Positions 1 to 64,000 of a stretch of DNA of 64,000 nucleotides are shown piece by piece. The DNA is from Thermaurantimonas sp. (GTDB taxonomy: Bacteria > Bacteroidota > Bacteroidia > Flavobacteriales > Schleiferiaceae), in assembly GCF_046299575.1 (NCBI RefSeq), contig NZ_JBKBHX010000006.1, forward strand, positions 105,565 to 169,564. The letters run 5' to 3'. How positions within the stretch are numbered: the stretch's first letter is position 1; each line of letters opens with the position of its first letter. The notes under the pieces are model-generated. The model had not been told where the DNA came from, did no database searches, and was given only the letters and a program-made list of their open reading frames with translations. The translations under genes were made by a program, and so were the position numbers.

Positions 1-1152
1 GGAGAAAAAAGGTTTATACCGCCATACACGATAGCGTACGTAGCCAGCCATAAGTTCATCCGATCCCTCGCCAGACAGTAATACACTGACATGTTTTTTT
101 GCAAGGCGTGAAATCGCAAGTAAGTGAGGATCATTATTGTGAATGAGTGGTTCATCATGATACCAGGACGAATCTTCAAGCGTTTTCAATAAATTTTCGT
201 CCTCAAGGCGAGTAGAGAAAAAAGGATACCCTAAAATTTCCGAAAAACTCCTGGCCAATGCAGATTCGTCATGAATTTTGTCATCAAAGCCAATATTAAA
301 ACAACTTACTTTAAAATTTTGCCGATAAAGCGAAGCAAGAACGCTACTGGAATCGAGTCCTCCACTTAATAAAACACCAACTGGAACATCGCTTACCATT
401 CTATACCTTACCGAATCCTGAAAGGTATTGTCAAACCATTCAAGAGGATTCTTTATGGTTTCATGCTGTCGCACGCGTTCTGAAAGATTCCACCAACGAG
501 TAAATGAAATCTTTCCATCTTTGCATGTAACAAAATGACCCGGAAGTAGTCGATTTACACCCTTAAATATTGTACTTTCGCCGGCTACGTATCGATATAT
601 AAGGTGTTCATCCCACTTCTTTTCATCGATTTCGAGTGGAACTCCAGCGGCAAAAAGCGCTTTTGGCTCAGAAGCAAAATATAAACTATTTTCAAAAATC
701 GTATAGTAGAGTGGCTTTACCCCCATGCGGTCACGGCAAAGAATTAATTTCTGTTCTAACTTATCCCAAACGGCAAATGCAAACATGCCGTTCAGTCTAT
801 GAAGTACATTTGGACCATATTCAATAATGAGATACAACAACACCTCCGTATCTGTAGAGGAATAAAGGTTATAACCTTTATTTATCAACTCCTTCCTAAA
901 TTCCGTAAAGTTGTAGATTTCACCGTTGTAAACGATGGTAAAACGCCCATCTGCTGAGTGAAAAGGCTGATGCCCTCTTTCAGATAAATCTAAAATAGAT
1001 AGACGACGGTGAGCAAATCCAATATTCGAATCGTGCTATATGCCGGAATCATCAGGTCCCCTGTGTGCAATACTGCGTTCCATTATATGAAGCAGCATAG
1101 GGTTAATGATTTTATCTATATCAAAATGAAATATTCCGGCAATTCCGCACAT
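1..1152 (-). pseudogene. AsnB-like glutamine-dependent amidotransferase, 5' part (3' end lies left of the window), with an in-frame TAG at codon 39
   Basis: Hand translation of the minus strand from the ATG at 1152..1150 gives MCGIAGIFHFD...RGPDDSGI, then TAG (1038..1036), then HDSNIGFAHRRLSILDLSERGHQPF...NGEIYNF...VLLSGGLDSSSV...LLSGEGSDELMAGY. The Cys2 Ntn-glutaminase start and the SGGLDSS PP-loop are asparagine synthase hallmarks. The frame is otherwise open down to position 1. It is absent from the ORF track because of the stop and the window edge. Confidence 0.7.
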
Positions 1153-1162
1153 AATAAATCTA

Positions 1163-2245
1163 TTATTTTTTTATACCTTGTAATACATTAGATTTTACAT
1201 CCATTCCTAAATCCATTAACAGAGCCAACCATTTTTCACTAACAACGTCTTCATCGTATTTTTTTACCAAATCCTTACCCCGTTTGACCATTTGAATTCC
1301 CAAATCTGGATTATTAATAATTCTTTCAACAGCTTCGGCCATTGCTTTTGAGTCTTCTGATGGAACTAAAAGTGCCTCATCATTTTGAATCAAATATGGA
1401 ATACCTCCGACATTGGTAGTAACAATAGGTAGGCCAAGTGCCATCATTTCGAGCAACGATACAGGCAAATTATCTATTCTGTTTGTGCATATATAAATGT
1501 CACATATTCTGGCAAAATGATTTTTCCCATGAATATTCAAAAAACCCGGAAATATCACATTATTTTCTAAACCCATCTCTGTGACCATTTCTTTGGTTTT
1601 TTTAAAATAACCGAGGTCAGATCCAGCCATATAAAGTTTGATTTCGGGATAAGTATTTTTTAAAAGTTTTATTGTCTCAAGAGCCATCTCCGGGTTATAA
1701 ATAGGATGAAACGACCTCATCCACAATAGATTTGGAAAAAATTGTGATTTTTTATTAAAATTATAGTTCTTTAAAGGCAACGTATTTTCAACCAAAATCA
1801 TATTAAGATTGAGGCTTGTCAAATTATTTATCAGATAAGCTGACGGACAAGTAATTATGGTACCTCGTTTCAATACACGATAGTACCATTTAGGTTTTAA
1901 TTTTACCTTGTCAGGTAATGCCCCGCCATGTAGCGTAAAGATGATTGTTTTACCCAGTAACTTTGCTAAAAAACTAGCAAAATCTTCAAGAATTAGCGCA
2001 AGTCCCCCATAAAACTGAACATTAACAATTTGGTATTTTTTTCGATGTCTTATAAGTGCAAATAATGTATCTATAAGTCGAGGGATTCTTGAAATATATC
2101 TTGAGTAGGCTAATACATGAACACCTCTCTTTTCAAGAATTCTTTTAAGCTCTTCAGCCTGAGAAGTTGATTTTTTACTTTCTGGTCCAAAGAAATTACC
2201 AACTATGAAAATTGTATTTTTTTTATTCTTCAGTTTTTTACAAAT
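1163..2245 (-). CDS. Glycosyltransferase family 4 (GT-B). The open frame extends 124 codons upstream of the tracked TTG but contains no ATG/GTG/TTG there.
   Basis: The track ORF 1163..1873 has a GT4 C-terminal domain (LPSLLEMMALGLPIVTTNVGGIPYLI-type EX7E region). My translation of 1874..2245 stays in frame (ICKKLKNKKNTIFIVGNFFGPESKKSTSQAEELKRILEKRGVHV...FTLHGGALP), which is a typical GT4 N-terminal half. An upstream stop lies at 2248..2246. Confidence 0.75.
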   Translation of the reverse strand: MCKKLKNKKNTIFIVGNFFGPESKKSTSQAEELKRILEKRGVHVLAYSRYISRIPRLIDTLFALIRHRKKYQIVNVQFYGGLALILEDFASFLAKLLGKTIIFTLHGGALPDKVKLKPKWYYRVLKRGTIITCPSAYLINNLTSLNLNMILVENTLPLKNYNFNKKSQFFPNLLWMRSFHPIYNPEMALETIKLLKNTYPEIKLYMAGSDLGYFKKTKEMVTEMGLENNVIFPGFLNIHGKNHFARICDIYICTNRIDNLPVSLLEMMALGLPIVTTNVGGIPYLIQNDEALLVPSEDSKAMAEAVERIINNPDLGIQMVKRGKDLVKKYDEDVVSEKWLALLMDLGMDVKSNVLQGIKK

Positions 2246-2279
2246 TTATTTTAACGATATTGTTTGTAAGAATACTTAT

Positions 2280-3677
2280 TTATATAATGGAATAGGTATT
2301 TTGATGACCTGTGTCTAATATTATAAAACCTAATCCATACATAAACATGGGAAGGGCAATTCGAGTAGCAGAATGTGCCATAAATAAAAAACAAAACAAA
2401 ACACCAGCAATCAGAATAACACGTTGCTCAAATTGCTTCCTTCGTTTAAATTCTTTAAAAGGAAAATAAATTAGAATTGTTAACGCAATCAATCCAAAAA
2501 TTCCGTGCTCAGCAGGCAATCTCGAAAATTCAATGTGAGCCGCAACCATATCGTGATATCCATATTCAAATCGCTTAACTGTACCTACTCCTGGTCCTAT
2601 TCCTAAAATAGGATTATCTAAAAAAATTTTTGAATCAATGAGAAGTATGTCTAATCTGCCTGAAGTATATTTACTAGCATCAACTTTCTCTCCATGACTT
2701 ATACCGATATAACGATTCAAAAGTGCGCCTTCCGTTAGTTTATCTACGTAGGTAAAAATACCATATCCTACTAAGGTTAATAAACCAGTTACAAAAACAA
2801 ATCTAATTATACTTTTCAATGAAGAAATTTTAGAGAAAGATAGGTATATGGATATTATCAGTAGAATTACTACAGGAGCAAAGATTCCTCCCCTGGAGAA
2901 AGTCAATAATCCTCTGTAGGTCAAAGCAGCTAATAATAAAAAAGCAAAAGGCCTCCATTTTGATAATGGCCATTTCATTAAAAAGCTGATTCCAATTATA
3001 AGTACACCGAGTCCAAGGCCTGAGGCCATTTGATTTGGACCATATCCGCTGGCAGCGAAGTTGGCACCAAATTCGAAATTTATCTCAGAAATGTTAGGGG
3101 TGCGAACAAAAAGCCAGGACAAGGTTGAAATTAATGGCAACAATATTTGTTGAAAAATTCGGATCAATTCACCTTCTTTTATCGTTCTTCGAAAAAAATA
3201 AAATGTAGAAACCGTTAAACACAACGGACCTGACAAATTGAAAGAAGCCATTTGTCTTGCATAATCAAAACTATCCCAATAGACCAAAAACAAGGTTGAA
3301 GGCAACAATAATATAAAATATATTAGTATTGGTCCTATTCCTTTTGGACGATAAACCTGAGCGAATAACCCATTGATTAAAATAAAAATTACAGCATACT
3401 TAGTTAGCTCGTGTGGAAGCCCCGACCTCGACATGCGAACGATCATTTCCATAGCTGCCATATAGGCGGCTGCCAGATGCGCCTGCCCGGCTATATTTTT
3501 AGTTTTATAAACCTTGTAAGTACCTTCATAAAATATTACATAAAGCACCCATAAAGGAACTAGTTGGGGATTTAAAGCTCCTACCAGGCCAAGTAAGACA
3601 TGTAGTAATGCCTTCCACTCAAAAGAGTAGCTGGCTGTTGGATTACTGTTTAAAGCAATACTTCTAGCTAAAGACAT
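2280..3677 (-). CDS. O-antigen polymerase/ligase family membrane protein (Wzy-like)
   Basis: 465 aa, about 10 or more hydrophobic segments, one larger loop. It sits among glycosyltransferases and a Wzx-like flippase. Confidence 0.65.
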   Translation of the reverse strand: MSLARSIALNSNPTASYSFEWKALLHVLLGLVGALNPQLVPLWVLYVIFYEGTYKVYKTKNIAGQAHLAAAYMAAMEMIVRMSRSGLPHELTKYAVIFILINGLFAQVYRPKGIGPILIYFILLLPSTLFLVYWDSFDYARQMASFNLSGPLCLTVSTFYFFRRTIKEGELIRIFQQILLPLISTLSWLFVRTPNISEINFEFGANFAASGYGPNQMASGLGLGVLIIGISFLMKWPLSKWRPFAFLLLAALTYRGLLTFSRGGIFAPVVILLIISIYLSFSKISSLKSIIRFVFVTGLLTLVGYGIFTYVDKLTEGALLNRYIGISHGEKVDASKYTSGRLDILLIDSKIFLDNPILGIGPGVGTVKRFEYGYHDMVAAHIEFSRLPAEHGIFGLIALTILIYFPFKEFKRRKQFEQRVILIAGVLFCFLFMAHSATRIALPMFMYGLGFIILDTGHQNTYSII

Positions 3678-3688
3678 TGGATAGGCTA

Positions 3689-4849
3689 TTATCGTGTGCT
3701 CATTCCGGCAGGGATTAAAATTTCCTGCTTTATTTTGTCGTGATAATGCCTAAAAGTGAATGCAGTAGCCATACTATGAGCTTCCAGGGCTATGGGTTTA
3801 AGGTTCCTAATTTTTAATATGTGCTCCAAGTCTTCTGCTAATTTACCTTGTTCCAACCTTTTTGGAGAAAGCAGAAATCCGTTTTCACCATGACGGATAT
3901 ATTGCCCAATGCTGGAAATATCGCTCACCACCGGTATGCAACCGTAATTGGCACCTTCGGCAATGACCTTGGGGAAACCTTCTGATTTTGAAGGAAGTAT
4001 AATGAGGTGGCATTGGGCCATAATTTGACCAACCTGAACCCGATCTAAATACCCGTGTAAATGAACCTCGAATGGCATAGATTCCATTTTTTGCTGCCAT
4101 TGTTGGCGTAGAGGTCCATTGCCTATCAAATGCAAGGATTCGATTCTCGTCCCTTTATACTGTATTAAAGCTTCCAATAACATGTCTGCTCCTTTGGCTT
4201 CAGAAAGATGGCCGACAAAGCAAACCTTCAGTGCTCCTTCATAACACTTTTTATTTAAGGCTTTTATTCCTTCCTGCCGTTCATCCTCATCCAAACAAGG
4301 GTTCTCAAAACTCAGGCAATGGGCCGGCTGCCCGGGCCAGCGACCGTTGATGGTTACTTTGCTCCATACTGCCTTTGACAACCACCAGCGCTGTAATCCG
4401 TAAAAAAAAGGAGGTTCTTCTTCCCCCCAATTTCCGGCATATTTGTGCCACCAGATTTTTTCTTGAAAAAAGAAAGATAATACTGCTGCAATAAACGCAG
4501 GACTGGAAGGCGCACGGGTATGTATCACGCGTTTTCCTCTTAATCGCTTCAGAATTTCCCAAGTCATGACAGGAGTCTGAAGCAATACACCGATTTTTTT
4601 TAGGAATGTATCTCCACCCGAACGCTTCAACAATACACACTTTACATAATCCGGTACGGGTTGCATTACAGGGTCATTCAGTAAATCAGGGCGATTGAAC
4701 CCAATCCACTCAATTGCGCCGAATAGTTCATGAAAAACCTCCAATTCCCGTACTACGGGACCAAAAGCATACACCTTTCCCTCTTTGAACACCATTGCTG
4801 TGTCTGTTACCATTAAGAAAGTAGTCCCTTTTGATAAATTTTTAGACAT
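3689..4849 (-). CDS. Glycosyltransferase, GT4-like
   Basis: 386 aa. The C-terminal region LIILPSKSEGFPKVIAEGANYGCIPVVSDISSIGQYI matches the GT4 EX7E sugar-donor region. Confidence 0.7.
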   Translation of the reverse strand: MSKNLSKGTTFLMVTDTAMVFKEGKVYAFGPVVRELEVFHELFGAIEWIGFNRPDLLNDPVMQPVPDYVKCVLLKRSGGDTFLKKIGVLLQTPVMTWEILKRLRGKRVIHTRAPSSPAFIAAVLSFFFQEKIWWHKYAGNWGEEEPPFFYGLQRWWLSKAVWSKVTINGRWPGQPAHCLSFENPCLDEDERQEGIKALNKKCYEGALKVCFVGHLSEAKGADMLLEALIQYKGTRIESLHLIGNGPLRQQWQQKMESMPFEVHLHGYLDRVQVGQIMAQCHLIILPSKSEGFPKVIAEGANYGCIPVVSDISSIGQYIRHGENGFLLSPKRLEQGKLAEDLEHILKIRNLKPIALEAHSMATAFTFRHYHDKIKQEILIPAGMSTR

Positions 4850-5877
4850 TCGTCGAAGTATTTGTCTTCAGAAAAATGAACTTCATAAAACTGTCTCATA
4901 GCAGACCCCAGCAACTGGCGATTTTGGGATAGCAAAAGCTGAATTCGCTTTATCCATTCCTCCGACTTGAAATTATCTATAATAAATTGAGGGAATTGTT
5001 TCTCCACCTGATAGGCAATCTCCCCCGTACGGTAAGACAAAAATGGAATACCTTGTGCCAAATATTCAATAAGTACAAGCGGTCCGGATTCGGATACAGG
5101 GGTATGAAGGGCCAAATCAAACTGATGAAGAAGCGGTTGAATATCCTTGCAATCGAATACAAACGTTACACAGTCATAAATACCAAATTGCCTAATTTGT
5201 GTCAGAAGTGAATCAAAATATAATTTATCAACAACTTGCCCCACAATGGTAAGTTTACACATTTGAAGGGATTTAATCAATAACAGAGCAAATTCAATAT
5301 TTTTAGGGCGACGAATGTTTGCTACAAGTATGAGCGAATAAAGCCGGTCAGGGGAAATATTGCGAATATTTTGTCGGAAAGGGTAGTCTTTAACGGTATT
5401 AGGCAATAAATGTACCTGTCGGGCAGGAACGCCAACTTTTTCTACTGCCCACTGGCATATTTTCCTGGATACCCCAATCAACTGCACCTTGGGATAGATG
5501 AGCCGTTGGTGCCATTTGACTGAAAGGTCTATTTCAATATTGCCAAAGTGCTCGTGAAAAAACAGAACTTTTTTCAAACCAAACAGCTGGAAAGCCAGAA
5601 ACACATAGCGAAGATTGTGCGAACTGTGCACATGTATGATTTCATACCCTTTAGCTATTTTCACCAGCCGATACATTATGATGGGGTTAAATTTCCATTT
5701 TCGGTTTAGGGCAATTACAGGAATTTCAGGCAGTAATTGCATTGCTAATGCTCCTGGTTCAAGTATGGTTAACACAGTTACTTCATGTCCCTTTCTTTTT
5801 TGAAGATTGGCCAATAGCACCAGTATTTTCTCAGCGCCACCTACAGCCAGGGTGTCAATGATTTGGAGGATTTTCAA
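4813..5877 (-). CDS. Glycosyltransferase family 4
   Basis: 354 aa. The N-terminus MKILQIIDTLAVGGAEK is a classic GT4 start. It overlaps the downstream gene within the operon. Confidence 0.75.
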   Translation of the reverse strand: MKILQIIDTLAVGGAEKILVLLANLQKRKGHEVTVLTILEPGALAMQLLPEIPVIALNRKWKFNPIIMYRLVKIAKGYEIIHVHSSHNLRYVFLAFQLFGLKKVLFFHEHFGNIEIDLSVKWHQRLIYPKVQLIGVSRKICQWAVEKVGVPARQVHLLPNTVKDYPFRQNIRNISPDRLYSLILVANIRRPKNIEFALLLIKSLQMCKLTIVGQVVDKLYFDSLLTQIRQFGIYDCVTFVFDCKDIQPLLHQFDLALHTPVSESGPLVLIEYLAQGIPFLSYRTGEIAYQVEKQFPQFIIDNFKSEEWIKRIQLLLSQNRQLLGSAMRQFYEVHFSEDKYFDECLKIYQKGLLS

Positions 5878-5889
5878 AAATTTACATGT

Positions 5890-6744
5890 TTAGAAATTGT
5901 CCGGAATAGGAGAATTTTCTGCCAAAAGGCTAAGTTTTTCAGGATAGGCTTCATGCTGCGGCATCAGCAACAGATGGCACCTGCCCCTGTGTTGAATCTG
6001 CTCCGGTGCTGTCAGTTCTGCAGCATCCCGCATATACCATGCACGGTAGCTGTTTCGCCGGCACCAGTGCAACACCAGACTTGCATTTTCTTTCATAGGC
6101 AACTCCGGTGGGCTATGCATTTCCACCATAAACCATGTTCTTTGCTGAGCGGCCAATTGGGTGGCGCCTTGTAGTACTTTGGCTTCGGCGCCTTCCACGT
6201 CTATTTTTACAAACTCGGGCAGCCAGCCGTATTTTCCCCATAAATCATCCAAAGTAATGGTCGGTACCAAAGTAGAAGCACCTATGGCTGCTGCAGTATG
6301 CGCATGGCCTTTGTACATACTTCCTGCCGCACCGGCGCCTACTGTAAAAAATTGCACTTTTTCATGGCTTCGTTCGCCTACAAATGCACATTCAAAAGTG
6401 CAGTGACCAGACCATCCATTGATAATTAAATTTTTCGCAGCTAAAGACAAAGCTTCCGGGTTAGCATCTACCAACAGCAACTGCTTGTCTCTGTTTTGAA
6501 TTTTAGCGTACAGGGCTGATTGGCCAATGTTGGCGCCAATATCGTAGATGAAGTGAAAATCCCCCATCAATCTAAATAACCAGGCGTCGTCTTTGTCTGG
6601 TTTAGTACGTATAGTACCTTTTATGGCTTTGAGTTGCCCCCCCCCCAATTTGTATTGTACTACCGGAAGTTCCGTTTTCCAATAGCGAGTTTTTAACCCG
6701 CTAAGGATTTTGTGCATTATGTTCATGTTGCTGTAGATATTCAA
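5890..6744 (-). CDS. FkbM-family SAM-dependent methyltransferase
   Basis: Motifs IYDIGANIGQSALY ... LLLVDANPEA ... FVKIDVEGAEAKVLQGA are typical of the FkbM family. It contains a G10 tract (6637..6646) near the 5' end. Confidence 0.8.
   Translation of the reverse strand: MNIYSNMNIMHKILSGLKTRYWKTELPVVQYKLGGGQLKAIKGTIRTKPDKDDAWLFRLMGDFHFIYDIGANIGQSALYAKIQNRDKQLLLVDANPEALSLAAKNLIINGWSGHCTFECAFVGERSHEKVQFFTVGAGAAGSMYKGHAHTAAAIGASTLVPTITLDDLWGKYGWLPEFVKIDVEGAEAKVLQGATQLAAQQRTWFMVEMHSPPELPMKENASLVLHWCRRNSYRAWYMRDAAELTAPEQIQHRGRCHLLLMPQHEAYPEKLSLLAENSPIPDNF
6637..6646. repeat. C10 (G10 on the coding strand) homopolymer inside the FkbM methyltransferase ORF
   Basis: Counted directly. It encodes the GGG of KLGGGQLK, about codon 33-36. 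The ORF is currently in frame. Confidence 0.9.
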
Positions 6745-8074
6745 TTTTTGCCCCTTCTTTTAACATTTTGTCGGCTATTCTCCAAGATTTAAAGACCTGC
6801 CAGCACACAAATGGAAAAAAAGGAAATACCAGTAAGCTACCAAACAAAAGCAAAATTGGTTGACGCTTAAATCGATATGGAATTAAAGAAGGAGGCACAC
6901 CTGTAAGTAAACTATGAATAGCAGCTTTATTTCCAAAATATTTTCTTGTAAGATACAACACACTCGGCACCGGCCTTGGTGCCAGCCAACTTTTTGGGCG
7001 GAAGCCATCCCAACTGCCCATTTGGCGAAGGCCACCTTCACCAACTTTTAAATGCAATCTTTTTGCGTAAGGATTAGACACATTTTTAAACCCTGCCAAA
7101 TAGGCTCTTAATCCAAATTCTCCATCCCCTTGTCTTTGTTTTTCAAATTGTCGATCAAATAGTCCCACTTTTTCAAAAACTCGGCGGTGAATCATCACAT
7201 TACCTGTATCTACCTGATCACCCCATCGAAAAAAACTGTAATTTTCCGGGATTTTGGCACCTACAGCAGAAATAGATACACCTGAAGATATTTCAGCATT
7301 AAAGTAATCCAGGCACTTAAGGTGTTGGCTGATCCAGTCGGGCGCTACACGAGAATCATCGTCAAAAAGCAGAAGATATTCCGCTCCCGATAATTTTATT
7401 GCTGTATTCCTCGCCAGCCACAAGGCTTTTTCCTCCTGCCGGATGAGTTTGAGGTCTAAATGAAACTGCTCATAAAATTCCGGCTGGAATGGCTCGGATT
7501 GATCCACAACGATGACCTCAAAGTTTTTGTAATATTGTTTTTCAAGATCATTTAGAGCATCTCTAAGATAGTGGTAGCGGTTTAGTGTGGGGATGATGAC
7601 CGAAACTTTTGGTGCACTTTTTAAAAGCCTGGATTCAAATTGTTGGAATGAATGTTCGTGAGGATAGACTTTTTCATATAAATCAATTCTCCTTACACGT
7701 AAATTTTTGATAAAAGCAGCAATTTCCTTTATTGGATTGTGTAATGTTAAAATGCGCAATGACAGAATATACCAACTCCAGAAAGGGTGAAAATATTTTC
7801 TGACAAAGCGATAATTATCACTTATAGTGGGCTTGATACCTTCAGTGTTTAGTTTTATGGTTGGATCTTGGAGTATAAAACCCTTGTTCCAGGCTTGGTA
7901 GGCGGCATCTATTTTGGTCACTTCGCGGCAACTATAGGCCAAGTCTAAGTTTAATAGAGTCTTATTACTGGTAGAAGACAACTTATCATAATCTGGGAAA
8001 TAAGGACAATCTCCTTCGTAAGGAAGATAATTATACCATACAGGCAATATGTATCTGATGAAAAGAAAAGGCAT
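6701..8074 (-). CDS. Glycosyltransferase family 2
   Basis: VSVIIPTLNRYHYLRDALNDLEKQYYKNFEVIVVDQS and LLLFDDDS (DXD-like) are GT2 hallmarks. There is a C-terminal hydrophobic tail. Confidence 0.8.
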   Translation of the reverse strand: MPFLFIRYILPVWYNYLPYEGDCPYFPDYDKLSSTSNKTLLNLDLAYSCREVTKIDAAYQAWNKGFILQDPTIKLNTEGIKPTISDNYRFVRKYFHPFWSWYILSLRILTLHNPIKEIAAFIKNLRVRRIDLYEKVYPHEHSFQQFESRLLKSAPKVSVIIPTLNRYHYLRDALNDLEKQYYKNFEVIVVDQSEPFQPEFYEQFHLDLKLIRQEEKALWLARNTAIKLSGAEYLLLFDDDSRVAPDWISQHLKCLDYFNAEISSGVSISAVGAKIPENYSFFRWGDQVDTGNVMIHRRVFEKVGLFDRQFEKQRQGDGEFGLRAYLAGFKNVSNPYAKRLHLKVGEGGLRQMGSWDGFRPKSWLAPRPVPSVLYLTRKYFGNKAAIHSLLTGVPPSLIPYRFKRQPILLLFGSLLVFPFFPFVCWQVFKSWRIADKMLKEGAKIEYLQQHEHNAQNP

Positions 8075-8140
8075 GTAGATGTACTCTAATAAAATTTAGA
8101 AAAGTTTTTTAGATGTTTGAATTAAAGAATAGCTGTGAAA

Positions 8141-9373
8141 TTACGAGTAAGAGCAAGTAGCTAAAGCATACTCATTAGCAAATATTCGACCTTGGCGTTC
8201 AAGTGTAAAATCCTTTAGAATTGTTTGGCGGGCCGACTGGCCAAGACGAAGTCGTAGCTCAAAAGATTGATAAAGCCGTGTAATAGCTTCTGCCAGTGCT
8301 GCAGGATTAAGAATAGGTACAATAAGCCCATTGTACTCATGAACAATAAGTTCTGACATCCCACCGGCGTCTGTACATACTATAGGCAGTTCCATTGCCA
8401 TTGCTTCCATTACGGCATTGCTTATTCCCTCGCTCAGGCTTGGGTGCACGAAAACTTGAGCCTGAGCAAGGAAATCACGTACGTGAAACTGATTTAGAGC
8501 ACCATGAAAGAACACGATCTCGCTTAAACCTAATTGATGGGCCAAAAACACTAACTTCTCTCGCTCTGGCCCTTCTCCTACTATATCAAGATGCAAATTC
8601 AAGTTCTTTTCATTCAAAATACGTATTGCTTGTATCAGTGTATCGAGTCCTTTTTTCCAGTGAAGACGTCCAACCGTTAAGATACGAAAAGGGATGCATC
8701 GCTCTTCATCTCGTTCCTTTTGCTGTTTAATTGTAGCATTATGGCCCTTTATAGGACTAAAGAGGGCTGGATCAATGGCAGGTCGATTAACGAATGCCTT
8801 AGAGCGGTCAAGCCCATAAGTCACACAAGTAGTGACCATATCGTCAGACACACAGTGCACGCGATCAACAACGTCGAATAACTCATTTAATTTTTTACGA
8901 CGTTCCAAGTCAAATAGTGGACGGATTTGTTCGGCATGTCCGCGACAACTCACATATAGTCTCGATTTTTTTTTTAAAAAGTTCATTAAAGGCAGATAAG
9001 CCACTCCGATACCTGAAAAAGAAAAATGTATTATATCAAAATTACAACCAGCGAAAGGGGTGTATAATTCCAAAATTTTAAAGCGATGTAATAAATCTGA
9101 ACATTTACATTGTCGCCATAATAAATAGAAACTTTCAAAATTTAGACAAAACGCGTAAATAATATGTAGGATGCGTTTAACTAAAGGATATGCAGAAGGT
9201 GCTGTCAGAACTCGTACTCGACCGATCAAATCTTGAGGAATTGATTCAGCCTGTTTTTTGTGAATTATAATTGTAACTTTGAAACCTAAGTCAGCCAATA
9301 AACGCACCTTGTTTACAATAAAAGACTCCGAGAGTGTTGGAAATGTATTAACGACAAGGGCTATACTGGTCAT
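8141..9373 (-). CDS. Glycosyltransferase family 4
   Basis: 410 aa. VFVHPSLSEGISNAVMEAMAMELPIVCTDAGGMSELI is the GT4 EX7E region. Confidence 0.8.
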   Translation of the reverse strand: MTSIALVVNTFPTLSESFIVNKVRLLADLGFKVTIIIHKKQAESIPQDLIGRVRVLTAPSAYPLVKRILHIIYAFCLNFESFYLLWRQCKCSDLLHRFKILELYTPFAGCNFDIIHFSFSGIGVAYLPLMNFLKKKSRLYVSCRGHAEQIRPLFDLERRKKLNELFDVVDRVHCVSDDMVTTCVTYGLDRSKAFVNRPAIDPALFSPIKGHNATIKQQKERDEERCIPFRILTVGRLHWKKGLDTLIQAIRILNEKNLNLHLDIVGEGPEREKLVFLAHQLGLSEIVFFHGALNQFHVRDFLAQAQVFVHPSLSEGISNAVMEAMAMELPIVCTDAGGMSELIVHEYNGLIVPILNPAALAEAITRLYQSFELRLRLGQSARQTILKDFTLERQGRIFANEYALATCSYS

Positions 9374-11259
9374 AATATGCTGTTTTGATAATCTTGACGA
9401 AGTTTATTGAGCCGCCGTTCATTCCACTCGAACAGAGTAAATACCGCCCATATTAACCACCCATTTTTCTCATTAGAACTGCTCTGCCAAAGCAATTCAA
9501 GTTGTTTTTTATCAAAATAATTATGCCATTGCGAAGGTAGTTCCAAAACACGCTCGCGAACGCGCTCGAGTAACAATCCATTAATCCAATCATCAATTGG
9601 CACTGTAAAACCTTTTTTAGGTAGCAAACTGAGTGATGCATCTCCATGCATTGAGGCAAATAAGTCTCTCAACGGTATTTTGCCGTGATATTTGCCAATA
9701 CACATATCGTACCTATAGTTTGTAGAAGCATCCAACATATCATTACTCAGCAGCGGTACTCTCACTTCTAAGCTGTGATACATGGAAGTTCGATCCACTT
9801 TGAGTAAAACGCGTTGCATATGCAAGTCAAATTCAATCTTTCGTTGCACATTCATCAAATCGCGTACATTGGATAGCGACAGTTCAGTCAGATCGTCTAC
9901 AATTTTTTTTAAAAAAAAAGGAGGTTCGGGTTGATGCTTGAAAATGCGACCTGCCCATTTTTTTGCTCCAGTGATAAAAATTTTATTATATACATATGTT
10001 GTAAAGTCCGGATATCTAAGCAGCTCTAGTGGTATAGATTCGCTAAGTGGGCTTATTTTGTTCCAACAAATTAGCGCTCGACGAGGCCATTTTTTTTTTA
10101 AAAAAATAGAAGCATAATTTACTGTGTATCGATTGCGCGGGTAGCCCCAAAACAATTCGTCGCCCCCGTCTCCCGACAGCGCAACAGTGATGCGTTCTTT
10201 GGCAAACTGAGCCAGCAGTAGCGCAGGAAGAGACGAATAATCAGCAAAAGGCTCAGAAAATGCCTCTGAATTTTGGCTAATTAAATTGAACAAAACATCG
10301 GATTCGTCTATTTTCCTTAGATGATGGCGCAAACCGAACGCACGAGCCACAGTATAAGCTTCATTTGACTCATCCATAAAGCCGCCCGAGGCGAGACCGA
10401 TAGTGTATGCCTCTAGATCCTGCCGCATACCAGATGCAGCAGCACTTACCAATGAAGAATCAATGCCACCTGACTGAAACACGCCTAAAGGCACATCACT
10501 TACTAATTGACTTTGTACCGATGCAGACAGCACTTCTTGGAGGTTTGGTATTGAGTATTCAGTAGCCAGCCGTTTCACCGGATAATTGTAGTAAGCGCTA
10601 AGTTTAAGTGAGCCATTCCGATCAACGATAAGGCTATGACCATGGGGTAGCAGAAACGTGTCCTTATACAACGCTTCGCCGTCAGGCACAAAACCGAGCC
10701 TTAGATAGTTAGCCAAAGCATCTGGATTTATCCTAAGGTTTTGAAAGTCTTCTTGGCATAACAGTAAATCATAATCTGAGCAAAATAACAAATGATTTTT
10801 GCTGACAGCATAGTAAAGCGGCTTTATACCGCTACGGTCGCGGGCTAGCGTCAGTGTTCCACTTTCTGCGTCATACCATGCCAAAGCAAACATTCCATCA
10901 AGCATAGGTAATGTCAACTCTATTCCCAACTGCAAGAGGCAATGCAGTAGAACTTCAGTATCAGAATGGGTACGAAATTTAACAGCAAATCTTAGACGAT
11001 TTTTAAGTTTTTCAGTATTATAAATCTCGCCATTGAATACAAGCATAAAACGCCCCGATGGATCCAACATGGGTTGATTTGCCGCTTCGCTTAAATCTCT
11101 TATAGCTAAACGCCTAAAGCCAAAAATTGCCTGACCAATCTCTGCATATCCTTCTGCGTCAGGACCACGTCGACGCATTTGTCCAGTAGCCCAACGCACA
11201 AAACGTTCGATTCCATGTTCACGTCTCCCAAAAGAAATAGCTCCGACGATCCCACACAT
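9370..11259 (-). CDS. Asparagine synthase (glutamine-hydrolysing)-like amidotransferase
   Basis: 629 aa. MCGIVGAISF (Cys2), NGEIYN, VFQSGGIDSS PP-loop and LSGDGGDELFWGY. Confidence 0.9.
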   Translation of the reverse strand: MCGIVGAISFGRREHGIERFVRWATGQMRRRGPDAEGYAEIGQAIFGFRRLAIRDLSEAANQPMLDPSGRFMLVFNGEIYNTEKLKNRLRFAVKFRTHSDTEVLLHCLLQLGIELTLPMLDGMFALAWYDAESGTLTLARDRSGIKPLYYAVSKNHLLFCSDYDLLLCQEDFQNLRINPDALANYLRLGFVPDGEALYKDTFLLPHGHSLIVDRNGSLKLSAYYNYPVKRLATEYSIPNLQEVLSASVQSQLVSDVPLGVFQSGGIDSSLVSAAASGMRQDLEAYTIGLASGGFMDESNEAYTVARAFGLRHHLRKIDESDVLFNLISQNSEAFSEPFADYSSLPALLLAQFAKERITVALSGDGGDELFWGYPRNRYTVNYASIFLKKKWPRRALICWNKISPLSESIPLELLRYPDFTTYVYNKIFITGAKKWAGRIFKHQPEPPFFLKKIVDDLTELSLSNVRDLMNVQRKIEFDLHMQRVLLKVDRTSMYHSLEVRVPLLSNDMLDASTNYRYDMCIGKYHGKIPLRDLFASMHGDASLSLLPKKGFTVPIDDWINGLLLERVRERVLELPSQWHNYFDKKQLELLWQSSSNEKNGWLIWAVFTLFEWNERRLNKLRQDYQNSIL

Positions 11260-11262
11260 AAT

Positions 11263-12720
11263 TTAAGAGTAAAGCGTTTTTAATTTAGATAACTTACGAT
11301 GCAAGTCGGGGCGGAAAAGCAAAGCATAAGCAATTAAATATGTCAAAACAAATACTATTCCTAATGTCGCCAAAGCCAATAAGCGGTTTACATGCTTTTC
11401 CGCTTCCCAAGACCACAAAAAAAATTGTACAAAAAGATATGCTACCATTACAGGTAGAATCGGTGGTAGTGTTTTTTTCAAAAAAATACGCAACGAATAC
11501 CCCAAATGACTTAAAGGTACATGGTTGGCAACAAAAAAATTTACAATAATACTCATGATGGTATAAATTATAGCAAAAGTTACTATGTTCCCACTCCAAA
11601 CACCTAATAAATAACCTACCGTAAAGGCTATCGCACTTATGATTGAGTATATTGCCATCTGACGCACTAAATTGTTAACCAAATAAAGACTACCGATGGG
11701 TGCGGTCACTGCTTGGAACGCTCCAGCAATTGTCAACCACTGAATAAGGTGTATTAAATCAACGTAGCGTTCACTATCAAATAATAAAGGCACCCACAAT
11801 GGAGCTGTTACACTTGCCAAAGCCATAAGTGGAAAACTGATAAATCCAATAAACGAAACAACTTTCACGTAAAAATTAACCAAGGCTTTTGTAGAATCTT
11901 GCATTCGAGCCAGAGTTGGATATAAAACCGATTGTATCCGAGAACTCAAGAATTTCATCGGTAGTAGCATAATTTTATACGCAATGCTGTACTGACCCAC
12001 CACACCAACATCAAAAAATCGTCCGATAATCAAATAATCTAAGTTACGCGATAGGTAATTTAATACTTGATTGCTACTTAGCCAAAACGTAAAACTCCGC
12101 TCGTCGTCACCCAGTCTCGAGCGTAGATGCGGAACGATTCGGAAACGCGAAAACAAAGTAAAACCCAAAACTACAAATGCCGGCGTAGCCAGATTGCGTA
12201 AGACCAACGACCAATAACCTCCCTTCATTGACGCATAAATAACAGCTAATACATTGCCAGCAAATAACCCGATTGTATAGTACAAAGCTGGCATTTTGAA
12301 ATCAAGAACGCGTTGATAAAGTGCATTGTAGAATGCAACTGTACTATTGAGTATTAAACCAAGGCTACTAACACTTATTATCAGTACCACATCTTGTCGA
12401 ATATCAGACTGATACCAGAGGACATAAATCTGCCCGCCAAATATGCAAGCGACTGCTAATCCTGCACTCAAAAGAAGACATTTTCCATAATAATGCCCTA
12501 ATTGCTTTTCATCAGACACGTGGTTCTTAATAACTAATTGTGGAATGCCAAAGCCATTCAAAATATCAAACAGGCCAACTAATACTGTAGAAACCGCCAC
12601 GATTCCAAAATCTTCAGGTCTGAGATACTTGGCCAACAGGATCAGTGAGACGTAATTTGCGACAAAATATGCCACTTGTTGAATAACTGTCCAGTTTAAA
12701 CCCTGTACAAATTTACTCAT
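11263..12720 (-). CDS. Polysaccharide flippase, MOP/Wzx family
   Basis: 485 aa and about 12-14 transmembrane segments. The start pattern (MSKFVQGLNWTVIQQVAYFVANYVSLILLAKYL) is typical of polysaccharide biosynthesis (Wzx) proteins. Confidence 0.8.
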   Translation of the reverse strand: MSKFVQGLNWTVIQQVAYFVANYVSLILLAKYLRPEDFGIVAVSTVLVGLFDILNGFGIPQLVIKNHVSDEKQLGHYYGKCLLLSAGLAVACIFGGQIYVLWYQSDIRQDVVLIISVSSLGLILNSTVAFYNALYQRVLDFKMPALYYTIGLFAGNVLAVIYASMKGGYWSLVLRNLATPAFVVLGFTLFSRFRIVPHLRSRLGDDERSFTFWLSSNQVLNYLSRNLDYLIIGRFFDVGVVGQYSIAYKIMLLPMKFLSSRIQSVLYPTLARMQDSTKALVNFYVKVVSFIGFISFPLMALASVTAPLWVPLLFDSERYVDLIHLIQWLTIAGAFQAVTAPIGSLYLVNNLVRQMAIYSIISAIAFTVGYLLGVWSGNIVTFAIIYTIMSIIVNFFVANHVPLSHLGYSLRIFLKKTLPPILPVMVAYLFVQFFLWSWEAEKHVNRLLALATLGIVFVLTYLIAYALLFRPDLHRKLSKLKTLYS

Positions 12721-13338
12721 TCATTCCGTCTTTTTAATTAAGATACCTGTTGTTTGATAGTAAAACCCTAAATGGTATCTGATACGCTGACGGTAACCCC
12801 AAATTGGGAAGCGTGATTGCTTAATTGAATAGTATTTAGGATCTTTGATTACGATCACCTCCCCGCACAAAAGATACCCGCGGGTTTGCTCCAATACCAA
12901 CGAAGCCAGTTTATTAGGTGTGGGGCGGAAGCCATTATCAATTGGATCGAAGTGCAAAGGATATCTCCTCGGTACAGTAAGCAGTATGTATCCGCCCGAT
13001 TTTACGACACTTATCACGTTCCGCAGCACCATCGGGATATCACTCACATGCTCAAGCATATTGGTGCATAAGGCCAGATCAAACTGGCGACATATTTGAC
13101 GTGGAAAATCCGCTGATGTAATATCGGCTACTATATCCACACCTTCTGCCTTCTTGATATCCACATGAGTAATACTCACACCTCTTCGCTCTAATGGCTC
13201 AATAACCTCCTGATGAATATGTGGCTGTACAATCTTACGAAATTCAGCAGTAGAAGCCCCGAGATTAACTGCCGTACAACCTTTTAGTTGAAGACCTGTT
13301 AGTACAGTCCTAATCCAATGTGCTTCTTCTTTAAACAT
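12721..13338 (-). CDS. Class I SAM-dependent methyltransferase
   Basis: 205 aa. Has a VNLGAS glycine-rich motif I-like segment, an LCTNMLEHV motif and GGYILLTVP. Confidence 0.65.
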   Translation of the reverse strand: MFKEEAHWIRTVLTGLQLKGCTAVNLGASTAEFRKIVQPHIHQEVIEPLERRGVSITHVDIKKAEGVDIVADITSADFPRQICRQFDLALCTNMLEHVSDIPMVLRNVISVVKSGGYILLTVPRRYPLHFDPIDNGFRPTPNKLASLVLEQTRGYLLCGEVIVIKDPKYYSIKQSRFPIWGYRQRIRYHLGFYYQTTGILIKKTE

Positions 13339-14062
13339 GTTTTCGGCAGTAAAAAAATACTTCGCTTATGCCTGAAGTATTACGCAGAGCGTACCGGTGT
13401 ATTTCGTCGGAAGTAAAAAAATCAGTATATCGTACCAATTGTACCTCGAATCCGACTTCTTGCAAGCGCTCTACAACATCCAACCCATAAATACGCAAAT
13501 GATCTTCCTGCCCAAATGTTATCTGACGATCACGGGGGTCAATAATAGTTGGATTTTCATAAGTGGGGTGCAACTCCGACGGCCAGATAGGAACTTGCAC
13601 AAAGGCAACTCCACCAGGTTTTAGAATGCGATGCATTTCAAGCATGGCCTGCCTATCGTCTTCGATATGTTCCAACACATGGAAACAGATCAAATAATCC
13701 CAATGCGCATCTGGACAATCCACTCGTGTCAGATTATAGGCGTAATCTGCATCTTCTAAACTTAAGTCAGAGCATTTGTACAAAGGCAGCATTTCAGTTA
13801 GTTTTCGGCGCAATGCTGGTTCTGGTGCAAAATGCAACACGCTTTTGTGAGGCTCGTTGACTACGCAACCAATATTAATAAAATATCGCCAAAGGATTCG
13901 ATGGCGCTCTACACAGCCGCATGAAGGACATTTAGCATTGACGCGTTTGGTATGAAGACCTCCAGGTAAGAAAGCTCTAGCCTTAAAACCACAAAGTGGA
14001 CATTCATGCTGATTTCCTGAGTATTTGAGTTTTAAAATTAACCTTTTAATTACTTTTTTCAT
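13331..14062 (-). CDS. Class I SAM-dependent methyltransferase with an N-terminal CxxC...CxxC zinc ribbon
   Basis: 243 aa. CPLCG...CPSCG, then ICFHVLEHIEDDRQAMLEMHRILKPGGVAFVQVP. Confidence 0.7.
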   Translation of the reverse strand: MKKVIKRLILKLKYSGNQHECPLCGFKARAFLPGGLHTKRVNAKCPSCGCVERHRILWRYFINIGCVVNEPHKSVLHFAPEPALRRKLTEMLPLYKCSDLSLEDADYAYNLTRVDCPDAHWDYLICFHVLEHIEDDRQAMLEMHRILKPGGVAFVQVPIWPSELHPTYENPTIIDPRDRQITFGQEDHLRIYGLDVVERLQEVGFEVQLVRYTDFFTSDEIHRYALRNTSGISEVFFYCRKHV

Positions 14063-14109
14063 TCTTGAATAGATTGCATTAAGTGTAAGAATACCTTCTG
14101 ATAGTATGC

Positions 14110-14400
14110 TCAGGTTACATAAGAGAGAAATTTAAGAAAAGTACTCTCACCCGCGCCATTGTGGCCGATGATGCCGAGTACTTCTCCCTTCTGTTCAGAG
14201 AAGTTAATGTCTTTGAGCGCCCAGTGTACTGAAGAGTCATCCTCACCATTGAAGCGGGTGAGGGAGCGAAGATTCCGAAGATTACGAATTGGGGATTTGA
14301 CGATGTCTATTATCTGACCAAAGAGTGTATCGTGTGATTGCTCCTTACTTCCAACGCGATACGCTTTGGAGAGATTTTCGACGCGTATAACTTCTTTCAT
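14110..14400 (-). pseudogene. Remnant of the Wzt/TagH-type ABC transporter ATP-binding subunit (first about 96 codons only)
   Basis: MKEVIRVENLSKAYRVG...HWALKDINFSEQKGEVLGIIGHNGAGESTFLKFLSYVT then a stop. The ORF ends just after a degenerate Walker A (GAGES where GAGKS is expected). The Q-loop, signature and Walker B are absent. The next gene starts only 47 nt downstream. Confidence 0.75.
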
Positions 14401-15227
14401 CAGGCTACGTCGGCAAATTTTCGTTCAAACTTGTTGAAATATGCTGTACCACCCAAAAAAACAAGTACAGCAACCAGAGAACCTAACCCAAACTGTGCGT
14501 AGGGAAATGTCAGCGTCGGGATAAACGCGGCCCGAAAGCCCTCAATCACCCCTACCATAGGATTAAGCGCATAGATGGTTTGGTATTTTTCAGGTATTAC
14601 AGAGGATGGATACACCACCGGACAGGCATACATCAGAATCTGAACAAGAAAAGACAAGGCATGCTTTACATCGCGGTACTGAACGGCCAATGCTGAAAGG
14701 AAGGAACCTATACCCAGTGAAAACAGCAGCATGACCAAAACAATTACAGGCAGCCACAGAATATTGGCTGAGGGAAGAATTCTGAAATACAGTAAAAATC
14801 CTATCAGTACTGCCAAACCAATCAGAAAATCCAGCAACTTGGAAAATGCCGCAGAGAGTGGCAGAATGATTCTCGGAAAATAGACTTTTGTAATCATAGA
14901 GGCATTGCCAACCACGCTGTTACTCGCTTCGGTCAGCGTATTGGAAAAGTAATTCCAAATTACCATCCCGGAGAAGCTAAAAAGAATGTAAGGCATTCCA
15001 TTGGAACTGACTTTCACCAGATTTCCGAAAATGATGGTAAATACTATTGTAGTAAATAAGGGCTGAATGATTGCCCAGCTAATACCTAATACGGATTGCG
15101 CATACTTGGCTTTTATGCCTCTGATCACCATGAAATACAAAAGATCTTTGTACCGGATCAACTCTTTGACTGATTCAGCGAACCAGTTTTTTCCGGGTTC
15201 GATAATGATTTCGTTTCTGCTTTCCAT
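14400..15227 (-). CDS. ABC-2 type polysaccharide export permease (Wzm-like)
   Basis: 275 aa and 6 predicted transmembrane segments. The ABC-2 pattern (LIRYKDLLYFMVIRGIKAKYAQSVLGISWAIIQP) is present. Its stop overlaps the start of the wzt remnant. Confidence 0.85.
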   Translation of the reverse strand: MESRNEIIIEPGKNWFAESVKELIRYKDLLYFMVIRGIKAKYAQSVLGISWAIIQPLFTTIVFTIIFGNLVKVSSNGMPYILFSFSGMVIWNYFSNTLTEASNSVVGNASMITKVYFPRIILPLSAAFSKLLDFLIGLAVLIGFLLYFRILPSANILWLPVIVLVMLLFSLGIGSFLSALAVQYRDVKHALSFLVQILMYACPVVYPSSVIPEKYQTIYALNPMVGVIEGFRAAFIPTLTFPYAQFGLGSLVAVLVFLGGTAYFNKFERKFADVA

Positions 15228-16261
15228 TACGCTAAGCCGTGGTAATTTTTATACCAATCCACAAAATTTTTCAATCCTTTTTCAATCGGAGTGTGTGGTT
15301 CAAAACCGACCAGATCAGATAGATCTGCTACATCGGCATAGGTTGTAAGTACGTCACCCGGCTGTAGTGGCAGGAGCTCGATTTGAGCCTTTTTTCCAAT
15401 TATATTTTCCAAATGGTGGACAAAAACCATCAGATTAACGGGTGAATGATTTCCGATGTTTAAAACTCTGTAAGGTGCTTTTGAAACTGCGGGGGAGACT
15501 TTACGATTTTCATCTCTGTATGGTGGCTGTCCGATAAGGCGGCTTATACTTTCGACAATGTCGTCCACATAGGTAAAATCGCGCTTCATATTGCCGTAAT
15601 TAAACACCTGGATGGGTTTTTCTTCCAGTATTGCTTTGGTAAACTTATATGTAGCCATATCTGGTCTTCCCCAAGGTCCATAAACAGTGAAGAACCTTAA
15701 ACCCGTGGTGGGGAGATTATACAAATGACTGTAGGTGTGCGCTATAAGTTCATTCGACTTTTTGGAGGCTGCATACAGCGATATCGGATGATCGACACTA
15801 TCGCCGGTAGAATATGGCACTTTTTCGTTCAGCCCATAAACACTGCTGCTGGAAGCATAAATGAAGTGCGAACACTTCTGTTGCTTTGCTTTTTCTATGA
15901 TGTTGTAAAAACCTAAGATATTTGACTGAATATAAGCCTCCGGATTCTCAAGTGAGTATCTTACACCGACCTGAGCGGCTAAATGAATAATTACATCAAA
16001 ATTGTATTGAGAAAAAACGTTTTCTACTTCTTTTGAATCAGTTATATCTATCTGAAAAAAATCAAAGTTTGATGTTTTATAATATTTTTCAGATTCTACC
16101 AATTCTACCCCCAATTCTTTAAGTCTTGCTTTTTTCAGAGCAGGATCGTAATAGGAGTTTAAGTTATCAATGCCGACGATTTTTTGAGAGTTGCCAAATA
16201 TTTTTTTGATAAGGTGAAAACCAATGAACCCTGCTGCTCCGGTAACTAAAATGTTTTTCAA
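15227..16261 (-). CDS. NAD-dependent nucleotide-sugar epimerase (UDP-glucuronate 4-epimerase-like, extended SDR)
   Basis: MKNILVTGAAGFIGFHL, an YASSSSVYG ... YAASK catalytic pattern, 344 aa. Confidence 0.8.
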   Translation of the reverse strand: MKNILVTGAAGFIGFHLIKKIFGNSQKIVGIDNLNSYYDPALKKARLKELGVELVESEKYYKTSNFDFFQIDITDSKEVENVFSQYNFDVIIHLAAQVGVRYSLENPEAYIQSNILGFYNIIEKAKQQKCSHFIYASSSSVYGLNEKVPYSTGDSVDHPISLYAASKKSNELIAHTYSHLYNLPTTGLRFFTVYGPWGRPDMATYKFTKAILEEKPIQVFNYGNMKRDFTYVDDIVESISRLIGQPPYRDENRKVSPAVSKAPYRVLNIGNHSPVNLMVFVHHLENIIGKKAQIELLPLQPGDVLTTYADVADLSDLVGFEPHTPIEKGLKNFVDWYKNYHGLA

Positions 16262-16275
16262 CGGTATATTGAAAA

Positions 16276-17229
16276 TTAAACCAATTGAAATGAATAAAAT
16301 TCCACAGTGTTTTTTAATCCCTTCAACAGATCGTCATCCGGATTGTAATTTCCTTCAATTCTTGCCCTGTTTATATCTGCGAGAGAATATAATATGTCGC
16401 CTTTACGCATAGGACCATGGATGGTATCTACCTGAGTGCCCGTGATCTGCCGGATCATTTTCCAAAGGGTGTTCAGATCAGTTGTCTTTCCGCAGGCTAC
16501 ATTCCATACATAGTGGCGACCGATTGTCAAATCGTTTAGCAATGCATTTGTATTGATCTGAACAACGTTGGCAACCGGTGTAAAATCGCGCGTAATGGTG
16601 CCATCACCATTGATAACGGGTGGTGTATTGGTTAGGGCAGCTTTGATAAACAAAGGTATGACTGCGGCATACGGACCGTTGGGATCTTGCTTTGGGCCGA
16701 AAACATTGAAATATCGAAGGCCGACAAAGGTCATATCGTAGTTGCGCGCATAGGCCTCTGCATAGAGCTCGTTGGTCATTTTGGTTGCCGCATATGGCGA
16801 AAGCACTTTTCCAACACGGTCTTCTACTTTGGGCGATTCTTCCAGGTCACCATAAACTGACGAAGAAGATGCGTAGACAATTCTTTTTATACCATGAGTG
16901 CGGGCAGCCTCGATGATGTTGATAAAGCCGTTTACATTCACATCGTGAGAGGTCCTAGGATCATCAATGCTTCGGGGTACACTGCCAAGCGCTGCCTGAT
17001 GGCAAATGGCATCCACACCCTCTGCAGCCCTCATACAGACCTCAGCATCCCGGATGTCACCTTCAATAAAAGAAAATTTGGGATGAGACATGAATTCCTG
17101 AATATTTTTCATGTACCCTGTCGCAAGGTTATCTAAGCCCACGACAAATGAAATTCGGGGATTATTTAAAAATGATTCCAAAAGATTTGAACCTATGAAA
17201 CCGGCAACACCGGTAAGTAATATTTTCAC
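16276..17229 (-). CDS. NAD-dependent epimerase/dehydratase, WbpP/TviC-like (UDP-GlcNAc(A) 4-epimerase type)
   Basis: MKILLTGVAGFIGSNLLE, GLDNLATGY, YASSSSVYG, YAATK. It is adjacent to a TviB/WbpO-like dehydrogenase. Confidence 0.8.
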   Translation of the reverse strand: MKILLTGVAGFIGSNLLESFLNNPRISFVVGLDNLATGYMKNIQEFMSHPKFSFIEGDIRDAEVCMRAAEGVDAICHQAALGSVPRSIDDPRTSHDVNVNGFINIIEAARTHGIKRIVYASSSSVYGDLEESPKVEDRVGKVLSPYAATKMTNELYAEAYARNYDMTFVGLRYFNVFGPKQDPNGPYAAVIPLFIKAALTNTPPVINGDGTITRDFTPVANVVQINTNALLNDLTIGRHYVWNVACGKTTDLNTLWKMIRQITGTQVDTIHGPMRKGDILYSLADINRARIEGNYNPDDDLLKGLKNTVEFYSFQLV

Positions 17230-17248
17230 CAGAGACTAAGTATTCGTT

Positions 17249-18568
17249 TTACAATCGTGCGTCAACGCACTCTTTTGGAAGAATGGCTTTAACATCGAAG
17301 ATTACCTGAGAGGGTGACTTGCAGAGGTTAATGTCTTTAAATTCGTTATGCGCCACTGCAAGAATTATCGCCTGATATTGCGAGAGATCAGGCATGTTTC
17401 CGTGCCCGGTAAGGATGTCAATTCCGTATTCATGTTTTACCTCTTCAGCACTAGCCCAGGGATCGTAAATGTCCACGTTTATATCGAAGCTTCTGAGCTC
17501 TTTATAGATGTCGATCACGCGGGTATTGCGTGTATCGGGACAGTTCTCCTTAAAGGTAAATCCGAGGATAAGCACTTTTGAGTCAATAACGCGCAGGTCT
17601 TTGCGCATCATGAGCTTTATGGTTTCAGTGGCTACATGCTTACCCATAGAGTCATTGAGCCGGCGGCCAGCCAATATGATTTCAGGGTGATAGCCGACCT
17701 CCTGAGCCTTCTGAGCCAGATAGTAAGGGTCGACACCAATGCAATGGCCCCCTACAAGACCTGGTTTGAATTTCAGAAAATTCCACTTGGTGCCGGCAGC
17801 CTCCAGTACTTCAGATGTGTCAATGCCAAGGAGATTGAATATTTTAGAAAGTTCGTTTACGAAGGCGATATTTATGTCGCGCTGACTGTTTTCGATGACC
17901 TTGGCAGCCTCGGCTACTTTGATAGAAGAAGCTTTGAATGTACCAGCAGTAATTACTGACCGGTAAAGCTGATCGACATACTCAGCTACTTCAGGCGTAG
18001 ATCCGGATGTGACCTTGAGGATTTTGGTGACAGTGTGCTCTTTATCACCGGGATTGATGCGCTCGGGAGAGTAGCCACAATAGAAATCTTCGTTGAATTT
18101 TAGTTTAGAACCCCTCTCGAGTATGGGAACCATCTCTTCTTCGGTTACGCCGGGATACACAGTAGATTCGTAAATGACTACATCGCCTCTTTTCAACACT
18201 TTGGAAACCGTTTCAGAGGCTTTAATCATGGGTGTGAGATCCGGACGGTTATGCTTGTCAGTGGGTGTAGGTACAGTCACTATGTAGATGTTACAAGATG
18301 ACAGATCTCCAATAGCCATTGAGGGATAGAGTCCTACACGACCGTTGTACAGCTCCATTGGATTTTTTACCAGTACCTTTTGTAAATCCTCATCTGATAC
18401 TTCAAGGGTATGGTCGTGTCCCTTGAGCAACTCATCGATACGTGCTGAATTTATATCGAAGCCTACCACTTTGTACTTTGAGGCAAGTGCCACAGCCAGT
18501 GGAAGGCCTACATATCCTAAACCTATGACTCCAATCTTGGATTCACTAAGAGGTTTGAGTTCTGCCAT
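17249..18568 (-). CDS. Nucleotide-sugar 6-dehydrogenase (WbpO/TviB-like UDP-N-acetyl-hexosamine dehydrogenase)
   Basis: [17 protein letters not shown] Rossmann motif, a GGHCIGVDP catalytic Cys motif and [11 protein letters not shown] place the start at the internal ATG (MAELKP, 18568) to minimise overlap with the upstream gene. The track ORF runs to 18598. Confidence 0.9.
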
Positions 18569-19100
18569 TTTGTTCTTCGTTTTTGTAAATGAGTACAATA
18601 GAATCGCCGTGAACCGACTTTAGCGATTCAATGTCCGAAAATACGGAAGTATAAATTTTGCGATTTATGACATTTGTTGCCTTTTGTGTAAGGAATTCAA
18701 GATACTCGACATCAATATTTTTACCTATTAAAGCAATGTCTAAACGATCTGAATCAACACCTTTAGCAAAGGATCCGGTTAGATAAACTTCATTGACATT
18801 ACCCAAGCGTTCGATCACGCGCTCTATAACTGTATCAATGCCCACATAGGAGCGAATCAACTGAAACACCGGATTGAAAAGTGGATGATTTTTGTTAACT
18901 GAGTAAAGCTTTTTGTTGCCTTGGGTTTCCGATACAAGCATTCCAGCTTCTTCCAGCTTATTTAGCTCCAGACGAATGGCATTGCTGCTTTCTCCGAATT
19001 CGGCTTCAAGTCCCCTCAGATATCCTTTCGTTTCGGTATTGAGAAAGAACTTTAAAAGCAGTTTAATGCGTGTTTTGGATGAAATAAGCGTATCCAGCAT
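18546..19100 (-). CDS. Winged-helix (ArsR-like) DNA-binding protein with a C-terminal nucleotidyltransferase-like domain
   Basis: The N-terminus ([13 protein letters not shown]...[30 protein letters not shown]) resembles a wHTH. The C-terminus ([22 protein letters not shown]) resembles the minimal NTase G-S ... D-x-D motif. Confidence 0.5.
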
Positions 19101-19101
19101 A

Positions 19102-19731
19102 TTAGTTGGTGCCGTCGAAGGGCGGCATAGGTTGGGTTTGCGAATTCTGAATGCCTTCGGCCCGAAGTACTTTGATAAAAGTAAGGAACAAAATTTTTAG
19201 GTCGAACCAAAAGCTACACTTTTCTACATATTCTGCGTCAAGACGAAATTTCTGTGCCCATGTGAGCGAATTACGTCCATTTACCTGTGCCCAGCCGGTG
19301 ATACCCGGACGCACTTTGTATCTAACCAATTGCCAGGGCTGGTGCAGAGGAATATATTTAAATAGCAAGGGGCGCGGACCTACCAAACTCATATGGCCTA
19401 GCACTACGTTGATAAGTTGTGGCAGCTCATCAAGCGAATAAGCCCTTAAAAAGCGACCTAAGGGCGTAATGCGCATGTAGTCCGGGAGCAACTTACCGGT
19501 ACTATCGCGCTCGTCGGTCATGGTTTTGAATTTTAGCACATAAAAAGCGCGTTGTTCCTTGCCCGGTCTTTCTTGGTAGAAGAATATCTTACCTTTATTT
19601 TGGAAAAACAAAACAATTGCGATGAGTAAGATTAATGGCCAAAGAATCAAAAGAGCTGTGGAGGAGATTAAAATGTCTAAAATTCTCTTGAAAAAGTCTC
19701 TGTAAACTCGCATCAAATTCGCACAGAACAA
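19102..19731 (-). CDS. Undecaprenyl-phosphate sugar phosphotransferase (small bacterial sugar transferase family, initiating enzyme)
   Basis: 209 aa. KRILDILISSTALLILWPLILLIAIVL, FKFKTM, DELPQLINVLGHMSLVGPRP-type motif, PGITGWAQVNGR. Confidence 0.9.
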   Translation of the reverse strand: MFCANLMRVYRDFFKRILDILISSTALLILWPLILLIAIVLFFQNKGKIFFYQERPGKEQRAFYVLKFKTMTDERDSTGKLLPDYMRITPLGRFLRAYSLDELPQLINVVLGHMSLVGPRPLLFKYIPLHQPWQLVRYKVRPGITGWAQVNGRNSLTWAQKFRLDAEYVEKCSFWFDLKILFLTFIKVLRAEGIQNSQTQPMPPFDGTN

Positions 19732-20093
19732 TCGTATGCTATGCGCAATAAGCCCGAATTGATTTCTTTAACGACGTAAGTCTTAATATATCTGCCTTTA
19801 AATTCTTTGCGGAGGTAATAATCAATCATAAACCAAACGTCGCTGGTTATTTTTTCACTGATAATAAGCAGGTAAATTTCCCGGCTTATATCGAGATCTT
19901 CAGGGTCGATACAAAAGACTCGTATTTCGGCTTCAAAGTCGAAAGGAAGAATGATTCTCCTGATGCGTTCAAAATCATCTTCAAAGAAGCAGGGGAAAGG
20001 AGCCAATGTGACATTTTTTAAAGGCTCCGCCACGTCAGTCCCATTAATGTGTCTGACATGGCTGCGCAGAGATTGAGCAATATTTTTGCTCAT
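19713..20093 (-). CDS. Hypothetical protein (first gene of the polysaccharide operon)
   Basis: 126-aa ORF, same strand, overlapping the next gene by 19 nt. I recognise no motif. Confidence 0.4.
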   Translation of the reverse strand: MSKNIAQSLRSHVRHINGTDVAEPLKNVTLAPFPCFFEDDFERIRRIILPFDFEAEIRVFCIDPEDLDISREIYLLIISEKITSDVWFMIDYYLRKEFKGRYIKTYVVKEINSGLLRIAYDCSVRI

Positions 20094-20380
20094 CTAATTG
20101 CACAACAAAGCTACTCAAACGACTATGAATTGCAAATTAAATTGCAAAGAAATTAGCAAACTGCCATATTTTAATTGCATAATACCCATTTTTTTGAGTA
20201 AAACCAGTTAATTGAGTAGTTTTATTACTCCAAAAGGATGTTAAGGGAATATAAAGTGATGTGAAAATTTTATGGGAAAAACCACTTACCCCCGACACCT
20301 ATCGACGAAAGCTCATGGGAGCTTTGTAGACAATTAAGGTTCTCTACATCTGTTGGACTTAAAGAGAAAGGAAATTTTAA

Positions 20381-20408
20381 TTCTGCAGATTTCGCAGAAA
20401 AACGCAGG
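20381..20408. repeat. Copy 1 of a roughly 27-nt imperfect inverted repeat (TTCTGCAGATTTCGCAGAAAAACGCAGG)
   Basis: The reverse complement of 20498..20526 reads TTCTGCGGATTTCAGAAAAATCTGCTGGA. The two align over most positions. Confidence 0.6.
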
Positions 20409-20497
20409 TAAAGAAATTTTAGCTTTTAATAAAAGTTTAATTGTAAGTACTTAAAGTTAGTTTTTAAAGCCTTAAGCATTAACTATAAGACAATTTT

Positions 20498-20526
20498 TCC
20501 AGCAGATTTTTCTGAAATCCGCAGAA
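20498..20526. repeat. Copy 2 (inverted) of the 20381..20408 repeat
   Basis: See copy 1. Both lie in the 479-nt non-coding gap between the icmF-like stop and the head of the polysaccharide operon. Confidence 0.6.
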
Positions 20527-20572
20527 AATGTTTGAGTTAAAGTTTAATTTTTTAATCCTTTAACCCACCAAA

Positions 20573-23500
20573 TTACATATTCCTCCTGTATTGACCGCCC
20601 ACCTGGAAGAGAGCCTCTGTCATCTGGCCGAGTGAACAGTATTTACTGGCTTCCATCAAAACTTTGAAGACGTTTTTGTTCTGAATTGCCGCTTCCTGGA
20701 TGGCGCGCAGCATCTGCCGTGACTTTTCAGGGTTAAAAGCGTGGAGTCTGTTCACCGTTTCAATTTGGGCTTGTTTCTCCTCTTCAGTGGCACGAATTAC
20801 CTCAGCAGGGATGATTGTAGGAGAGCCTTTTGAACTTAAAAAAGTATTCACACCTATGATAGGCAGTTCGCCTGTATGCTTGAGGGTCTCGTAGTAGAGG
20901 GATTCTTCCTGAATCTTGGACCGTTGATACATGGTCTCCATTGCCCCAAGAACGCCACCGCGCTCGGTGATGCGGTCAAATTCCATCATCACTGCTTCCT
21001 CTACGAGGTCGGTCAATTCTTCAATGATGAAGCTGCCCTGGAGGGGGTTTTCGTTTTTGGCGAGACCGAGCTCTTTGTTGATGATCAATTGAATAGCCAC
21101 AGCACGTCGAACCGATTCTTCAGTAGGAGTGGTTATTGCTTCATCATAGGCATTGGTATGCAGGGAGTTGCAGTTGTCGTAAATAGCATATAGCGCTTGT
21201 AAGGTGGTGCGTATGTCGTTGAAGTCGATTTCTTGTGCGTGGAGCGAGCGGCCGGAGGTCTGGATGTGATATTTGAGCATCTGAGCACGCGGATTGGCTC
21301 CGTATTTATATTTCATGGCCTTAGCCCAAATGCGACGGGCTGCACGGCCTATTACGGCATACTCTGGGTCGATTCCGTTAGAGAAGAAGAAGCTGAGGTT
21401 TGGGCCAAAGTCGTTGATGTCCATTCCTCTGCTGAGGTAGTACTCTACATAAGTAAATCCATTGGCCAGTGTAAAAGCAAGCTGGGTAATTGGATTGGCA
21501 CCAGCCTCGGCAATGTGGTAGCCCGAAATGGATACCGAATAAAAGTTGCGTACCTTATGGTCGATAAAATATTGCTGAACATCACCCATAAGGCGCAGGG
21601 CAAATTCGGTGGAGAAGATGCAAGTATTTTGCGCTTGGTCTTCTTTTAAAATGTCAGCCTGCACCGTGCCGCGCACGGTACTAAGGGTCTGAGCCTTGAT
21701 CCGTTCGTACGTTTCGCGATCTAGAATTTGATCACCTGTAACTCCCAGAAGCAAAAGGCCTAAGCCATCATTGCCCTCGGGCAGAGGTGCATTGTAACGA
21801 GGCCTAGGAAGGTTGCGATCGTCATAAAGCTCTTTCAGCCTGGCCTCTACAAGATGCTCCAAACCATTTTGGCGGATGTAAAGCTCACATTGCTGGTCGA
21901 TAGCCGTATTCATGAAGAAGGCCAGGATCATCGGCGCCGGCCCGTTAATGGTCATCGATACAGATGTAGTGGGATCGGCAAGATTAAAGCCTGAGTAAAG
22001 TTTTTTGGCATCGTCGAGACAACAGACCGATACGCCAGAGTTTCCGATTTTTCCATAAATATCTGGTCTAAGGTCTGGATTTCGTCCGTACAAGGTTACG
22101 GAGTCGAAAGCAGTCGACAGACGTGCTGCTGGCATTCCTAAACTGAGATAGTGAAATCTCTTGTTGGTGCGCTCCGGAGCTCCTTCGCCGGCAAACATAC
22201 GGGTGGGATCTTCTCCAGTGCGCTTAAAAGGATAGATACCTGCAGTGTATGGAAATTCGCCCGGAAAGTTTTCCTGAAGCTGCCAACGCAGCAGGTCGCC
22301 CCATGCCCGGTAACGCGGGGTTGCGATTTTCGGAATCTTGAGGTGAGAAAGCGATTCGGTATAGGTCTTTACGCGTACTTCCTTATCGCGCACTTTGAAG
22401 ATGTACTCTTCATTGTGGTACTGTTGGGCTTTTTCGTCAAATTTTTCGATCAACTGCCAGTTGTGCGGATCGAGGTCGAGTTTTACGTTTTCAAATTCTT
22501 CGCGCAACTTTTTGATGAGTCGATCCTTGTCTTCAATATCGGTGGATGAAAGGTGTTCAATGGTTTGATGAAGATTATACAGCTTTTGGGCAATTTCGGC
22601 CTGACGATTTACCCACTGATCGTATTTGCGGTTGTTTTCGGTGATTTCAGAAAGGTAACGCGTGCGATGTGGGGGAATGATATACACCTTTTCCGACATC
22701 TCATCGGTGGCGTGGAAGTTTGACCGGAGATCAGCACCGGTTTTTTCCACAATTTTGTCTATCACAGCCTTATACAGGCGATTCATTCCAGGATCGTTAA
22801 ACTGGCTTGCGATAGTGCCAAATACGGGCATTTCATCGGCAGGGCGATCCCAGAGCTGATGGTTGCGCTGATACTGCTTCTTTACATCGCGCAAAGCATC
22901 GAGGGCGCCACGTTTATCAAACTTATTTAGGGCAATCAGGTCAGCAAAGTCGAGCATGTCGATTTTTTCGAGCTGAGTGGCTGCCCCGTATTCAGGTGTC
23001 ATTACATAAAGTGATACATCGCTGTAATCGAGTATCTCGGTATCACTTTGACCGATGCCTGAAGTTTCTAAAATGATCAGGTCGTAACCGGCAGCTTTCA
23101 GTACGGCAATGGCATCGCCTACATACTTGCTCAGGGCCAGATTGCTTTGGCGAGTAGCCAGCGAACGCATGTACACACGCGGATTGTTAATGGCATTCAT
23201 ACGAATGCGGTCGCCGAGTAAAGCTCCACCGGTTTTGCGCTTTGACGGGTCAACGGAGATAATGCCTATGGTTTTTTCGGGAAAATCGAGCAAATAACGA
23301 CGAACCAACTCATCGACTAATGAGCTTTTACCTGCACCACCGGTACCGGTGATTCCCAATACTGGAGTTTTTGACTTTTCGGCCAGTTGTTTTACAGCCT
23401 CCAACTCAGCACGACTTTCTTCAGGAAAGTTTTCGGCTGCTGAAATCAATCGGGCAATGGCACCCCAGTTTTCGGGAGCAGTTCCGAGTTTTTTGACTTG

Positions 23501-23962
23501 TCCATTCAACGGATAACCCACAGGAAAGTCAGCCTTCATCACCACATCATTGATCATGCCTTGCAGGCCCATTGCACGGCCATCGTCAGGATGATAAATG
23601 CGTGTGATGCCGTATTGATGAAGCTCCTCAATTTCCGTAGGCAATATGGTACCACCCCCTCCTCCAAAAATCTTGATATGTCCAGCGCCTTTTTGTTTTA
23701 GCAAGTCGTACATGTACTTAAAAAATTCCATATGCCCACCTTGATAAGAGGTGATGGCTATGGCTTGTGCATCTTCCTGAATGGCACAATTTACGATTTC
23801 CTCTACTGACCGGTCGTGCCCAAGGTGAATCACTTCGCAACCGGTGGCCTGCATGATACGGCGCATGATGTTGATTGCAGCATCGTGACCATCAAAAAGC
23901 GATGCAGCTGTAACTATACGAACTTTGTTTTTGGGAATATAGGGGGTAGTGGTCATTGACAT
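20573..23962 (-). CDS. icmF: Fused isobutyryl-CoA mutase (IcmF-type: B12-binding domain + MeaB-like G-protein + mutase substrate domain)
   Basis: 1129 aa. The N-terminus has the [11 protein letters not shown]12-binding DxHxxG motif, the middle has [17 protein letters not shown] (P-loop) and NKFD, and the C-terminus has the methylmalonyl-CoA mutase-like TIM barrel ([17 protein letters not shown]...). Confidence 0.9.
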
Positions 23963-24133
23963 ATGTATAATTAGTTATGGACTGCAAATGTACTTGCCAA
24001 GAAAGGTATGTGCTACTGTTGTGAGTTCTCCAAAGCTATTCCAGTGTGAAGGGTTTAAAATCAATTTGTGTTTTTTTCTATTAAAATGTATTTTTAATAG
24101 TTTTATACTATTTTTGCAAAAAAATTCAAAACC

Positions 24134-25066
24134 ATGACTATAACTCAACTGGAATACGCTATTGCTGTGGACGATCATAGGCACTTCGGCAAAGCCGCTG
24201 AAGCTTGTAATGTAACACAGCCCACGCTGAGCATGCAATTGCAAAAGCTAGAGGAAGACCTTGGCGTGGTGCTTTTTGACCGTTCCAAAAAACCCATTAT
24301 ACCCACTGAAATCGGCAAACTTGTACTGGCGCAAGCGCGAAATGTGCTGCGCGAAGCGCATAAAATCCAAGACATCATAGCCGATGCTCGAAATCAGCAC
24401 GAAGGGGAATTTCGCTTGGGCATAATTCCAACCTTAGCTCCCTATCTGCTTCACCGTTTTATCGGCTCTTTTCGCAAAGCTTTCCCTCAAGTAACTTTGA
24501 TTGTAGAAGAGTTGCAGACCGACACTATTGTTGAGAAACTCAATCGCGACCACCTCGACGCAGCTATATTGGCCACTCCGCTTGACCTGCCAAACATCAC
24601 CGAAATACCGCTCTTTTACGAACCCTTTATGGCGTACATCTCGCCTTCTGATCCTCTCTGGAAAGAGGATTTTATCGTTTCAAGCGAGTTAAACAATACT
24701 AATCTATTACTTTTAAGCGAAGGACATTGTTTCAGAAACAGCGTTTTGAGAATTTGCAATGAATCAGAGGCTTTGACGCAAAATCGCCTGATGGTAGAAA
24801 TCGGAAACTTCGAAACCATCGTGCGCCTGGTAGATGAAGGCATGGGAAATACCCTGATACCTTATTTGATGGCTATTGAAATGAAAGGCGATGCGCAAAA
24901 AAACATCAAACTGATAGCTGAACCACGACCTGTTCGCGAGATTAGTTTGATTTATTCACGTAATCAACTGAAAAACAAAATGATTCAGAAACTGGAGGAA
25001 ATCGTCAAATCGTCTATACCGAAAAAATTGCTACAAAAAACTGGAACCATTATTCCCCCGAAATAA
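24134..25066 (+). CDS. oxyR: LysR-family regulator, OxyR-like
   Basis: N-terminal LysR HTH (MTITQLEYAIAVDDHRHFGKAAEACNVTQPTLSMQLQKLE). LLLSEGHCFRNSVLRIC carries two Cys 9 residues apart, as in the OxyR redox pair (C199/C208 of E. coli). Confidence 0.8.
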   Translation: MTITQLEYAIAVDDHRHFGKAAEACNVTQPTLSMQLQKLEEDLGVVLFDRSKKPIIPTEIGKLVLAQARNVLREAHKIQDIIADARNQHEGEFRLGIIPTLAPYLLHRFIGSFRKAFPQVTLIVEELQTDTIVEKLNRDHLDAAILATPLDLPNITEIPLFYEPFMAYISPSDPLWKEDFIVSSELNNTNLLLLSEGHCFRNSVLRICNESEALTQNRLMVEIGNFETIVRLVDEGMGNTLIPYLMAIEMKGDAQKNIKLIAEPRPVREISLIYSRNQLKNKMIQKLEEIVKSSIPKKLLQKTGTIIPPK

Positions 25067-25116
25067 AATGTATAAAGGTCAATATACATTTGTCTGAGCG
25101 ATTTCTCCTCTTATTT

Positions 25117-25647
25117 ATGGAACATACGGAACTCATTATCGAACTTCTCAAATACGTTTTGCCATCAGCATTTATGCTGATTCTCACATATATGCTTCTC
25201 TCAAATTTTATGGAAAACGAAGAGAAGCGAAGGCGTTACTCCTTGCACAAGGAGAACGCCAAAATTGCTTTACCCCTGCGCTTCCAGGCGTATGAACGAC
25301 TTGCCCTTTTCCTGGAACGTATCTCGCCCAATCAATTAGTAACGCGCATACCGAGTAAAAACCTCACAGCCCGTCAATATCGACAGTTACTCATTAAATC
25401 TATCCAGACTGAATATGAATTCAACCTCAGCCAGCAGATGTATATAAGCGAGCAGGCATGGCAATATGTGGTGACGGCAAAATCAGCTATGGTGGGGATC
25501 ATCAACAAACTGGCGGCTGAAACGCCCGAAGATACCGATGCTCTCGAATTTAGTAAGAAAATCATCAGCCACTTTATGGAAATGGAAGGGTTGCCAACCA
25601 AAAAAGCTATTGCTTATCTGAAACAAGAGATGCAACAGGAATTTTAA
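25117..25647 (+). CDS. Hypothetical membrane-anchored protein
   Basis: The track ORF begins at a TTG (25090). The first ATG (MEHTELIIELLKYVLPSAFMLILTYMLL) gives one N-terminal transmembrane helix. No motif recognised. Confidence 0.5.
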   Translation: MEHTELIIELLKYVLPSAFMLILTYMLLSNFMENEEKRRRYSLHKENAKIALPLRFQAYERLALFLERISPNQLVTRIPSKNLTARQYRQLLIKSIQTEYEFNLSQQMYISEQAWQYVVTAKSAMVGIINKLAAETPEDTDALEFSKKIISHFMEMEGLPTKKAIAYLKQEMQQEF

Positions 25648-25652
25648 CCGCT

Positions 25653-26183
25653 ATGACGCTGAAGCCCGGAGATGAAGTCAGCTTTTTAGACGAAACCGGC
25701 ACTGCAACCGTTGTGAGCATCACCGGGCATACGGCCATCGTGCTTACAGACGAAGGATTTGAAATTGAGTACCCAATCAGCAAACTTGTAGCACGCCCAA
25801 AATTATTAGCTAAAGACATCCTCAATGCACCAGTTACACAAAAAGACGCTGCTATACGCACCACTGGTAGCAAACAGCCTCCCAAATCGGATGTATTAGA
25901 GGTGGATTTGCATTTGCACGAAATTGCTGAACATTACAGAGGTTTCACTCGTCATGACATGGTGACGTATCAACTAAATCACGCCCGAAATCAGTTCTTT
26001 AAAGCGCGAAAAGCAGGCATTAAAAAAATCATATTTATTCATGGCGTTGGTGAAGGTGTGCTGAAACAAGAACTTCGGAAAATGCTCTCAGCCTTCGACG
26101 GAATCACAGTTTACGACGCTGACTACTCTAAATACGGACAAGGTGCAACTGCTGTAGAAATTTGGAAGCGAAGCGAAGACTGA
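25653..26183 (+). CDS. Smr domain-containing protein
   Basis: The C-terminal segment LEVDLHLHEI ... KKIIFIHGVGEGVLKQELRKML fits the Smr (MutS2 C-terminal-like) domain pattern. Confidence 0.7.
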   Translation: MTLKPGDEVSFLDETGTATVVSITGHTAIVLTDEGFEIEYPISKLVARPKLLAKDILNAPVTQKDAAIRTTGSKQPPKSDVLEVDLHLHEIAEHYRGFTRHDMVTYQLNHARNQFFKARKAGIKKIIFIHGVGEGVLKQELRKMLSAFDGITVYDADYSKYGQGATAVEIWKRSED

Positions 26184-26379
26184 AAGCTTGCAATACTTAC
26201 TTTTTTTCATAATCTGGAATGTATTGATGATTGTTGGCCCATTGTCAGAAACTTTGTCAGCCGATTGAAAATGTTCATTAAATTTTTTATTTTTTAATTT
26301 AAAAATGAAAGAATACAATCAAAAGCGAATCGATTATCTTTGTGAACGAAGGGTATAATTAATACAGTATTTCTTACAA

Positions 26380-28407
26380 ATGGAATTGAACATCTTCCGA
26401 GAGTTTGTAGTAGTTTTAGGGGTTTCCACCTTGCTTATTTTGCTTTTTCAGCGGATTAAAATGCCCTCCATCATTGGCTTTCTGGTCGCTGGAATGCTTA
26501 TGGGACCTACTGGCTTGCGGCTGATCAGCGATATTGAACAAATCGAAATTCTCTCGGAAATAGGCCTTGTACTGCTACTTTTTTTAATAGGCATTGAATT
26601 TAACCTCAAAACCTTATCAGCCATAAAATCTACTGTGTTTATCGGTGGCGGTCTTCAGGTGTTGCTTTCAGTGGTTTTAGGCGGGATTATATCTTATATT
26701 TACGGCTATAGTGCCAATGTATCCTTGTTGATAGGTTTTATGATATCGCTGAGCAGTACAGCAGTAGTCATAAAGCTTCTTCAGATTCACGGACGCATCA
26801 ACAATCCTGAAGGGCGAAATACCTTGGCAATTTTGATTTTTCAAGACCTGATCGCGGTACCTATGATGCTGCTGATACCCGTAATGGCAGGCAATGGTGG
26901 AGGAAATACCTGGCAACTTCTTGGCTTGCTTGTTTTGAAAACGCTGGTTGTGCTTATACTCGTGTATCTGGCAGCCAGATACATATTTCCGGCTATCATG
27001 TATCAAGTGGCCGCTACTAAAAGTCAGGAACTCTTCATCATCGTCATTCTACTCACCTGTTTTGCAATTGCCTGGCTTACCAATGAGGCCGGACTCTCAC
27101 TAGCGTTAGGTGCCTTTTTGGCCGGACTGGTCATTTCCGAAAGCGAATACAGCCATCAGGCAGTGGCTAATGTATTGCCATTTAGAGAGGTATTTATGAG
27201 CTTTTTCTTTATTTCAATCGGCCTTTTGGTCGATTTAAAATTTTTGTTTCAGAACCTCCACTGGATTGTCGTGCTGGCTTTAGCCGTTATGTTTATTAAA
27301 TTTATCACTGGCGCATCTGCCCTGATAATCAATGGTAAATCAACCCGACTCGCCATTATTACTGGCCTGGCGCTGGCACAAGTTGGAGAGTTCTCTTTTG
27401 TCCTGGCTAAAACAGCGATTGATCAGAAGCTTATTACAGCCGGAATGTATCAGTATTTCTTGGCTGTTTCGATTGTTACGATGATTATTGCTCCTTTTAT
27501 CATCGGTCGAATTGACACTATCTGTGATCTTTTGGGGCAAACGAATGTACCGGTTATCCTTTCTAAGTTTAACACCATCATCCGGCCAGGTCAGAACGAG
27601 GACATAGAAGGTGCTTCAGTTGATGCGCTGGAAGATCACCTCGTCATCATCGGCTATGGCATCAATGGCAAAAACGTAAGCCGCGCTGCCCGATACTCAG
27701 GAATTCCGCATGTAGTGATCGAAATGGATGGCCGGCTGGTGCGCGAAGCCAAAGAAGAAGGAGTACCGGTGTTGTTTGGCGATGCGATACATTCCGAAAT
27801 ACTTAACAGTGCCCATGTAGAAAAAGCACGTGTAGCCGTAATTGCCATCTCTGACCTGGCGGCTACCAAGCGCATCATCTCAGCCATTCGCCTTTTAAGT
27901 CAATCCATTTATCTGATTGTGCGTACCCGCTATGTGCGCGAAATTGAAGAGCTCATTGCCCTCGGAGCCGATGAGGTCATACCTGAAGAGTTTGAGACAT
28001 CCATCGAAATCTTCAGCCGTGTGCTCCATAAGTACCTGGTACCGATGCATCAAATCTCCGACGTTATCACCCGCATCCGCAGTACGCATTATGAACTCTT
28101 TCGCCCAATCGAAGCGCGCAGCTCAAGCTCAGTTGACCTTAATATTCCAGACCTGTCGGTAGCAGCTGTTCAGGTGAGCAAACTTTCTGCCGGACTTTCA
28201 GGCAAAAAGGTCTCTGAAAGCAGACTTCGCCAAGATTACAACCTAAACCTCATTGCCATTCGTCGAGGTTCAGAATTCATTCAAGAAATCAAACCTGATG
28301 AAAAGATTCAAAAAGACGATGTGCTCTATGTGGTAGGCACCTACGACAACATTGCTGCCCTCTACCGCCGTGTGAGCGATACCGGCCCCTGGGGCGTAGA
28401 TGAATAG
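26380..28407 (+). CDS. Monovalent cation:proton antiporter (CPA2/Kef-type) with C-terminal RCK (TrkA-N/TrkA-C) domains
   Basis: 675 aa. About 12 transmembrane segments, then HLVIIGYGINGKNV (Rossmann GxGxxG) and a TrkA-C-like tail. Confidence 0.9.
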   Translation: MELNIFREFVVVLGVSTLLILLFQRIKMPSIIGFLVAGMLMGPTGLRLISDIEQIEILSEIGLVLLLFLIGIEFNLKTLSAIKSTVFIGGGLQVLLSVVLGGIISYIYGYSANVSLLIGFMISLSSTAVVIKLLQIHGRINNPEGRNTLAILIFQDLIAVPMMLLIPVMAGNGGGNTWQLLGLLVLKTLVVLILVYLAARYIFPAIMYQVAATKSQELFIIVILLTCFAIAWLTNEAGLSLALGAFLAGLVISESEYSHQAVANVLPFREVFMSFFFISIGLLVDLKFLFQNLHWIVVLALAVMFIKFITGASALIINGKSTRLAIITGLALAQVGEFSFVLAKTAIDQKLITAGMYQYFLAVSIVTMIIAPFIIGRIDTICDLLGQTNVPVILSKFNTIIRPGQNEDIEGASVDALEDHLVIIGYGINGKNVSRAARYSGIPHVVIEMDGRLVREAKEEGVPVLFGDAIHSEILNSAHVEKARVAVIAISDLAATKRIISAIRLLSQSIYLIVRTRYVREIEELIALGADEVIPEEFETSIEIFSRVLHKYLVPMHQISDVITRIRSTHYELFRPIEARSSSSVDLNIPDLSVAAVQVSKLSAGLSGKKVSESRLRQDYNLNLIAIRRGSEFIQEIKPDEKIQKDDVLYVVGTYDNIAALYRRVSDTGPWGVDE

Positions 28408-28459
28408 CCCCAGGGCAAAAAATACTCTACCTTTGCCTCTCTAATTCGTAAATTTTCTA

Positions 28460-28963
28460 ATGGCTACAACAAGCGCCGACTTTCTTAAAATCGTCCGTGA
28501 AAAGTCTATCTCGCTCAACGATCAGGAATACCTCGATACCATTAACTACCTTGTCGACGAACAGCCTGTCTTAGCCTCTCTGCTCTTCGACCTTGACGAT
28601 GAAATCTCCGAAGAGATGCAGGAGTACCTCTATCAGGTCGTTGTGATGCTTGTCAACGGCTTTAAAGAAACGGGCATTCACGTAAAACTCATTTCTGAAG
28701 AATCGGTCAAAAACATCATCGCTGAAAAAGACGACCTCTACAAATCGGCTGTAGATGACGAAAATCCGGTGTTTGAAAAAGAGAAAATGCTCGCCCTTAG
28801 CCATAATCCGGCTGTGCTCGAACTTCTGTACGACAATTATTTCGACCGTGTAACTGAAAATCCGGATGCTCACAATGTGTATGACCGGCTCAACCTGCTC
28901 TTTATGCTCGATGTACTGATCTCTGCCATCGAAGAAAACACCGATCTGCAGCAAGAAATATGA
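28460..28963 (+). CDS. Hypothetical acidic protein
   Basis: 167 aa. Its stop overlaps the start of the next gene (ATGA), which supports this strand over the antisense ORF 28571..28954. Confidence 0.5.
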   Translation: MATTSADFLKIVREKSISLNDQEYLDTINYLVDEQPVLASLLFDLDDEISEEMQEYLYQVVVMLVNGFKETGIHVKLISEESVKNIIAEKDDLYKSAVDDENPVFEKEKMLALSHNPAVLELLYDNYFDRVTENPDAHNVYDRLNLLFMLDVLISAIEENTDLQQEI

Positions 28964-29391
28964 ATCCCCTACCCGAACCGTCGGCTATAGTGCAACTAAT
29001 GATGGCAAATGATGCCTTCAGTCAGTGGCTTGGCATCACTGTGGAAGAGATCAGGCCGGGATACTGCAGCCTGAGTATGATCGTACGGCCGGAGATGACC
29101 AATGGATTCGGGATCACTCATGGAGGCATAGCAATCTCACTGGCCGACAGTGCGCTGGCTTTTGCAGCGAATGCTGCCGGCCGCATGGCCAAAACCGTAC
29201 AGCTCTCCTGCCAGTACATCAGGCCTGTTAATGCCCATGAGAGGCTTCAGGCTACTGCCATCGAAACGGAGCGCACACATCGCTTCAGCTACATCGAAGT
29301 GATCATTACACGTGGTTCTGAAAAAATTGCTGCCCTTCACGGCATGGCGTATCTGAGCGATAAAGAGTGGGTTATCCCACCCACTTCCTGA
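28960..29391 (+). CDS. Hotdog-fold thioesterase (PaaI/YigI-like)
   Basis: 143 aa. NGFGITHGGIAISLADSALAFAA is the PaaI-type HGG motif. Confidence 0.8.
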   Translation: MNPLPEPSAIVQLMMANDAFSQWLGITVEEIRPGYCSLSMIVRPEMTNGFGITHGGIAISLADSALAFAANAAGRMAKTVQLSCQYIRPVNAHERLQATAIETERTHRFSYIEVIITRGSEKIAALHGMAYLSDKEWVIPPTS

Positions 29392-30061
29392 GAAGTTCTA
29401 TAAAGGTCTTTCTATCAATTTCTTCGGCCCCGAGCGATCGGAGGTGAGCTGTGCTCATCTGGCAGTCAATGAGTTTTACAGCTCCAGAAGATACCCATTC
29501 CCTGCATGCGGATATCAGTGCAAATTTGGAAGCATTGGCCTCCAGGCTGAACATCGATTCACCGAAAAACACCTTTCCGAGCCAAACTCCGTAATATCCA
29601 CCGACCAGCCGACCTTCGTGCCAGGTTTCGTATGAATGGACGATGCCTATCCGATGAAGCTCGGTGTATGCCTCAATGATGTCCCGGCCGATCCACGTGC
29701 CACGCTGTCCGCGTCTTTTTATGCAGGCACAATGGGTAATCACCTGCTCAAAAGCCTGATTTTTTGTAAGGTGAAAATGTCCTCTGTTAAAGACTGTACG
29801 CATGCTGTGGCTTACATGTACTTTCTCCGGAAAAAGTACCATCCGCGGATCGGGCGACCACCACTCTATGGTCGTGCCCGGCTCATACCAGGGAAAGTAG
29901 CCATGACGATAGGCATCTATCAAATTCGGTAATGACAGATCACCGCCTATGAAGACAGGAAAATCTCCCGGATCATTCGATGAAGGATAGGGAAAAATGG
30001 ATGACAATTCCGAATTTTGACCCTGCATACAAATACTCTTGAACAATAGCAAAATAAACAT
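29372..30061 (-). CDS. aat: Leucyl/phenylalanyl-tRNA--protein transferase
   Basis: AYRHGYFPWY..., WWSPDPRMVLFPEKVHVSHSMR, GTWIGRDIIEAYTELHRIGIVHSYETW, GGYYGVWLGKVFFGESMFS. Confidence 0.85.
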   Translation of the reverse strand: MFILLLFKSICMQGQNSELSSIFPYPSSNDPGDFPVFIGGDLSLPNLIDAYRHGYFPWYEPGTTIEWWSPDPRMVLFPEKVHVSHSMRTVFNRGHFHLTKNQAFEQVITHCACIKRRGQRGTWIGRDIIEAYTELHRIGIVHSYETWHEGRLVGGYYGVWLGKVFFGESMFSLEANASKFALISACREWVSSGAVKLIDCQMSTAHLRSLGAEEIDRKTFIELLRKWVG

Positions 30062-30407
30062 CCGCCGAAGCGATTTTTACGAAATGGTGTGGGACGTGGT
30101 GCGGCTGATTCCGCCCGGCCGAGTGACTACGTACGGTCACATTGCAGAATACCTCGGCGCCAAAGGTGCAGCCCGCATGGTGGGCTATGCGATGAACGCT
30201 TCGCACATCCATCCCGATATCCCTGCCCATAGGGTAGTAAACCGCAAAGGCCTGCTTACCGGCAAACATCATTTCGGTCACCCTCAGCGAATGCAGAAGC
30301 TCCTCGAAGCCGAAGGCATCACCGTGCTCAACGATCAGGTACTACACTTTGAAAAGCACCTCTGGATACCTTCACGGGAGTTGGGGAGTGACGCATTTTT
30401 TTCTTAA
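30039..30407 (+). CDS. Alkyltransferase-like (ATL) protein: MGMT DNA-binding domain with Ala in place of the acceptor Cys
   Basis: IPPGRVTTYGHIAEYLG...GYAM...IPAHRVVNRKGLLTG. The canonical active site is PCHRV and here it is PAHRV. Confidence 0.75.
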   Translation: MNNSKINIRRSDFYEMVWDVVRLIPPGRVTTYGHIAEYLGAKGAARMVGYAMNASHIHPDIPAHRVVNRKGLLTGKHHFGHPQRMQKLLEAEGITVLNDQVLHFEKHLWIPSRELGSDAFFS

Positions 30408-30805
30408 TCGACCATTTAACGCTCTTTATTCAGGTGGTCTGTATAAATCAATCAGAAATTTTACGGAATTAAAAAAAAGTCACCTTGATAACACAGGCTA
30501 CAGATTTTCGCTCTTTTTTATCTATCCTTCAGAAGGATTTTAGCAGAATACATCTATTGTTTGGTGAAACTTTCCCGTGGTAAGGCAAGAGGGTTAAAAA
30601 AACATGGTGTTATAATCCTTTTTCCGCTTGTGATATGAATTTTTTTTGTAGAGTCCCAGAGTATTTGTTTATTAGGTTATTGTGTTAGTTAATTAAAATT
30701 TTGGGATAAGGAAGATTTATTTACAAATTTTCCTGCAAGATTTTTTAAAGCTTTTTCTTTAATTGGATTTGTTATTTTAAAATATTCTTGCAACATAAGG
30801 CTGGC

Positions 30806-33800
30806 TTATATTCTTACCGTTAATTGGTCTGCAAACAACTCTGCTTGTTTTAATACGGTATCAATTGCCTTTTGTTGTTTATCAGGTGGATAGCCATATT
30901 TATTCAGTGTGCGCTTTACGATTACCATGAGCCTTGCTCTGGCACTTTCTCTTATGGTCCAGTCTATGGTTGCATTGGCTCTTACTTTGTTGGCTATTTC
31001 TTTTGCTATTTCTTTTGAGGTCTCGTTACCTAATACCTGAACGGCACTGTCGTTTACTTCCAAAGCATTGTAAAATGCCACTTCATCGGGTGTGAGTCCG
31101 AGCTTTTCGCCTTCTTTATCGGCTTCTTTTATTTCTTTGGCTATATTGATGAGTTCCTGAATAATTTCAGCGGTTGTAAGTAAATTATTCTGATAGCGTT
31201 TGATCGCGCTTTCAAGCATTTCCAGCAATTTCTTGCTCTTTACCAGATTTGTTTTGGCTCTTACTTTCAGCTCGTTGTTCAGAATTTTTTTCAGCAACTC
31301 GATTGCTAAATTTTTGTGCTGCATTCCCTGAACTTCCAACAGAAATTCATCGGAAAGTATTTCCAATCCTGAAATATCGGGCTTCTGAATTCCCGCAGCA
31401 TCAAAAATGTCAATCACTTTATCGCTGCTCAATGCTTCATCCACAATTTGTTTGATGGCGGTTTCTATTTCCACATCTGATTTACCACCACCAACAGGAG
31501 CATCAAACTTTACCAATCTTGATTTAACGGCTTGAAAAAACGCCACTTCGGTCAGATGAGGCTGTACTTCTTCTTTGGTAATGCAAAGCGAAAGTGCCTG
31601 ACTTAATAAACTTACCTCACGAATAAACCTCTCTTTACCGTTCTGTAACCCTAAAATGTGTTCTTCTGCTTGCAGAATGATGGAGAGTTTTTCCCGTTCA
31701 TCTGCAACAAAAAATCGGCGGTAATTGAATTTGAAACTGCCTTCGTAATAGGCCTGTGGTTCTTCAACCAAAATATCATTCCGGGTATTGCTCTCTTCAT
31801 AGAACATTTGCTGCACCACTTCCAGTTTCTCTTTGAAAATATCAAATGCTTTTTCGATGTTTTCTGCCGGGTCGCCTTTTCCACCTGCTTCACCGTAAAA
31901 TGAAAGCGCTTTCTTTAAATCGGTTCCAATGCCCAAATAATCCACAATCAAACCGCCCGGTTTGTCTTTGAAAACACGGTTTACCCGTGCAATGGCTTGC
32001 ATCAGGTTGTGTCCTCGCATGGGCTTATCAACGTACATCGTATTCAGGCAAGGAGCATCAAAACCCGTAAGCCACATATCCCGAACAATTACCAACTTCA
32101 GCTCATCAGCCGGATTTTTCATGCGTTCGGCCAACATACGGCGTTGTTCTTTAGTGGTGTGGTGTTGGGCAATTTCGGGGCCGTCTGCACTATTGGTGGT
32201 CATGACTACTTTAATAACCCCTTTAGTCAAATCGTCATGGTGCCATTCCGGACGAAGTGCAATAATTTCTTTGTAGAGTTCGGCAGCAATTCTGCGGCTC
32301 ATGGCTACAATCATTGCCTTGCCTTCAAAAACAGCCTGGCGTTGCTCAAAATGCGAAACAATGTCCCGGGCTAAATTTTTCAAACGTTCCGGATGTCCCA
32401 CAATGGCTTCCAGCTTTGTCCATTTGGCTTTGGCTTTTTGACCACCCCACCCTTCGGGTACCCCTCCATCGGAGGGGAATTCTTGGTCTTGTTCTAATTC
32501 CCGGTCGAATTCTTCAATTAAGCGTCTGCCTTCTTCGTCCAGATTTACCTTTGCCAGGCGACTTTCATAATAAATGGGTACCGTTGCCCCATCATCTATG
32601 GCATCTTTTATATCGTAGCGGTCGATGTAATTGCCGAAAACCTGAGGGGTGTTTCTGTCTGTACCTTCAATAGGCGTACCTGTAAAACCAATGTAGGTGG
32701 CATTGGGTAAAGCATCGCGCATGTATTTGGCAAAGCCGTAAGCAATGCGTTTGCCGATGACTTCTTTGGTTACTGCGTCTTTTTCGTCAATCAATTTTGC
32801 TTCAAAGCCATATTGCGTTCGGTGGGCTTCGTCGGCAATTACTACAATATTTCTGCGGTCGGAAAGTTGGGGGAACTTATCGCCCGATTGAGGTAAAAAC
32901 TTCTGAATAGTGGTAAAAACAATGCCCCCACTTGCCACCTTCAATAGTTCTTTGAGATGCTCTCTGCTTTCGGCCTGCACAGGTTCTTGCCGCAGCAACT
33001 GAACCGATGCCGCAAACGTATCAAACAACTGGTCGTCTAAATCGTTGCGGTCGGTAATGACTACTATGGTTGGATTTTTCATTTCGGGCGAAGTGATGAG
33101 CTTGCCCGCATAAAAAACCATACTCAAACTTTTGCCCGAACCTTGGGTGTGCCAAACCACACCGCCCCGCTTATCTCCGTTTTCGGCTGATGCCTGTATG
33201 GTTGATTGAACGGCTTTATTGACGGCATAGTACTGATGATAGGCCGCTAATTTCTTAACGGTATGCACCTGGATCAATCCTGTTTTGGGGTCTTCTTTTT
33301 TCGTTTTTTCAAATACAATAAAGTTGCGAACCAAATCCAGCAGTGTGGCGGGTTGCAGCATACCTCTGAGCAGCGTTTCTAATTGTGGCTTAAACCGGGA
33401 GGCCTCTCTAATTCCGTCAACGGTTTTCCATGCCATAAAACGCGAAAAATCGGCACTTACGGTGCCTGCTCTGCATTCCAGGCCATCGGAAATAATACAG
33501 ATAGCATTGTATGTGAATAAGCTGGGAATAGTGGCTTTGTAGGTTTGTATTTGCTGATACGCACTTTTGATGTCGGCCGTTTCGCTGGCGGCATTTTTCA
33601 GTTCTATGACTACCAAAGGCAAACCATTGACAAACAGCAACACATCGGGGCGTTTGTGCTGGTTGTTTTCAATAATGGTGTATTGATTTACTACTAAAAA
33701 TTGATTATTGGCCGGATGCTCAAAGTCAATCAATGCCACTTCGTGGCTGCGTTCATAGCCGTTTTCCTGATAGGGTACTTTTACCTTTTCAACCAGCAAG

Positions 33801-34105
33801 CGGTGAAATTCTTCGTTGTTGTGCAGCAAGTCAGGCGAAGCAATCCTTAACACTTTTTGAACAGCTGCTTCCTGTGCATCTAAGGGAATGTGCGGATTGA
33901 TTTTAGCAATGGCAGTTCTCAGCCGATTGAGCAAAAGAATTTGATTGAAACTTTCTCTTTCGTTACCACCCCGTACTTCGGACACCCCTCCGGAGGAGGG
34001 GAATTCGGGGGGAGAACAGGCAGAGCCCGGCAAGTATTCCCAGCCCTGCGATTGCAGAATTTCAATTGCTGACTGTTCGATGATATTTTCGGATAGAATA
34101 TTCAT
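30806..34105 (-). CDS. hsdR: Type I restriction enzyme R subunit
   Basis: 1099 aa. WHTQGSGKSLSMVF (helicase motif I), VVIADEAHRTQYG (DEAH), GFTGTPI, and the C-terminal HsdR domain. Its start ATG (34105..34103) overlaps the stop of the upstream gene (ATGA). Confidence 0.95.
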   Translation of the reverse strand: MNILSENIIEQSAIEILQSQGWEYLPGSACSPPEFPSSGGVSEVRGGNERESFNQILLLNRLRTAIAKINPHIPLDAQEAAVQKVLRIASPDLLHNNEEFHRLLVEKVKVPYQENGYERSHEVALIDFEHPANNQFLVVNQYTIIENNQHKRPDVLLFVNGLPLVVIELKNAASETADIKSAYQQIQTYKATIPSLFTYNAICIISDGLECRAGTVSADFSRFMAWKTVDGIREASRFKPQLETLLRGMLQPATLLDLVRNFIVFEKTKKEDPKTGLIQVHTVKKLAAYHQYYAVNKAVQSTIQASAENGDKRGGVVWHTQGSGKSLSMVFYAGKLITSPEMKNPTIVVITDRNDLDDQLFDTFAASVQLLRQEPVQAESREHLKELLKVASGGIVFTTIQKFLPQSGDKFPQLSDRRNIVVIADEAHRTQYGFEAKLIDEKDAVTKEVIGKRIAYGFAKYMRDALPNATYIGFTGTPIEGTDRNTPQVFGNYIDRYDIKDAIDDGATVPIYYESRLAKVNLDEEGRRLIEEFDRELEQDQEFPSDGGVPEGWGGQKAKAKWTKLEAIVGHPERLKNLARDIVSHFEQRQAVFEGKAMIVAMSRRIAAELYKEIIALRPEWHHDDLTKGVIKVVMTTNSADGPEIAQHHTTKEQRRMLAERMKNPADELKLVIVRDMWLTGFDAPCLNTMYVDKPMRGHNLMQAIARVNRVFKDKPGGLIVDYLGIGTDLKKALSFYGEAGGKGDPAENIEKAFDIFKEKLEVVQQMFYEESNTRNDILVEEPQAYYEGSFKFNYRRFFVADEREKLSIILQAEEHILGLQNGKERFIREVSLLSQALSLCITKEEVQPHLTEVAFFQAVKSRLVKFDAPVGGGKSDVEIETAIKQIVDEALSSDKVIDIFDAAGIQKPDISGLEILSDEFLLEVQGMQHKNLAIELLKKILNNELKVRAKTNLVKSKKLLEMLESAIKRYQNNLLTTAEIIQELINIAKEIKEADKEGEKLGLTPDEVAFYNALEVNDSAVQVLGNETSKEIAKEIANKVRANATIDWTIRESARARLMVIVKRTLNKYGYPPDKQQKAIDTVLKQAELFADQLTVRI
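32442..32482. repeat. 41-nt palindrome-containing element inserted in frame in hsdR (encodes EFPSDGGVPEGWGG)
   Basis: CCACCCC ACCC TTCGG GTA CCCCTCC ATC GGAGGGG AATTC. It contains a 7-bp-arm palindrome and is a near copy of 33966..34006. Confidence 0.8.
33966..34006. repeat. 41-nt palindrome-containing element inserted in frame in hsdR (encodes EFPSSGGVSEVRGG)
   Basis: CCACCCC GTAC TTCGG ACA CCCCTCC GGA GGAGGGG AATTC. Same orientation and same reading frame as the 32442..32482 copy. Confidence 0.8.
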
Positions 34106-36852
34106 TTATTCAGATGATATTTATTTTTTCTTCTTTGAAAAGCAATTTTCCCACCCTCAAGGATATTACAAACCGCAGTATTTATTACAGGATTTTCTAA
34201 TGAACCGCTGTCATAAGATAGTTTTTCTTCGTTGTTTGTTGCAACAATGACCTGTTCAGCGTCTGCATTTACTACAAGGTTTGCATTATGAGTTACAATT
34301 ATAACTTGCCTGTATTTCTTTATTTCTTTGAAAATATCAGTAAGGTCATTAAAGATAAAATCGTTATCAAGATCATCTTCGGGTTGGTCGAAAATAATAG
34401 GTTGAGAAAAAATATTTGTAGCTAATTTTAAGCACAAATAAATAGTTCCTCTCTGACCTACTGAGATTTTATTCAAAGGTTTTCCTTTATAAGTGATTTT
34501 GGGCTGAACATATAAATATTTAGAACGGGATTGAAGATCATAAAATATTTTTTCAAACTCATATCTGTTAGAACGTAAATAATTTTCAATTTTTTGAAAA
34601 GATGTATCAATGTTTCTCAGAAAATCAAGGTAATTCTCTAAATCGATAATTCCAACTAATCCTTTCAGTTCTTCATAACTGTTTTTTCCTTTGAAAATTC
34701 TGCCGTCTAACTGTTCTTTTACGAGGTCGTAAAATGCATTTATATCAAAAACTATTTCTCCCTCAATCTTGATTTCTCTGTTGTTAATAATTTTTTTCAT
34801 TAATTCCTTTTGCTGCTCATTCCAACCCTCTTTTCCTTGTAGAAGCCTACTCCAGCTTTGATCAATTGTAGATTTATGACGTAATAATTCCGAATAAATT
34901 AAATCAGCTATTTTCTTTTTATTGTTAAGAGCTGATTTTCGTTGGTTTTCTTTCTCTTCTATTTCTTTCTTTCGTCTTTCGTAAGATGAAATGGTGTGTC
35001 TGAACCGTTCTACATTTGAAAGCAGGGAGGCTATATCCCCTTTATAGTCCTTAAAATCGTTTTTAATTTTTGCATTTTCTTCTTGAGCTTCTTTTATTGT
35101 ATCGTCAATATTTTTAATAGCAGCATCAATACCATCAATTTGTGGTTTAAAATCTAATAAGGGAATACCCTTGTTTAGTTTAGTAATTTGTTCGTTTGTT
35201 TTTTGTAGAAATTCAGTTAGAGATGTTTTGAGTTGCTCTAAACTGAGTTTTTCGCTTTCACAGTCTTGCAGTTTTTCAATGTTTGCTGTATACTTTTGTA
35301 GTTTTTCTTTATTTTCCTCTGTTGTAATCCTATCTAATAAATTACGATTTTTATCTATTTCCTGCTGAATATAAGATTTCTGGTTTATAGGATTATTATT
35401 TTCATCCCGCTTGTTAAACCATTCCAGAATAGTATTAAATTCGGATCTATAATTCTGGATAGTTTCATCAATTTTCTGGTCAAATGAAAGCGTTTCAAGT
35501 TCCAAAATCTTCTTAATTTCCTCTCCCAATCCTTTTGCATCTTTTACCTTCTCTTTCACTTCACTTTGGGATATAAAAAGAAAGGGTAAATCGTACTGAG
35601 TATCCAATGGAAAAGTCTCATCCGTGCTATTAAGTGATTTTTTCCATTTTACTTTAAAATCTGATGATAGATTAAATTCAGATTTTTCAAAAGGAACATT
35701 GTATTGTTTAAACCCGTTTGCAAAATAGTTTATCAAAACACTTTTACCGGCTCCTCGTCCTCCAATAATTGTTACTAAGTTCTGATTTAATGGGATTCTG
35801 TTTTTCTCAAATTGTAATTGCTCATTCTCGAATACATTTACAGGATTTTCAATTTCAATTTCTGTAAAGGCAGATTTTTCAAAGTCATATGCTGGGTTAG
35901 TATTCTGTATTTTTACCCTTTCTTCCGGCTCATAAATGATTTGCTTTAGCCCTTCGAAAGTAAGATCTGATTTTATCCAAACTTTTCTATCTTGATTCTT
36001 TGTAAATAACTCATCAAATGTATGCGCATCACTTCCTCCAATACATGCTTTTAAACTTTTAAATTCATTAATGAAGTCTTCCGAAGAAGGATGTTTTTTG
36101 CCTAAAGCCCATTGTATAGTATTGGGGTTTGTAGCAATTAAAATGTCAGATTTCTGAATAAGTAATTTTCTTGCCTGATGATCCTGACCATTCCACGAAA
36201 CATTGCTTAAATCTTCATCAGAGGGCAAGGCAATTAGATATTTGCCTTCAAAGATGTTGCGTTTATTTGCAAGAATTTCACATATCTGTTTGTCATCAAC
36301 AACTGCATTCATCATTCCAATATACAAAGGTGATTTACCTTTGAATTGTGTGTGTTGCTCAATTAATTTTTCACCTAATTTTTCTAGATTATTTTTTTTC
36401 AATTTTCGCTTTTCATCTTCACTCTGTGGGGCGGCCTCATAAATAAAATCAATTTCATGCAGGAAATTTTCCTCAATATCAGTAAAAGAAATATCGTCAG
36501 ATAGTAAGACATGAAAGTTTATTCTATTGGAACCCACCAGTTTGTTAAGTCGAAATTCTATGTTCGGCAAGACGTAAATTGATTTGATCTTCTCAATTTC
36601 TTCTGAGTTAAAAAGCTCTTTTAATTTATCTTCTTTTTCAAAATACTCAGTCTTTATCTTCTTATAACCGTCAATTGTGAAATAGTCGGTTATTCCGATA
36701 GCTGAAACATTGTTTGCAATGGCTCTTTTAAATAATTCTTTTACATAAGTATCCCAATCGTTTCCAAAGCCATTATATAAATGAGAATATGGGGTGTGAA
36801 TATGCAAATCCCATAATCTCCATTCTGAACCTCTTTTAAAATTTTCTTTCAT
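34102..36852 (-). CDS. PHP-domain phosphoesterase fused to a coiled-coil ABC/SMC-like ATPase (Ppl-like architecture), embedded between hsdS and hsdR
   Basis: 916 aa. The N-terminal PHP motifs are WDLHIHTPYS, PNIEF, NFHVLL and IGGSDAH. Then come Walker A (IIGGRGAGKSVLINY), about 400 aa of K/E-rich heptad-like sequence, a signature-like ISVGQRGTIYLCL, Walker B/D-loop (QPIIFDQPEDDLD) and an H-loop (VIIVTHNANL). Confidence 0.8.
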   Translation of the reverse strand: MKENFKRGSEWRLWDLHIHTPYSHLYNGFGNDWDTYVKELFKRAIANNVSAIGITDYFTIDGYKKIKTEYFEKEDKLKELFNSEEIEKIKSIYVLPNIEFRLNKLVGSNRINFHVLLSDDISFTDIEENFLHEIDFIYEAAPQSEDEKRKLKKNNLEKLGEKLIEQHTQFKGKSPLYIGMMNAVVDDKQICEILANKRNIFEGKYLIALPSDEDLSNVSWNGQDHQARKLLIQKSDILIATNPNTIQWALGKKHPSSEDFINEFKSLKACIGGSDAHTFDELFTKNQDRKVWIKSDLTFEGLKQIIYEPEERVKIQNTNPAYDFEKSAFTEIEIENPVNVFENEQLQFEKNRIPLNQNLVTIIGGRGAGKSVLINYFANGFKQYNVPFEKSEFNLSSDFKVKWKKSLNSTDETFPLDTQYDLPFLFISQSEVKEKVKDAKGLGEEIKKILELETLSFDQKIDETIQNYRSEFNTILEWFNKRDENNNPINQKSYIQQEIDKNRNLLDRITTEENKEKLQKYTANIEKLQDCESEKLSLEQLKTSLTEFLQKTNEQITKLNKGIPLLDFKPQIDGIDAAIKNIDDTIKEAQEENAKIKNDFKDYKGDIASLLSNVERFRHTISSYERRKKEIEEKENQRKSALNNKKKIADLIYSELLRHKSTIDQSWSRLLQGKEGWNEQQKELMKKIINNREIKIEGEIVFDINAFYDLVKEQLDGRIFKGKNSYEELKGLVGIIDLENYLDFLRNIDTSFQKIENYLRSNRYEFEKIFYDLQSRSKYLYVQPKITYKGKPLNKISVGQRGTIYLCLKLATNIFSQPIIFDQPEDDLDNDFIFNDLTDIFKEIKKYRQVIIVTHNANLVVNADAEQVIVATNNEEKLSYDSGSLENPVINTAVCNILEGGKIAFQRRKNKYHLNK

Positions 36853-36867
36853 ATTGCCTTTCTGATT

Positions 36868-37968
36868 TTAACTCTTCACTCTTATTTCCCCGCTCATCAG
36901 CTTCGGCAGCAGCGTATCCCGCAACTGCGTAAGCGTGCGAATTTGCTGGGTGTTGGATTTGATTTTTTGGAAAAGGGGTTCAATTTCTTTATCAAAGTGC
37001 TTTATCTTTTCCTTTGGGGGAATAAGAAAATCCAGTGTTCTGAATGCTGCCTTTGAAATCTCTTGAAATACAGAACCGTTTCCTGCATTTTCTATCATTT
37101 CCATATTAGCCTTACACCACAAAAACATAAAATAGTTTGAAACGATTTTGTCGCATATAATTGCGATATACCCTTGATTGATGGCAACAGGAATTTCAGT
37201 TATAGCTAAATATCCAATAGGTGCTCTTGATGAAAGCAATAAAGTGCCAACAGGCAGAAGTCCAGAACTTATTTGCTTTAAACCTTCTTCTGTGATTTTG
37301 CGTGATGTGTCAAAAAGAAATATGGAAGTTGTGTTTGATAAATCTCTTGGAGAAGTCCAATGAATATTACCATCCCAATATTTCTGTTCTGTTGTGCTCG
37401 GTGTTGTTCCGCCTTTCATTGAAACAACATCATCAATAGTTCCAACCTCCCAACTCTCATCTGCTTCTTCTATGAACCACTGCCTGAAGAGGGTTTCAGC
37501 TAATTGCTCTAAGGTTTTGTTTTGGCGGTGCAGCAGGTCTATTTTGTCGTCTAAGCTGCTGAGTACTTCGGCTATGGCGGTTTGTATTTTTACATCATCC
37601 GTAATTGAAATATCTATTGAATTGAGTAAAGTTTGAGTTACAAGTGGGTGACTTGAACCCTCAGCATAACTGTTTAAATCTAAATTCCTCAAGAAATAAT
37701 ATAGAAACTTGGCATTGTACCCATTCTTTGGTTTTGCTGCTAATGCATTATCTGAAACCCAAATAGGTTTATCTTGATAATAAACAGAACCACAATAAGC
37801 ACCAACTCGCCCAATTATTATTGTTTCCCCATTGTAATTTGAACTATCACAATAACCTAAAATCCCGTTTCCACCAAACACGGGTATATCCCCTTTTGTT
37901 TTTGGTCTTTCCTTGCCATTTCCAAACTGAACAAATTCTGATAGTTTATATTCTTTCCACTCACTCAT
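36868..37968 (-). CDS. hsdS: Type I restriction-modification specificity subunit
   Basis: 366 aa. Two target-recognition halves are separated by the conserved spacer LDDKIDLLHRQNKTLEQLAETLFRQWF, and the C-terminus has the matching repeat IRTLTQLRDTLLPKLMSGEIRV. Confidence 0.9.
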   Translation of the reverse strand: MSEWKEYKLSEFVQFGNGKERPKTKGDIPVFGGNGILGYCDSSNYNGETIIIGRVGAYCGSVYYQDKPIWVSDNALAAKPKNGYNAKFLYYFLRNLDLNSYAEGSSHPLVTQTLLNSIDISITDDVKIQTAIAEVLSSLDDKIDLLHRQNKTLEQLAETLFRQWFIEEADESWEVGTIDDVVSMKGGTTPSTTEQKYWDGNIHWTSPRDLSNTTSIFLFDTSRKITEEGLKQISSGLLPVGTLLLSSRAPIGYLAITEIPVAINQGYIAIICDKIVSNYFMFLWCKANMEMIENAGNGSVFQEISKAAFRTLDFLIPPKEKIKHFDKEIEPLFQKIKSNTQQIRTLTQLRDTLLPKLMSGEIRVKS

Positions 37969-37998
37969 ATTATTGGTTTATTTTTAAATTGAAATTCG

Positions 37999-38024
37999 TT
38001 TTTCACTTTTCATTTTTCACTTTT
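37999..38024. repeat. Two copies of TTTTTCACTTTT (12 nt) spaced 2 nt apart, between orf263 and hsdS
   Basis: 37999..38010 and 38013..38024 are identical. On the coding strand this reads AAAAGTGAAAAA twice, 31-56 nt upstream of the hsdS ATG. Confidence 0.6.
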
Positions 38025-38029
38025 CGTTT

Positions 38030-38821
38030 TTACGCTGCTTGTTTTAATTTAGCAATGTTTTCGGGGGCATGCCTTTCGGTCCAAAGAATAAAATCGGCAT
38101 TTTTGCTACGCAAAGCGTCTAAGTATTCTTGCTGTATTTCTTTTTCTTCGTTATTGATTATAGCCAGTCCTATTACTTGTTTGTTGGTAATTTTTTCTCT
38201 TACGCTTTTAATATCCTCCCAGGTAAAAAGAAAATTGGGTATATTCAGTTTATTTAGAGTATTGAATGCTTTCAAAACAATTTCTTTCTCGCGGTAGGCA
38301 ATTTGAAAATCGAAAGTAAATTCCAGTCCTGTGCTTCCTTTAGAAATAAATTGGGGGGTGTAAATAATTTCTTGTTCGTCAAGATAATTGCGTACATCTT
38401 CTTTAAAGATAGAAGCAACGGTGTGCTTGGCGAGCATATACATATCGTTAATTTCAGAAATGGCGGAAATGAGATTATGTTTTTTCTGAGCGAAGTTATT
38501 TTCAGTGGCTTCTACAATTAACTCATCATTTTGTAATTGTATGCCATAGGTGAGTAAAATCCGTTCGAGCAAATCTTTTCGTTTAGGCGAACGAGTAATA
38601 GCCGCCCCTGTTAGTTCAAGATTTTTGAGCGTAATTCCATCATCGGACATAAGAATTTTGCCATTGTCTTTTTTGGCGTAAATTTCTAATGTATCATTAA
38701 ACAAGCCAATGAAAGGCGTGCTGATGACTGCCCAATTCGTACCTGTATCGGTTACAATGGTTGTACGTTCTTTCAAAAAATCGTAATATTTATTGATAAG
38801 TTCGTTTATCCAATGGTTCAT
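38030..38821 (-). CDS. Uncharacterised protein (263 aa); possibly DUF1828/DUF1829-type (recollection only)
   Basis: The start ATG overlaps the upstream stop (ATGA, 38821..38818). No catalytic motif recognised. The length and the N-terminal pattern (INELINKYYDFLKERTTIV...ISTPF...DTLEIY...DDG.T...L) resemble DUF1828+DUF1829 proteins as I remember them. I have not verified this. Confidence 0.55.
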   Translation of the reverse strand: MNHWINELINKYYDFLKERTTIVTDTGTNWAVISTPFIGLFNDTLEIYAKKDNGKILMSDDGITLKNLELTGAAITRSPKRKDLLERILLTYGIQLQNDELIVEATENNFAQKKHNLISAISEINDMYMLAKHTVASIFKEDVRNYLDEQEIIYTPQFISKGSTGLEFTFDFQIAYREKEIVLKAFNTLNKLNIPNFLFTWEDIKSVREKITNKQVIGLAIINNEEKEIQQEYLDALRSKNADFILWTERHAPENIAKLKQAA

Positions 38822-39345
38822 AGAAGTGAAGGTTGCAGTATGTTAAAAACAGTTTGCAAATGAATTAATTTGTTGAATGAAAAAAATGCCTGCTCAATAT
38901 CGTTATTGTTTGAGATAGTTTTCACGGGAAAACTATCCTCGGTTAATGGCAAAGCCCAATCTAAGGTAGTTTTATATCCTTCCACATAATAATGAATGTG
39001 ATGTTCGTGATAATCGAAAAACTTACCTGCAAAAGGATGAAAAATTTCAGGAACTTTGGGTGTAATTGTTTCGGGGTTTTTGTGTTGTCCGTTATAGTCT
39101 ATCCTTATCAGTCCAATTTTAGTGTCATCATCAAGCAGATATAACGTAAGTTTGAAATGATTTTTCTTGCTTTGGGTTATATCATAGATAAATGTGAAAT
39201 CGGTATTATCAGGCGAAATAAGCGTATATCTTACCGTAAATGGAAATGGTTGTTGATGGATTTCAATTTTATCTTCCAATACACCATTCATTTCTACTTT
39301 TTTTGGTAATTCTAAAAGATATTGTGCTTGTTGTATCGAGAACAT
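38818..39345 (-). CDS. Uncharacterised protein (175 aa), His-rich C-terminal half
   Basis: The ORF is translationally coupled to orf263. It contains IRIDYNGQHKNPE ... FHPFAGKFFDYHEHHIHYYVEGY. I recognise no family. Confidence 0.5.
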   Translation of the reverse strand: MFSIQQAQYLLELPKKVEMNGVLEDKIEIHQQPFPFTVRYTLISPDNTDFTFIYDITQSKKNHFKLTLYLLDDDTKIGLIRIDYNGQHKNPETITPKVPEIFHPFAGKFFDYHEHHIHYYVEGYKTTLDWALPLTEDSFPVKTISNNNDIEQAFFSFNKLIHLQTVFNILQPSLL

Positions 39346-39469
39346 TTTGTTGCAGTATTTTTAGTTGATATGTAACAAATTTTATATCTCAAATGCCTTC
39401 GTAGTTATTGATGAGTTTTATGTCGTAATTCATGGTATTGAAATTTCGTTGGTTTTAATTGTCTAATGT

Positions 39470-39916
39470 TTAATCAGTGCTGCCTTCGGGATCCTCAGGC
39501 AGCATTTGGGGAGTTTTATTATCGCTGCCTTCGAGTGCCTCAGGCAGCGGCACCTCAGGGTGGCTGAGGTTCTCGAAGCCACCCTGAGTGTTCTCGAAGC
39601 CACCCTGAGTGTTCTCGAGCTCACCCTTTTTTAAGTCACGATAAGCAAGCGCTAATTGCGGAAGTAATTCCGGTGTTCCATTTATCAACGCTTCTTTCTT
39701 CTTCCGGCTCCAACCCTGCACTTGCTTTTCGCGATAAAATGCTTCGTCAATGCGTGCATATTCCTCAAAATATACCAGCTTCACGGGTAATCTTTTCCTG
39801 GTATGATTCGCCCCTTCACCCGCCTGATGTTGAGCCAATCGCAGTTCAAGATTGGTAGTACTGCCGGTATAGTAACTGCCGTCAGCGCATTCTAATATGT
39901 ACATGTATCCTTTCAT
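39470..39916 (-). CDS. GIY-YIG nuclease family protein (core about 95 aa) with a repeat-encoded C-terminal extension
   Basis: GYMYILECADGSYYTGSTTNLELRLAQHQAG...RLPVKLVYFEEY...A...REKQVQGWSRKKKEALI is the small GIY-YIG (URI) domain. The last 50 aa or so (ENTQGGFENTQGGFENLSHPEV...) are translated from the hairpin/tandem repeats at 39479..39628. Confidence 0.85.
   Translation of the reverse strand: MKGYMYILECADGSYYTGSTTNLELRLAQHQAGEGANHTRKRLPVKLVYFEEYARIDEAFYREKQVQGWSRKKKEALINGTPELLPQLALAYRDLKKGELENTQGGFENTQGGFENLSHPEVPLPEALEGSDNKTPQMLPEDPEGSTD
39479..39628. repeat. Array of three stem-loops sharing a 13-nt loop, plus three 21-nt tandem units
   Basis: 39479..39503 is GCTGCC-TTCGGGATCCTCA-GGCAGC. 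39524..39548 is GCTGCC-TTCGAGTGCCTCA-GGCAGC. 39556..39586 is CAGGGTGGC-TGAGGTTCTCGAA-GCCACCCTG. 21-nt units start at 39566, 39587 and 39608. Confidence 0.85.
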
Positions 39917-39947
39917 ACTTTCATCTATGACGGGGGCTTCGGCTATT

Positions 39948-39978
39948 CAGGGTGGCTTCGAGAACCTCAGCCACCCTG
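39948..39978. repeat. 31-nt stem-loop, the exact reverse complement of 39556..39586
   Basis: CAGGGTGGC-TTCGAGAACCTCA-GCCACCCTG. Together with 39556..39586 it brackets the GIY-YIG core ORF as a perfect 31-nt inverted repeat. Confidence 0.85.
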
Positions 39979-40008
39979 TGTATTCTAAAAGCAAGCACCC
40001 TGAAAAGC

Positions 40009-41622
40009 TCAGCCCTCATGTATGTTTATTTTAGATAAATTAGCCATGATTCTATCATTCAATTCTTTCTCTTCCTGCATTTGTTTTTCCAGTTCGGCTT
40101 TGAGGGAAGCGAAGCGTTCGGCAAAGTTGAAGTCGTCTTCTTCTTCCGGTAGCCCCACGTAGCGGCCGGGTGTTAAGGCATAGTTTAGTGCTCTGACTTC
40201 CTCAATGGTTGCACTTTTGCAAAAGCCCTGAATGTCTTGGTAAGCTCCGCCTTCGACAGGCTCAGGCATCGCTTCGGCCGGCTCAGGCATCGCATTCCAA
40301 CGATGGTAAGTTTGGGCAATTTTTTGTATGTCGGCATTGCTAAGTTCACGGGTTCTGCGGTTAATCAAATGACCCATATTGCGGGCATCGATAAAAAGGA
40401 TTTGCCCTTTTCGGTTTTCACTTTTCTTTTTTCGTATAAACCAAAGGCAAGCAGGTATTTGCGTATTCAAAAACAATTTAGTGGGCAGGTTCACAATGCA
40501 GTCAATCAAATCGGCATCAACCAGGGCCTTGCGAATTTCGAATTCACCGCCCGCATTGCTGGTTAGCGAGCCTTTGGAAAGCACAAAGCCGGCCCTTCCG
40601 TTGGGAGCGAGATGATAGAGGAAGTGCTGTATCCAGGCATAGTTGGCATTGCCTGCCGGAGGAACCCCATACACCCATCGCGGGTCGTTTTTAAGCAATT
40701 CGCCACTCCAGTCGCTATCGTTAAAGGGCGGATTGGCAATGATAAAATCGGCTTTAAGGTCTTTGTGGGCATCGTTTAAAAAACTGCCTTCGTTGTTCCA
40801 TTTCACATTGCTGCTGTCGATGCCACGTATGGCAAGGTTCATTTTGCAGAGCCGCCAGGTGGTTTGGTTGCTTTCCTGTCCGTAAATAGAGATACGGTCT
40901 GATGGATTAAGCTGTAATTTTCTTCCGTTGTTTTTTTTGTAATAATCCTGATGGGCTTTAATAAATTTTTCGCTTTGTACAAACATGCCCCCGCTTCCAC
41001 AGCAAGGGTCAAATACCCTGCCTTCATAAGGTTCGAGCATTTCTACCAAAAGTTTTACTACACTTTCAGGCGTATAGAACTGACCTCCTTTCTTGCCTTC
41101 TGCCAGGGCAAATTGCCCCAGGAAGTATTCGTACACTCTGCCCAGAATATCTTTGGCTTGGGCTTCTTTAGTGCCCAGTGTTGCGGTACTAATCAGGTCA
41201 ATAAGTCCGCCCAGGCTGGTTTTGTCTAATTTTTCCTGTGCATATACTTTGGGCAAAACGCCTTTCAAAGAGGGGTTGTCTTTTTCTATGGCATCCATGG
41301 CATCGTCAATGTCTTTGCCAATGGAGGGCAGTTTTGCTCTGCCTTGCAGCCACGACCAACGAGCAGAAGGCGGCACATAAAACACTTTCTCGGCGACATA
41401 TTCATTTTTGTCTTCGGGGTCGGCTCCTTCATAGTCGCCTTTGCCTTCTTTCAGTTTGTGGTAAAGTTCTTCGAAAGCATCGGAGATGTATTTTAGGAAA
41501 ATAAGCCCTAAAACCACATGTTTGTATTCGGCTGCATCCATGTTTTTACGGAGCTTGTCAGCCGCTTTCCAGAGTTTTTTCTCCAAGGATTCTTCTGCTA
41601 TTTCTTTTGCTTTTTTGGCCAT
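40009..41622 (-). CDS. hsdM: Type I restriction-modification N6-adenine DNA methyltransferase subunit
   Basis: 537 aa. N-terminal HsdM domain ([32 protein letters not shown]), [12 protein letters not shown] (motif I) and IIANPPFN (motif IV). Confidence 0.95.
40251..40292. repeat. Two 21-nt tandem units inside hsdM (encode [14 protein letters not shown])
   Basis: CTTCGACAGGCTCAGGCATCG (40251..40271) and CTTCGGCCGGCTCAGGCATCG (40272..40292). The core TTCGRNNGGCTCA resembles the loops of the GIY-YIG-flanking hairpins. Confidence 0.8.
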
Positions 41623-41905
41623 TATTGAGATTTTAATTGTTTGCTAAATTAGGTTTTGGTTATTTCTTTTCGTAATCAGAGCTTTGGCAGGAAATAGGGC
41701 CGGCTATAGTTGAATCTGGTTTTGCTAAGGGACAAATTAAATATTCTGATACAGTTCAGCATTGAATTATTCGTGTTTTTCTCTAGGCGTCAGTTGTAAG
41801 TCGCTTCACAATAAAAAAAATCGAAGTAAAAAATTAAAACACAAATAATATGGCAATGCATGTAGGTTTATTCGTTGTCCGTTTTAAATTTGTCCTAAAT
41901 ATTAG

Positions 41906-42905
41906 TCACCTGTCAGAATGGTTTATTTTTTTCTTAATTATAAGTTGTCTGTATGTTGTTGTCAGGTCGTCTTTTACAATTGCTGTCAATGGTTTAAAAC
42001 GGTATAAAGGTCTGCAATTGTTAGGATTTTTAGCATTGAACTTGATTTGAAGCACAAAACTTTTGGCTACCACTGAAATGTAATCGAAGGACGAAACCCC
42101 GAATTGCAAATGTGCTTTATTGTACAATTTTTATCATTTTCGAGGTCTCTCATTGGTGAAGAATAAGTCGTAAAGTTCATGCAGTTCAGGCTTTATACTG
42201 TCAAACAGTTTTTTTAGTTTCTTTAATATTTATAGATGCCACTTCAGGAAAAATTCTCTTCAAATGTTTTATCTTCTTTATATAGTCTGGATAATAAAAT
42301 TTCACCTATCTGCCATTAAATTCATTTATTTCAATGAGTGGCCAGAGATATTCATATGCATTCCACGTTGGAGTTTTTCGAACTTTTCTTATAACACTGT
42401 CTTTTGGGATGGCAGGATTCACCCTATTTTGAATGTAACCTTCTATTGTAAACCATTCTTTCGGTAAAAATCATATGTGCAAGTTGTTTTTCTACAACTA
42501 GTCTGGCACCTTTATTTCTTTTTTCAAGTTCAACTGCTCGAAACAATACATCGCTATTGGGAATCTGCTTGACAAAGTTTTTTAGATCAAATATTGGGTC
42601 AATCGTCAACTGTCCATAAACTATCGCACCGCGCAATAAAAGGTTATTTTGAAATAAGATAGAATAGAGATATCCTAAGTGTATAAGTGTCGAGCTTAAA
42701 ATTGTCCCTGTAATAAAAATTTCACCCCCCCAAAAATATACATTAAAATCGAGCTTAATCTTTCAATGCGCTTTTTGTGACCAGAGACGAAAAGAGCTTG
42801 GATTTTTACCTGTTATAGGATAATTCAATTCTTTTAAAATGACATTTATCGATATGAATCTTACCAATTTTTCATAAAAAATTCGTACTCATTAACATCG
42901 CTCAT
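41906..42905 (-). pseudogene. Decayed gene of unknown family (about 330 codons with frameshifts and in-frame stops)
   Basis: Hand translation of the minus strand gives MSDVNEYEFFMKNW, a frameshift, VRFISINVILKELNYPITGKNPSSFRLWSQKAH, an in-frame TGA, KIKLDFNVYFWGGEIFITG...LLLRGAIVYGQLTIDPIF...AHMIFTE, a frameshift, WFTIEGYIQNRVNPAIPKD...EINEFNGR, a TAG, VKFYYPDYIKK..., a frameshift, FDSIKPELHELYDLFF... Only short fragments appear in the ORF track. Confidence 0.4.
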
Positions 42906-43059
42906 AGGGTTGGAAGCTGTTGTGAGTAATCAAGATAGTACATGCCCACTTGGCGAAGCCATTCCCTTTTTGCAATTTATCCGTTACACACGAGATAAAA
43001 TCCCCACCCACATATTCCTTAAAAACACTGTATGTTTGAGCATCTAAACGAATTTTTGT

Positions 43060-45081
43060 ATGAAAAAACTTTTTTTCGCCATCCTATTCCTATCATATAT
43101 CGTTCAGGCTCAGATTACTATGACGCCTGACCTGCTCTGGAAACTCGGGCGTGTCAGCCTCGAAGACCTTTCAACCGATGGCCGTACAGCGCTTTATGGA
43201 GTTACCTTCTTCGACGTGGACGACAACAAAGGCACCAAACTGATCTATGAAATACCTGCGTCTGGCGGTACGGCTACCCTGCTGGCCGATGACCAGAAGT
43301 CCATCTCAGCTGCCGGCTATATCGACCGTCAGCGAATCTGGTACCTGCATTCAGGCCAACTTTATCTGAAAGACGGAAACCGCACCACTCGGCTGACCGA
43401 TTGCGAGGAGAGCATCCTTTCAGCCAAAGTGGTACGACTGACCAACGGCAATCTTCGGATACTCGCCGTGATGGAAGTACCAAACCCCGCTTACCGCCTC
43501 CCTCAGTACAAAACACTGACCAAAGCCAGATTTCGCCTCTACGACGACCTGATGTACCGCCATTGGAACTATTGGGAAGACACTCGTGTACAACACATCT
43601 TCTACGCCGACGTACCACTTACAGCGGAAAAGTTGAAGATGAATGCCTTCCGCGACATTCTCGAAGGTGAACCCTTCGACGCCCCTTTAAAGCCTTTCGG
43701 CGGCTCCGAACAATACACTACCACTGCCGACGGCCGCTACATCTTCTACACATGTAAAAAAATGACCGGCCGTGAATATGCCGTAAGCACCAATTCGGAC
43801 ATATATCGATATGAGGTAGCCACAGGTCAAACCATCAACCTCACAGAAGGTCAAAAGGGGTATGACATGAATCCAACCCTCTCACCCGACGGACGTCTGC
43901 TGGCCTATCTAAGCATGGAAAACGACGGCTACGAAAGCGATGTGCCCCGACTGATGCTTTATGACCTTGCCAACGGAAGTACCCGCCTGGCCATAGACAA
44001 TACGTATTTGCACGACCTCGTGTGGGAGAGCAGCAGTACACTGCTCGTCACCTACGACGACAGCGCCACCGTACAAATCGGCCGTGTGACCATCGATACC
44101 CGACGCAATCGCTTTACCCTTACGCCAGTAACCACCGGTTGGTACAACTATGGCAGCCTTCGCTCAGCCGGAGGCACCCTGCTGGCCACGCGCATGGATA
44201 TGAACCATGCGCCGGAAGTCTTTCGCATCGACCGCCGGGGTCAGTCCTCTCAACTTACACAGGTCAATACCGGCATCTACAGTGCCATCCGCAAGCCTAC
44301 CGTCACACGTCGGCTTGTGCCTACCACCGATGGCCGACGAATGCTCGTGTGGGTCATTCTGCCCCCCGACTTTGACGAGTCCAAAAAATATCCCGTACTC
44401 CTCTACTGCCAGGGCGGGCCGCAGAGTCCGGTGTCGCAGTTTTACAGCTTTCGGTGGAATTTTCAGGTCATGGCCTCCCAAGGTTATATCGTCGTCGCCC
44501 CTAATCGGCGCGGTGTGCCCGGTTTCGGTCGCGAGTGGAACGAAGCCATCTCCCGCGACTGGGGCGGACAAGCCATGCGCGACTACCTCAGCGCCATTGA
44601 CCATGTGGCTGCTGAGCCTTGGGCCGATGAATCCCGCATGGGTGCCGTAGGTGCCTCGTACGGTGGCTACTCGGTGTACATGCTCGCCGGTCTGCACGAG
44701 GGCCGCTTCAAGGCTCTGGTATCGCACTGCGGCCTCTTCCATATGGAGAGCTGGTACGGCACTACCGAAGAACTCTTTTTTGCCGATTGGGATCTCGGTG
44801 GCCCCTATTGGCAGCATCCTGTGCCGCGCAGTTACACCGAGTTTTCCCCTCACCTCTACGTCGATCGTTGGACAGCGCCTTTGCTTGTCATTCATGGTGA
44901 GCTCGACTTCCGGGTGCCCGTAGAGCAAGGTCTTCAGGCCTTTCAGGCAGCTCGTTTGCGTGGCTTACCGGCGAAGCTACTGTTGTTTCCCGACGAAGGC
45001 CACTGGGTACTCAAGCCCCAGAATGCCCTCATCTGGCATTCGGAGTTTTTCCGCTTTCTCGAAACACATCTGAAAAATTAA
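43060..45081 (+). CDS. S9-family serine peptidase (prolyl oligopeptidase/dipeptidyl aminopeptidase type) with a signal peptide
   Basis: 673 aa. MKKLFFAILFLSYIVQAQ signal, an N-terminal beta-propeller-like region, GAVGASYGGY (GxSxGG nucleophile), and HGELDFRVP ... DEGHW (Asp/His of the triad). Confidence 0.9.
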   Translation: MKKLFFAILFLSYIVQAQITMTPDLLWKLGRVSLEDLSTDGRTALYGVTFFDVDDNKGTKLIYEIPASGGTATLLADDQKSISAAGYIDRQRIWYLHSGQLYLKDGNRTTRLTDCEESILSAKVVRLTNGNLRILAVMEVPNPAYRLPQYKTLTKARFRLYDDLMYRHWNYWEDTRVQHIFYADVPLTAEKLKMNAFRDILEGEPFDAPLKPFGGSEQYTTTADGRYIFYTCKKMTGREYAVSTNSDIYRYEVATGQTINLTEGQKGYDMNPTLSPDGRLLAYLSMENDGYESDVPRLMLYDLANGSTRLAIDNTYLHDLVWESSSTLLVTYDDSATVQIGRVTIDTRRNRFTLTPVTTGWYNYGSLRSAGGTLLATRMDMNHAPEVFRIDRRGQSSQLTQVNTGIYSAIRKPTVTRRLVPTTDGRRMLVWVILPPDFDESKKYPVLLYCQGGPQSPVSQFYSFRWNFQVMASQGYIVVAPNRRGVPGFGREWNEAISRDWGGQAMRDYLSAIDHVAAEPWADESRMGAVGASYGGYSVYMLAGLHEGRFKALVSHCGLFHMESWYGTTEELFFADWDLGGPYWQHPVPRSYTEFSPHLYVDRWTAPLLVIHGELDFRVPVEQGLQAFQAARLRGLPAKLLLFPDEGHWVLKPQNALIWHSEFFRFLETHLKN

Positions 45082-45143
45082 TTCTCCACTGATACACCCA
45101 TCAGCCTATCTTCGCTCAGCAAATCACAAAATCTATTACTACT

Positions 45144-45680
45144 ATGAGCACACCCTCTGATGCCACCATTGCAAGAAATATTGGCCTCAACAATGGCTAC
45201 ATTTTCGGTGCCCTCTACGGCGGCTACACCCTTGCAGCTTATCTCATTAATCTTGAATGGTTTACCATCACATGGGCAGGTACCGTCCTGTTTGTTGTGG
45301 GAATTGTGATGATGATTTTATCGATCAATACCACCAAAAAAGCCCTCGGTGGCTACATCGGCTTTCGCGACTCCTTTATTACAGCTTTTATCACAGCACT
45401 GGTCGGCTCGCTCATCAATACAATTATTACCATATTGATTTTCAACATCATAGACAAGTCAGCTGCCCAGACCGTCATCGACATACTTACTGATAAGATG
45501 GAGGCTATGATGGAACGCTTCTCTGTACCCCAGGAAAAAATCGACGAGGCCGTAGCCAATCTCGACAAGACCTTTGCACTAGCCACACAGCTTCGCGGCT
45601 TTGCCGTAGGACTGGCATTTTACGCAGCCATTTCCGCTGTACTTGCCGCATTTCTCAAAAAAAAGCGACCACTGGAATAA
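45144..45680 (+). CDS. DUF4199-like small membrane protein
   Basis: 178 aa and 4 hydrophobic segments. The N-terminal pattern (GLNNGYIFGALYGGYTLAAYLI) is as I remember it for Bacteroidota DUF4199 proteins. Confidence 0.6.
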   Translation: MSTPSDATIARNIGLNNGYIFGALYGGYTLAAYLINLEWFTITWAGTVLFVVGIVMMILSINTTKKALGGYIGFRDSFITAFITALVGSLINTIITILIFNIIDKSAAQTVIDILTDKMEAMMERFSVPQEKIDEAVANLDKTFALATQLRGFAVGLAFYAAISAVLAAFLKKKRPLE

Positions 45681-45709
45681 ATGCTTATCTTTCAAAATTA
45701 TTCAAAGTT

Positions 45710-45750
45710 CCGGAAATAGTTTTTTAACTTCAATTTCCGGGACTTTTTTT
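45710..45750 (+). terminator. Rho-independent terminator after the DUF4199-like gene
   Basis: CCGGAAAT (45710..45717) pairs with ATTTCCGG (45733..45740) and is followed by a T-run. Confidence 0.6.
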
Positions 45751-46064
45751 TCTCAATATCTTCTCCGGAATTTCAAAGAACAATTCCAACATATTATCCA
45801 ATAAAAATTTTATTTTTCTTGTTGAAAGTCAACCATGAATTTGTGAAGCAAATTTTTTATATTTTATCTTGCTACAAATTAATTAATTATGATTGAATTG
45901 ACATCAATATTTATCATTTTAGAATTAAAATAAGTGGTGACAATACAGATAAAATAATTTAGAATGAGCAGTTTTTTTCCTGTTTATTACGAATTAAAAA
46001 TTGAAAAAAGATAAAAAATTGATATGTTCGGAATTCGTATGGATCAAAGATTCTAATAAAAAAT

Positions 46065-46086
46065 AAAACCCGGCAGACCGGGTTTT
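46065..46086 (-). terminator. Stem-loop terminator downstream of tRNA-Arg
   Basis: AAAACCCGG-CAGA-CCGGGTTTT. It is flanked by A/T runs on both sides, so it could work in either direction. Confidence 0.65.
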
Positions 46087-46136
46087 ATTGATCAAACTTA
46101 ATTTAAATTTTAAAACTTATGCTCAAAAAACGCTTG

Positions 46137-46210
46137 TGACTTCGTAGGGATTCGAACCCCAAACCTTCTGATCCGTAGTCAGATGCTCTATCCAGTTGAG
46201 CTACGAAGCC
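46137..46210 (-). tRNA. tRNA-Arg (anticodon ACG)
   Basis: The reverse complement is GGCTTCGTAGCTCAACTGGATAGAGCATCTGACTACGGATCAGAAGGTTTGGGGTTCGAATCCCTACGAAGTCA. It folds as a cloverleaf (7-bp acceptor, GCTC/GAGC D stem, TCTGA/TCAGA anticodon stem, loop CTACGGA, GGTTCGAATCC T-arm). CCA is not encoded. Confidence 0.9.
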
Positions 46211-46281
46211 ATTTTTAATTTTAGGTGTGCAAAAATACTACTCAAAAAGTATTCAACAAGAACTTTTTTCAAAACGATTTC

Positions 46282-46557
46282 TTAATGTATCTCGGCAGAT
46301 AGACCGCGGTTCAATAGCTCTGTGCACATCGGCACCAGCTCTTCGTAAGTGCCGTTTTTCACCTCGCATTTTCCTTTCAAATGTGTGATCCAAGCGCATT
46401 GTTCTGCTTGCTCGGCTGTGTGTCCGCACACCTGTATAAGCGACTCAATCACCCAATCAAAGGTGTTCACATCGTCGTTGTAAAGCACAATGCTTTTAAT
46501 GGAGGTGAGCTCTTCGAGTACGAGCGTTTTTGTATCGGTCTGATATTCAAATGCCAT
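46282..46557 (-). CDS. clpS: ATP-dependent Clp protease adaptor ClpS
   Basis: 91 aa. VVLYNDDVNTFDWVIESLIQVCGHTAEQAEQCAWITHLKGKCEV is the conserved ClpS core. Confidence 0.85.
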   Translation of the reverse strand: MAFEYQTDTKTLVLEELTSIKSIVLYNDDVNTFDWVIESLIQVCGHTAEQAEQCAWITHLKGKCEVKNGTYEELVPMCTELLNRGLSAEIH

Positions 46558-46616
46558 AATACTTCAACTCCATTTTTAAATCTACTTACAAAGGTACATA
46601 AAAATAGCAACTCCTT

Positions 46617-47423
46617 CTATAATCGTACTTGCTCAAGCACGGGTAAAAATCCAAGAAAGTGACCCGAGATTTCTTTGAAGCTCTCCGTTAGGTCAGAAAG
46701 ATAAAAGTGGTATTCGCCTTTGTATTGCGAAGGCGATAGCAGGCCTGTATCCTCAAGTACCTTTTTTAAGTGCTCAGCAACAATTTTTGGAGTATCGAGA
46801 ATCTGAATAGAGTGGTTAAAAAATGCGCTTACCTCAGGTTGAATGAGCGGATAGTGCGTGCATCCTAATATTAGGCCCTCCATCTTCTCGAAATTTTCGC
46901 CTTCCATATAGTGTCGAATGAGCGATTTACTCACTTCAGTGCCATACAATCCCTCTTCGATCATACCGGCTAGTAATGGAGTAGGCTTTGCTTTTACTTC
47001 AATGTTTTCACAAGCTTTCAAAAGCTTAGCTGTGTACACTCCACTGTTGATGGTAGCTTTAGTACCAATAATTCCGATTTTTCGAAAGCCATTTTTGCAC
47101 ACGTACTGCACTACCGGATCGATTACATTTACAATGGGCAATCTATCGCCCCAGTGGGCACACAATGGGTCATAAGCTGCAGCAGAGGCTGAATTACAGG
47201 CTATTACGAGTATTTTAATACCCTTATTGTAGAGAAATTCGCTGATCTCAAGAGAATACCGAATGATGGCCTCCCTACTCTTTTCACCATATGGCAAGTG
47301 TGCTGTATCGCCAAAATAGAGAATGTCTTCATTGGGTAATGCTGCCATTATGGCTTTAGCCACCGTGAGTCCTCCTACTCCACTGTCAAAAATTCCGATG
47401 GGCGAATAGCTGTCTCTGAGCAC
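46617..47423 (-). CDS. murI: Glutamate racemase
   Basis: IGIFDSGVGGLTV, LVIACNSASA and GCTHYPL catalytic Cys motifs. Confidence 0.9.
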   Translation of the reverse strand: MLRDSYSPIGIFDSGVGGLTVAKAIMAALPNEDILYFGDTAHLPYGEKSREAIIRYSLEISEFLYNKGIKILVIACNSASAAAYDPLCAHWGDRLPIVNVIDPVVQYVCKNGFRKIGIIGTKATINSGVYTAKLLKACENIEVKAKPTPLLAGMIEEGLYGTEVSKSLIRHYMEGENFEKMEGLILGCTHYPLIQPEVSAFFNHSIQILDTPKIVAEHLKKVLEDTGLLSPSQYKGEYHFYLSDLTESFKEISGHFLGFLPVLEQVRL

Positions 47424-47436
47424 GCTGAGAATGTTT

Positions 47437-47886
47437 TCACTGCGAAAATACAGCCGAACCAGCCCTCCACTCTACCCAAGAGTCTCGAGTTTCGTGCAAC
47501 TTACAGAATTCCAATCGTATGCCCTCAGGTAAATATTCTATTAAGCGTGTGATGATCCACTTCAGCATATTTTCAACCGTTGGTGTTTCGTGTAAAACGA
47601 GCACTTTCATATCAGTCGGTATGCTATAGCCATTCGAAAATTCGGATTTTTCAATGATTAATGCATGGTCTAGTACATCGATTACTGAAGTTTGTACAAC
47701 TGCTTTTAAACGCTTTAGATCGATGATCATCCCGCGTTCGGGACCTGAAGTTTGTATTTTACCTGAAACTCCAATTTCCAATACATACGAATGCCCGTGA
47801 ATATTACGACAGTATCCGGGATAATCGGGCAGAAAATGTGCAGCCTCGAAGTAAAAACGACGGTGTAATGCAATGGAAGAATTCAT
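47437..47886 (-). CDS. queD: 6-carboxytetrahydropterin synthase (QueD / PTPS family)
   Basis: FEAAHFLP...C.NIHGHSYVLEI and the C-terminal ETP...E motif. Confidence 0.8.
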   Translation of the reverse strand: MNSSIALHRRFYFEAAHFLPDYPGYCRNIHGHSYVLEIGVSGKIQTSGPERGMIIDLKRLKAVVQTSVIDVLDHALIIEKSEFSNGYSIPTDMKVLVLHETPTVENMLKWIITRLIEYLPEGIRLEFCKLHETRDSWVEWRAGSAVFSQ

Positions 47887-47948
47887 TTGGCCTTAGGCAT
47901 AAACAGCTGGCAAATGAATGATGTACAAACTCGCAGAGAAATGACTTT

Positions 47949-48764
47949 TTACAGCTGTTTCAAGTTTATGTCAAAAGCGTTTTTCAGTACTCTAAGCCGA
48001 TGGGAGTACTTCTTCAGGTCAGGGCGATAAATGCCATTTTGATCAAGCATATCGATTCTGACCATACCGCTACCGGCATGAATAATTTTTTTACCGGGTA
48101 GAACTATACCAACATGAATGATTCTTCCGTCTTCGTCGTCAAAAAAGGCTAAATCGCCGGGCATGGCCTCTTCCACAAAGCTGAGTTGCATGCCTACAGT
48201 GGCTTGCTGATAGGAGTCTCTGGGCATGCTGACTCCGGCCATGCGGTAGGAAATCTGCACAAGGCCGGAGCAGTCGATGCCAAAATGGGTACGCCCTCCC
48301 CATAGATAGGGAGCATACAAAAAATTAAGAGCCGTATCGACGATAGTAGCTCGAGTTTTCACTCCTTTTACTGTAGGGCCGCTAAACACAAGAGTTTCAC
48401 CGCCAATCGTAAACTCACCATTTTCAATTTTCGGAATTTTACTTCCCAACAAGATAGAAAAGAAGTGGTTGCTGTTTTTTTTCAGTATCAAATCCACCAT
48501 GTCGGCGCTATAGCCTGTATAATCGGTGTAATGAACTTGAAAGGTCTCATTGTCGATCAGGCATATTTGTTCAGTTAAAACCCATCCCTGGTAGTCATCG
48601 TGTGATAAACGCACTTTGACCCATTCATCATTTTTGGTCTCAAGTATGTGCATCAGCTCCCCAAAGAGTATCTGATTGACCATTTCAGATCGATGGGAAG
48701 GTTCCTTTCTCATCGGAATAACTGACAGCAGCGAGATTGCCTTATCAAGCATAGCGATCGACAA
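47949..48764 (-). CDS. C40 (NlpC/P60) peptidase with an N-terminal SH3-like region
   Basis: GIDCSGLVQISYRMAGVSMPRDSYQQ (catalytic Cys) and HVGIVL (His). The track start is a TTG at 48764 and the first ATG is at 48752. Confidence 0.85.
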   Translation of the reverse strand: MSIAMLDKAISLLSVIPMRKEPSHRSEMVNQILFGELMHILETKNDEWVKVRLSHDDYQGWVLTEQICLIDNETFQVHYTDYTGYSADMVDLILKKNSNHFFSILLGSKIPKIENGEFTIGGETLVFSGPTVKGVKTRATIVDTALNFLYAPYLWGGRTHFGIDCSGLVQISYRMAGVSMPRDSYQQATVGMQLSFVEEAMPGDLAFFDDEDGRIIHVGIVLPGKKIIHAGSGMVRIDMLDQNGIYRPDLKKYSHRLRVLKNAFDINLKQL

Positions 48765-48767
48765 GAA

Positions 48768-48785
48768 GTTTTTTTTTTTTTTTTT
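48768..48785. repeat. T18 homopolymer (A18 on the coding strand) immediately upstream of the NlpC/P60 start
   Basis: Counted directly: positions 48768..48785 are all T. The tract lies between the thiolase stop (48793) and the peptidase start (48764/48752). Confidence 0.9.
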
Positions 48786-48792
48786 AGGCTTT

Positions 48793-49974
48793 TTACATCA
48801 AATTTTCAATGACGATGGCTGATGCCCCTCCCCCACCGTTGCAAATTCCGGCAGCGCCATATCGGGCATTGTTTTGCTTGAGTACATTTATCAGAGTAAC
48901 GATGATTCGCGCGCCACTACATCCCAGAGGATGCCCCAGCGACACAGCACCACCGTTTACATTAACTCGAGCCGGATCGAGGTTCAAAATCTTTATGTTA
49001 GCTAATCCTACGACAGAAAAGGCTTCATTAAGTTCAAAATACTCAACATCTTCGATTTTAAGACCAGCCTTTCCGATGGCTATTGGCAATGCCTTAGCGG
49101 GTGCCGTCGTAAACCACTTGGGTTCTTGTGCAGCATCGGCATAGCTAACAATTCGGGCCAGAGGCTTTAGGCCGAGCTCCTGAGCTTTTTCCAAACTCAT
49201 TAGAATTAGGGCCGCAGCTCCGTCGTTTAGCGTTGATGCATTAGCTGCCGTGATCGTACCATTCTTTTCAAAAACAGGTGGTAGAGTGGGTATTTTATCA
49301 AATTTTACGTTTTTGTATTCTTCATCTTCAGCGAAAACAATGGGATCACCCTTGCGCTGAGGAATGGTCACAGGTATTACTTCATCGGCAAATTTACCCG
49401 ACTCCCATGCTTTTGCACTTCGCTTGTAGGATTCAATAGCGAAGTTGTCTTGATCCTCTCTCGAAAAAGAATATTCTCTTGCGCACAATTCACCACAAGT
49501 TCCCATGTGCTGACCGTCGTAGGCATCTAGCAAACCATCGCGAAGCATTCCGTCGACCAATTTTAAGTCTCCCAACTTTTGACCGGTTCGACCTGTAGCC
49601 AAATAATGAGGTACCATGCTCATATTCTCCATACCGCCGGCCACTACCACTTCATTATCGCCCGTTTTGATCGACTGGGCAGCCATCATCACTGCCTTCA
49701 TGCCTGAAGAACACACTTTATTTACAGTGGTACAAGGCACTTCGGGCGATAAGCCACCTTTCAGAGCAGCCTGGCGCGCAGGTGCTTGCCCCAAATTGGC
49801 CTGTAATACGCAGCCCATCAATACTTCATTTACCAGTGACGGATCGAGTTGAATTTTGGATAGTGCTCCACGGATAGCCACTGCTCCAAGCTCCGGAGCA
49901 GGTACTGTACTAAGGGAGCCGCCAAAAGAACCTATAGGAGTACGAACTGCTGAAACAATAACAACATCTTTCAT
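48793..49974 (-). CDS. Acetyl-CoA C-acetyltransferase (thiolase II)
   Basis: 393 aa. VNKVCSSGMKAV (active Cys), NVNGGAVSLGHPLGCSG, and GICNGGGGA at the C-terminus. Confidence 0.95.
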   Translation of the reverse strand: MKDVVIVSAVRTPIGSFGGSLSTVPAPELGAVAIRGALSKIQLDPSLVNEVLMGCVLQANLGQAPARQAALKGGLSPEVPCTTVNKVCSSGMKAVMMAAQSIKTGDNEVVVAGGMENMSMVPHYLATGRTGQKLGDLKLVDGMLRDGLLDAYDGQHMGTCGELCAREYSFSREDQDNFAIESYKRSAKAWESGKFADEVIPVTIPQRKGDPIVFAEDEEYKNVKFDKIPTLPPVFEKNGTITAANASTLNDGAAALILMSLEKAQELGLKPLARIVSYADAAQEPKWFTTAPAKALPIAIGKAGLKIEDVEYFELNEAFSVVGLANIKILNLDPARVNVNGGAVSLGHPLGCSGARIIVTLINVLKQNNARYGAAGICNGGGGASAIVIENLM

Positions 49975-50029
49975 TTCTGATAAAAATTAAATTGCGCGCA
50001 AGTTATATATTAGATGTGTTTCAAAATTT

Positions 50030-50785
50030 TTAGGGTTGAACGCCTATTAAAAAAATTGCAGGTACTTTTTCAAGTGTAACGAGATTTTCTTTAGCCCAAT
50101 CGGAAATTCTTAAAGTTTTAATAAACTGCGCTGGACCCGTTAAATCTGAAGCCACACAGAGAAAAGTATCAGGCCGAAGGGTTTGAAGGCATTCTTCAAC
50201 TAGTTTAGTGTTTCTGTAAGGCGTTTCAATAAAAATAAAAGTTGTTTTGTCTTTTAATGAACGGGCTTCGAGCTCTTTAATTTTTCTCCTTCTTTCGTGT
50301 TTTTCTACAGGCAAATACCCCACAAAGGCGTAATTCTGACCATTGAGTCCCGATGCCATCAGCGCTAGAAGTAGCGAAGAGGGCCCCACCAAAGGTACTA
50401 CCTCAATGTTTCTTCTGTGGGCTTCCATCACGAGCAAACTGCCGGGATCAGCTACAGCCGGGCAGCCAGCTTCGCTTAGCAGTCCCACATTTTCGCCAAC
50501 TTTACATTTATCCAGAAAGGAAAAAAAATCGCTCTCCGTCCTGTGCTTGTCGATTTGTACCACTTCAATGGAACTCTGCTGAATATAGGGGACTACTTTT
50601 TTTAGAAAAGCGCGGGCTGATTTGGCATTTTCAGCAAGGTAAAATTTCGTGTTTTCAATCACTTTTTTGGTGCCCAAAGGGATGACTTCCAATGGATTGA
50701 TTTCAGAAATCAAAGAAGGTATCAAATACAATTTACCCATTTTGGGCGGACTGTTTTTTGACGAAATACTTTTGAATAATGGCAT
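50030..50785 (-). CDS. Tetrapyrrole-methylase-superfamily SAM-dependent methyltransferase (RsmI-like)
   Basis: [12 protein letters not shown]..., LLSEAGCPAVADPGSLLV. The likely real start is Met16 (50740), which reduces the overlap with the upstream gene. Confidence 0.7.
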   Translation of the reverse strand: MPLFKSISSKNSPPKMGKLYLIPSLISEINPLEVIPLGTKKVIENTKFYLAENAKSARAFLKKVVPYIQQSSIEVVQIDKHRTESDFFSFLDKCKVGENVGLLSEAGCPAVADPGSLLVMEAHRRNIEVVPLVGPSSLLLALMASGLNGQNYAFVGYLPVEKHERRRKIKELEARSLKDKTTFIFIETPYRNTKLVEECLQTLRPDTFLCVASDLTGPAQFIKTLRISDWAKENLVTLEKVPAIFLIGVQP

Positions 50786-51218
50786 CGCAAGCTATATCGA
50801 CTAATTTAAATACTGACTCAAAGTCGTTCTCCGTTCCATAATAGGGATCAGGAACTTCCAACATCTGGCCTGGAAAAGCTTCTTCAGTCATCATTTTTAC
50901 CTTTCTTAAGTGCTCAGGCGTTTGAGCCATCGAATACAAAGCATCGTAAATCGATCTGTCAGCAGCATAAATAAGGTCGAAGTGTTCGAAGTCTTCCGGT
51001 CGAAACTGTCTGGCGCGTTGGTCAGAGAGGTCAATACCGTGTTTTCGGGCATTTTTCATCGTACGCGGGTCTGGCTTTTCGCCAATGTGATACGACGAAA
51101 TTCCCGCCGAATCTACTACAACATCTTCTACGCCTAGAGCTTTAAGTTTACTTTTTAAAATGCCCTCAGCTAAGGGCGAACGACAAATATTTCCAAGACA
51201 AACCATTAATATTTTCAT
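50733..51218 (-). CDS. Low-molecular-weight protein-tyrosine phosphatase
   Basis: [19 protein letters not shown] (the CX5R(S/T) P-loop) and a DPYYG Asp loop. Confidence 0.9.
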
Positions 51219-51718
51219 GCAATCCCCTTCCTTAGTTCTTCGCTCATTTGGTGAACGGCAGCTTTAAGCTGTTCTTTGTAGGCAATAACCTTCGCCAGAA
51301 TTGACGGGTCAGATTGTCCAAGGATTTGAGCTGCCAAAATTCCTGCGTTTTTAGCACCATTTAGGGCTACTGTGGCTACTGGCACACCAGTAGGCATCTG
51401 TAGGATAGAAAGCACTGAGTCCCAACCATCGATGCTGTTTGATGATTTCACAGGTACGCCCACCACAGGCAGTGGCGTGATGCTCGCTACCATACCTGGC
51501 AAATGAGCTGCTCCACCGGCACCTGCTATTATTACTCGAATGCCTCTCAAGTGGGCATTCTTTGCATATTCAAACATTTTATCGGGTGTACGATGTGCTG
51601 AAACCACATCCAATTCATAGGCAATTCCAAACTCTTTCAACACATCAGCAGCCCCTTGCATCACTTGTAAATCGCTTTTCGAACCCATGATGATGCCTAC
51701 GAGCGGAGCATGTGTCAT
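51215..51718 (-). CDS. purE: 5-(carboxyamino)imidazole ribonucleotide mutase
   Basis: [46 protein letters not shown]. Confidence 0.95.
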
Positions 51719-52287
51719 TTTATTCGATTAATAAGTTTTTTATTCTCTGATTTTTTTTCTTGAAGAGCCACCACTTCAAGCGCGTTTTTATCGACCACAG
51801 CCGTAAACTCCAGTCCTGCACTGTAGAGGCGAATGCTCACCATGTTTTTGTTTACCTGAATTACCTCGCCTTCATGCGACACCAGTGGTCCCTCGATGAT
51901 CTTTGCCTTAGCTCCTACAGGTATCTCTTTTACTTCGATTACAGCATGCTGAAATTCAGCGAGAAAAGATTTAAGGCGATCCATTTCCACATCGCGCACA
52001 ATTGCAGGCTTTTTAAGCCAATACACAAAATTGAGAACACCAGGTGTCTGCAGTACTTGGATGCGTTCATTCTCTTCCACGCGCACAAATACATAGGATC
52101 GTATTATTACCTCATCTACGTATTTTCGCCTATCGCTCCATTGTTTGAGCACTCTGCGAATCGGACAGTAATTTTCGATACTTTGTCGGGTGAGCAAATC
52201 GGCGACCTTCTTCTCATTTCTGGGTTTTGTGTAAACGATCATCCATTGCTTACCCATAAAAAGTGTTTTACGTTGTTTAGCTTGCAA
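51715..52287 (-). CDS. NusG-family transcription antiterminator, UpxY-like
   Basis: [18 protein letters not shown]...YCP...[18 protein letters not shown] (NGN domain) plus a C-terminal KOW-like [15 protein letters not shown]. Confidence 0.7.
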
Positions 52288-52345
52288 AGTAAAAACGCTC
52301 TGATATAAAGCCGATCATGATGTGAAAAAATTATTTCAAAATTTT

Positions 52346-52368
52346 TGTACTATGTATAGCATAGTACA
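52346..52368. promoter_or_regulatory. Perfect 9-bp inverted repeat TGTACTATG-TATAG-CATAGTACA upstream of padR (candidate autoregulatory operator)
   Basis: Read directly. It lies 43 nt upstream of the padR GTG start, in the divergent gap with the UpxY-like gene. It contains ATGT...ACAT half-sites of the kind reported for PadR operators, but with 10-nt spacing. Confidence 0.4.
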
Positions 52369-52410
52369 TTCTTTTATTTATATCTTTGTTTAATAAACAT
52401 CATCTGTAAA

Positions 52411-52743
52411 GTGAATGAATTAAAGGAGCAAGTCAACGCACAAATGCGCAAAGGCGTTCTTGAACTCTGTGTATTAGCTATTCTAAATCAAAGCGATGCA
52501 TATTCAAATGATATAATTGAGGCATTAAAAAAGCACGAAATTATCCTGGTAGAAGGCACGTTATATCCCCTACTTACGCGCATGAAAAACCAGGGACATC
52601 TCACCTATCGATGGGAAGAAAGCAACCAAGGCCCACCGCGTAAATACTATTCGATTACTCAAGCGGGAAAAGAATATTTCAATACATTAAGAACCATATG
52701 GATTGATTTTTCTTCTTCTATCAACAAACTTTTGCAACAATGA
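52411..52743 (+). CDS. PadR-family transcriptional regulator
   Basis: GVLELCVLAILNQSDAYSNDIIEALK......EGTLYPLLTRMKNQGHLTYRWEES..GPPRKYYSIT..G is the PadR wHTH signature. Confidence 0.85.
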   Translation: MNELKEQVNAQMRKGVLELCVLAILNQSDAYSNDIIEALKKHEIILVEGTLYPLLTRMKNQGHLTYRWEESNQGPPRKYYSITQAGKEYFNTLRTIWIDFSSSINKLLQQ

Positions 52744-54251
52744 AAAAAGCAATATCAGTACAGGTAGCCCGTGTACCATTTACTATGAGCTCAGAAGCTT
52801 TTGAAACTCTGGCGTTGTATTTAGAAAATATCAAGAAAGTCATTCATCCTGATTATCGGGAAGAAACGCTGAATGATATTGAATTGAGAATTGCAGAGTT
52901 GTTAAATCAAAAAAAGCAAAATAATCATATCATTGAAAAAGAACTCATTGACGAAATTGTACAAATTATAGGAAAACCAGAAGAATTTTTAGATCATAAA
53001 GAAACCTCAAATACCTCTTCAGAACTTTATAAATTTGATAAGAAACTTTTTAGAGATCCCGACAATAACATTTTGGGAGGAGTTGCTGCCGGATTCTCTC
53101 ATTATTTTTCTGTTCATAAAATCGTTTTTAGGCTTTTTTTCATAGTTCTAACTTTTTATCAAGGTATTGGGATTTTATTATACCTTTTCTTTTGGGTTAT
53201 TTTACCAAAAGCAAAAACATATGTAGAAAAAATGATTATGAAGGGCGAGGAGATTCCATCTCAATATTTAGATCAAGTAATAATTGACAAATACAATTCC
53301 AAAAAATTTTTAGATTCGAGAGCTTTACATAACAAATTATTTGAAAAATTACTTGATTTTATAGGAAGTATTTTGATTTATACCAAAAATTTTTTGGTAA
53401 ATTTACTTTCCCGTAGCTCACTGGCAATTTTGTCTATTGCAATTATATTGTTTTTAATAATTACCTTTTTAGCTAGTTATGAAATTCTAACAGATAGCAT
53501 AACAATCAATAATGTTAAAATTACAAAGGAAAATGCATTAAACTATATTTTATTAATCTTCCCTTCTACCCTTTATGCAGGTTTATTTTTTATAAGTATT
53601 ATTACTTTAATTGTAAGTCTATTAGCTGTATTGAAAATAGGATATAGAAATTTGACTAAGAAGAATGGTATAAAACGGGCTAAAAGTCTTTATCTTGCAC
53701 TTTTAGCATTATTACTTTCTTTTGTTATAACAAGAGTTTTAATATATTTTATTGAAAAAAATTTTTCTGTGCAAACTTCTTTTATACTTCAATCGGATAA
53801 TTTTTCAATATCAGAAGGTGAAATTTTACATGTTGTACCAAATAATATATTCGCATTTGATGTTCTTCCTATTGTATTAAAAGGAGATTCAGTATATTCA
53901 TCAAATATTGATTTTGTTTTTATTAAAAGTCAAACAGATAAAGCGATGTTTACTGTAAAAGCTGAAGCTAAAGGAGCGAATGAATTGGAGGCTTTTAAAA
54001 ACATTCAAGGCGTCAGATATCAAGTATATAAAGAAGGCAATAGAATAAATGTTTTTTCCTATTTTTCATATCCAAAATACATTGGATTTAGAGATCAAAA
54101 AATAATTATTGAAATTCACCTTCCTGTAAATCAAATAATATATTTACCCGAAAATTTCTCAGGTCATTATGATGTTTTTGAAGATGAAGAATCAGAAGAC
54201 TTATTACCAGGATATTATAAAATGACAGAAGAAGGACTAATTAAATTATAG
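52740..54251 (+). CDS. PspC domain-containing membrane protein
   Basis: KLFRDPDNNILGGVAAGFSHYFSVHKIVFRLFFIVLTF is the PspC domain. The start overlaps the padR stop (ATGA). Confidence 0.75.
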   Translation: MKKAISVQVARVPFTMSSEAFETLALYLENIKKVIHPDYREETLNDIELRIAELLNQKKQNNHIIEKELIDEIVQIIGKPEEFLDHKETSNTSSELYKFDKKLFRDPDNNILGGVAAGFSHYFSVHKIVFRLFFIVLTFYQGIGILLYLFFWVILPKAKTYVEKMIMKGEEIPSQYLDQVIIDKYNSKKFLDSRALHNKLFEKLLDFIGSILIYTKNFLVNLLSRSSLAILSIAIILFLIITFLASYEILTDSITINNVKITKENALNYILLIFPSTLYAGLFFISIITLIVSLLAVLKIGYRNLTKKNGIKRAKSLYLALLALLLSFVITRVLIYFIEKNFSVQTSFILQSDNFSISEGEILHVVPNNIFAFDVLPIVLKGDSVYSSNIDFVFIKSQTDKAMFTVKAEAKGANELEAFKNIQGVRYQVYKEGNRINVFSYFSYPKYIGFRDQKIIIEIHLPVNQIIYLPENFSGHYDVFEDEESEDLLPGYYKMTEEGLIKL

Positions 54252-54294
54252 AGTTCCTTACCAACATATGTTCTGAAAGTGTGAATTTCTATAT

Positions 54295-57200
54295 TTGTCA
54301 AAAATCTCAAATGTGAGAAAATTTTTTATTTTTTTAATTATATTTCTACATTCCATATTTATTTATTCCAATCCAAAGCCTTTATTTAAAACATTTGGCC
54401 CTACTATTACCAAAGGAAGTGGAATAAACTGGCAAGTAACCCAAACTAAAGAAGGATTAATAATTGTTGCATCTTCAGCAGGAGTTAAAATCTTTGACGG
54501 TTACAACTGGGAAATTGTAAAAAACAGGCTCAACTCAGAAGTATATTCAATACATTACAATCCTGAAGATTGCAATATCTATGTAGGGGGATTAGAAGAC
54601 TTCGGTTATATTGAGCTTGACAATTCAAATAAATGGACATATATCTCCTTATTCAATCTTTTACCGCTCTCCCAAACTTCATTCGGAAAAATATGGCAAA
54701 CGATTATTACTGAAAATGTTTACTTTATAAGTGAAAAATTTATTTTTGAATACGATCAAATGAAAATCACTATTCATCAACCTGAGAACAATACATTTTA
54801 CAAAGCTTTTGTGTATAAAAATACTTTTTTCGTTCAGGAGGAAGGTGTGGGCCTTTTTGCAATCGTTGGTGGAAAGAAAAAATTCATAAAAAACAGTAAT
54901 ATTTTTAACGACAAATTAATTGAATTTATACTTCCAACAACACAAGGTGCTAAAGTTTTTTTTAGCGATGGTGTAGTTGCACAATGCAAAATAGAAAACA
55001 ATGAAGTAAAAGACGTAATATTTGAAAGCAATCAGGTTTCAAAATACATTAAAAATGGTTCTCTTAGAAAAATTCTTCATCTGTTTGACGGAAATTATGC
55101 ATTTGCATTGGGAAATGCAGGTGTTGTCATTACAGATTCCTCTTTTCACATCAAATGCATTTATAACCAAGAAAATAAAATAATAAATGAGTTTGTAAAC
55201 GATATATATGAAGATTATTTTGGAAATCTTTGGACAGCGGAAGAATATTTAATCCGATTTATCAATTATGGATCACCCTACAGTATTTATACAAACTCAG
55301 ATGGCATATTTGGCGTAATACATTCATTTGTTGATCTCAAAAATGCAGTTTACTTATCGGATCAATACAACATTTATATTTTTGAAAACAGCGAACTAAA
55401 AAAAATTCATCAAATAAACGAGATTATCCGAAAAATTTATAAAATAGATGAAAATTCATTCTTTGTATTAACAAATAAGGCTATTTATATATTTGAAAAA
55501 CAAAAGTTCACTAAGTTGTTTGAATTTTCCGAGGGAAAAAACATTTTCACCTTCGATAATGCCAACAAAATTTTTGGAGTTTATAATAATCATTTAATTT
55601 TAATTTTTTCGATAAAATTCTCAAAAGTTTCTTTTGAATTTCTGAAAACCTTAGACCAGGTAGAAATAAGTGACATTGTAGTCGATACAAATAAAAGGAT
55701 ATGGTTTTCTACTACATCAAGTGGAGTAGGATTTTTATTTGAGGGAAAAATAAAATTTTATGATACAAAATCAGGATTACCTTCCTACTTCAATAATCGA
55801 ATAGTATATGTAAACAATCAGATATATATACTGACTCAAGAAGGTATTTTTAAACCAGATAAATACTTAAATAATTTAAGAAGAACTTCGGACTTCGGCG
55901 ATTATATTTCAAAACAATTCGTAACAAATATAAATCCTTCAAAATTTGGATTATTTATTAAATTAACAAACGAAAAAAATCAAAATGAATTTTACTTAAT
56001 TAATTCGTCTCTCACAATAGATAGTGATTTTAATAAAATTTTTAAATACTTGCCGGAGAGAGGATTTGCCGGATGGCATTTAACACATGACGATAAACTT
56101 TTGATTTCTTTTATTGAAGGACTTTATGTACTTGATTTAAATAAATCCCATAGACTGTATCAACCGCTTGAGATTACCGTTCAACAAATGTTGTACAATC
56201 AAAAAGGATACTACGATGAAAAACGAAATAGAATAGTACTAAATTACGATTATGGTCCTTTGCAAATATTTATCACGTCTCCTTATTACGAGGGTCAAGA
56301 TAAGATTACATATTTCTATCGAATAAAGAATGGCAACAACGAATGGCAAGAATTAAAAAATAGCAATATTATTGTGATACCGCAATTACATTTTGGTAAT
56401 TACGAAATTCAAATTTATGCACGCAACATTTATGGAATTAATAGTGAAATAAAATCTATACCTATACATGTCAAAACACCCTGGTATTTAAATCTTTATT
56501 TTATTATTTTCTTAGTTATTTTAATTGTAATTATACTTTTATATATCCAAAAACTTAGAGAAAGTTATCTTGCAAAAAAGAACAAAGAACTCGAAGAATT
56601 AATACAACTCAGAACGAAGGAATTAATCGATGAAAAGAAGGAACTTGAGCGTTCAAAGGAAGAATTATATGAATTATCAAAACAGCGCAATCAATTGCTC
56701 GGTGTATATGCTCATGACCTAAAAAATCCTCTAAGTGCAATAGATGGCATAAAAGAGTTGATGGAGGTAACTATTTCTACTACCGATCTCGATGAAAGTA
56801 TAAAGAAGGAGTTGATGGAATACCTGTCGATGATTAAGAGCTCTACGACTCAGATGATGAGCATCATCCAAGACATTTTAAGCAGCGTTCGTCAAGACTC
56901 ATTTAAACAAAAAATTGACAAAAAAATCGTAGATATCATTGAAATATTGAGTGAGCATTACTCTTTAATGAACAATTATGCTCGTCAAAAAAATATTCAA
57001 ATTCACTTTCAACCTAAAGGCAAATATTTGGTAAATGTGGATGAAAGAAAAATAGGAGAAGTTTTTCAAAATTTGCTTTCGAATGCAATTAAATATAGCA
57101 ATGAAAATTCCACTGTTGAAATAGGTATCAACACTGAGATTAGAAACGGTAAAGAATTCGTAAAAATTAGTATCAAAGATCAGGGACCTGGCTTTACTGA

Positions 57201-57399
57201 AGAAGATAAGAAAAAAATGTTTGGGCTTTTTCAACGTCTCTCTGCTAAGCCCACAAAAGGAGAAAGTTCTACGGGTTTAGGTTTATATATTGTAAAAAAT
57301 TATACGGAACTAAATGATGGATTTGTAGAGCTCGAAAGCACTTACGGCGAAGGATCTACCTTTCATATTTACTTACCTCTGGTAGAAAAAATTGTTTAA
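54295..57399 (+). CDS. Sensor histidine kinase with a large periplasmic beta-propeller/Y_Y_Y-type sensor region
   Basis: 1034 aa. A long extracytoplasmic region, one transmembrane segment (YLNLYFIIFLVILIVIILLYI), a coiled coil, an H-box (GVYAHDLKNPLSAI), an N-box (FQNLLSNAIKYS) and G-boxes (DQGPGF, GLGLYIV). Confidence 0.85.
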   Translation: MSKISNVRKFFIFLIIFLHSIFIYSNPKPLFKTFGPTITKGSGINWQVTQTKEGLIIVASSAGVKIFDGYNWEIVKNRLNSEVYSIHYNPEDCNIYVGGLEDFGYIELDNSNKWTYISLFNLLPLSQTSFGKIWQTIITENVYFISEKFIFEYDQMKITIHQPENNTFYKAFVYKNTFFVQEEGVGLFAIVGGKKKFIKNSNIFNDKLIEFILPTTQGAKVFFSDGVVAQCKIENNEVKDVIFESNQVSKYIKNGSLRKILHLFDGNYAFALGNAGVVITDSSFHIKCIYNQENKIINEFVNDIYEDYFGNLWTAEEYLIRFINYGSPYSIYTNSDGIFGVIHSFVDLKNAVYLSDQYNIYIFENSELKKIHQINEIIRKIYKIDENSFFVLTNKAIYIFEKQKFTKLFEFSEGKNIFTFDNANKIFGVYNNHLILIFSIKFSKVSFEFLKTLDQVEISDIVVDTNKRIWFSTTSSGVGFLFEGKIKFYDTKSGLPSYFNNRIVYVNNQIYILTQEGIFKPDKYLNNLRRTSDFGDYISKQFVTNINPSKFGLFIKLTNEKNQNEFYLINSSLTIDSDFNKIFKYLPERGFAGWHLTHDDKLLISFIEGLYVLDLNKSHRLYQPLEITVQQMLYNQKGYYDEKRNRIVLNYDYGPLQIFITSPYYEGQDKITYFYRIKNGNNEWQELKNSNIIVIPQLHFGNYEIQIYARNIYGINSEIKSIPIHVKTPWYLNLYFIIFLVILIVIILLYIQKLRESYLAKKNKELEELIQLRTKELIDEKKELERSKEELYELSKQRNQLLGVYAHDLKNPLSAIDGIKELMEVTISTTDLDESIKKELMEYLSMIKSSTTQMMSIIQDILSSVRQDSFKQKIDKKIVDIIEILSEHYSLMNNYARQKNIQIHFQPKGKYLVNVDERKIGEVFQNLLSNAIKYSNENSTVEIGINTEIRNGKEFVKISIKDQGPGFTEEDKKKMFGLFQRLSAKPTKGESSTGLGLYIVKNYTELNDGFVELESTYGEGSTFHIYLPLVEKIV

Positions 57400-57401
57400 G
57401 T

Positions 57402-58337
57402 TTAACAGAAATACATCCAAAATCCGAAGAGTATATAAATAGTTAAAAAGACCAGGGAATCAAATTGTTTTATAGATGTTTTTCTCTTTAAATATATATA
57501 AAAATAAACAGTGATCAAGGAAAAGAAATAAGCTCCAAACATACATCGATAATTAATTGAGCTATCATCAGAATTACCCCAAAAAAACAATGGAAATACG
57601 AAAACTACTACCCAATTAAATACACCGCTTCCCATCAAATTAGATATGGCGACAGATGAAATATTTTTTCGAATTAAATAAATGGTAAGTAAAAATTCCG
57701 GAATGCTTGTAATACTACCTATGAGTAGAGCACTTGTTAGCACATCTTTTCCGCCAAACACGAATGAAACAGCCTGGCCTGATTCTACAAGAAAAATACT
57801 GCCAAAAAACGTCAATAATACTCCATAAAGAAGTGATGAAACGGGATGTGTTTTAATAAAGGACGATGCAGGAAGTTGCCTTTCATTTAAATTCCTTAGA
57901 ACACTTTTACGAACTAAATAACCAAAGAGAATAAAAAGAATGAAAAAAATTATGAAAGTAACGGGATGAATTTTTGATGTATATATGAAATTCAAAAACA
58001 GTATAAAACCAAATAAAATCTGCACCCATAGATCTTCTTCACGATGAAATCCTGAAACCCTCACAGGATATCGCCATACTACCAGACCTAGCAACAGTGT
58101 GAAATTAAAAACATTACTGCCGATTACTAGAGGAAATGGCACAGACGTATAGTGAAAATATATGCTGTATAAAACACAAAAAATTTCTGGTAATGATGTA
58201 AATGCCGACAATATTAAAAAGCCCACTGCAGCAGGCTGATGGCGAAAAAAAACTGAAATGTGAATCGTAAACCTAAATAAAAAAAAATATCCTGATCCGA
58301 TGAGAATAACAGCAGGAATCAGGAGTAATTCGATCAT
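57402..58337 (-). CDS. Ca2+/cation antiporter (CaCA) family membrane protein
   Basis: 311 aa and about 10 transmembrane segments. Two internally similar halves carry alpha-repeat-like segments (SAFTSLPEIF ... GSNVFN and GSITSIPEFL ... GSGVFN). Confidence 0.65.
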   Translation of the reverse strand: MIELLLIPAVILIGSGYFFLFRFTIHISVFFRHQPAAVGFLILSAFTSLPEIFCVLYSIYFHYTSVPFPLVIGSNVFNFTLLLGLVVWRYPVRVSGFHREEDLWVQILFGFILFLNFIYTSKIHPVTFIIFFILFILFGYLVRKSVLRNLNERQLPASSFIKTHPVSSLLYGVLLTFFGSIFLVESGQAVSFVFGGKDVLTSALLIGSITSIPEFLLTIYLIRKNISSVAISNLMGSGVFNWVVVFVFPLFFWGNSDDSSINYRCMFGAYFFSLITVYFYIYLKRKTSIKQFDSLVFLTIYILFGFWMYFC

Positions 58338-58338
58338 A

Positions 58339-58599
58339 CTAACGCTTTCGGCTTATGGTACCTTCGATTTCTTGTTTTACTTTTTCGATTTCTTTTGTTG
58401 TATCATTAAGTTTATCTTTTTCGATTACTTCTTCAGCCGAACGAGTGATTTCATTTTTTATCTCCTGAGTAGCTCTGCGAATTTCATAAATACCTCTCCC
58501 TAAACTGCGAGCAATTTCTGGAATGGAATCAGCACCGAAAAAAAGCAGAACAAACAGTAGAATGAAGACAATTTCACCAAATCCTATAAAAAGAAGCAC
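58339..58599 (-). CDS. tatA: Twin-arginine translocase TatA/E family protein
   Basis: 86 aa. An N-terminal transmembrane segment, then FGADSIPEIARSLGRGIYEIRRA (amphipathic helix). Confidence 0.8.
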   Translation of the reverse strand: MLLFIGFGEIVFILLFVLLFFGADSIPEIARSLGRGIYEIRRATQEIKNEITRSAEEVIEKDKLNDTTKEIEKVKQEIEGTISRKR

Positions 58600-58641
58600 T
58601 TTTTAAAACGCTTTATGATGAGCAAAGATATAGCCAATAAA

Positions 58642-58666
58642 TAAAAAAGCCGGTTTTCATCCGGCT
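58642..58666 (-). terminator. Stem-loop terminator downstream of secDF
   Basis: AGCCGG-TTTTCAT-CCGGCT flanked by an A-run and a T-run (58643..58671). Confidence 0.65.
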
Positions 58667-58703
58667 TTTTAAAAGTGCTAAATTTCACTCAAGCAAATTA
58701 CAA

Positions 58704-61700
58704 CTAAACATTTGCAGCCTTGTGTGCTTCTTGCAGCTTTATACGATCCTCTTCGCTGAAGGTATCGTATACTACAGGAGTTGCGATGAACAGAGATGAG
58801 TAAGTCCCTACGATCACGCCCATCATGAGGGCAAACATAAACCCGCGAATTACTTCACCACCAAAAATGAAAATTATTACCAATACAAATAAAGTGGTAA
58901 GAGAGGTGTTGATCGTGCGACCTAATGTATTGTTCACCGCTTCATTGATTACTTCGTTGATAGGTTTACGACGGCTGTGGGTTGCAAAATACTCGCGAAT
59001 GCGGTCGAAGACAATAACAGTATCGTTAAGCGAATAACCAATAACTGTAAGCAATGCCGCGATAAAAGCCTGATCGATTTCCAGCGTAAACGGAACGATG
59101 CCGTAGAGCAACGAGAAGAGTGAAATTACCACCAGTACATCGTGGAAGGCTGCCAGAACTGCGCCAAGGCTGAATTGCCAACGGCTAAAGCGAACAAGAA
59201 TATACAAGAAGATCACCAGCAATGAGAAAACCAATGCCCAAATTGCTGACTCCTTGATGTCGTCGGCTATGGTAGGACCAACCTGTCGCTCAGCCACTAT
59301 ACCGATTCCGCTGTCGTTATCCAGAAACTGGCTTTCAGGAACTTCAGTTGCGTAAAAAGGTTTGCAGGCCTGGTAGAGTTTGCCTTTTATTTCATTTTCT
59401 ACCTCGAGTCCGGTCTGATTGATTTTGTATTTGGTGGTAACAATTACCTGATTGGCAGATCCGATGGTTTTTACGGTAGGTACAATCTTTTTTCCTGACT
59501 CATCGATAAAATATTCACCTATTGCAGTTGCCAGTTTTACTGTATTAACGGGTTGATCAAAGCGAATTTGATAAGATCGGCCACCTACAAAGTCAACGCC
59601 ATAATCTAATCCTCTTGTAAACAGAGAGATGATACCTGCAACAATAATAGCTCCTGAAATAAAATAAGCGCGCTTGCGCAGAGCTAGGAAGTCAATTTTT
59701 GAATTGGTAAATATTCCTTCCGTAAACTTTGAAGAGAAAGTAATGCTTTTCTTTTTTTCTAAACGAGCCTCAAAAATCAAGCGAGTGATGAAAATGGCAC
59801 AGAAAAGAGAAGTGAAAATACCGATGATCAATGTAGTAGCAAAGCCTCTGATCGGACCCGTACCAAATACATAGAGGATGATACCGGTGAGCAATGTTGT
59901 AACATTAGCGTCGATGATGGATGAGTAAGCAGCTTTGTAACCGTCAGAAATAGCCAGTTTCAATCCCTTACCGGCACGCAACTCTTCGCGAATGCGCTCG
60001 TAAATAATCACATTGGCGTCAACTGACATGCCTATGGTAAGAACTATACCGGCAATACCTGGCAAGGTTAGCACCGCACCAAGTGAGGCCAGCAGTCCAA
60101 AAATGAAGAACATGTTTACTACAAGTGCAACATTAGCAGCCACGCCTGCATTTTGGTAATAAAAGATCATGTAAATCAACACGATCACCAGCGCAATTAC
60201 AAAAGACCAAATACCAGCTCTGATGGATTCTTTACCAAGAGAAGGTCCCACGACGTCAGCTTGAACGATGCGGGCAGGCGCGGCTAGTTTACCGGCTTTT
60301 AAAATGTTTGCCAAGTCTTGAGCTTCTTGGATAGTAAAATTGCCTGTGATTTGAGTACGACCACCTGGAATTTCATTTTGCACCTGCGGAAAAGAGTATA
60401 CAAGATTGTCGAGCACTACTGCCACTGAGCGCTTTGGGTCTTGGCTTGCTGCTTCGCGAGTAATTTTCTGCCATTTTTGAGCACCCACGGCATTCATAGT
60501 CATGGTTACGATGGGGCGATTTCGCTCGTCAAAGTCCTGACGGGCATCGATCACCACATCGCCAGACAGATCTGGACGATCGTCGCGATTTCCTTTAATG
60601 GCTAGCAAAAACAATTGTTGTGATGACCCTTCAGGCTTAGCTGACCAAAGAAATTTCACGTATCTTTTGTCTGCCGGGAGTAATGCTCTGATTTGAGGCA
60701 TTGAAAGATACTTATTTACTTTAGCTGTATCTTTTACAAGGGCTATACCAACGATCGGACCCGGAACTGCACGGTTGTTTTGAAAATCGTAATAGGGTGC
60801 AAGTACTTCAAAGAGAGGATTGTATTGATTTTCTACCACAGAGGTATCGCTTTCTGCTTTTGCAGTATCTGTAGTTGTCCTGGTTTGCTCGGCTTGCGCG
60901 GTAGTTTGTTCGTCATCTACGCTCTTGATATTAAGTATATCTGAGGCTTTTTGATCTTTCTTCTCATCAATAGTAGTTGATTCCTTATCTCTTGGCACCA
61001 GTACTCTCAAGCGCTCATTGGCCTGGCTGAGAAAGTCAAGAAATTCGGAACCTTCATAAAGATTCCAGAATTCGAGCTGAGCGGTGCTTTGCAAAAGTTT
61101 TTTCACACGCTCAGGTTCTTTCACACCCGGAAGTTCGATGAGAATGCGTCCACTGTTTTCGAGCTTTTGTATGTTTGGCTGCACAACGCCAAATTGATCA
61201 ATACGGGCGCGCAATACAGTAAATACATTGTCAATAGCACCTTGTACCTCACGGCGAATTTCTTCCTTAATTTTTTCATCAGGCGCATTAAAACCTACGC
61301 GGTCGTTGAGCATTTTGGTGCCAAAAAGCGTGGGGTCGGAGTAACGCAGAGATAGGCCTTTAGCCTTCATCAGTGCATCGAGCTCTGTAAAGAACAGATT
61401 GGCGTAATTGTCCTGAGTGCTTCTCAGCTTTTTGTCTGTATTGTCAAGTGCTTCGAGGATGAGAGGATTGTTTTTATCACCAGCTAAGCTGCGAATGATG
61501 TCGCGTACCTGTACCTCTAGAATAACATTCATACCTCCCTTCAGGTCGAGGCCAAGGTTCAGTTCCTTTTGCTTGACTTCGGCGTATGTATATTTTCTTA
61601 TAAGAAGATTTAAAACTTTTTCAGAAGCCATTGAGTCGAGATAGCGCTGCTCGGCTTCTCTGTCGCCCCTGGCATATTCACGGGCTTTTCGCTCTATTCT

Positions 61701-61787
61701 AGAAGCTGTAAAGGTAAAAGTGAGCTGGTAAAGGCAAGCGATGGCAAAGGCTATAGCAAAGCCTTTGATAAGTCCCTTATTTTGCAT
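58704..61787 (-). CDS. secDF: Protein translocase subunit SecDF (fused)
   Basis: 1027 aa. SecD-type periplasmic domain, then two 6-TM RND-like bundles (GLDLKGGM..., LGPSLG..., IVLTIGMSVDANVIIYERIREE, VVISLF...LTVIGYSLNDTVIVFDRIRE). Confidence 0.95.
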   Translation of the reverse strand: MQNKGLIKGFAIAFAIACLYQLTFTFTASRIERKAREYARGDREAEQRYLDSMASEKVLNLLIRKYTYAEVKQKELNLGLDLKGGMNVILEVQVRDIIRSLAGDKNNPLILEALDNTDKKLRSTQDNYANLFFTELDALMKAKGLSLRYSDPTLFGTKMLNDRVGFNAPDEKIKEEIRREVQGAIDNVFTVLRARIDQFGVVQPNIQKLENSGRILIELPGVKEPERVKKLLQSTAQLEFWNLYEGSEFLDFLSQANERLRVLVPRDKESTTIDEKKDQKASDILNIKSVDDEQTTAQAEQTRTTTDTAKAESDTSVVENQYNPLFEVLAPYYDFQNNRAVPGPIVGIALVKDTAKVNKYLSMPQIRALLPADKRYVKFLWSAKPEGSSQQLFLLAIKGNRDDRPDLSGDVVIDARQDFDERNRPIVTMTMNAVGAQKWQKITREAASQDPKRSVAVVLDNLVYSFPQVQNEIPGGRTQITGNFTIQEAQDLANILKAGKLAAPARIVQADVVGPSLGKESIRAGIWSFVIALVIVLIYMIFYYQNAGVAANVALVVNMFFIFGLLASLGAVLTLPGIAGIVLTIGMSVDANVIIYERIREELRAGKGLKLAISDGYKAAYSSIIDANVTTLLTGIILYVFGTGPIRGFATTLIIGIFTSLFCAIFITRLIFEARLEKKKSITFSSKFTEGIFTNSKIDFLALRKRAYFISGAIIVAGIISLFTRGLDYGVDFVGGRSYQIRFDQPVNTVKLATAIGEYFIDESGKKIVPTVKTIGSANQVIVTTKYKINQTGLEVENEIKGKLYQACKPFYATEVPESQFLDNDSGIGIVAERQVGPTIADDIKESAIWALVFSLLVIFLYILVRFSRWQFSLGAVLAAFHDVLVVISLFSLLYGIVPFTLEIDQAFIAALLTVIGYSLNDTVIVFDRIREYFATHSRRKPINEVINEAVNNTLGRTINTSLTTLFVLVIIFIFGGEVIRGFMFALMMGVIVGTYSSLFIATPVVYDTFSEEDRIKLQEAHKAANV

Positions 61788-61866
61788 TCCTTACGATGGA
61801 TTAATGAGTTTTTTAATTTGAGGCCGCAAATATAGCCGACCGTTTCTAATTCAAAAGTCCTGAGTT

Positions 61867-63684
61867 TTATTTAAATGGCCACACCTGGTTTTTAAAATCC
61901 ACTCGTGCCAATCTGTAATATTTGTCAAGCGTTACTTTCTTAACTTCCTTGTATGGTACATCAGTTTTAAGCTCATAAACTGGTCGTACCCAAGGCCAAT
62001 AGGGCGCTGTAACAAATCCTTGGCGAGGTTGAGTCTGATACATTAAATCGATTGGAACGAAATAGGCATATTCTTTATCGGCTTCTACATATACCTCTAC
62101 AGGCATGATTGCTTTACCAGAATTTTCAATCACAACCACTGCTCGTCCGTCTGCATCTTCGCGCACCTCTTTGATGGCTACTTTAAGTGTTTTGGTGGAG
62201 TTAATCCATTGATGAAAATACCAATAGAGCTTTACACCCGACACTTTTTCCATACACTTGCGCAGTTCATCAGGGCCGGGATGTTTAAATTTATAGGTAT
62301 CATAGAAGAGCCTTAGCCCCTCAATCACTTTCTCGCGACCGATGATACCTTCGAGCTGAGCTAGTAATAAAGATCCCATGTAATAGGCCGCCGTACCATA
62401 GTTTCTGTTTGTGTGAAAATGATCAGCATGAATAGCCATAGGTTCAAAATTGCCATCGCGGGCTAATGCCACATAGCGCTCAAGCGAAGGGATGTGCGGA
62501 TTAGCCCGGCGGAGAGGATCGTCAGGAGGAAAGAGCTCATTCATAATCAGATCTTCCACATACGTAGTAAATCCTTCGTCCATGTAGTGATGTAGCGATT
62601 CATTAAATCCCAGAATGCCGTAAAACCAGCAATGTGCTGCCTCATGCACGCATAGGCCAACCATACCTTTTAATTCTCCGCTACCTAACACAAGTGTGGC
62701 CATCGGATATTCCATTCCTCCATCCCCACCCTGAATAAAGGAATACACAGGATAAGGATACTTTCCAACGTATTTCTCCATCAGTTTAAAGAAGCGCTCC
62801 ATATAGGCAGGAAGCTGTTCCCATGTGGCTACGTTTGCGGTTCGTGGCTTGTAAAAAAATCGTAGTAGCGGGCCATCAGAAATTTGATAGGTATTATGGA
62901 CATATTCCGGATCGGCAGCCCACACAAAGTCGTGCACATTTTCAGCCTTGAAGTGCCACGTAATACGCCCGTTGGGATTGTGTTTTACGGATTTTTTTGA
63001 ATAACCATAACCGATTTCATCTGCATTTTGCAAAACTCCGGTAGCTGCTACTACATATCGTGCCGGCAAGGTGATGCGCACATCCCAATCGCCAAAAACG
63101 CCATAAAACTCCCTGCCGACGTAAGGATTAGGATGCCAGCCGAGCCGGTCGTAGTTGCACAGCTTCGGATACCATTGTGCCATGCTGTAAGCTACGCCTT
63201 CTACGTTGTATCGGCCTGTACGTCTGATTTGCACAGGCACCTGACTTTGGTAGCGCATTTCTATCACTGCACTATCGCCCGGCAATACAAGTGCTTTAGG
63301 TATATGGAGAATGGTTTCGTACACATTGAAGGGCGTATCCTTGCCATTCACCTTCAAAGATTGAATTCGATGGTATCCGATTTCCTCTGGCTTGAGCCTT
63401 GAGATGCGGTCACCTACCCTTCGGTCGGGATCGGCTATGGTGCGCGAGCGCACATCCATCATGCTGCCCGGCTGAAAGGCATTGTAATACAGATGAAAAA
63501 AGAGTTCATTAAGCGTATCCGGACTTTGATTGTACAACACCAGCCTTTGCAAGCCCGTAAATTGATGCCTGCGGTCGTCAAAATCTACAGTTATATCATA
63601 TTTTACCCGGAGCTGCCAGTCTGTAGCATGTGCGATGTGAACGAAGAAAAATAAGGTAAGGAAGAAAAATCGTCTGTTGATCAT
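61867..63684 (-). CDS. M1-family zinc metallopeptidase with a signal peptide
   Basis: VHEAAHCWFYG (HExxH) plus a downstream MDEGFTTY glutamate, and a GGMEYP (GxMEN-like) motif. Confidence 0.85.
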   Translation of the reverse strand: MINRRFFFLTLFFFVHIAHATDWQLRVKYDITVDFDDRRHQFTGLQRLVLYNQSPDTLNELFFHLYYNAFQPGSMMDVRSRTIADPDRRVGDRISRLKPEEIGYHRIQSLKVNGKDTPFNVYETILHIPKALVLPGDSAVIEMRYQSQVPVQIRRTGRYNVEGVAYSMAQWYPKLCNYDRLGWHPNPYVGREFYGVFGDWDVRITLPARYVVAATGVLQNADEIGYGYSKKSVKHNPNGRITWHFKAENVHDFVWAADPEYVHNTYQISDGPLLRFFYKPRTANVATWEQLPAYMERFFKLMEKYVGKYPYPVYSFIQGGDGGMEYPMATLVLGSGELKGMVGLCVHEAAHCWFYGILGFNESLHHYMDEGFTTYVEDLIMNELFPPDDPLRRANPHIPSLERYVALARDGNFEPMAIHADHFHTNRNYGTAAYYMGSLLLAQLEGIIGREKVIEGLRLFYDTYKFKHPGPDELRKCMEKVSGVKLYWYFHQWINSTKTLKVAIKEVREDADGRAVVVIENSGKAIMPVEVYVEADKEYAYFVPIDLMYQTQPRQGFVTAPYWPWVRPVYELKTDVPYKEVKKVTLDKYYRLARVDFKNQVWPFK

Positions 63685-63722
63685 TCGGCCAATGTTTAAA
63701 CGTCAAAGAAAACCACCGGCCG

Positions 63723-63750
63723 AAAATAAAAAAACCGACAATATGTCGGT
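63723..63750 (-). terminator. Stem-loop terminator just downstream of tmRNA
   Basis: ACCGACA-ATA-TGTCGGT (63734..63750) is followed on the minus strand by a T-run (63723..63733 is A-rich on plus). Confidence 0.65.
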
Positions 63751-63758
63751 CGATTGAG

Positions 63759-64000
63759 TGGAGCTGGCGGGATTCGAACCCGCGTCCAAACAAGGAATAC
63801 ATCAGCTTTCTACATGCTTAGTCTGTCGTTGCTTTTTCGACCACCGGATGGAGACAGACACCCTGCCGATGGCTTAGCTGCTTCAATTTCGGGGTGTGAC
63901 TGCAGCATTCACTCCCCTATTCACCCTTTTATGACACCCTGTAACCCACCGCCGGGCGAATCGGCTGTGGCAGGATGACTTGCTCTGCCACCTGGTGACA
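63759..64000 (-). ncRNA. ssrA: tmRNA, 3' portion (5' end beyond the window)
   Basis: The reverse complement ends ...GACTAAGCATGTAGAAAGCTGATGTATTCCTTGTTTGGACGCGGGTTCGAATCCCGCCAGCTCCA. The GACTAAGCATGTAG box and the GGACGCGGGTTC.A.TCCCGCCAGCTCCA tRNA-like 3' end closely match the E. coli tmRNA terminus. Confidence 0.9.

Follow-up and report, generated by a model that had tools for sequence, protein, structure and literature searches.

The type I restriction-modification (R-M) operon that we analysed in a Thermaurantimonas MAG carries nested cargo that, judged from sequence comparison, looks like three independently reassorting modules and not one composite system: a TrlF-family protein, the pair PDC-M24A/B and a small GIY-YIG protein. 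Most probably, these are autonomous modules layered in a type I operon whose transcript they share, and swapped between loci. The analysed stretch of 64,000 nucleotides (the window) holds one intact, presumably co-transcribed operon (hsdM...hsdS...hsdR) with the following features, given in the order of transcription.

40009..41622, minus strand: hsdM, type I R-M methyltransferase subunit, 537 aa (HsdM_N 1.2e-28, N6_Mtase 1.2e-111)
39947..39978, hsdM/GIY-YIG gap: upstream arm of a perfect 32-nt inverted repeat, itself a hairpin (CAGGGTGGCT-11 nt-AGCCACCCTG)
39470..39916, minus strand: UPF0213/YhbQ-type GIY-YIG gene, 148-aa ORF (Pfam GIY-YIG 9e-19)
39556..39587, within the tail of the GIY-YIG ORF: downstream arm of the 32-nt inverted repeat (repeat search)
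39394..39450, minus strand: relic, stub of a deleted fifth cargo gene (91% identity to positions 3949-4005 of locus L084)
38818..39345, minus strand: PDC-M24A (orf175), DUF6978, 175 aa (PADLOC PDLC04537 9.4e-61; Pfam DUF6978 2.9e-19)
38030..38821, minus strand: PDC-M24B (orf263), DUF1828 + DUF1829, 263 aa (PADLOC PDLC04539 1.6e-99)
36868..37968, minus strand: hsdS, specificity subunit with two target-recognition domains, 366 aa (Methylase_S 5e-48, two stretches)
34102..36852, minus strand: TrlF-family protein, 916 aa (NCBIfam NF045780, 1.2e-159), its stop overlapping the hsdR start (ATGA)
30806..34105, minus strand: hsdR, restriction/translocase subunit, 1099 aa (HSDR_N 9e-51, SWI2_SNF2 4e-82, T1RH-like_C 7e-121)

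The seven ORFs (hsdM, GIY-YIG, orf175, orf263, hsdS, the 916-aa ORF and hsdR, all on the minus strand) lie exactly where the original prediction had placed them, and its domain assignments for HsdM, HsdS, HsdR, the GIY-YIG protein and the PHP/ABC-ATPase held in profile searches. Packing is as tight as had been claimed: the intergenic gaps measure 92, 124, 61 and 15 nt, and the ATGA stop/start overlaps of orf175/orf263 and of the 916-aa ORF/hsdR were both read directly in the sequence. None of the operon's gaps showed a terminator-like site on the coding strand, and the internal gaps contained no TAnnTTTG motif. A sigma-70 scan stayed at chance level (35 found, 35 expected), Bacteroidota using other motifs; internal promoters are possible, for instance within the 124-nt gap. 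Both flanks of the operon consist of housekeeping genes, and it is therefore a self-contained insertion. The predicted difference in composition between the cargo and hsdM and hsdR was also borne out: the spot G+C counts of 29/60 (hsdR) and 15/60 (PHP/ATPase gene) were exact and the contrast holds gene-wide, with hsdM (0.458), the GIY-YIG gene (0.488) and hsdR (0.440) in a higher set, and M24A (0.324), M24B (0.354), hsdS (0.376) and TrlF (0.309) in a lower one (window mean 0.407).

Judged by intact motifs, the R-M genes look functional. HsdM (PADLOC MTase_I, 8e-195) has both DPCCGSGGM and NPPF and is 83-86% identical to HsdM of three related loci, L001, L084 and L085. HsdR (NCBIfam TIGR00348, 1.2e-192), 74-88% identical across the same loci, has D154...E169-x-K171, GSGKS and DEAH; its nearest solved structure is HsdR of EcoR124I/II, a type IC enzyme (~1e-36). 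HsdS matched PADLOC Specificity_I over its full length (7e-105). Its gene matched the related loci only in short conserved central and C-terminal segments (82-95% DNA identity) and overall protein identity was ~36-37%, which implies a specificity other than theirs.

As the original prediction had proposed, we compared the presence and absence of cargo in these orthologous hsdM/hsdR loci. Different cargo was found in the same slots and the modules reassort independently: on the same R-M backbone, L001 carries SMODS, an M78 peptidase and TrlF, L084 a 306-aa ORF, a TrlG-like gene and IVP, and L085 PDDEXK_3 and RhuM. The M|S and S|R junctions of the operon act as cargo slots, two slots in which three modules are stacked here, and short conserved hsdS segments directly border both. 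The M24AB cassette (39391..37931) showed 92.8% DNA identity to L084, against 75% for the flanking hsdM and 72% for hsdR. The relic of lost cargo matches the 3′ end of an hsdM followed by the first ~40 nt of the 306-aa cargo gene, which in L084 is located between hsdM and M24A; the two loci have ATGAATTACGACATAAA(A/G)CTCATCAATAACTACGAAGGCA in common, after which the window copy meets a stop. The original prediction had read the operon as an undescribed composite defence system with two uncharacterised modules. Both modules fall into families that already have names (PDC-M24A/B and the TrlF family), PDC-M24 being a PADLOC candidate and TrlF passing its NCBIfam cut-off, and the nested-cargo layout is of an already described kind, with two of the three modules already catalogued. 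Its observations are confirmed in full and its interpretation is right only in part.

The 916-aa protein scored 534 bits with NF045780, for a cut-off of 350. An N-terminal PHP phosphoesterase, weakly matched (Pfam, 1.7e-4), precedes an ABC/Rad50-like ATPase divided by a long helical insert, with the Rad50 ABC ATPase as sole PDB match (7e-3). The catalytic PHP and ABC residues were invariant across 20 homologues. Cargo tied to R-M would be expected to keep to R-M genes, and here the modules part company: PDC-M24 is mostly, and the GIY-YIG gene always, in type I operons, while an hsdM- or hsdR-like gene lay within 10 kb in only ~10 of 83 TrlF-family loci (~12%), a count in which distant R-M families are underrepresented through the single phmmer query set. 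No family occurred more than six times among 131 immediate neighbours (ResIII 6, N6_Mtase 4, HSDR_N 3, Mrr_cat 3, TrlG-like 3). Relatives were found in type I R-M (85% identity), adjoining type III R-M (83%) and standing alone (59%). Together with hsdR, TrlF makes up an uninterrupted 6-kb block with 82% identity to L001, and neither trlG nor trlR is present in the window. On this distribution, TrlF appears to be a module autonomous from type I R-M.

PDC-M24A/B is a mobile pair and a two-gene candidate defence system. According to Payne et al. 2024 (bioRxiv 10.1101/2024.01.29.577857), PDC-M24 is a PADLOC candidate derived by guilt-by-embedding from type I, BREX and DISARM operons. M24B, whose start overlaps the M24A stop (ATGA), also matched Pfam DUF1828 (5e-26) and DUF1829 (2.8e-21), with a weak hint of a PD-(D/E)xK-like nuclease fold in the DUF1829 half, and it has homologues in phage families (phrog_5059, 2.7e-70). 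M24A accompanied M24B in 73 of 82 loci, the other nine having M24B without an M24A match; its invariant residues are G78, R81, H88, N90, P91, P99, H116, H118 and W130. Of the 21 informative loci (3 kb or more available on either side), 14 were flanked by hsd genes left and right (about 70% embedded), in three different slots, and five had none; these samples, like the others used here, are skewed toward best-scoring relatives.

The least expected result concerned the GIY-YIG gene. Its conserved core spans ~98 aa (39623-39916) and is all that homologues share, the C-terminal tail being composed of 21-nt tandem and hairpin repeats. The hairpin predicted in the 92-nt gap is real (39948-39978), as one arm of the perfect 32-nt inverted repeat; beside the other arm lie the tandem repeats (39569-39631) and two more hairpins (39479-39503 and 39524-39548), and all five exact copies of AGCCACCCTG in the 64-kb window fall inside 39556-39978. 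The protein matched two PDB entries, both 'UPF0213' (1zg2, 2.9e-16; 1ywl, 6.5e-12), and nothing in PADLOC or NCBIfam. In all eight sampled loci, as well as in L090 (10/10 with the window), relatives were either nested among type I R-M genes or immediately next to them, habitually adjoining hsdM or hsdS. The core was 81-93% identical across loci whose HsdM are only 27-75% identical. Its synonymous sites are saturated (pS 0.69-0.98) and its non-synonymous sites differ at only 4-14%, meaning that a ~98-aa protein has been under strong purifying selection for a long time. The gene is absent from L001, L084 and L085, and a 51%-identical relative in Sphingomonas has a housekeeping neighbourhood, with nrdR on one side and an RNA methyltransferase gene on the other. 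Our literature search found no published description of the association of this clade with R-M.

Could the four cargo and three hsd genes nevertheless form one co-evolved machine, with TrlF and HsdR coupled in their stoichiometry and with DNA captured by the type I enzyme passing to the nuclease and ATPase modules for processing? The compact same-strand layout with two ATGA overlaps would suit it, as would the TrlF-hsdR junction, kept in L001 (1-nt overlap) and in the distant L033 (3-nt gap), and the recurrence of hsdM-M24A-M24B-hsdS-(PHP + ATPase) in L121 and L122. However, the PHP-ATPase of the latter two shares only 23-30% identity with the window's TrlF, a TrlG-like gene comes next and the ~3-4 kb of downstream sequence examined showed no hsdR; the full seven-gene set occurred in no other locus compared. 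Modules take different partners on the same R-M backbone and depart from it in divergence (93% against 72-75% DNA identity) and G+C. Nor is the TrlF/hsdR overlap, which had been read as translational coupling, evidence of a special functional tie, because tight hsdR junctions are generic for any occupant of the slot: unrelated cargo is equally close, RhuM with a 4-nt overlap and M24B in several loci. We consider a single machine very improbable, and the reassortment data have already largely refuted it.

Another scheme, raised in the original prediction by analogy with PrrC, would keep cargo latent through Hsd contact until an anti-restriction protein from a phage knocks out the enzyme, the freed cargo then acting as an effector of abortive infection. 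PrrC established the principle and is, in Payne et al. (bioRxiv 10.1101/2024.01.29.577857), an example of an almost-only-embedded system. The most plausible candidates are PDC-M24A/B, embedded in type I operons regardless of slot, and the GIY-YIG protein, with its constant hsd neighbours; TrlF is less plausible, its relatives being mostly away from R-M, and the analogy is possible only for the former two. Even there, the M24AB loci devoid of hsd genes (5/21) and the phage homologues of M24B (phrog_5059) speak against it, no cargo protein matched a PADLOC model for PrrC or an anticodon nuclease, and a GIY-YIG core so much better conserved than HsdM is hard to square with a specific latch to fast-diverging Hsd subunits. 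We hold such guarding to be unlikely. GIY-YIG is also a classic homing-endonuclease fold, and the gene might be a selfish insertion at the hsdM/hsdS junction with the inverted repeats as part of the mobile unit. The perfect repeat indeed brackets the core, and the gene is patchy on orthologous backbones yet present in type I families with HsdM only 27-35% identical. But selfish endonuclease genes typically decay, in contrast to purifying selection of this kind, and the protein has no DNA-binding extension. In the other loci examined, moreover, hsdM and the gene share 4 nt and no upstream repeat arm was seen; the viral contig collection contained no relatives. This makes a selfish origin distinctly unlikely.

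We therefore favour three autonomous modules, which would share the transcript of the R-M system without being its parts. Their exchange among related loci may proceed by homologous recombination in the conserved stretches of hsdM, hsdS and hsdR that border each slot. All are plausibly defensive, and the benefit would be complementary coverage, phages that escape type I restriction still meeting other mechanisms, as exemplified experimentally by TgvAB (below). PDC-M24 and the GIY-YIG gene are tied to R-M far beyond what full autonomy would predict, so a functional dependence of these two on Hsd proteins is possible. TrlF would most likely be a single-gene nuclease system working like Ppl: by its shared architecture, an NTP-gated PHP 3′-5′ exonuclease under the control of a Rad50-like ABC ATPase, which would engage the ends of DNA.

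Embedding as such is described by Payne, Hughes, Fineran & Jackson 2024 (bioRxiv 10.1101/2024.01.29.577857) for defence genes in type I R-M, BREX, DISARM and Hma operons. Similarly, our locus has one-strand system genes with extras nested between hsdM, hsdS and hsdR, and orf175/orf263 match models built from such embedded cassettes. It differs in stacking three modules in two slots; in the text accessible to us PDC-M24 is a predicted candidate only, and the TrlF-family and GIY-YIG proteins have no PADLOC model of their own. A second precedent is TgvAB, a GmrSD-type, modification-dependent restriction system, independently active inside the type I R-M of Vibrio cholerae VPI-2 (Vizzarro et al. 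2024, PMC11411939). There too an independent second defence system interrupts a type I operon, and homologues found elsewhere outnumber the embedded ones 17-fold (PMC11411939), a preference in the same direction as with the window's TrlF. However, the window cargo has nothing GmrSD-like, and TgvAB activity is experimental whereas our locus is known from sequence.

For TrlF, the E. coli single-gene anti-phage exonuclease Ppl (PHP + NTPase) offers the same fusion of an N-terminal PHP domain to an ABC-type NTPase, and the C-terminal ATPase of TrlF partially matched Ppl in PADLOC (5e-25, residues 795-910) and NCBIfam (5.7e-32). Orthology was rejected (111 bits where the Ppl family requires 1000, the TrlF cut-off being passed instead); TrlF also has a ~350-residue helical insert and Rad50 as nearest solved ATPase. 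In Photorhabdus laumondii, the trlR-trlF-trlG operon limits growth at 36 C (Hapeshi et al. 2020, PMC7554251), behaviour that would suit a module with conditional toxicity; the mutations selected there, however, fell in trlG, with none in trlF (PMC7554251). Its TrlF, annotated as PHP/histidinol phosphatase, belongs to the same NF045780, and TrlG-like genes (AlbA_2 + HATPase_c_4) occupy the S|R slot of L084, L121 and L122; in contrast, the window's TrlF, without these partners, is nested in a type I operon. PrrC of the EcoprrI type IC locus and RloC likewise bring an ABC-ATPase-containing protein into a type I R-M operon, and the window's HsdR has its nearest solved relative in type IC EcoR124I. 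Unlike them, TrlF has a PHP and not an anticodon-nuclease domain, in a family mostly unlinked to R-M; RloC itself is 'rarely linked to a type I R-M system'. Campylobacter RloF we take to be GmrSD-type and unrelated to TrlF, its mentions in the literature searched being confined to GmrSD-family papers. Finally, the GIY-YIG protein shares the ~80-100-aa GIY-YIG-only fold of the stand-alone UPF0213/YhbQ proteins (1zg2, BH0048; 1ywl, EF2693), from which its clade differs by its tie to type I R-M operons.

The operon consists of seven ORFs, all on the minus strand and all at the positions that had been called for them in the original prediction. Two slots accommodate cargo, one between hsdM and hsdS and the other between hsdS and hsdR.

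Genes of the operon (coordinates, strand, product, G+C content)
41622-40009, minus strand, hsdM, 0.458
39916-39470, minus strand, GIY-YIG gene, 0.488
39345-38818, minus strand, orf175 (M24A), 0.324
38821-38030, minus strand, orf263 (M24B), 0.354
37968-36868, minus strand, hsdS, 0.376
36852-34102, minus strand, 916-aa TrlF-family gene, 0.309
34105-30806, minus strand, hsdR, 0.440

The intergenic gaps measure 92, 124, 61 and 15 nt, and the two ATGA overlaps were read directly in the sequence. The mean G+C of the window is 0.407. Spot counts of 29/60 in hsdR (33001-33060) and 15/60 in the TrlF gene (35101-35160), from which a separately acquired cargo had been proposed, are exact, and the contrast extends over the entire genes.

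HsdM is a gamma-class N6-adenine methyltransferase (N6_Mtase 1.2e-111 and HsdM_N 1.2e-28 in the family scan) with intact motif I (DPCCGSGGM) and NPPF. In HsdS, Methylase_S matched in two stretches, i.e. two target-recognition domains with conserved regions between them, and residues 1-365 were matched by PADLOC Specificity_I (7e-105); the central and C-terminal conserved segments are common to related loci. The family scan of HsdR returned HSDR_N, SWI2_SNF2/ResIII and T1RH-like_C domains, with 642 bits against TIGR00348 (cut-off 285). The D...ExK, GSGKS and DEAH motifs of a PD-(D/E)xK nuclease and SF2 translocase are present, and the closest solved structure is that of the type IC enzyme EcoR124I. 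The three genes carry the sequence features of a type I R-M system, for which methylation of a bipartite site and ATP-dependent restriction of unmodified DNA are predicted.

The operon's neighbours are housekeeping genes (Na/H exchanger, thioesterase, L/F-transferase, MGMT-like protein, S9 peptidase, DUF4199); it is therefore an insertion on its own and does not belong to a larger defence island. A second low-G+C block at 52740-58337 (0.27-0.32) was considered as another island and rejected, as its products (PspC-domain protein, hybrid histidine kinase, Na/Ca exchanger) are unrelated to defence. A tRNA-Arg(ACG) gene at 46136-46210 is 4.5 kb away from hsdM, and a tmRNA gene at 63756-64000 is cut by the window end; neither abuts the operon, so nothing points to an integration that targeted a tRNA or tmRNA gene. 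The 1.4 kb located 5′ to hsdM (41623-43059, G+C about 0.33) was searched for a regulator and contains no convincing ORF. This low-G+C stretch may serve as a leader or promoter that has been conserved. Within it, about 130 nt (41852-41983) are 76% identical to the sequence upstream of hsdM in L001, a locus with a related R-M backbone. Promoter-like sites occurred at chance level (35 found, 35 expected) in a scan ill-suited to Bacteroidota, and the Bacteroidetes -7 motif TAnnTTTG was not found within the internal gaps; the operon structure therefore remains inferred. Megablast gave no match to the locus in E. coli genomes.

Three loci with related R-M backbones carry different cargo.

Loci with related R-M backbones (identity to the proteins of the window; cargo)
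L001: HsdM 84%, HsdR 87.5%, TrlF 85%; cargo SMODS, M78 peptidase, two unknowns and TrlF
L085: HsdM 86%, HsdR 88%, M24B 87%; cargo M24A-M24B, then PDDEXK_3 and RhuM
L084: HsdM 83%, HsdR 74%, M24A 91%, M24B 97%; cargo 306-aa ORF and M24A-M24B, then TrlG-like and IVP

The M24A-M24B cassette is 93% identical in DNA to that of L084, against 75% for the flanking hsdM and 72% for hsdR, while TrlF and hsdR form a single contiguous 82% block with L001. HsdS is about 36-37% identical overall to its counterparts in related loci; short conserved segments of 82-95% DNA identity border the slots and, by their sequence, would be an obvious substrate for cassette exchange through homologous recombination. The gap between the GIY-YIG gene and M24A retains, at 39394-39450, a foreign hsdM 3′ end followed by ~40 nt from the start of the 306-aa gene, which is intact in L084 between hsdM and M24A. 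To judge from these matches, the stub is what remains of a fifth cargo gene, since lost, and a mark of cargo turnover. The junction into hsdR is also tight with unrelated cargo (a 4-nt RhuM/hsdR overlap; M24B/hsdR), so the TrlF/hsdR overlap comes from the architecture of the slot and does not mark the two genes as special partners. The pairing of M24A-M24B with a PHP-ATPase recurs in two further loci, L121 and L122, where the ATPase is 23-30% identical to that of the window and is followed by a TrlG-like gene.

TrlG-like genes (Schlafen AlbA_2 plus HATPase_c_4) occupy the hsdS-hsdR slot in three loci, and one of these carries a further small nested family:

L084, 7464-9131: TrlG-like gene, alone in the slot
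L084, 9440-9787: 23S_rRNA_IVP (four-helix-bundle) gene, just upstream of hsdR
L121, 12635-13792: TrlG-like gene after a distant PHP plus ABC ATPase (Pfam-confirmed)
L122, 12662-13819: TrlG-like gene after a distant PHP plus ABC ATPase (assigned from ORF size and position)

The order in L121 and L122 echoes the trlF-trlG pair of Photorhabdus.

Cargo had been described as including two uncharacterised modules; both match named families, TrlF and PDC-M24. The 916-aa protein scored 533.9 bits against NCBIfam NF045780 (TrlF family AAA-like ATPase, cut-off 350) over residues 7-913, and an identical NCBI protein carries the same name. It combines an N-terminal PHP domain with an ABC ATPase whose sole solved relative is Rad50. 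Across 20 homologues, the PHP residues D15, H19, D56, E99, H114, D275 and H277 and the ABC residues K370, Q429, S797, D822, E825 and H855 are invariant. The TrlF family has no model of its own in the defence databases; the PADLOC matches of the protein are Ppl, HEC-01A, LmuB, mad8 and PDC-M01A, with PrrC/RloC not among them. Ppl, a fusion of PHP exonuclease and NTPase, provides a mechanistic model, and TrlF shares this architecture with its catalytic residues intact. TrlF is nevertheless not a Ppl: it scored 110.6 bits against NF042955 (cut-off 1000), and the better-scoring of the two stretches matched by the PADLOC Ppl model covers residues 795-910 only.

The TrlF family is widespread, with at least 575 relatives among species-representative genomes and, as a separate count, more than 2,600 protein clusters; context was counted in 83 loci. 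In L001 (Chitinophagales), the 85%-identical TrlF stands directly before hsdR amid otherwise different cargo. In L002, an 83%-identical TrlF precedes a type III mod/res pair by 18 nt, and a relative at 59% identity stands alone (L003). An hsdM- or hsdR-like gene was present within 10 kb in about 10 of the 83 loci, and this cargo thus occurs mostly away from R-M genes, a distribution that speaks against the composite system originally predicted. The immediate neighbours (131 scanned with Pfam, ~77 loci) include ResIII (6), DEAD (6), N6_Mtase (4), HSDR_N (3), Mrr_cat (3) and TrlG-like (3) families, with no recurrent partner family among the 131. By its contexts, TrlF is an autonomous module, although the list still looks like a defence neighbourhood.

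The family is named for the Photorhabdus temperature-restriction locus trlR-trlF-trlG (PMC7554251). That operon links trlF to trlG and to a small regulator, TrlR, an arrangement not seen in the window, where tblastn with two TrlG-like proteins (AlbA_2 plus HATPase_c_4) gave no match. TrlG-like genes make up 3 of the 131 immediate neighbours of TrlF.

Orf175 is PDC-M24A (DUF6978; PADLOC PDLC04537, 9.4e-61) and orf263 is PDC-M24B (DUF1828 plus DUF1829; PDLC04539, 1.6e-99). As in PDC-M24, the two genes are adjacent on the same strand, here with a 4-nt ATGA overlap. In Payne et al. (10.1101/2024.01.29.577857), the PDC systems are candidates that go back to genes nested within BREX, DISARM and type I R-M operons, and the supplement carries the entry 'Assign as candidate PDC-M24' for CAS_00098. 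The literature searched yielded no experimental report on PDC-M24, whose anti-phage role has candidate status in that text. M24A stands beside M24B in 73/82 loci. We collected 80 loci from a metagenome scan and five from contig look-ups, and judged context in the 21 that extend 3 kb or more in each direction.

Contexts of the M24A-M24B cassette (n=21)
hsdM, cassette, hsdS: 10
hsdR, cassette, hsdS: 2
hsdS, cassette, hsdR: 2
hsd gene on one side: 2
no hsd gene: 5

The cassette is flanked by hsd genes on both sides in 14 cases; in the five hsd-free loci, the neighbours are unrelated. Embedding is thus the usual state of PDC-M24 but not its only one, and its tie to type I R-M is strong but not obligate.

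M24B matches the phage family phrog_5059. Foldseek with its AlphaFold model (pLDDT 64) gave no significant match in the PDB (best E 2e-3, TM at most 0.33); the best fold matches, all non-significant, are mostly PD-(D/E)xK nucleases, at most a hint from a predicted model. M24A has invariant His and Asn residues. Its single-sequence model was unusable (pLDDT 44), a Pfam scan of 59 members gave DUF6978 alone, and the sole PDB match of the profile, a histidine-triad protein (HIHxx...LAW), was not significant (E 0.88), leaving no credible relative with a solved structure. In L175 (6835-10669), one of the loci of GIY-YIG relatives, the GIY-YIG gene follows hsdM, and hsdS is followed by an OLD-like ATPase and UvrD helicase (Gabija-like), a 68-aa ORF and a DUF1828/DUF1829 protein. 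The last of these lacks a DUF6978 partner and may be a PDC-M24 variant with another A subunit.

The GIY-YIG protein matches Pfam GIY-YIG over residues 2-74, has a conserved core of about 98 aa and is of the stand-alone UPF0213/YhbQ type (80-100 aa), with PDB matches to 1zg2 (2.9e-16) and 1ywl (6.5e-12) and none to a PADLOC model. Each of the eight relatives sampled is located within a set of type I R-M genes or immediately next to one: six between hsdM and hsdS (five directly after hsdM), one after hsdS and one, close to the end of its contig, after a frameshifted hsdM. With the window and L090 (order hsdR, GIY-YIG, M24A, M24B), linkage holds in 10/10 loci, a small sample picked by similarity to a protein itself embedded. 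The hosts, which include Desulfobotulus and Kuenenia, span three phyla (Bacteroidota, Desulfobacterota and Planctomycetota). A Sphingomonas relative at 51% identity sits in a housekeeping neighbourhood; the R-M link accordingly belongs to one clade, not to UPF0213 as a whole. A plasmid scan gave only two matches (about 51% identity), of which one has housekeeping genes around it and the other belongs to a record that carries no annotation; a viral contig scan gave none. The cores are 81-93% identical to that of the window, against 27-75% for HsdM and 29-60% for HsdR of the same loci. Synonymous sites are saturated (pS 0.69-0.98) and pN is low (0.04-0.14), indicating old, strongly constrained genes and not recent copies. 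This pattern suggests a target common to all type I systems, not a latch to particular Hsd subunits. The protein would act on a DNA structure arising from translocation or cleavage, or control the downstream hsdS and hsdR genes. No paper found in the literature describes the association. We consider it possible, if rather doubtful, that the clade is a dedicated, previously undescribed type I R-M accessory at the hsdM/hsdS junction; if it is a functional one, it would be a new component for one of the longest-studied enzyme classes.

Several repeats lie in and around this gene (39470-39978):

39556-39587 and 39947-39978: perfect 32-nt inverted repeat bracketing the GIY-YIG core, each arm a hairpin
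C-terminal tail of the ORF: 21-nt tandem repeats plus two further hairpins

The sequence AGCCACCCTG has five exact copies in the 64-kb window, all within this repeat region. Two loci of GIY-YIG relatives, L169 and L175, have tail repeats of like sequence and lack the upstream arm. The 32-nt repeat was rejected as a conserved mobile-element end, since homologues repeat only in the C-terminal tail and not upstream.

The best-supported explanation is that the R-M operon would supply transcription and two recombination-friendly slots, in which three self-contained modules would ride, their protective effects layered and complementary. One integrated machine of all seven genes, with which the tight junctions of the operon might have agreed, is contradicted by the reassortment of backbone and cargo among L001, L084 and L085. 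The original prediction also invoked PrrC and the rlo genes as precedents, i.e. guards held latent by the R-M complex and fired when phage disables restriction. Such a role is possible for PDC-M24 and GIY-YIG, both being strongly linked to type I R-M, and unlikely for TrlF: a guard of the PrrC/RloC type would combine an ABC ATPase with an anticodon nuclease and be near-obligately linked to type I R-M, whereas TrlF has a PHP domain at its N-terminus and shows no such linkage. Docking of self-contained modules is the preferred explanation; nested cargo in a type I operon is upheld, an undescribed composite system is not. The locus offers three concrete candidates: the TrlF family (Ppl-like architecture), PDC-M24 and the R-M-linked GIY-YIG clade.

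Among known systems, PrrC is a true guard embedded in type I R-M. TgvAB of Vibrio is embedded but acts on its own, and it is found far more often outside such an arrangement than in it (PMC11411939). The embedding of defence genes in general is surveyed by Payne et al. (10.1101/2024.01.29.577857), and the locus supports this guilt-by-embedding approach without extending it. It is a clear natural example of how type I R-M operons let other defence genes dock in them, and a new combination of a known layout.

Follow-up and report, generated by a model that had tools for sequence, protein, structure and literature searches.

The window analysed here, a stretch of 64,000 nucleotides from Thermaurantimonas sp., carries on its minus strand a type I restriction-modification (R-M) operon with the order hsdM, GIY-YIG, PDC-M24A/B, hsdS, TrlF, hsdR. 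An initial annotation of this DNA had placed a gene encoding a PHP phosphoesterase fused to an ABC ATPase over the start of hsdR, at the position of PrrC/RloC. The operon order agrees with this placement, as the gene lies between hsdS and hsdR, like prrC in the prr locus. The genes and their junction are as follows:

40009..41622, minus strand: hsdM, methyltransferase subunit (537 aa), first gene of the operon (HsdM_N and N6_Mtase; PADLOC MTase_I, 647.9 bits)
39470..39916, minus strand: small GIY-YIG nuclease-domain protein (148 aa), directly downstream of hsdM (Pfam GIY-YIG, E = 9e-19)
38030..39345, minus strand: second embedded cargo, the overlapping genes PDC-M24A and PDC-M24B (PADLOC and Pfam)
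38818-39345, minus strand: PDC-M24A (DUF6978; PADLOC, E = 9.4e-61)
38030-38821, minus strand: PDC-M24B (DUF1828 and DUF1829; PADLOC, E = 1.6e-99)
36868..37968, minus strand: hsdS, specificity subunit (366 aa; Methylase_S in two matched stretches; PADLOC Specificity_I, 349.8 bits)
34102..36852, minus strand: TrlF-family gene (PHP phosphoesterase and coiled-coil ABC ATPase), open reading frame and translation of 916 aa from an ATG start
34102..34105, minus strand: ATGA overlap of the TrlF stop with the hsdR start, read directly in the sequence
30806..34105, minus strand: hsdR, restriction subunit (1099 aa), apparently intact (HSDR_N, SWI2_SNF2, T1R_D3-like, T1RH-like_C)

This TrlF copy is chromosomal, flanked by housekeeping genes and set within an intact R-M operon, and the locus forms a low-GC mosaic relative to its flanks. 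HsdR scored 642 bits with TIGR00348 and 1272.7 bits with PADLOC REase_I, its nuclease motif D154...E168-x-K170 is conserved in 6/6 aligned TrlF-linked HsdRs, and its start can be trusted, since the alignments to HSDR_N and TIGR00348 begin at residues 4-6. The GIY-YIG protein had no PADLOC or NCBIfam match. In a related operon (locus L081), HsdM and HsdR are 84-87% identical to those of the window and HsdS is 37% identical.

The TrlF start follows the end of hsdS by 15 nt. On the minus strand the TrlF/hsdR junction reads ...CAT CTG AAT AAA TGA ATA TTC, so that the TGA of TrlF (34104-34102) overlaps the ATG of hsdR (34105-34103), as had been annotated. Coupled translation and a fixed stoichiometry had been read from this overlap; coupling is possible, but four shared nucleotides show tight operon packing and not stoichiometry. 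The hsdR ortholog of L081 (87.5% identical) has an equivalent start position with a 1-nt overlap (TAATG) with TrlF, and at another locus (L029) the two genes are separated by a 3-nt gap.

Domain architecture and family identity

The 916-aa reading frame, with its strand and ATG start, was confirmed, and each motif quoted in the initial annotation is present in its translation: DLHIHT (residues 15-20), NIEF (97-100), FHVL (113-116) and GGSDAH (272-277) in the PHP part, and GGRGAGKS (364-371), SVGQRG (797-802), IIFDQPEDDLD (819-829) and VTHN (853-856) in the ATPase part. With the help of an AlphaFold model (mean pLDDT 88) and of residue conservation scored in sets of 29 and 76 homologs, the protein was divided into four regions:

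35893..36831, minus strand: PHP domain, aa ~8-320 (Pfam PHP match, 335-aa model, residue conservation)
35533..35871, minus strand: ABC ATPase N-lobe, aa ~328-440 (Walker A and Q-loop conservation, fold matches)
34753..35532, minus strand: helical coiled-coil insert, aa ~441-700, without a CxxC zinc hook (AlphaFold model)
34105..34752, minus strand: ABC ATPase C-lobe, aa ~701-916 (motif conservation, Ppl and Rad50 sequence matches)

The Pfam PHP match (E = 1.7e-4) falls under the gathering score. A separate structure check of the N-terminal region, suggested earlier, gave a 335-aa model (pLDDT 90.2) with a PHP fold, which matched BAD_1165, the PHP domains of PolC, Pol III alpha and DnaE1, and RNase AM, with E = 5e-6 to 5e-4 for PHP enzymes and low TM-scores (0.25-0.40). 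Candidate metal ligands are D15, H17, H19, D56, E99, H114, D275 and H277, of which D275 is conserved in 76/76, E99 in 75/76 and H19 in 71/76 homologs. Position 57, where Ppl has the His of SDH, is Tyr in the window protein and in 57/76 members; Ile or Leu takes the place of H114 in 17/76, and some members have Gln for H17. Metal binding and substrate may therefore differ from Ppl. This N-terminal metal-dependent phosphoesterase is the likely nuclease of TrlF. Conservation also extends to aa 281-320, the stretch leading from the PHP domain into the ATPase head.

In the N-lobe, the Walker A motif (nt 35740-35763) and the Q-loop (Q429) are nearly invariant (K370 in 76/76, Q429 in 75/76 homologs). 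The C-lobe, the most conserved part of the family, contains the signature, the Walker B/D-loop with the catalytic E825 and the H-loop H855 (D822, E825 and D829 in 76/76, H855 in 75/76), and ends in a conserved LEGG..AF..R tail. The full-length model matched SMC/Rad50/RecF/RecN/JetC heads (E = 4e-8 to 1e-4), the C-lobe gave weak sequence matches to Rad50, and a weak match to LmuB was also recorded; together with the N-terminal PHP model, the structural matches uphold the architecture proposed at the outset. The insert, with helices at 459-480, 492-559, 569-599, 614-672 and 679-692, has the lowest conservation. It had been estimated at about 400 aa of heptad-like sequence, which was too long: the helical part covers only ~260 aa (residues ~440-700), and the 425 aa between Walker A and signature also take in N-lobe beta strands and some of the C-lobe of the ATPase head. 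The proposed SbcCD/Mre11-Rad50-like logic holds in so far as an SMC-like ATPase is joined to a nuclease, but no C..C pattern, and hence no Rad50-type CxxC zinc hook, occurs anywhere in the protein, and no Mre11/SbcD partner was found.

The protein is a TrlF, a member of a family that carries its own name and is distantly related to the nuclease Ppl, a single-gene anti-phage system. It scored 533.9 bits against a cutoff of 350 with the NCBIfam model NF045780 ('TrlF family AAA-like ATPase'; residues 7-913, E = 1.2e-159, far beyond chance), a cutoff also exceeded by 10/10 homologs sampled across our survey, and an identical protein in a Thermaurantimonas sp. MAG already bears this name in GenBank; the window gene is another member of a named family. 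The initial suggestion of a Ppl homolog stands as to descent and general architecture, as PHP domain and ATPase follow the same order in both. Alignment to E. coli Ppl indicates clear distant homology, with hhalign giving a probability of 99.8% (E = 4e-28, 589 columns) and BLASTP separate collinear matches over PHP motif I, over GSDAH and Walker A, and over the C-terminus (37% identity over the C-terminal 117 aa). Membership of the Ppl family itself is ruled out by the NCBIfam Ppl model (NF042955; 110.6 bits against a cutoff of 1000). PADLOC-DB 2.0.0 has no TrlF model, and its Ppl model (PDLC02208), which the protein likewise missed by far at 85.7 bits, was the sole match there above 30 bits.

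Genomic settings of TrlF across bacteria

Restriction-type genes were found within three genes of TrlF, on the same strand, at 21/79 TrlF loci from different species, and belonged to type I, type III, DISARM-like and PLD-SNF2/type IIG-like systems. They account for 7-23% of genes at offsets -3 to +1, where all are on the TrlF strand, and for 0-3% at 5-8 genes either side. The same-strand operonic association of TrlF with R-M is real and recurs across bacteria; a lack of such linkage among orthologs, which would have refuted the initial annotation, was not observed. The enrichment beside hsdR/hsdS, for which it had proposed a survey, holds for R-M genes in general and is not specific to type I or HsdR, given the other three kinds of partner: type I contexts make up ~11% of TrlF loci, and ~70% of species loci have no R-M neighbour. 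In approximately 8/12 type I contexts TrlF adjoins hsdR or is one small ORF away, and within R-M operons it may precede R or Mod, or follow R or M. TrlFs that are 83-85% identical to the window copy lie in a type I operon (L081) or in type III operons (L082-L085), the 83%-identical ones being upstream of type III mod-res. We found no paper describing the association of TrlF with R-M. Independent defence genes embedded in type I R-M, BREX and DISARM operons are documented (bioRxiv 10.1101/2024.01.29.577857; PMC11411939).

The family is patchily distributed, with at least 584 of 185,579 species representatives matched. R-M-linked and standalone TrlFs interleave across the whole tree and do not differ systematically in sequence or length, and the TrlG-linked TrlFs form a clade of their own, far from the window protein. 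Plasmid records matching the family number 786, of which 551 are conjugative; the gene was standalone in 3/3 plasmid loci inspected, and some plasmid contexts include colicin, Abi and PLD genes. Other settings are a prophage, sites beside integrases or recombinases, and the vicinity of other defence genes. The neighbourhood survey revealed no conserved cognate antitoxin-like partner.

A probable defence role for TrlF and its alternatives

On balance, we think it probable that TrlF is an autonomous, Ppl-like DNA-end exonuclease defence module, embedded as cargo in R-M operons and possibly fed by restriction breaks. Its autonomy is supported by the standalone majority, the plasmid copies, the interleaved tree and the close relatives shared between type I and type III operons; the peak of R-M genes beside TrlF could nevertheless mean functional dependence and not shared housing. 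The gene would be self-contained cargo within a horizontally mobile type I R-M operon, co-transcribed with hsdR and probably translationally coupled to it, and the split ABC head would be expected to dimerise upon nucleotide binding. Ppl, described in a review as an NTP-inhibited 3'-5' ssDNA exonuclease requiring 3'-OH ends (PMC12904381), is a likely mechanistic template, from which we infer that the PHP domain of TrlF would degrade DNA from free 3'-OH ends, and that nucleotide bound at the ATPase and PHP domains would restrain it until infection shifts NTP pools and makes DNA ends. Inside an R-M operon, HsdR (or type III Res) would readily supply such ends by cutting unmodified DNA, so that TrlF may act as a second layer making restriction irreversible, without specific contact with HsdR. 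Published tests of TrlF proteins for phage defence or nuclease activity were not found in the literature; the only study naming TrlF, in Photorhabdus, mapped temperature-restriction mutations to trlG only, none to trlF, and demonstrates no function for TrlF itself (PMC7554251).

A closer dependence on restriction is possible, if rather doubtful: TrlF could act only alongside an ATP-dependent restriction enzyme, as its dedicated degradative arm, loading on HsdR/Res breaks or stalled enzyme-bound ends and degrading the restricted DNA, an activity likened to that of SbcCD at protein-blocked ends. The sharp same-strand adjacency peak, the proximity to hsdR in most type I contexts and the overlapping or nearly abutting junctions in the window, L081 and L029 fit this reading, as do the nature of the partners, all of them helicase/translocase-containing methylation systems (type I, type III, DrmD-like, PLD-SNF2), the Rad50/SMC-like head and the 3'-OH ends reportedly required by Ppl (PMC12904381). 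It is at odds with the lack of an R-M neighbour for most family members, many being lone plasmid genes, with nearly identical proteins in type I and type III operons, with the lack of systematic differences between linked and standalone copies, and with the varying position in operons. The initial annotation had suggested, should the protein be a Ppl homolog, a guard-type or cooperative function with HsdR. As a guard of the PrrC kind, TrlF would be kept inactive by a type I enzyme until a phage anti-restriction protein unleashed a toxic nuclease and abortive infection, as suggested by the prrC-like position between hsdS and hsdR and by the ABC ATPase common to TrlF, PrrC and RloC. There is firm precedent for such guard systems (PMC12707154), and the Photorhabdus trl operon arrests growth under stress (PMC7554251), therefore a trl locus can be toxic. 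Nevertheless, TrlF is unlikely to be a PrrC-like guard coupled to HsdR. PrrC is found almost exclusively in type I R-M (bioRxiv 10.1101/2024.01.29.577857), a minority setting for TrlF; 83%-identical TrlFs are partnered by unrelated type III enzymes, a finding that fits poorly with a specific inhibitory contact; in Photorhabdus the mutations lie in trlG, a gene missing from the window locus; and the PADLOC PrrC and RloC models did not match the window TrlF at E <= 0.01. Linkage that extends to type III, DISARM-like and PLD-SNF2 systems, together with the standalone copies, is evidence against an HsdR-specific complex, a fixed stoichiometry and a guard of the PrrC type.

Two further readings dispense with phage defence. 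An addiction module or anti-plasmid nuclease benefiting the carrier mobile element would suit the many conjugative plasmid records, the colicin, Abi and PLD contexts and the restriction of host growth by the trl locus at 36 C (PMC7554251), but we consider it improbable for a chromosomal copy among housekeeping genes, inside an intact R-M operon and with no conserved antitoxin-like partner. That TrlF is an SbcCD/Mre11-Rad50 analogue serving the host chromosome, and merely sits beside R-M genes, seems very improbable. Relatives do appear in some database records as 'DNA repair ATPase' or 'DNA repair protein', the fold of the head resembles that of Rad50/RecN/RecF, and PHP domains are proofreading exonucleases in replicative polymerases (PMC11348249); however, the patchy distribution, the frequent occurrence on conjugative plasmids, within a prophage and next to integrases or recombinases, the operonic linkage to R-M and other defence genes, the low-GC mosaic and the sister family Ppl, an experimentally tested defence gene, all speak against a housekeeping role.

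Comparison with known systems

The prototype comes from Photorhabdus laumondii, where temperature restriction locus protein F had been given the annotation histidinol phosphatase (PMC7554251). It has the same PHP and ABC ATPase architecture, but belongs to a trlR-trlF-trlG operon, whereas the window locus lacks both TrlR and TrlG (AlbA_2 and HATPase_c_4 domains). Ppl matches TrlF in domain order and in the motifs GS-W..D.H.HTP, GSDAH, Walker A and DQPEDDLD, and is of similar length (895 versus 916 aa). It differs in that the PHP domain of TrlF has ~60 extra residues (GSDAH at 273 versus 210), and the Ppl copy examined stands alone on an IncF plasmid.

PrrC and RloC are, like TrlF, embedded among type I R-M genes and have an ABC-type ATPase, which in RloC also has a coiled-coil insert. 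They are anticodon nucleases, whereas TrlF has no anticodon-nuclease domain and no zinc hook, its likely effector being the N-terminal PHP domain, and it also occurs outside type I contexts. Rad50-Mre11/SbcCD, JetC (Wadjet) and LmuB (Lamassu) share with TrlF an ABC head that an antiparallel coiled coil splits in two, and the pairing of an SMC-like ATPase with a nuclease. In TrlF, however, the likely nuclease is fused and of PHP type, not Mre11/SbcD calcineurin-like or TOPRIM, the helices of the short coiled coil span ~260 aa and bear no CxxC hook, and there are no kleisin or partner genes. Finally, although TrlF differs from the embedded PDC candidates in having no PADLOC-DB 2.0.0 model of its own, it is, like TgvAB in the V. 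cholerae type I R-M system and the HEC/PDC candidates of Payne et al., cargo in a methylation-based system, and the PDC-M24 pair of the same operon is itself a PADLOC embedded candidate (PMC11411939; bioRxiv 10.1101/2024.01.29.577857).

The TrlF gene and its operon

The 916-aa reading frame at 34102-36852 (- strand) is real, and its translation from the window contains every motif quoted in the initial annotation, namely DLHIHT (residues 15-20), NIEF (97-100), FHVL (113-116) and GGSDAH (272-277) of the PHP domain, and GGRGAGKS (364-371), SVGQRG (797-802), IIFDQPEDDLD (819-829) and VTHN (853-856) of the ATPase. The overlap described there was also found, as an ATGA is common to the TGA stop codon of this gene and the ATG of hsdR (junction AAA TGA ATA on the - strand). 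This hsdR start is credible because the HSDR_N and TIGR00348 alignments begin at residues 4-6, and it is supported by an 87.5%-identical HsdR ortholog, from the related locus L081, which begins at the equivalent position.

The protein scored 533.9 bits against the NCBIfam model NF045780, "TrlF family AAA-like ATPase" (cutoff 350), with residues 7-913 aligned to model positions 1-944; membership in this family requires a whole-protein score of at least 350 bits and an alignment spanning all 944 model positions. It has the architecture expected of the family (N-terminal PHP, C-terminal ABC-type ATPase, intact catalytic motifs), and the catalytic residues D15, H17, H19, E99, H114, D275, H277, K370, Q429, D822, E825 and H855 are all present. 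The score for the sister NCBIfam model Spaf_1101 was far under its cutoff (136 bits, cutoff 475), both Pfam matches, to PHP and SMC_N, were sub-threshold, and PADLOC holds no dedicated TrlF model. GenBank contains the identical protein in a Thermaurantimonas sp. MAG, under the name "TrlF family AAA-like ATPase". Judged from its sequence, the window protein is a new member of the named TrlF family.

TrlF belongs to a restriction-modification (R-M) island, a cluster of seven genes all encoded on the - strand.

Genes of the R-M island
40009-41622, -, hsdM
39470-39916, -, GIY-YIG nuclease-domain protein of 148 aa, directly downstream of hsdM
38818-39345, -, PDC-M24A (DUF6978)
38030-38821, -, PDC-M24B (DUF1828/DUF1829)
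36868-37968, -, hsdS
34102-36852, -, TrlF
30806-34105, -, hsdR

On either side lie housekeeping genes: aat and an MGMT-like gene border one end of the island, and an S9 peptidase gene borders the other. Between window positions 30000 and 42000, GC content is 31-36% in TrlF, hsdS and the PDC-M24 genes, 40-47% in hsdR and hsdM and 46-59% in the housekeeping flanks, a mosaic which suggests that the specificity gene and the cargo (the genes embedded among those of the R-M operon) did not arrive together with the R-M core. The window also holds a tmRNA gene (63756-64000, - strand, cut by the window end) and one tRNA gene (46137-46210, - strand), and because neither adjoins the R-M island there is no sign of integration at such a site.

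The operon carries a second embedded cargo between hsdM and hsdS (38030-39345, - strand), whose two genes overlap and match PDC-M24, a candidate system in PADLOC; our literature search found no paper mentioning PDC-M24. The GIY-YIG protein (39470-39916) had no match among defence models or in NCBIfam, and its gene could be either a third cargo or an insert of the homing-endonuclease type. The breakage of DNA by GIY-YIG enzymes is worth noting beside a Ppl-like TrlF, which may sense DNA ends. Upstream of hsdM, 1.4 kb (41623-43059) contain no reading frame longer than 73 aa, with 34% GC at 42000-42999; the four largest reading frames had no Pfam match and the gap had no Rfam match, and it may act as a promoter or regulatory region, be the remnant of a decayed gene or encode an uncharacterised RNA. 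Scans of the operon gave promoter-like counts equal to the shuffled expectation, with a method ill-suited to Bacteroidota promoters, and terminator-like counts within two standard deviations of that expectation.

HsdR looks intact from its sequence, including the D...ExK nuclease motif. We considered whether TrlF substitutes for a degenerate HsdR nuclease and rejected this, as the motif is intact in all six aligned HsdRs linked to TrlF. The N-terminus of HsdR (33356-34105) contains, at about residues 26-43, a Gly/Ser/Pro-rich stretch, PPEFPSSGGVSEVRGGN, which is some 11 residues longer than the equivalent segment of the otherwise 87.5%-identical L081 ortholog.

Fold, residue conservation and kinship with Ppl

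The layout originally read from the motifs, a PHP domain joined to a coiled-coil ABC ATPase, was borne out by a separate N-terminal model with a PHP fold and a full-length model with an SMC/Rad50-like head. The C-terminal two thirds of the full-length AlphaFold model, which was built on 29 homologs (mean pLDDT 88), match the heads and coiled coils of SMC, condensin, cohesin, JetC, RecF, RecN and Rad50 (Foldseek, E = 4e-8 to 1e-4). For the model of residues 1-335 (pLDDT 90.2) the best twelve matches were all PHP enzymes, with E = 5e-6 to 2e-3 (at most 5e-4 for the first eleven) and low TM-scores of 0.25-0.40; the matches include the TrpH-like BAD_1165, the PHP domains of PolC, Pol III alpha and M. 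tuberculosis DnaE1, RNase AM and the phosphoesterase of PDB entry 2yb1. The helical insert, previously put at about 400 aa, shrinks to about 260 aa in the model (residues ~440-700), the remaining spacing between Walker A and signature being ATPase head. A sequence search of the PDB with TrlF returned weak Rad50 and ABC-transporter C-lobe matches only, and no Ppl or TrlF structure.

Across 76 family members the ATPase residues are near-invariant, with K370, D822, E825 and D829 in all 76 and Q429 and H855 in 75. The PHP ligands are mostly retained (D275 in 76/76, E99 in 75/76, H19 in 71/76, H277 in 69/76, H17 in 68/76 and H114 in 57/76), H17 being replaced by Gln in some members. Residue 57 (window ~36682-36684), at the PHP motif II position, is Tyr in 57 of the 76 and His in 18, and Tyr in all 29 members of the closer clade; Ppl has His here (SDH), whereas the window TrlF has Tyr. 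Together with the variation at H17, Tyr57 hints at a metal coordination altered relative to canonical PHP enzymes, as far as sequence can indicate. Conservation is highest in the last 120 aa of the protein and in the segment 281-320, which links the PHP domain to the ATPase head. A conserved motif at the coiled-coil apex was discarded, since D606, L610 and L611 are kept in the closer clade only and not family-wide.

The initial annotation had named Ppl as a possible homolog. Homology and a common architecture stood up to comparison, but membership in the Ppl family did not, as the scores were far under the cutoffs: 110.6 bits against a cutoff of 1000 for NCBIfam NF042955, with the best-scoring stretch at residues 791-909, and 85.7 bits for PADLOC PDLC02208. 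BLASTP against an annotated E. coli Ppl (WP_021514893.1, encoded on plasmid pEC5931-1) gave collinear matches over PHP motif I, over GSDAH and Walker A, and at the C-terminus, where identity is 37% across 117 aa; residues 8-127 are among those covered. In hhalign, TrlF and Ppl aligned over 589 columns (query columns 269-921) with a probability of 99.8% and E = 4e-28. From the BLASTP and profile comparisons, therefore, the two proteins share one PHP and ATPase architecture and are homologous along most of their length, yet belong to distinct families.

Restriction-modification neighbours across the TrlF family

Of 185,579 species representatives, at least 584 have a relative in our survey of one genome per species, from which 80 loci were kept. 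Ten of ten representatives taken across the whole score range passed the TrlF cutoff (NF045780), and neighbours were labelled by iterated profiles and verified against Pfam and PADLOC. R-M-type genes lie within three genes and on the same strand in 21 of 79 loci, or in 16 of the 50 that have at least three genes on each side, and account for 7-23% of genes at offsets -3 to +1 compared with 0-3% at 5-8 genes to either side. The initial annotation had proposed surveying homologs for enrichment next to hsdR/hsdS; recurrent linkage to R-M genes is present in the survey. Type I-like contexts number nine, as do those with a type III-type Mod (N6_N4 methylase), Res or both, and several carry SNF2 helicases, either DrmD-like or as PLD-SNF2 with a type IIG-like methylase. 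At three loci (L004, L015 and L028) the neighbours best match DrmD, HKD+Snf2 and type IIG models, and HmaA weakly; the idea that TrlF provides the "ATPase" of Hma systems was rejected, as there was no HmaC-type match. An obligate partner gene was likewise dismissed, since clustering of 661 neighbouring reading frames gave no family in more than 10 loci. In the literature searched for TrlF we found only the Photorhabdus paper (PMC7554251), and nothing that describes its recurrent presence in operons of type I, type III and DISARM-like systems.

The closest relatives lie in several settings. At L081 (TrlF 85% identical), the order is hsdM, hsdS, four cargo genes different from those of the window, TrlF and hsdR; HsdM and HsdR are 84-87% identical to those of the window and HsdS 37%. 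The hsdS-TrlF slot of this Chitinophagales MAG (3275-6007) holds a 112-aa reading frame, a Peptidase_M78 protein, a 156-aa reading frame and a SMODS nucleotidyltransferase, so that between the two operons the slot cargo turns over and the TrlF-hsdR pair stays fixed. In four relatives whose TrlFs are 80-83% identical (L082-L085), TrlF precedes the type III genes mod and res, and two others (L086 and L090) are standalone. L087 (49% identical) is in a prophage, between type I-like R-M and a PD-(D/E)xK gene; its cassette (3602-12533) encodes an HsdR-like protein, a fused HsdM/S, TrlF and the PD-(D/E)xK nuclease, and is flanked by portal or minor capsid genes and by the gene for the major capsid protein, as a phage-borne module of R-M and TrlF. 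A neighbour-joining tree has R-M-linked and standalone TrlFs intermixed throughout. Among plasmids, 786 records match the family, of which 551 are conjugative, many from Klebsiella and E. coli, and TrlF was a lone gene in the three plasmid loci inspected.

Possible role of TrlF beside restriction and comparison with known systems

TrlF is genuinely associated with R-M operons: the linkage is operonic and has arisen again and again, and it is neither obligatory nor bound to one partner. TrlFs that are nearly identical accompany type I enzymes in some operons and type III enzymes in others, and the majority of the family lacks an R-M neighbour. A linkage specific to type I systems and HsdR, as first supposed, does not hold for the same reasons. 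The pattern fits a defence gene that is complete in itself and lodges as cargo within methylation-based systems. It argues against the guard function with HsdR, at the position of PrrC or RloC, that had been proposed from the window: PrrC is nearly always found inside type I R-M (bioRxiv 10.1101/2024.01.29.577857), and PrrC and RloC are near-exclusive to it, unlike TrlF, which is in type I-like contexts in 9 of 79 loci and beside any R-M-like system in 21; PrrC moreover depends on a specific enzyme (PMC12707154), whereas TrlF is shared between types I and III.

According to a recent review (PMC12904381), Ppl is a single-gene 3'-5' ssDNA exonuclease which requires 3'-OH ends and is inhibited by NTPs bound at both its PHP and NTPase domains. 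By homology with Ppl, TrlF would be an NTP-gated PHP exonuclease attacking free 3'-OH DNA ends; within an R-M operon, restriction breaks would furnish such ends, so that the two could plausibly act in synergy even if they form no physical complex. TrlF may also depend on restriction more strictly, as its end-processing partner; this is favoured by the sharp adjacency peak of R-M genes and by the helicase or translocase found in every identified partner system, while the many standalone copies speak against it. Extending this to all of ATP-dependent restriction (type I, type III, DISARM-like), TrlF may be an unrecognised accessory nuclease, an SMC-like, PHP-armed end-processor licensed by breaks or stalled DNA-bound enzymes of translocating nucleases and then destroying the restricted DNA, with lone plasmid copies using other sources of DNA ends; we regard this as unlikely, but if true it would explain mechanistically why R-M operons of different classes have captured the family repeatedly and independently.

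The named TrlF family is large and of wide distribution, with about one member in four encoded on the same strand within an operon of a type I, type III, DISARM-like or PLD-SNF2/type IIG-like system, and its placement as a sister of Ppl supplies a concrete, testable mechanism. If the link to restriction is functional, it would show the hand-over of restriction breaks to a dedicated degradative nuclease; if the genes merely share housing, TrlF is another example of "guilt by embedding" as a route to defence genes. With its three separate cargo units, the window operon offers a compact system in which to examine either case.

The family takes its name from the temperature restriction locus trlR-trlF-trlG of Photorhabdus laumondii, in which TrlG is an AlbA_2 and HATPase_c_4 protein and the temperature-tolerant mutations of the operon were all in trlG and none in trlF (PMC7554251). 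This context, a feature of the founding locus and not a criterion of the protein model, is absent from the window operon, which has no AlbA_2/HATPase_c_4 gene; TrlG-like neighbours occur in 5-6 surveyed loci of one clade. At L029 (2917-16189), Myroides indicus DSM 28213 has an operon of TrlG-like, hsdM, hsdS, an 879-aa DUF4062/nSTAND NTPase, TrlF and hsdR genes, and as this unites the Photorhabdus-type partner with a type I context in a cultured strain, it makes a good experimental system.

The SbcCD/Mre11-Rad50-like logic suggested at the outset survives in the ABC head split by an antiparallel coiled coil, although the helices (459-692) are much shorter than those of Rad50; it fails in the CxxC zinc hook, as TrlF has five Cys and no C..C anywhere, and in the separate Mre11/SbcD partner, with none in the window operon and no conserved partner across the 80 loci. 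Where PrrC and RloC have an anticodon nuclease domain, the C-terminus of TrlF is an ABC C-lobe, and a PADLOC search at E <= 0.01 gave no PrrC or RloC match. OLD, Gabija and PARIS combine an ABC ATPase with TOPRIM, for which TrlF had no match in Pfam or PADLOC; its ATPase region matches HEC-01A weakly (24.4 bits, PADLOC). Embedding itself has been documented in type I R-M, BREX, DISARM and Hma (bioRxiv 10.1101/2024.01.29.577857), with TgvAB of V. cholerae as an example of embedded defence (PMC11411939); like embedding, the architecture of TrlF and its relationship to Ppl are of kinds already known.

Follow-up and report, generated by a model that had tools for sequence, protein, structure and literature searches.

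A translationally coupled PDC-M24 gene pair nested in a type I restriction-modification operon of Thermaurantimonas

We found that two overlapping genes inside a type I restriction-modification (R-M) operon of Thermaurantimonas form a member of PDC-M24, an uncharacterised candidate defence system catalogued in PADLOC. The two genes, here called A and B, lie in the window (the whole 64,000-nucleotide stretch of DNA that was analysed) at the positions given in Table 1. Protein A matches the PDC-M24A model PDLC04537 with an E-value of 9.4e-61 (residues 1–171 on profile positions 1–163 of 166) and protein B matches the PDC-M24B model PDLC04539 with an E-value of 1.6e-99 (residues 4–253 on profile positions 3–249 of 255). 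The two genes are neighbours on one strand with A first and B second, which is the order of PDC-M24 and is also found in 89 of 89 relatives.

PDC-M24 is listed as a phage-defence candidate in PADLOC-DB v2 (Payne et al., bioRxiv 10.1101/2024.01.29.577857, supplementary file 8), having been predicted by ‘guilt-by-embedding’ from the cassette FAM_00129>>FAM_00065 (Payne, Hughes, Fineran & Jackson 2024, 10.1101/2024.01.29.577857). With both models matched at full length, the same gene order, and the position inside a type I R-M operon by which PDC-M24 was discovered, this pair does not differ from PDC-M24 and is a new instance of it from a Thermaurantimonas MAG. In the literature we found neither experimental evidence for PDC-M24 nor a functional study of the A-B pair, in agreement with an earlier note on this DNA, which had named no established function for DUF1828/DUF1829 proteins. 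The same note had called the pair the most likely genuinely uncharacterised component of the window, which stands as regards function but not as regards recognition, as both proteins are in Pfam and the pair is catalogued. Some other PADLOC candidates have shown no defence on testing.

The gene pair and its host operon

The junction between the genes reads cttcacttctATGAaccattgg, with the stop codon of A (TGA) at 38820–38818 and the start codon of B (ATG) at 38821–38819, and both the coordinates and the sequence agree exactly with the ATGA overlap first read from the letters. Protein A is matched by Pfam PF22398 (DUF6978) with an E-value of 2.9e-19, correcting the view that it belongs to no family. 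Protein B is matched by PF08861 (DUF1828, E 5e-26) and PF08862 (DUF1829, E 3e-21), and its suggested likeness to these families was right. PHROGs places B in phrog_5059 (E 3e-70), with all PHROGs families that hold A and B being of unknown function, and NCBIfam is without a model for either protein. The searches returned 101 homologues of A (down to E 2e-113) and 979 of B, which identifies both as real genes rather than chance open reading frames. An origin of A and B from a duplicated domain was ruled out, as hhalign found no relationship between them.

The pair lies between hsdM and hsdS, as had been claimed. The accompanying statement that no gene is expected there is outdated, since type I R-M operons with nested genes are documented (PrrC; Payne et al.). 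A promoter-like site precedes hsdM (41965..41937), and no terminator-like site was found on the minus strand from the hsdM stop (40009) to hsdS. A TrlF-family gene, the end of which overlaps the start of hsdR by 4 nt, is a second embedded defence-type gene of the operon. The GIY-YIG open reading frame is bounded by a 32-nt perfect inverted repeat (39556–39587 and 39947–39978) and is probably a separate small insertion. The GC content is 30–36% in the TrlF-family gene, hsdS, A and B, compared with 45–47% in hsdM and hsdR. The genes nested in this R-M operon number four.

Table 1. Features of the PDC-M24 pair and its host operon, in positions of the window.
Feature	Coordinates	Strand	Evidence and remarks
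hsdM, first gene of the operon	40009..41622	minus	HsdM_N; N6_Mtase, E 1e-111
GIY-YIG open reading frame, between hsdM and A	39470..39916	minus	Pfam GIY-YIG, E 9e-19
Gene A	38818..39345	minus	175 aa; DUF6978 / PADLOC PDC-M24A; small α+β protein
A-rich tract of A, codons Q58-S-K-K-N62	39160..39174	minus	conserved; recurrent frameshift site in relatives
Conserved core of A, residues 81–133	38947..39105	minus	R81-x-D83-x-x-G86-x-H88-x-N90-P91 ... H116-I-H118-Y-Y ... W130-A-x-P133; putative metal/active site
A/B ATGA stop/start overlap (translational coupling)	38818..38821	minus	sequence; same 4-nt overlap in 82/89 relatives
Gene B	38030..38821	minus	263 aa; DUF1828 + DUF1829 / PADLOC PDC-M24B
N-terminal DUF1828 of B, residues 1–108	38498..38821	minus	helix + antiparallel β-meander; motifs T35-P-F..F41-N-D43, S59-D-D-G62-x-T64
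Long helix of B (110–149) + C-terminal DUF1829 (150–263)	38033..38494	minus	predicted αβββαβ PD-(D/E)xK fold
hsdS	36868..37968	minus	Methylase_S, E 5e-48; 61 nt downstream of B
TrlF-family PHP + AAA-like ATPase, between hsdS and hsdR	34102..36852	minus	NCBIfam NF045780, E 1.2e-159; related to Ppl
hsdR	30806..34105	minus	translation; 52–82% identical to hsdR of related loci

Predicted structures of the two proteins

The AF2 model of A has a pLDDT of 94.5 and a pTM of 0.90, and agrees with the earlier description of a β-rich N-terminal half. Foldseek searches with A against the PDB and BFVD gave no match (best E 0.35–0.54, TM below 0.3), and A therefore has no detected structural relative in these databases. 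When the PDB was searched by sequence and by profile, using A, B and their alignments, only chance matches came up. Across the 63 sequences of alignment A1, residues H88, N90, H116, H118, R81, D83, Y119, Y120, W130 and P133 are invariant or at least 90% conserved. The histidine cluster described earlier in A is thus borne out in part, by H88, H116 and H118 (together with N90), whereas H103, H113 and H115 are not conserved. Judged from these conserved residues, the His/Asn cluster may form a metal site. Even PDC-M24A partners that barely reach the profile of A (E 2e-5 to 7e-4), namely those of Lactobacillus prophage Lj965 and of plasmids from Staphylococcus and Acetobacter, keep the H-x-N and H-x-H motifs.

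Assignments of A to known enzyme classes that the His motifs had suggested were considered and given up. An HNH or His-Me finger nuclease was rejected, as no nuclease is among the Foldseek matches in the PDB and BFVD (all with E of at least 0.35 and TM below 0.3), Pfam has no match besides DUF6978, and the motif order H-x-N ... H-x-H is unfitting. The ideas of a HIT protein and of a 2H-phosphoesterase were dropped because Foldseek against the PDB and BFVD was empty.

The AF2 model of B (pLDDT 86) comprises two domains, and its C-terminal domain has a PD-(D/E)xK nuclease fold in this prediction. The secondary structure elements are a helix at 110–149, strands at 155–161, 167–175 and 179–186, a helix at 193–212 and a strand at 215–222, with a pLDDT of 84–94 for the block. 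When B was compared with the PDB using Foldseek, the top matches were all PD-(D/E)xK nucleases, with probabilities up to 1.00. VC1899 was matched with the best E-value, 2.5e-4, and the others were the R2 restriction-like endonuclease, Can2, Card1, Cdn1, AF1548, Bax1, the small subunit of R.BspD6I, BstEII and the arenavirus L endonuclease.

The conserved residues of B are E141, D142, D171, Q173, E180 and K184, and in the close family E141, D142, D171, E180 and K184 show little or no variation. The acidic and lysine residues are spaced as D-x8-E-x3-K, as opposed to the canonical (D/E)-x-K, and in distant members of the family E180 or K184 is replaced by T, N or Q, so that some or all B proteins could be non-catalytic. 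From the predicted fold and the candidate residues, we infer that B may be catalytically competent.

Can2, Card1, VC1899 and Cdn1 are the best structural matches of B, and share with it the plan of an N-terminal regulatory domain followed by a C-terminal PD-(D/E)xK domain. The N-terminal domain of B (DUF1828) is an antiparallel β-meander, unlike the Rossmann-like CARF domain of Can2 and Card1, and the TM-scores of only ∼0.3 between B and CARF effectors arise because the nuclease domain alone matches. No CARF family was detected in B (Pfam, E up to 0.1), and the annotated neighbourhoods of the loci contain no type III CRISPR system or cyclic-nucleotide synthase. A CARF-like N-terminal domain, an idea that came from the Can2 and Card1 matches, was rejected on this topology and on the missing cyclic-nucleotide context. 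The DUF1828 domain is presumed to be a sensor, or to bind DNA or a partner.

Conservation and genomic context of the pair

The pair is conserved as a unit. We assembled 95 non-redundant loci, 17 found via A and the rest via B, and A precedes B in all 89 that have upstream sequence, with the 4-nt overlap kept in 82 of them. Conversely, B lies directly downstream in 17 of 17 genome loci ascertained through A. Evolution is faster in A than in B at all 67 of 67 loci, the mean identities being 48% and 66%, respectively. At 50% identity, the A family forms 301 clusters among 1.84e9 representatives, and the best 150 of these 301 clusters span 67–225 aa (mostly ∼165–190 aa) and include no larger fusions of A.

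The pair is strongly associated with R-M and defence loci, in support of the earlier note. Sixteen of the 31 well-flanked loci (at least 3 kb on both sides) are nested in type I R-M systems, in the gene orders M-AB-S-R, R-AB-S-M and M-S-AB-R. Elsewhere the pair lies between mod and res of a type III system (L008), directly after a Type ISP enzyme (L006), directly after Avs2 (L018) or near an AAA_15 ATPase (L007), and where type I R-M is missing, the neighbours include PsyrA, ShosA, Old/GajA-type ATPases and other PDC proteins. About one third of the well-flanked loci have housekeeping neighbours only. In ∼20 of 31 embedded loci, B ends no more than 20 nt before the next R-M gene or runs into it. 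None of the observations that the note had set against its own reading (homologues not conserved as a pair, no enrichment at defence loci, a mundane structural match) was made.

The cassette moves between unrelated R-M systems. Solo and embedded loci are interleaved in the B tree, and the identities of B and hsdM are discordant, with B at 83–85% where hsdM is at 28–61%, and B at 59–66% where hsdM is at 81–83%. Distant PDC-M24 pairs occur in lysogeny modules of Firmicutes prophages; in prophage Lj965, the pair is flanked by the repressor/protease genes on one side and by the superinfection-exclusion and integrase genes on the other. A scan of viral contigs gave a single locus (L111), which indicates that the close subfamily is not typically phage-borne.

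Of the nested genes already known, PrrC of EcoprrI (and RloC), a latent nuclease, is a close parallel in position, being an extra nuclease-type gene inside a type I R-M operon. The slot of prrC is that of A-B in the M-S-AB-R variant, and both would add a second layer co-expressed with R-M. The two share no homology, PrrC being a single ABC-ATPase and anticodon nuclease with a physical dependence on EcoprrI and hardly any occurrence outside R-M operons, whereas A-B is a two-protein module that occurs with three R-M classes and stands solo in about one third to one half of loci. The near-exclusive type I R-M embedding of PrrC is not seen for A-B, which is so embedded in 16 of the 31 well-flanked loci and otherwise stands solo, with other R-M classes or in prophages.

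Possible functions of the pair

We consider the chances about even that the pair is an autonomous two-protein nuclease-based defence cassette that is co-expressed with R-M. In this proposal, A and B would be made together through the ATGA coupling, and B would be the likely effector, carrying its PD-(D/E)xK domain (DUF1829) on a 40-residue helix below DUF1828, which probably binds DNA, a ligand or a partner protein. Protein A, as the small and fast-evolving partner, would most likely sense or control, or serve as a second catalytic subunit, and is improbable as a passive antitoxin. The cassette appears to have been slotted repeatedly into R-M operons just ahead of hsdS or hsdR, a position that implies co-transcription with the R-M genes, and the solo loci and prophage lysogeny modules suggest that it works on its own. 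Within R-M operons, it may provide a second, mechanistically different attack on the nucleic acid of phages that escape or inhibit restriction. The analysis itself shows the family identity, conservation, coupling and embedding of the pair, the nuclease fold of B and that A has no detected structural relative; nuclease activity, a physical A-B complex, a trigger and an anti-phage phenotype are inferred.

A bolder form of this proposal, which we hold to be very improbable, takes A as the founder of a new fold, a small metal-dependent enzyme that would sense infection or the failure of restriction and signal, by binding or through a small molecule, to DUF1828, switching on the nuclease of B. Its parts would be unrelated to CARF/Can2, CBASS and Thoeris, and the pair would be a repeated back-up layer in type I, type III and Type ISP operons and in temperate phages.

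Type IV restriction enzymes classically lie beside R-M loci, as in the immigration control region of E. coli. A modification-dependent enzyme of this kind, with B combining, like Mrr or MspJI, a reader of DNA or modified bases and a cleavage domain and A as a specificity or activating subunit, would cut hypermodified phage DNA directly and complement methyl-sensitive R-M, needing neither abortive infection nor immunity. The two-domain plan of B with its C-terminal PD-(D/E)xK fold, which resembles the N-terminal reader and C-terminal nuclease of Mrr and MspJI, is consistent with this, as are the habitual position in R-M loci of type I, type III and Type ISP or next to them and the several loci where B is intact without A, which would be tolerable if B were harmless to unmodified host DNA. 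We nevertheless regard it as unlikely, as B has no similarity to the Mrr, MspJI, McrB/C or GmrSD models in Pfam, NCBIfam and PADLOC, Mrr and MspJI each consist of one protein with no obligate small partner, and nothing in known type IV enzymes corresponds to the strictly conserved A. The pair could instead modulate its host enzyme through assembly, restriction alleviation, hsdS expression or as a recruited cleavage module. Wherever it is embedded it lies inside the operon with hsdS or hsdR as the next gene downstream, often with stop and start codons that overlap, and the order AB-hsdS is common to M-AB-S-R and R-AB-S-M. A role as an R-M accessory is nonetheless very unlikely given that the pair also accompanies type III and Type ISP enzymes, which have no subunits in common with type I, is swapped between unrelated hsdM families, stands alone amid housekeeping genes at some loci, and is present in prophage lysogeny modules that have no R-M. 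It is less probable still that the pair is a selfish mobile cassette, for example a homing-type nuclease and its helper, living as a parasite of R-M operons and of no benefit to the host. A patchy distribution across phyla, a phylogeny discordant with the host R-M, a GC content below that of hsdM and hsdR and the nuclease fold of B would suit such an element. Against it, no terminal repeats, integrase or transposase accompany the pair, mobility-associated families were taken out before PDC naming (Payne et al., 10.1101/2024.01.29.577857), both open reading frames are conserved under coupling over wide divergence, and the precise operonic fit with the downstream genes points to a host-level function.

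The disrupted copies of A bear on whether the pair is a toxin and antitoxin. Gene A is disrupted by a nonsense mutation, frameshift or deletion in ∼10% of loci with B at full length, which means that A can be dispensed with or that those loci no longer function. The earlier suggestion of a toxin-antitoxin-like module fits poorly with A as the antitoxin for this reason, and that role was set aside; no DNA-binding antitoxin fold (HTH, RHH or AbrB) was found in A by Pfam or in the AF2 model. The reverse arrangement, in which A would be a toxic metal-dependent enzyme and B its neutraliser and DNA-binding regulator, in a toxin-antitoxin or abortive infection system, has a precedent in HipAD (DefensePredictor DS-6), a validated two-gene defence system. 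Its DS-6B protein (DUF3037+DUF1829), whose partner is encoded immediately upstream, shares DUF1829 with B and is predicted to bind the toxin partner and DNA in an antitoxin-like role (PMC13092281); for A-B, likewise two genes, defence is predicted. HipAD differs in that the partner is a HipA-like kinase rather than DUF6978 and the N-terminal domain is DUF3037 rather than DUF1828. The tight coupling of the open reading frames and the catalytic-looking conserved His cluster of A would agree with a toxic A, and the broken gene is A rather than B (5 of 17 A-ascertained loci, compared with 0 of 17 for B), one nonsense allele being present on 23 contigs, as in toxin-like decay. This excess was tempered as proof of a toxin, since the frameshifts of four loci (L004, L013, L014 and L036, with an A10 run in L013) fall at HMM positions ∼50–66, several of them in one A-rich tract, and a mutational hot spot would explain part of the asymmetry. 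Protein A is also unlike any known toxin fold, Pfam gave no autoregulator domain of the HTH or RHH type, and B keeps invariant nuclease-type residues, which together make the reverse arrangement quite unlikely.

Genes nested in restriction operons have been a productive source of new immune mechanisms, and the present analysis sharpens PDC-M24 as a candidate. Its strict pairing and 4-nt coupling are conserved across phyla, B has a predicted nuclease fold in which candidate catalytic residues can be named, for A there is a confident model without a known relative along with a conserved His/Asn cluster, and the cassette travels among unrelated R-M systems, which belong to three classes, and into prophages. 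Relatives in Lactobacillus prophage Lj965 and in staphylococcal elements are tractable. Should the pair prove not to defend, it would be a useful negative control for guilt-by-embedding. If the defence reading is true, PDC-M24 would be a new two-protein nuclease system that probably brings a new protein fold into prokaryotic immunity, and would help to explain R-M operons as landing pads for second-line defences.

Gene organisation and identity of the pair

The two genes, here termed A and B, were confirmed in the ORF list and the window sequence as the earlier note had described them, lying between hsdM and hsdS and overlapping by an ATGA in which the TGA stop codon of A meets the ATG of B. 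The gene string runs in one direction (hsdM, a GIY-YIG ORF, A, B, hsdS, a TrlF-family ATPase and hsdR), with a sigma-70-like promoter match upstream of hsdM (Bacteroidota promoters lie outside the coverage of the scan). No minus-strand terminator-like site was found by scanning from the hsdM stop codon to hsdS, and the string is consistent with a single operon. GC content is 30–36% for TrlF, hsdS, A and B, against 45–47% for hsdM and hsdR.

Another defence-type gene embedded in the same operon encodes the TrlF-family PHP/AAA-like ATPase (NCBIfam NF045780, E = 1e-159). The protein is related to the anti-phage protein Ppl, the 3' end of its gene overlaps the hsdR start by 4 nt, and TrlF also follows hsdS in two collected relative loci (L011 and L058). 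The GIY-YIG ORF is bracketed by a perfect inverted repeat with hairpin-like arms and continues across the 3' arm into tandem repeats of 21 nt, giving an 'ENTQGGF ENTQGGF' tail; the segment looks like a small repeat-bounded element inserted in the operon. GIY-YIG genes also accompany the pair or R-M genes in L032, L015 and L097. GC-rich repeats of ~42 nt and 21 nt lie in frame in hsdR and hsdM, where they encode 'EFPSxGGVxExxGG' and one further 13-residue peptide, and look like short palindromic repeat insertions tolerated within coding sequence.

Coordinates of features in the window and, where prefixed L, in collected relative loci
Feature	Coordinates	Strand	Remarks
hsdM	41622..40009	as A and B	
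GC-rich repeat in hsdM	40251-40292		
Inverted repeat arms	39556-39587 / 39947-39978		32 nt each
GIY-YIG ORF	39916..39470	minus	between hsdM and A
Putative GIY-YIG element	39470-39978		
A	39345..38818	minus	175 aa
Q-S-K-K-N codons of A	39160-39174		
ATGA overlap	38821..38818		
B	38821..38030	minus	263 aa
hsdS	37968..36868	as A and B	downstream of B
TrlF-family ATPase	36852..34102	minus	916 aa; between hsdS and hsdR
hsdR	34105..30806	as A and B	last gene of string
GC-rich repeats in hsdR	32441-32482, 33965-34006		
Avs2	L018:5383-9969	as A and B	1528 aa
Tandem pairs	L003:1728-2956, 3447-4771		
Stop codon at E122 of A	L025:9846-9848		GAA to TAA
A frameshift sites	L013:1299-1362; L004:10140-10223; L014:9973-10041; L036:1942-2004		

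A matches Pfam DUF6978 (E = 2.9e-19) and B matches DUF1828 (E = 5e-26) and DUF1829 (E = 3e-21), the latter two as the earlier note had suggested. With 101 and 979 database relatives, respectively, A and B are real genes; a Thermaurantimonas sp. MAG supplies the 100% matches. Both proteins gave full-length matches to paired PADLOC-DB models (A to PDC-M24A, E = 9.4e-61; B to PDC-M24B, E = 1.6e-99). The PDCs are 145 'phage defence candidates' derived from genes that lie within BREX, DISARM and type I R-M systems (Payne et al., 10.1101/2024.01.29.577857), and supplementary file 8 of that study gives the entry 'Assign as candidate PDC-M24' for the cassette FAM_00129>>FAM_00065. By every computable criterion, the sequences place the pair in PDC-M24. 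Our literature search found no paper testing PDC-M24, while other PDCs, tested in two studies, gave mixed results. The earlier interpretation, which took the pair for the likeliest genuinely uncharacterised component of the window, is partly supported: the pair is a genuine defence candidate, but one already catalogued.

Conservation and genomic context

We collected 111 loci, 17 through A (species-representative genomes), 80 metagenome loci and one viral contig through B, and 13 (L018–L030) by exact-protein look-ups, and searched each with HMMs for both proteins, yielding 95 non-redundant B genes. A lies directly upstream of B on the same strand in all 89 loci with ~190 nt or more of upstream sequence, the remaining six being cut at a contig end, and 82 of these 89 loci keep an overlap of exactly 4 nt between the two genes. 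Conversely, B is downstream in 17/17 loci found through A; the pair is conserved as a unit. Against the window proteins, A averages 48% identity and B 66%, and the value is lower for A than for B in 67/67 loci, making A the faster-evolving partner in every locus compared. The A family is small, with 301 clusters (50% identity) in a set of 1.84 billion representatives; the best 150 listed span 67–225 aa (mostly about 165–190 aa) and include no larger fusion.

Context was counted in the 31 unique loci whose flanks extend 3 kb or more in each direction. Type I R-M genes flank the pair on both sides in 16 and on one side in two. Three gene orders occur (M, S and R denoting hsdM, hsdS and hsdR): M-AB-S-R, as in the window, R-AB-S-M and M-S-AB-R. 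Within these operons the pair is always internal, and in ~20 of 31 embedded loci the B stop codon overlaps the next R-M gene or is at most 20 nt away from it (start codons were assigned approximately).

Settings vary among the loci in which a phmmer screen scored no type I R-M. The pair lies between a type III methylase and type III res (L008), directly after a Type ISP enzyme (L006), immediately downstream of the antiviral STAND NTPase Avs2 on a 1.65-Mb contig (L018; PADLOC E = 0), or near an AAA_15 ATPase and a type IIG fragment (L007). In L003, the canonical pair stands behind a second, divergent A-B-like pair, comprising a 159-aa protein and a 250-aa DUF1828 protein with another C-terminal domain, which hints at effector-domain swapping on DUF1828; both tandem pairs follow a gene whose product has a type III restriction endonuclease domain. 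When 118 neighbours from the 13 loci lacking type I R-M were pooled and screened with PADLOC, the matches were PsyrA, ShosA, ATPases of the Old/GajA/PtuA type, an R-M methylase and further PDCs.

Solo and embedded loci are intermingled on a neighbour-joining tree of B, where the nearest relatives of the window protein include members from both M-AB-S-R and R-AB-S-M operons. B and hsdM identities are discordant (83% and 28% in L034; 66% and 83% in L061), indicating that the cassette moves between R-M backbones that are unrelated to one another. Relatives of B at only 25–37% identity are carried by temperate phages, satellites and plasmids of Firmicutes. The pair Ljo_0292/Ljo_0291 of Lactobacillus prophage Lj965 (PDC-M24A/B, E = 4e-21 and 1e-70) resides in the lysogeny module, flanked by repressor/metalloprotease genes and by superinfection-exclusion and integrase genes.

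Predicted structures of A and B

The model of B (pLDDT 86) has two domains, and its pTM of 0.51 reflects an undefined mutual orientation. Residues 150–263 and the helix of 40 residues before them make up the alpha-beta-beta-beta-alpha-beta core of PD-(D/E)xK nucleases, and the top Foldseek matches are exclusively such enzymes: VC1899 (E = 2.5e-4), the R2 retrotransposon restriction-like endonuclease, Can2, Card1, Cdn1, AF1548, Bax1, the R.BspD6I small subunit, BstEII, and arenavirus and bunyavirus cap-snatching endonucleases. Invariant or nearly invariant residues are E141 and D142 (helix 1), D171 and Q173 (strand 2), and E180 and K184 (strand 3), of which the last four would share one hairpin face, judging by hydrophobic/polar alternation. 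As the E-x3-K spacing is non-canonical and T, N or Q replace E180 or K184 in distant members, the predicted fold is established while catalytic competence is only likely. B resembles Can2 and Card1 in overall plan but does not qualify as a CARF protein: its N-terminal DUF1828 domain, which carries conserved F-N-D and S-D-D-G-x-T motifs, consists of a helix and an antiparallel meander and lacks a Rossmann-like topology. The likeness to CARF-nucleases therefore goes no further than architecture.

A, which is unrelated to B, yielded a very confident model (pLDDT 94.5, pTM 0.90). Foldseek searches of the PDB and BFVD returned no structural relative (best E 0.35–0.54, TM below 0.3), and sequence and profile searches gave no PDB match. 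Its conserved core comprises R81-x-D83, G86-x-H88-x-N90-P91, H116-I-H118-Y-Y and W130-A-x-P133, where two histidines alternating on a strand and a third nearby suggest a putative metal site. The H-x-N and H-x-H motifs persist in very distant prophage/plasmid partners, there only ~10 residues apart.

Decay of A and the proposed role of the pair

A is interrupted beside a full-length B in L004, L012, L013, L014, L017, L025-type loci, L036, L065 and L097, whereas B is broken in L105 only; the A-ascertained set holds five broken A and no broken B. The L025 allele carries a nonsense codon with B, hsdS and the rest intact, and recurs in Ignavibacteriaceae from anaerobic digester metagenomes (L025–L030 and L050). 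Its B occurs on 23 contigs from independent assemblies, identifying a naturally circulating A-null variant. Four frameshifts fall in A-rich codons of the conserved Q-S-K-K-N motif, a tract that is an A10 run in L013. Their clustering could reflect a slippage hot spot, an assembly artefact or phase-variable switching of the coupled pair; slippage, or even phase variation, would explain part of the asymmetry, and a stop in A may silence B through coupling.

This A-biased decay argues against one form of the toxin-antitoxin-like module raised in the earlier note, in which A as antitoxin would be needed to restrain a toxic B. The reverse order, with A the toxin and B a neutraliser like the HipAD D protein, is improbable. 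B shares DUF1829 with that protein but has a different partner. DS-6B of HipAD (DUF3037+DUF1829), the only experimentally validated protein carrying one of the A/B domains, has been proposed to pair with a HipA-type kinase as an antitoxin-like protein that binds DNA (PMC13092281). A modification-dependent, type IV-like enzyme is unlikely, if less so than a reversed toxin-antitoxin. Less credible than either is a true R-M accessory. The placement is somewhat like that of PrrC, but the pair does not share its near-exclusive embedding; the neighbours in L014, L057, L065, L109 and L020 are housekeeping genes only. A really new sensor-effector mechanism is also unlikely. A selfish nuclease cassette is very improbable. 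Contextual evidence, strong in kind, speaks for a defence role: the pair is embedded in R-M loci of three classes, lies next to Avs2 and other systems, occupies a prophage lysogeny module, shows cassette-like mobility and differs in GC content from hsdM and hsdR.

To the catalogue entry, our analysis adds near-universal ATGA coupling, a spread of host contexts (type I operons of three gene orders, type III and Type ISP systems, Avs2-adjacent and prophage sites), a nuclease-fold assignment for DUF1829 with candidate residues, and a DUF6978 partner without a detected structural relative and towards which decay is biased. Possible tractable homologues are the Staphylococcus aureus DUF6978 protein Q2FXA9, reported to be down-regulated under ciprofloxacin, and the DUF1828 protein Q7A4X2, which flanks a prophage integration site (bioRxiv 10.64898/2026.05.15.725322, PMC10821479). 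The best-supported reading is that A and B would form an autonomous two-protein cassette made in fixed ratio, in which B is a predicted PD-(D/E)xK nuclease effector and A a small, rapidly evolving, probably metal-binding partner that would sense or control, co-expressed with R-M systems as a second layer.
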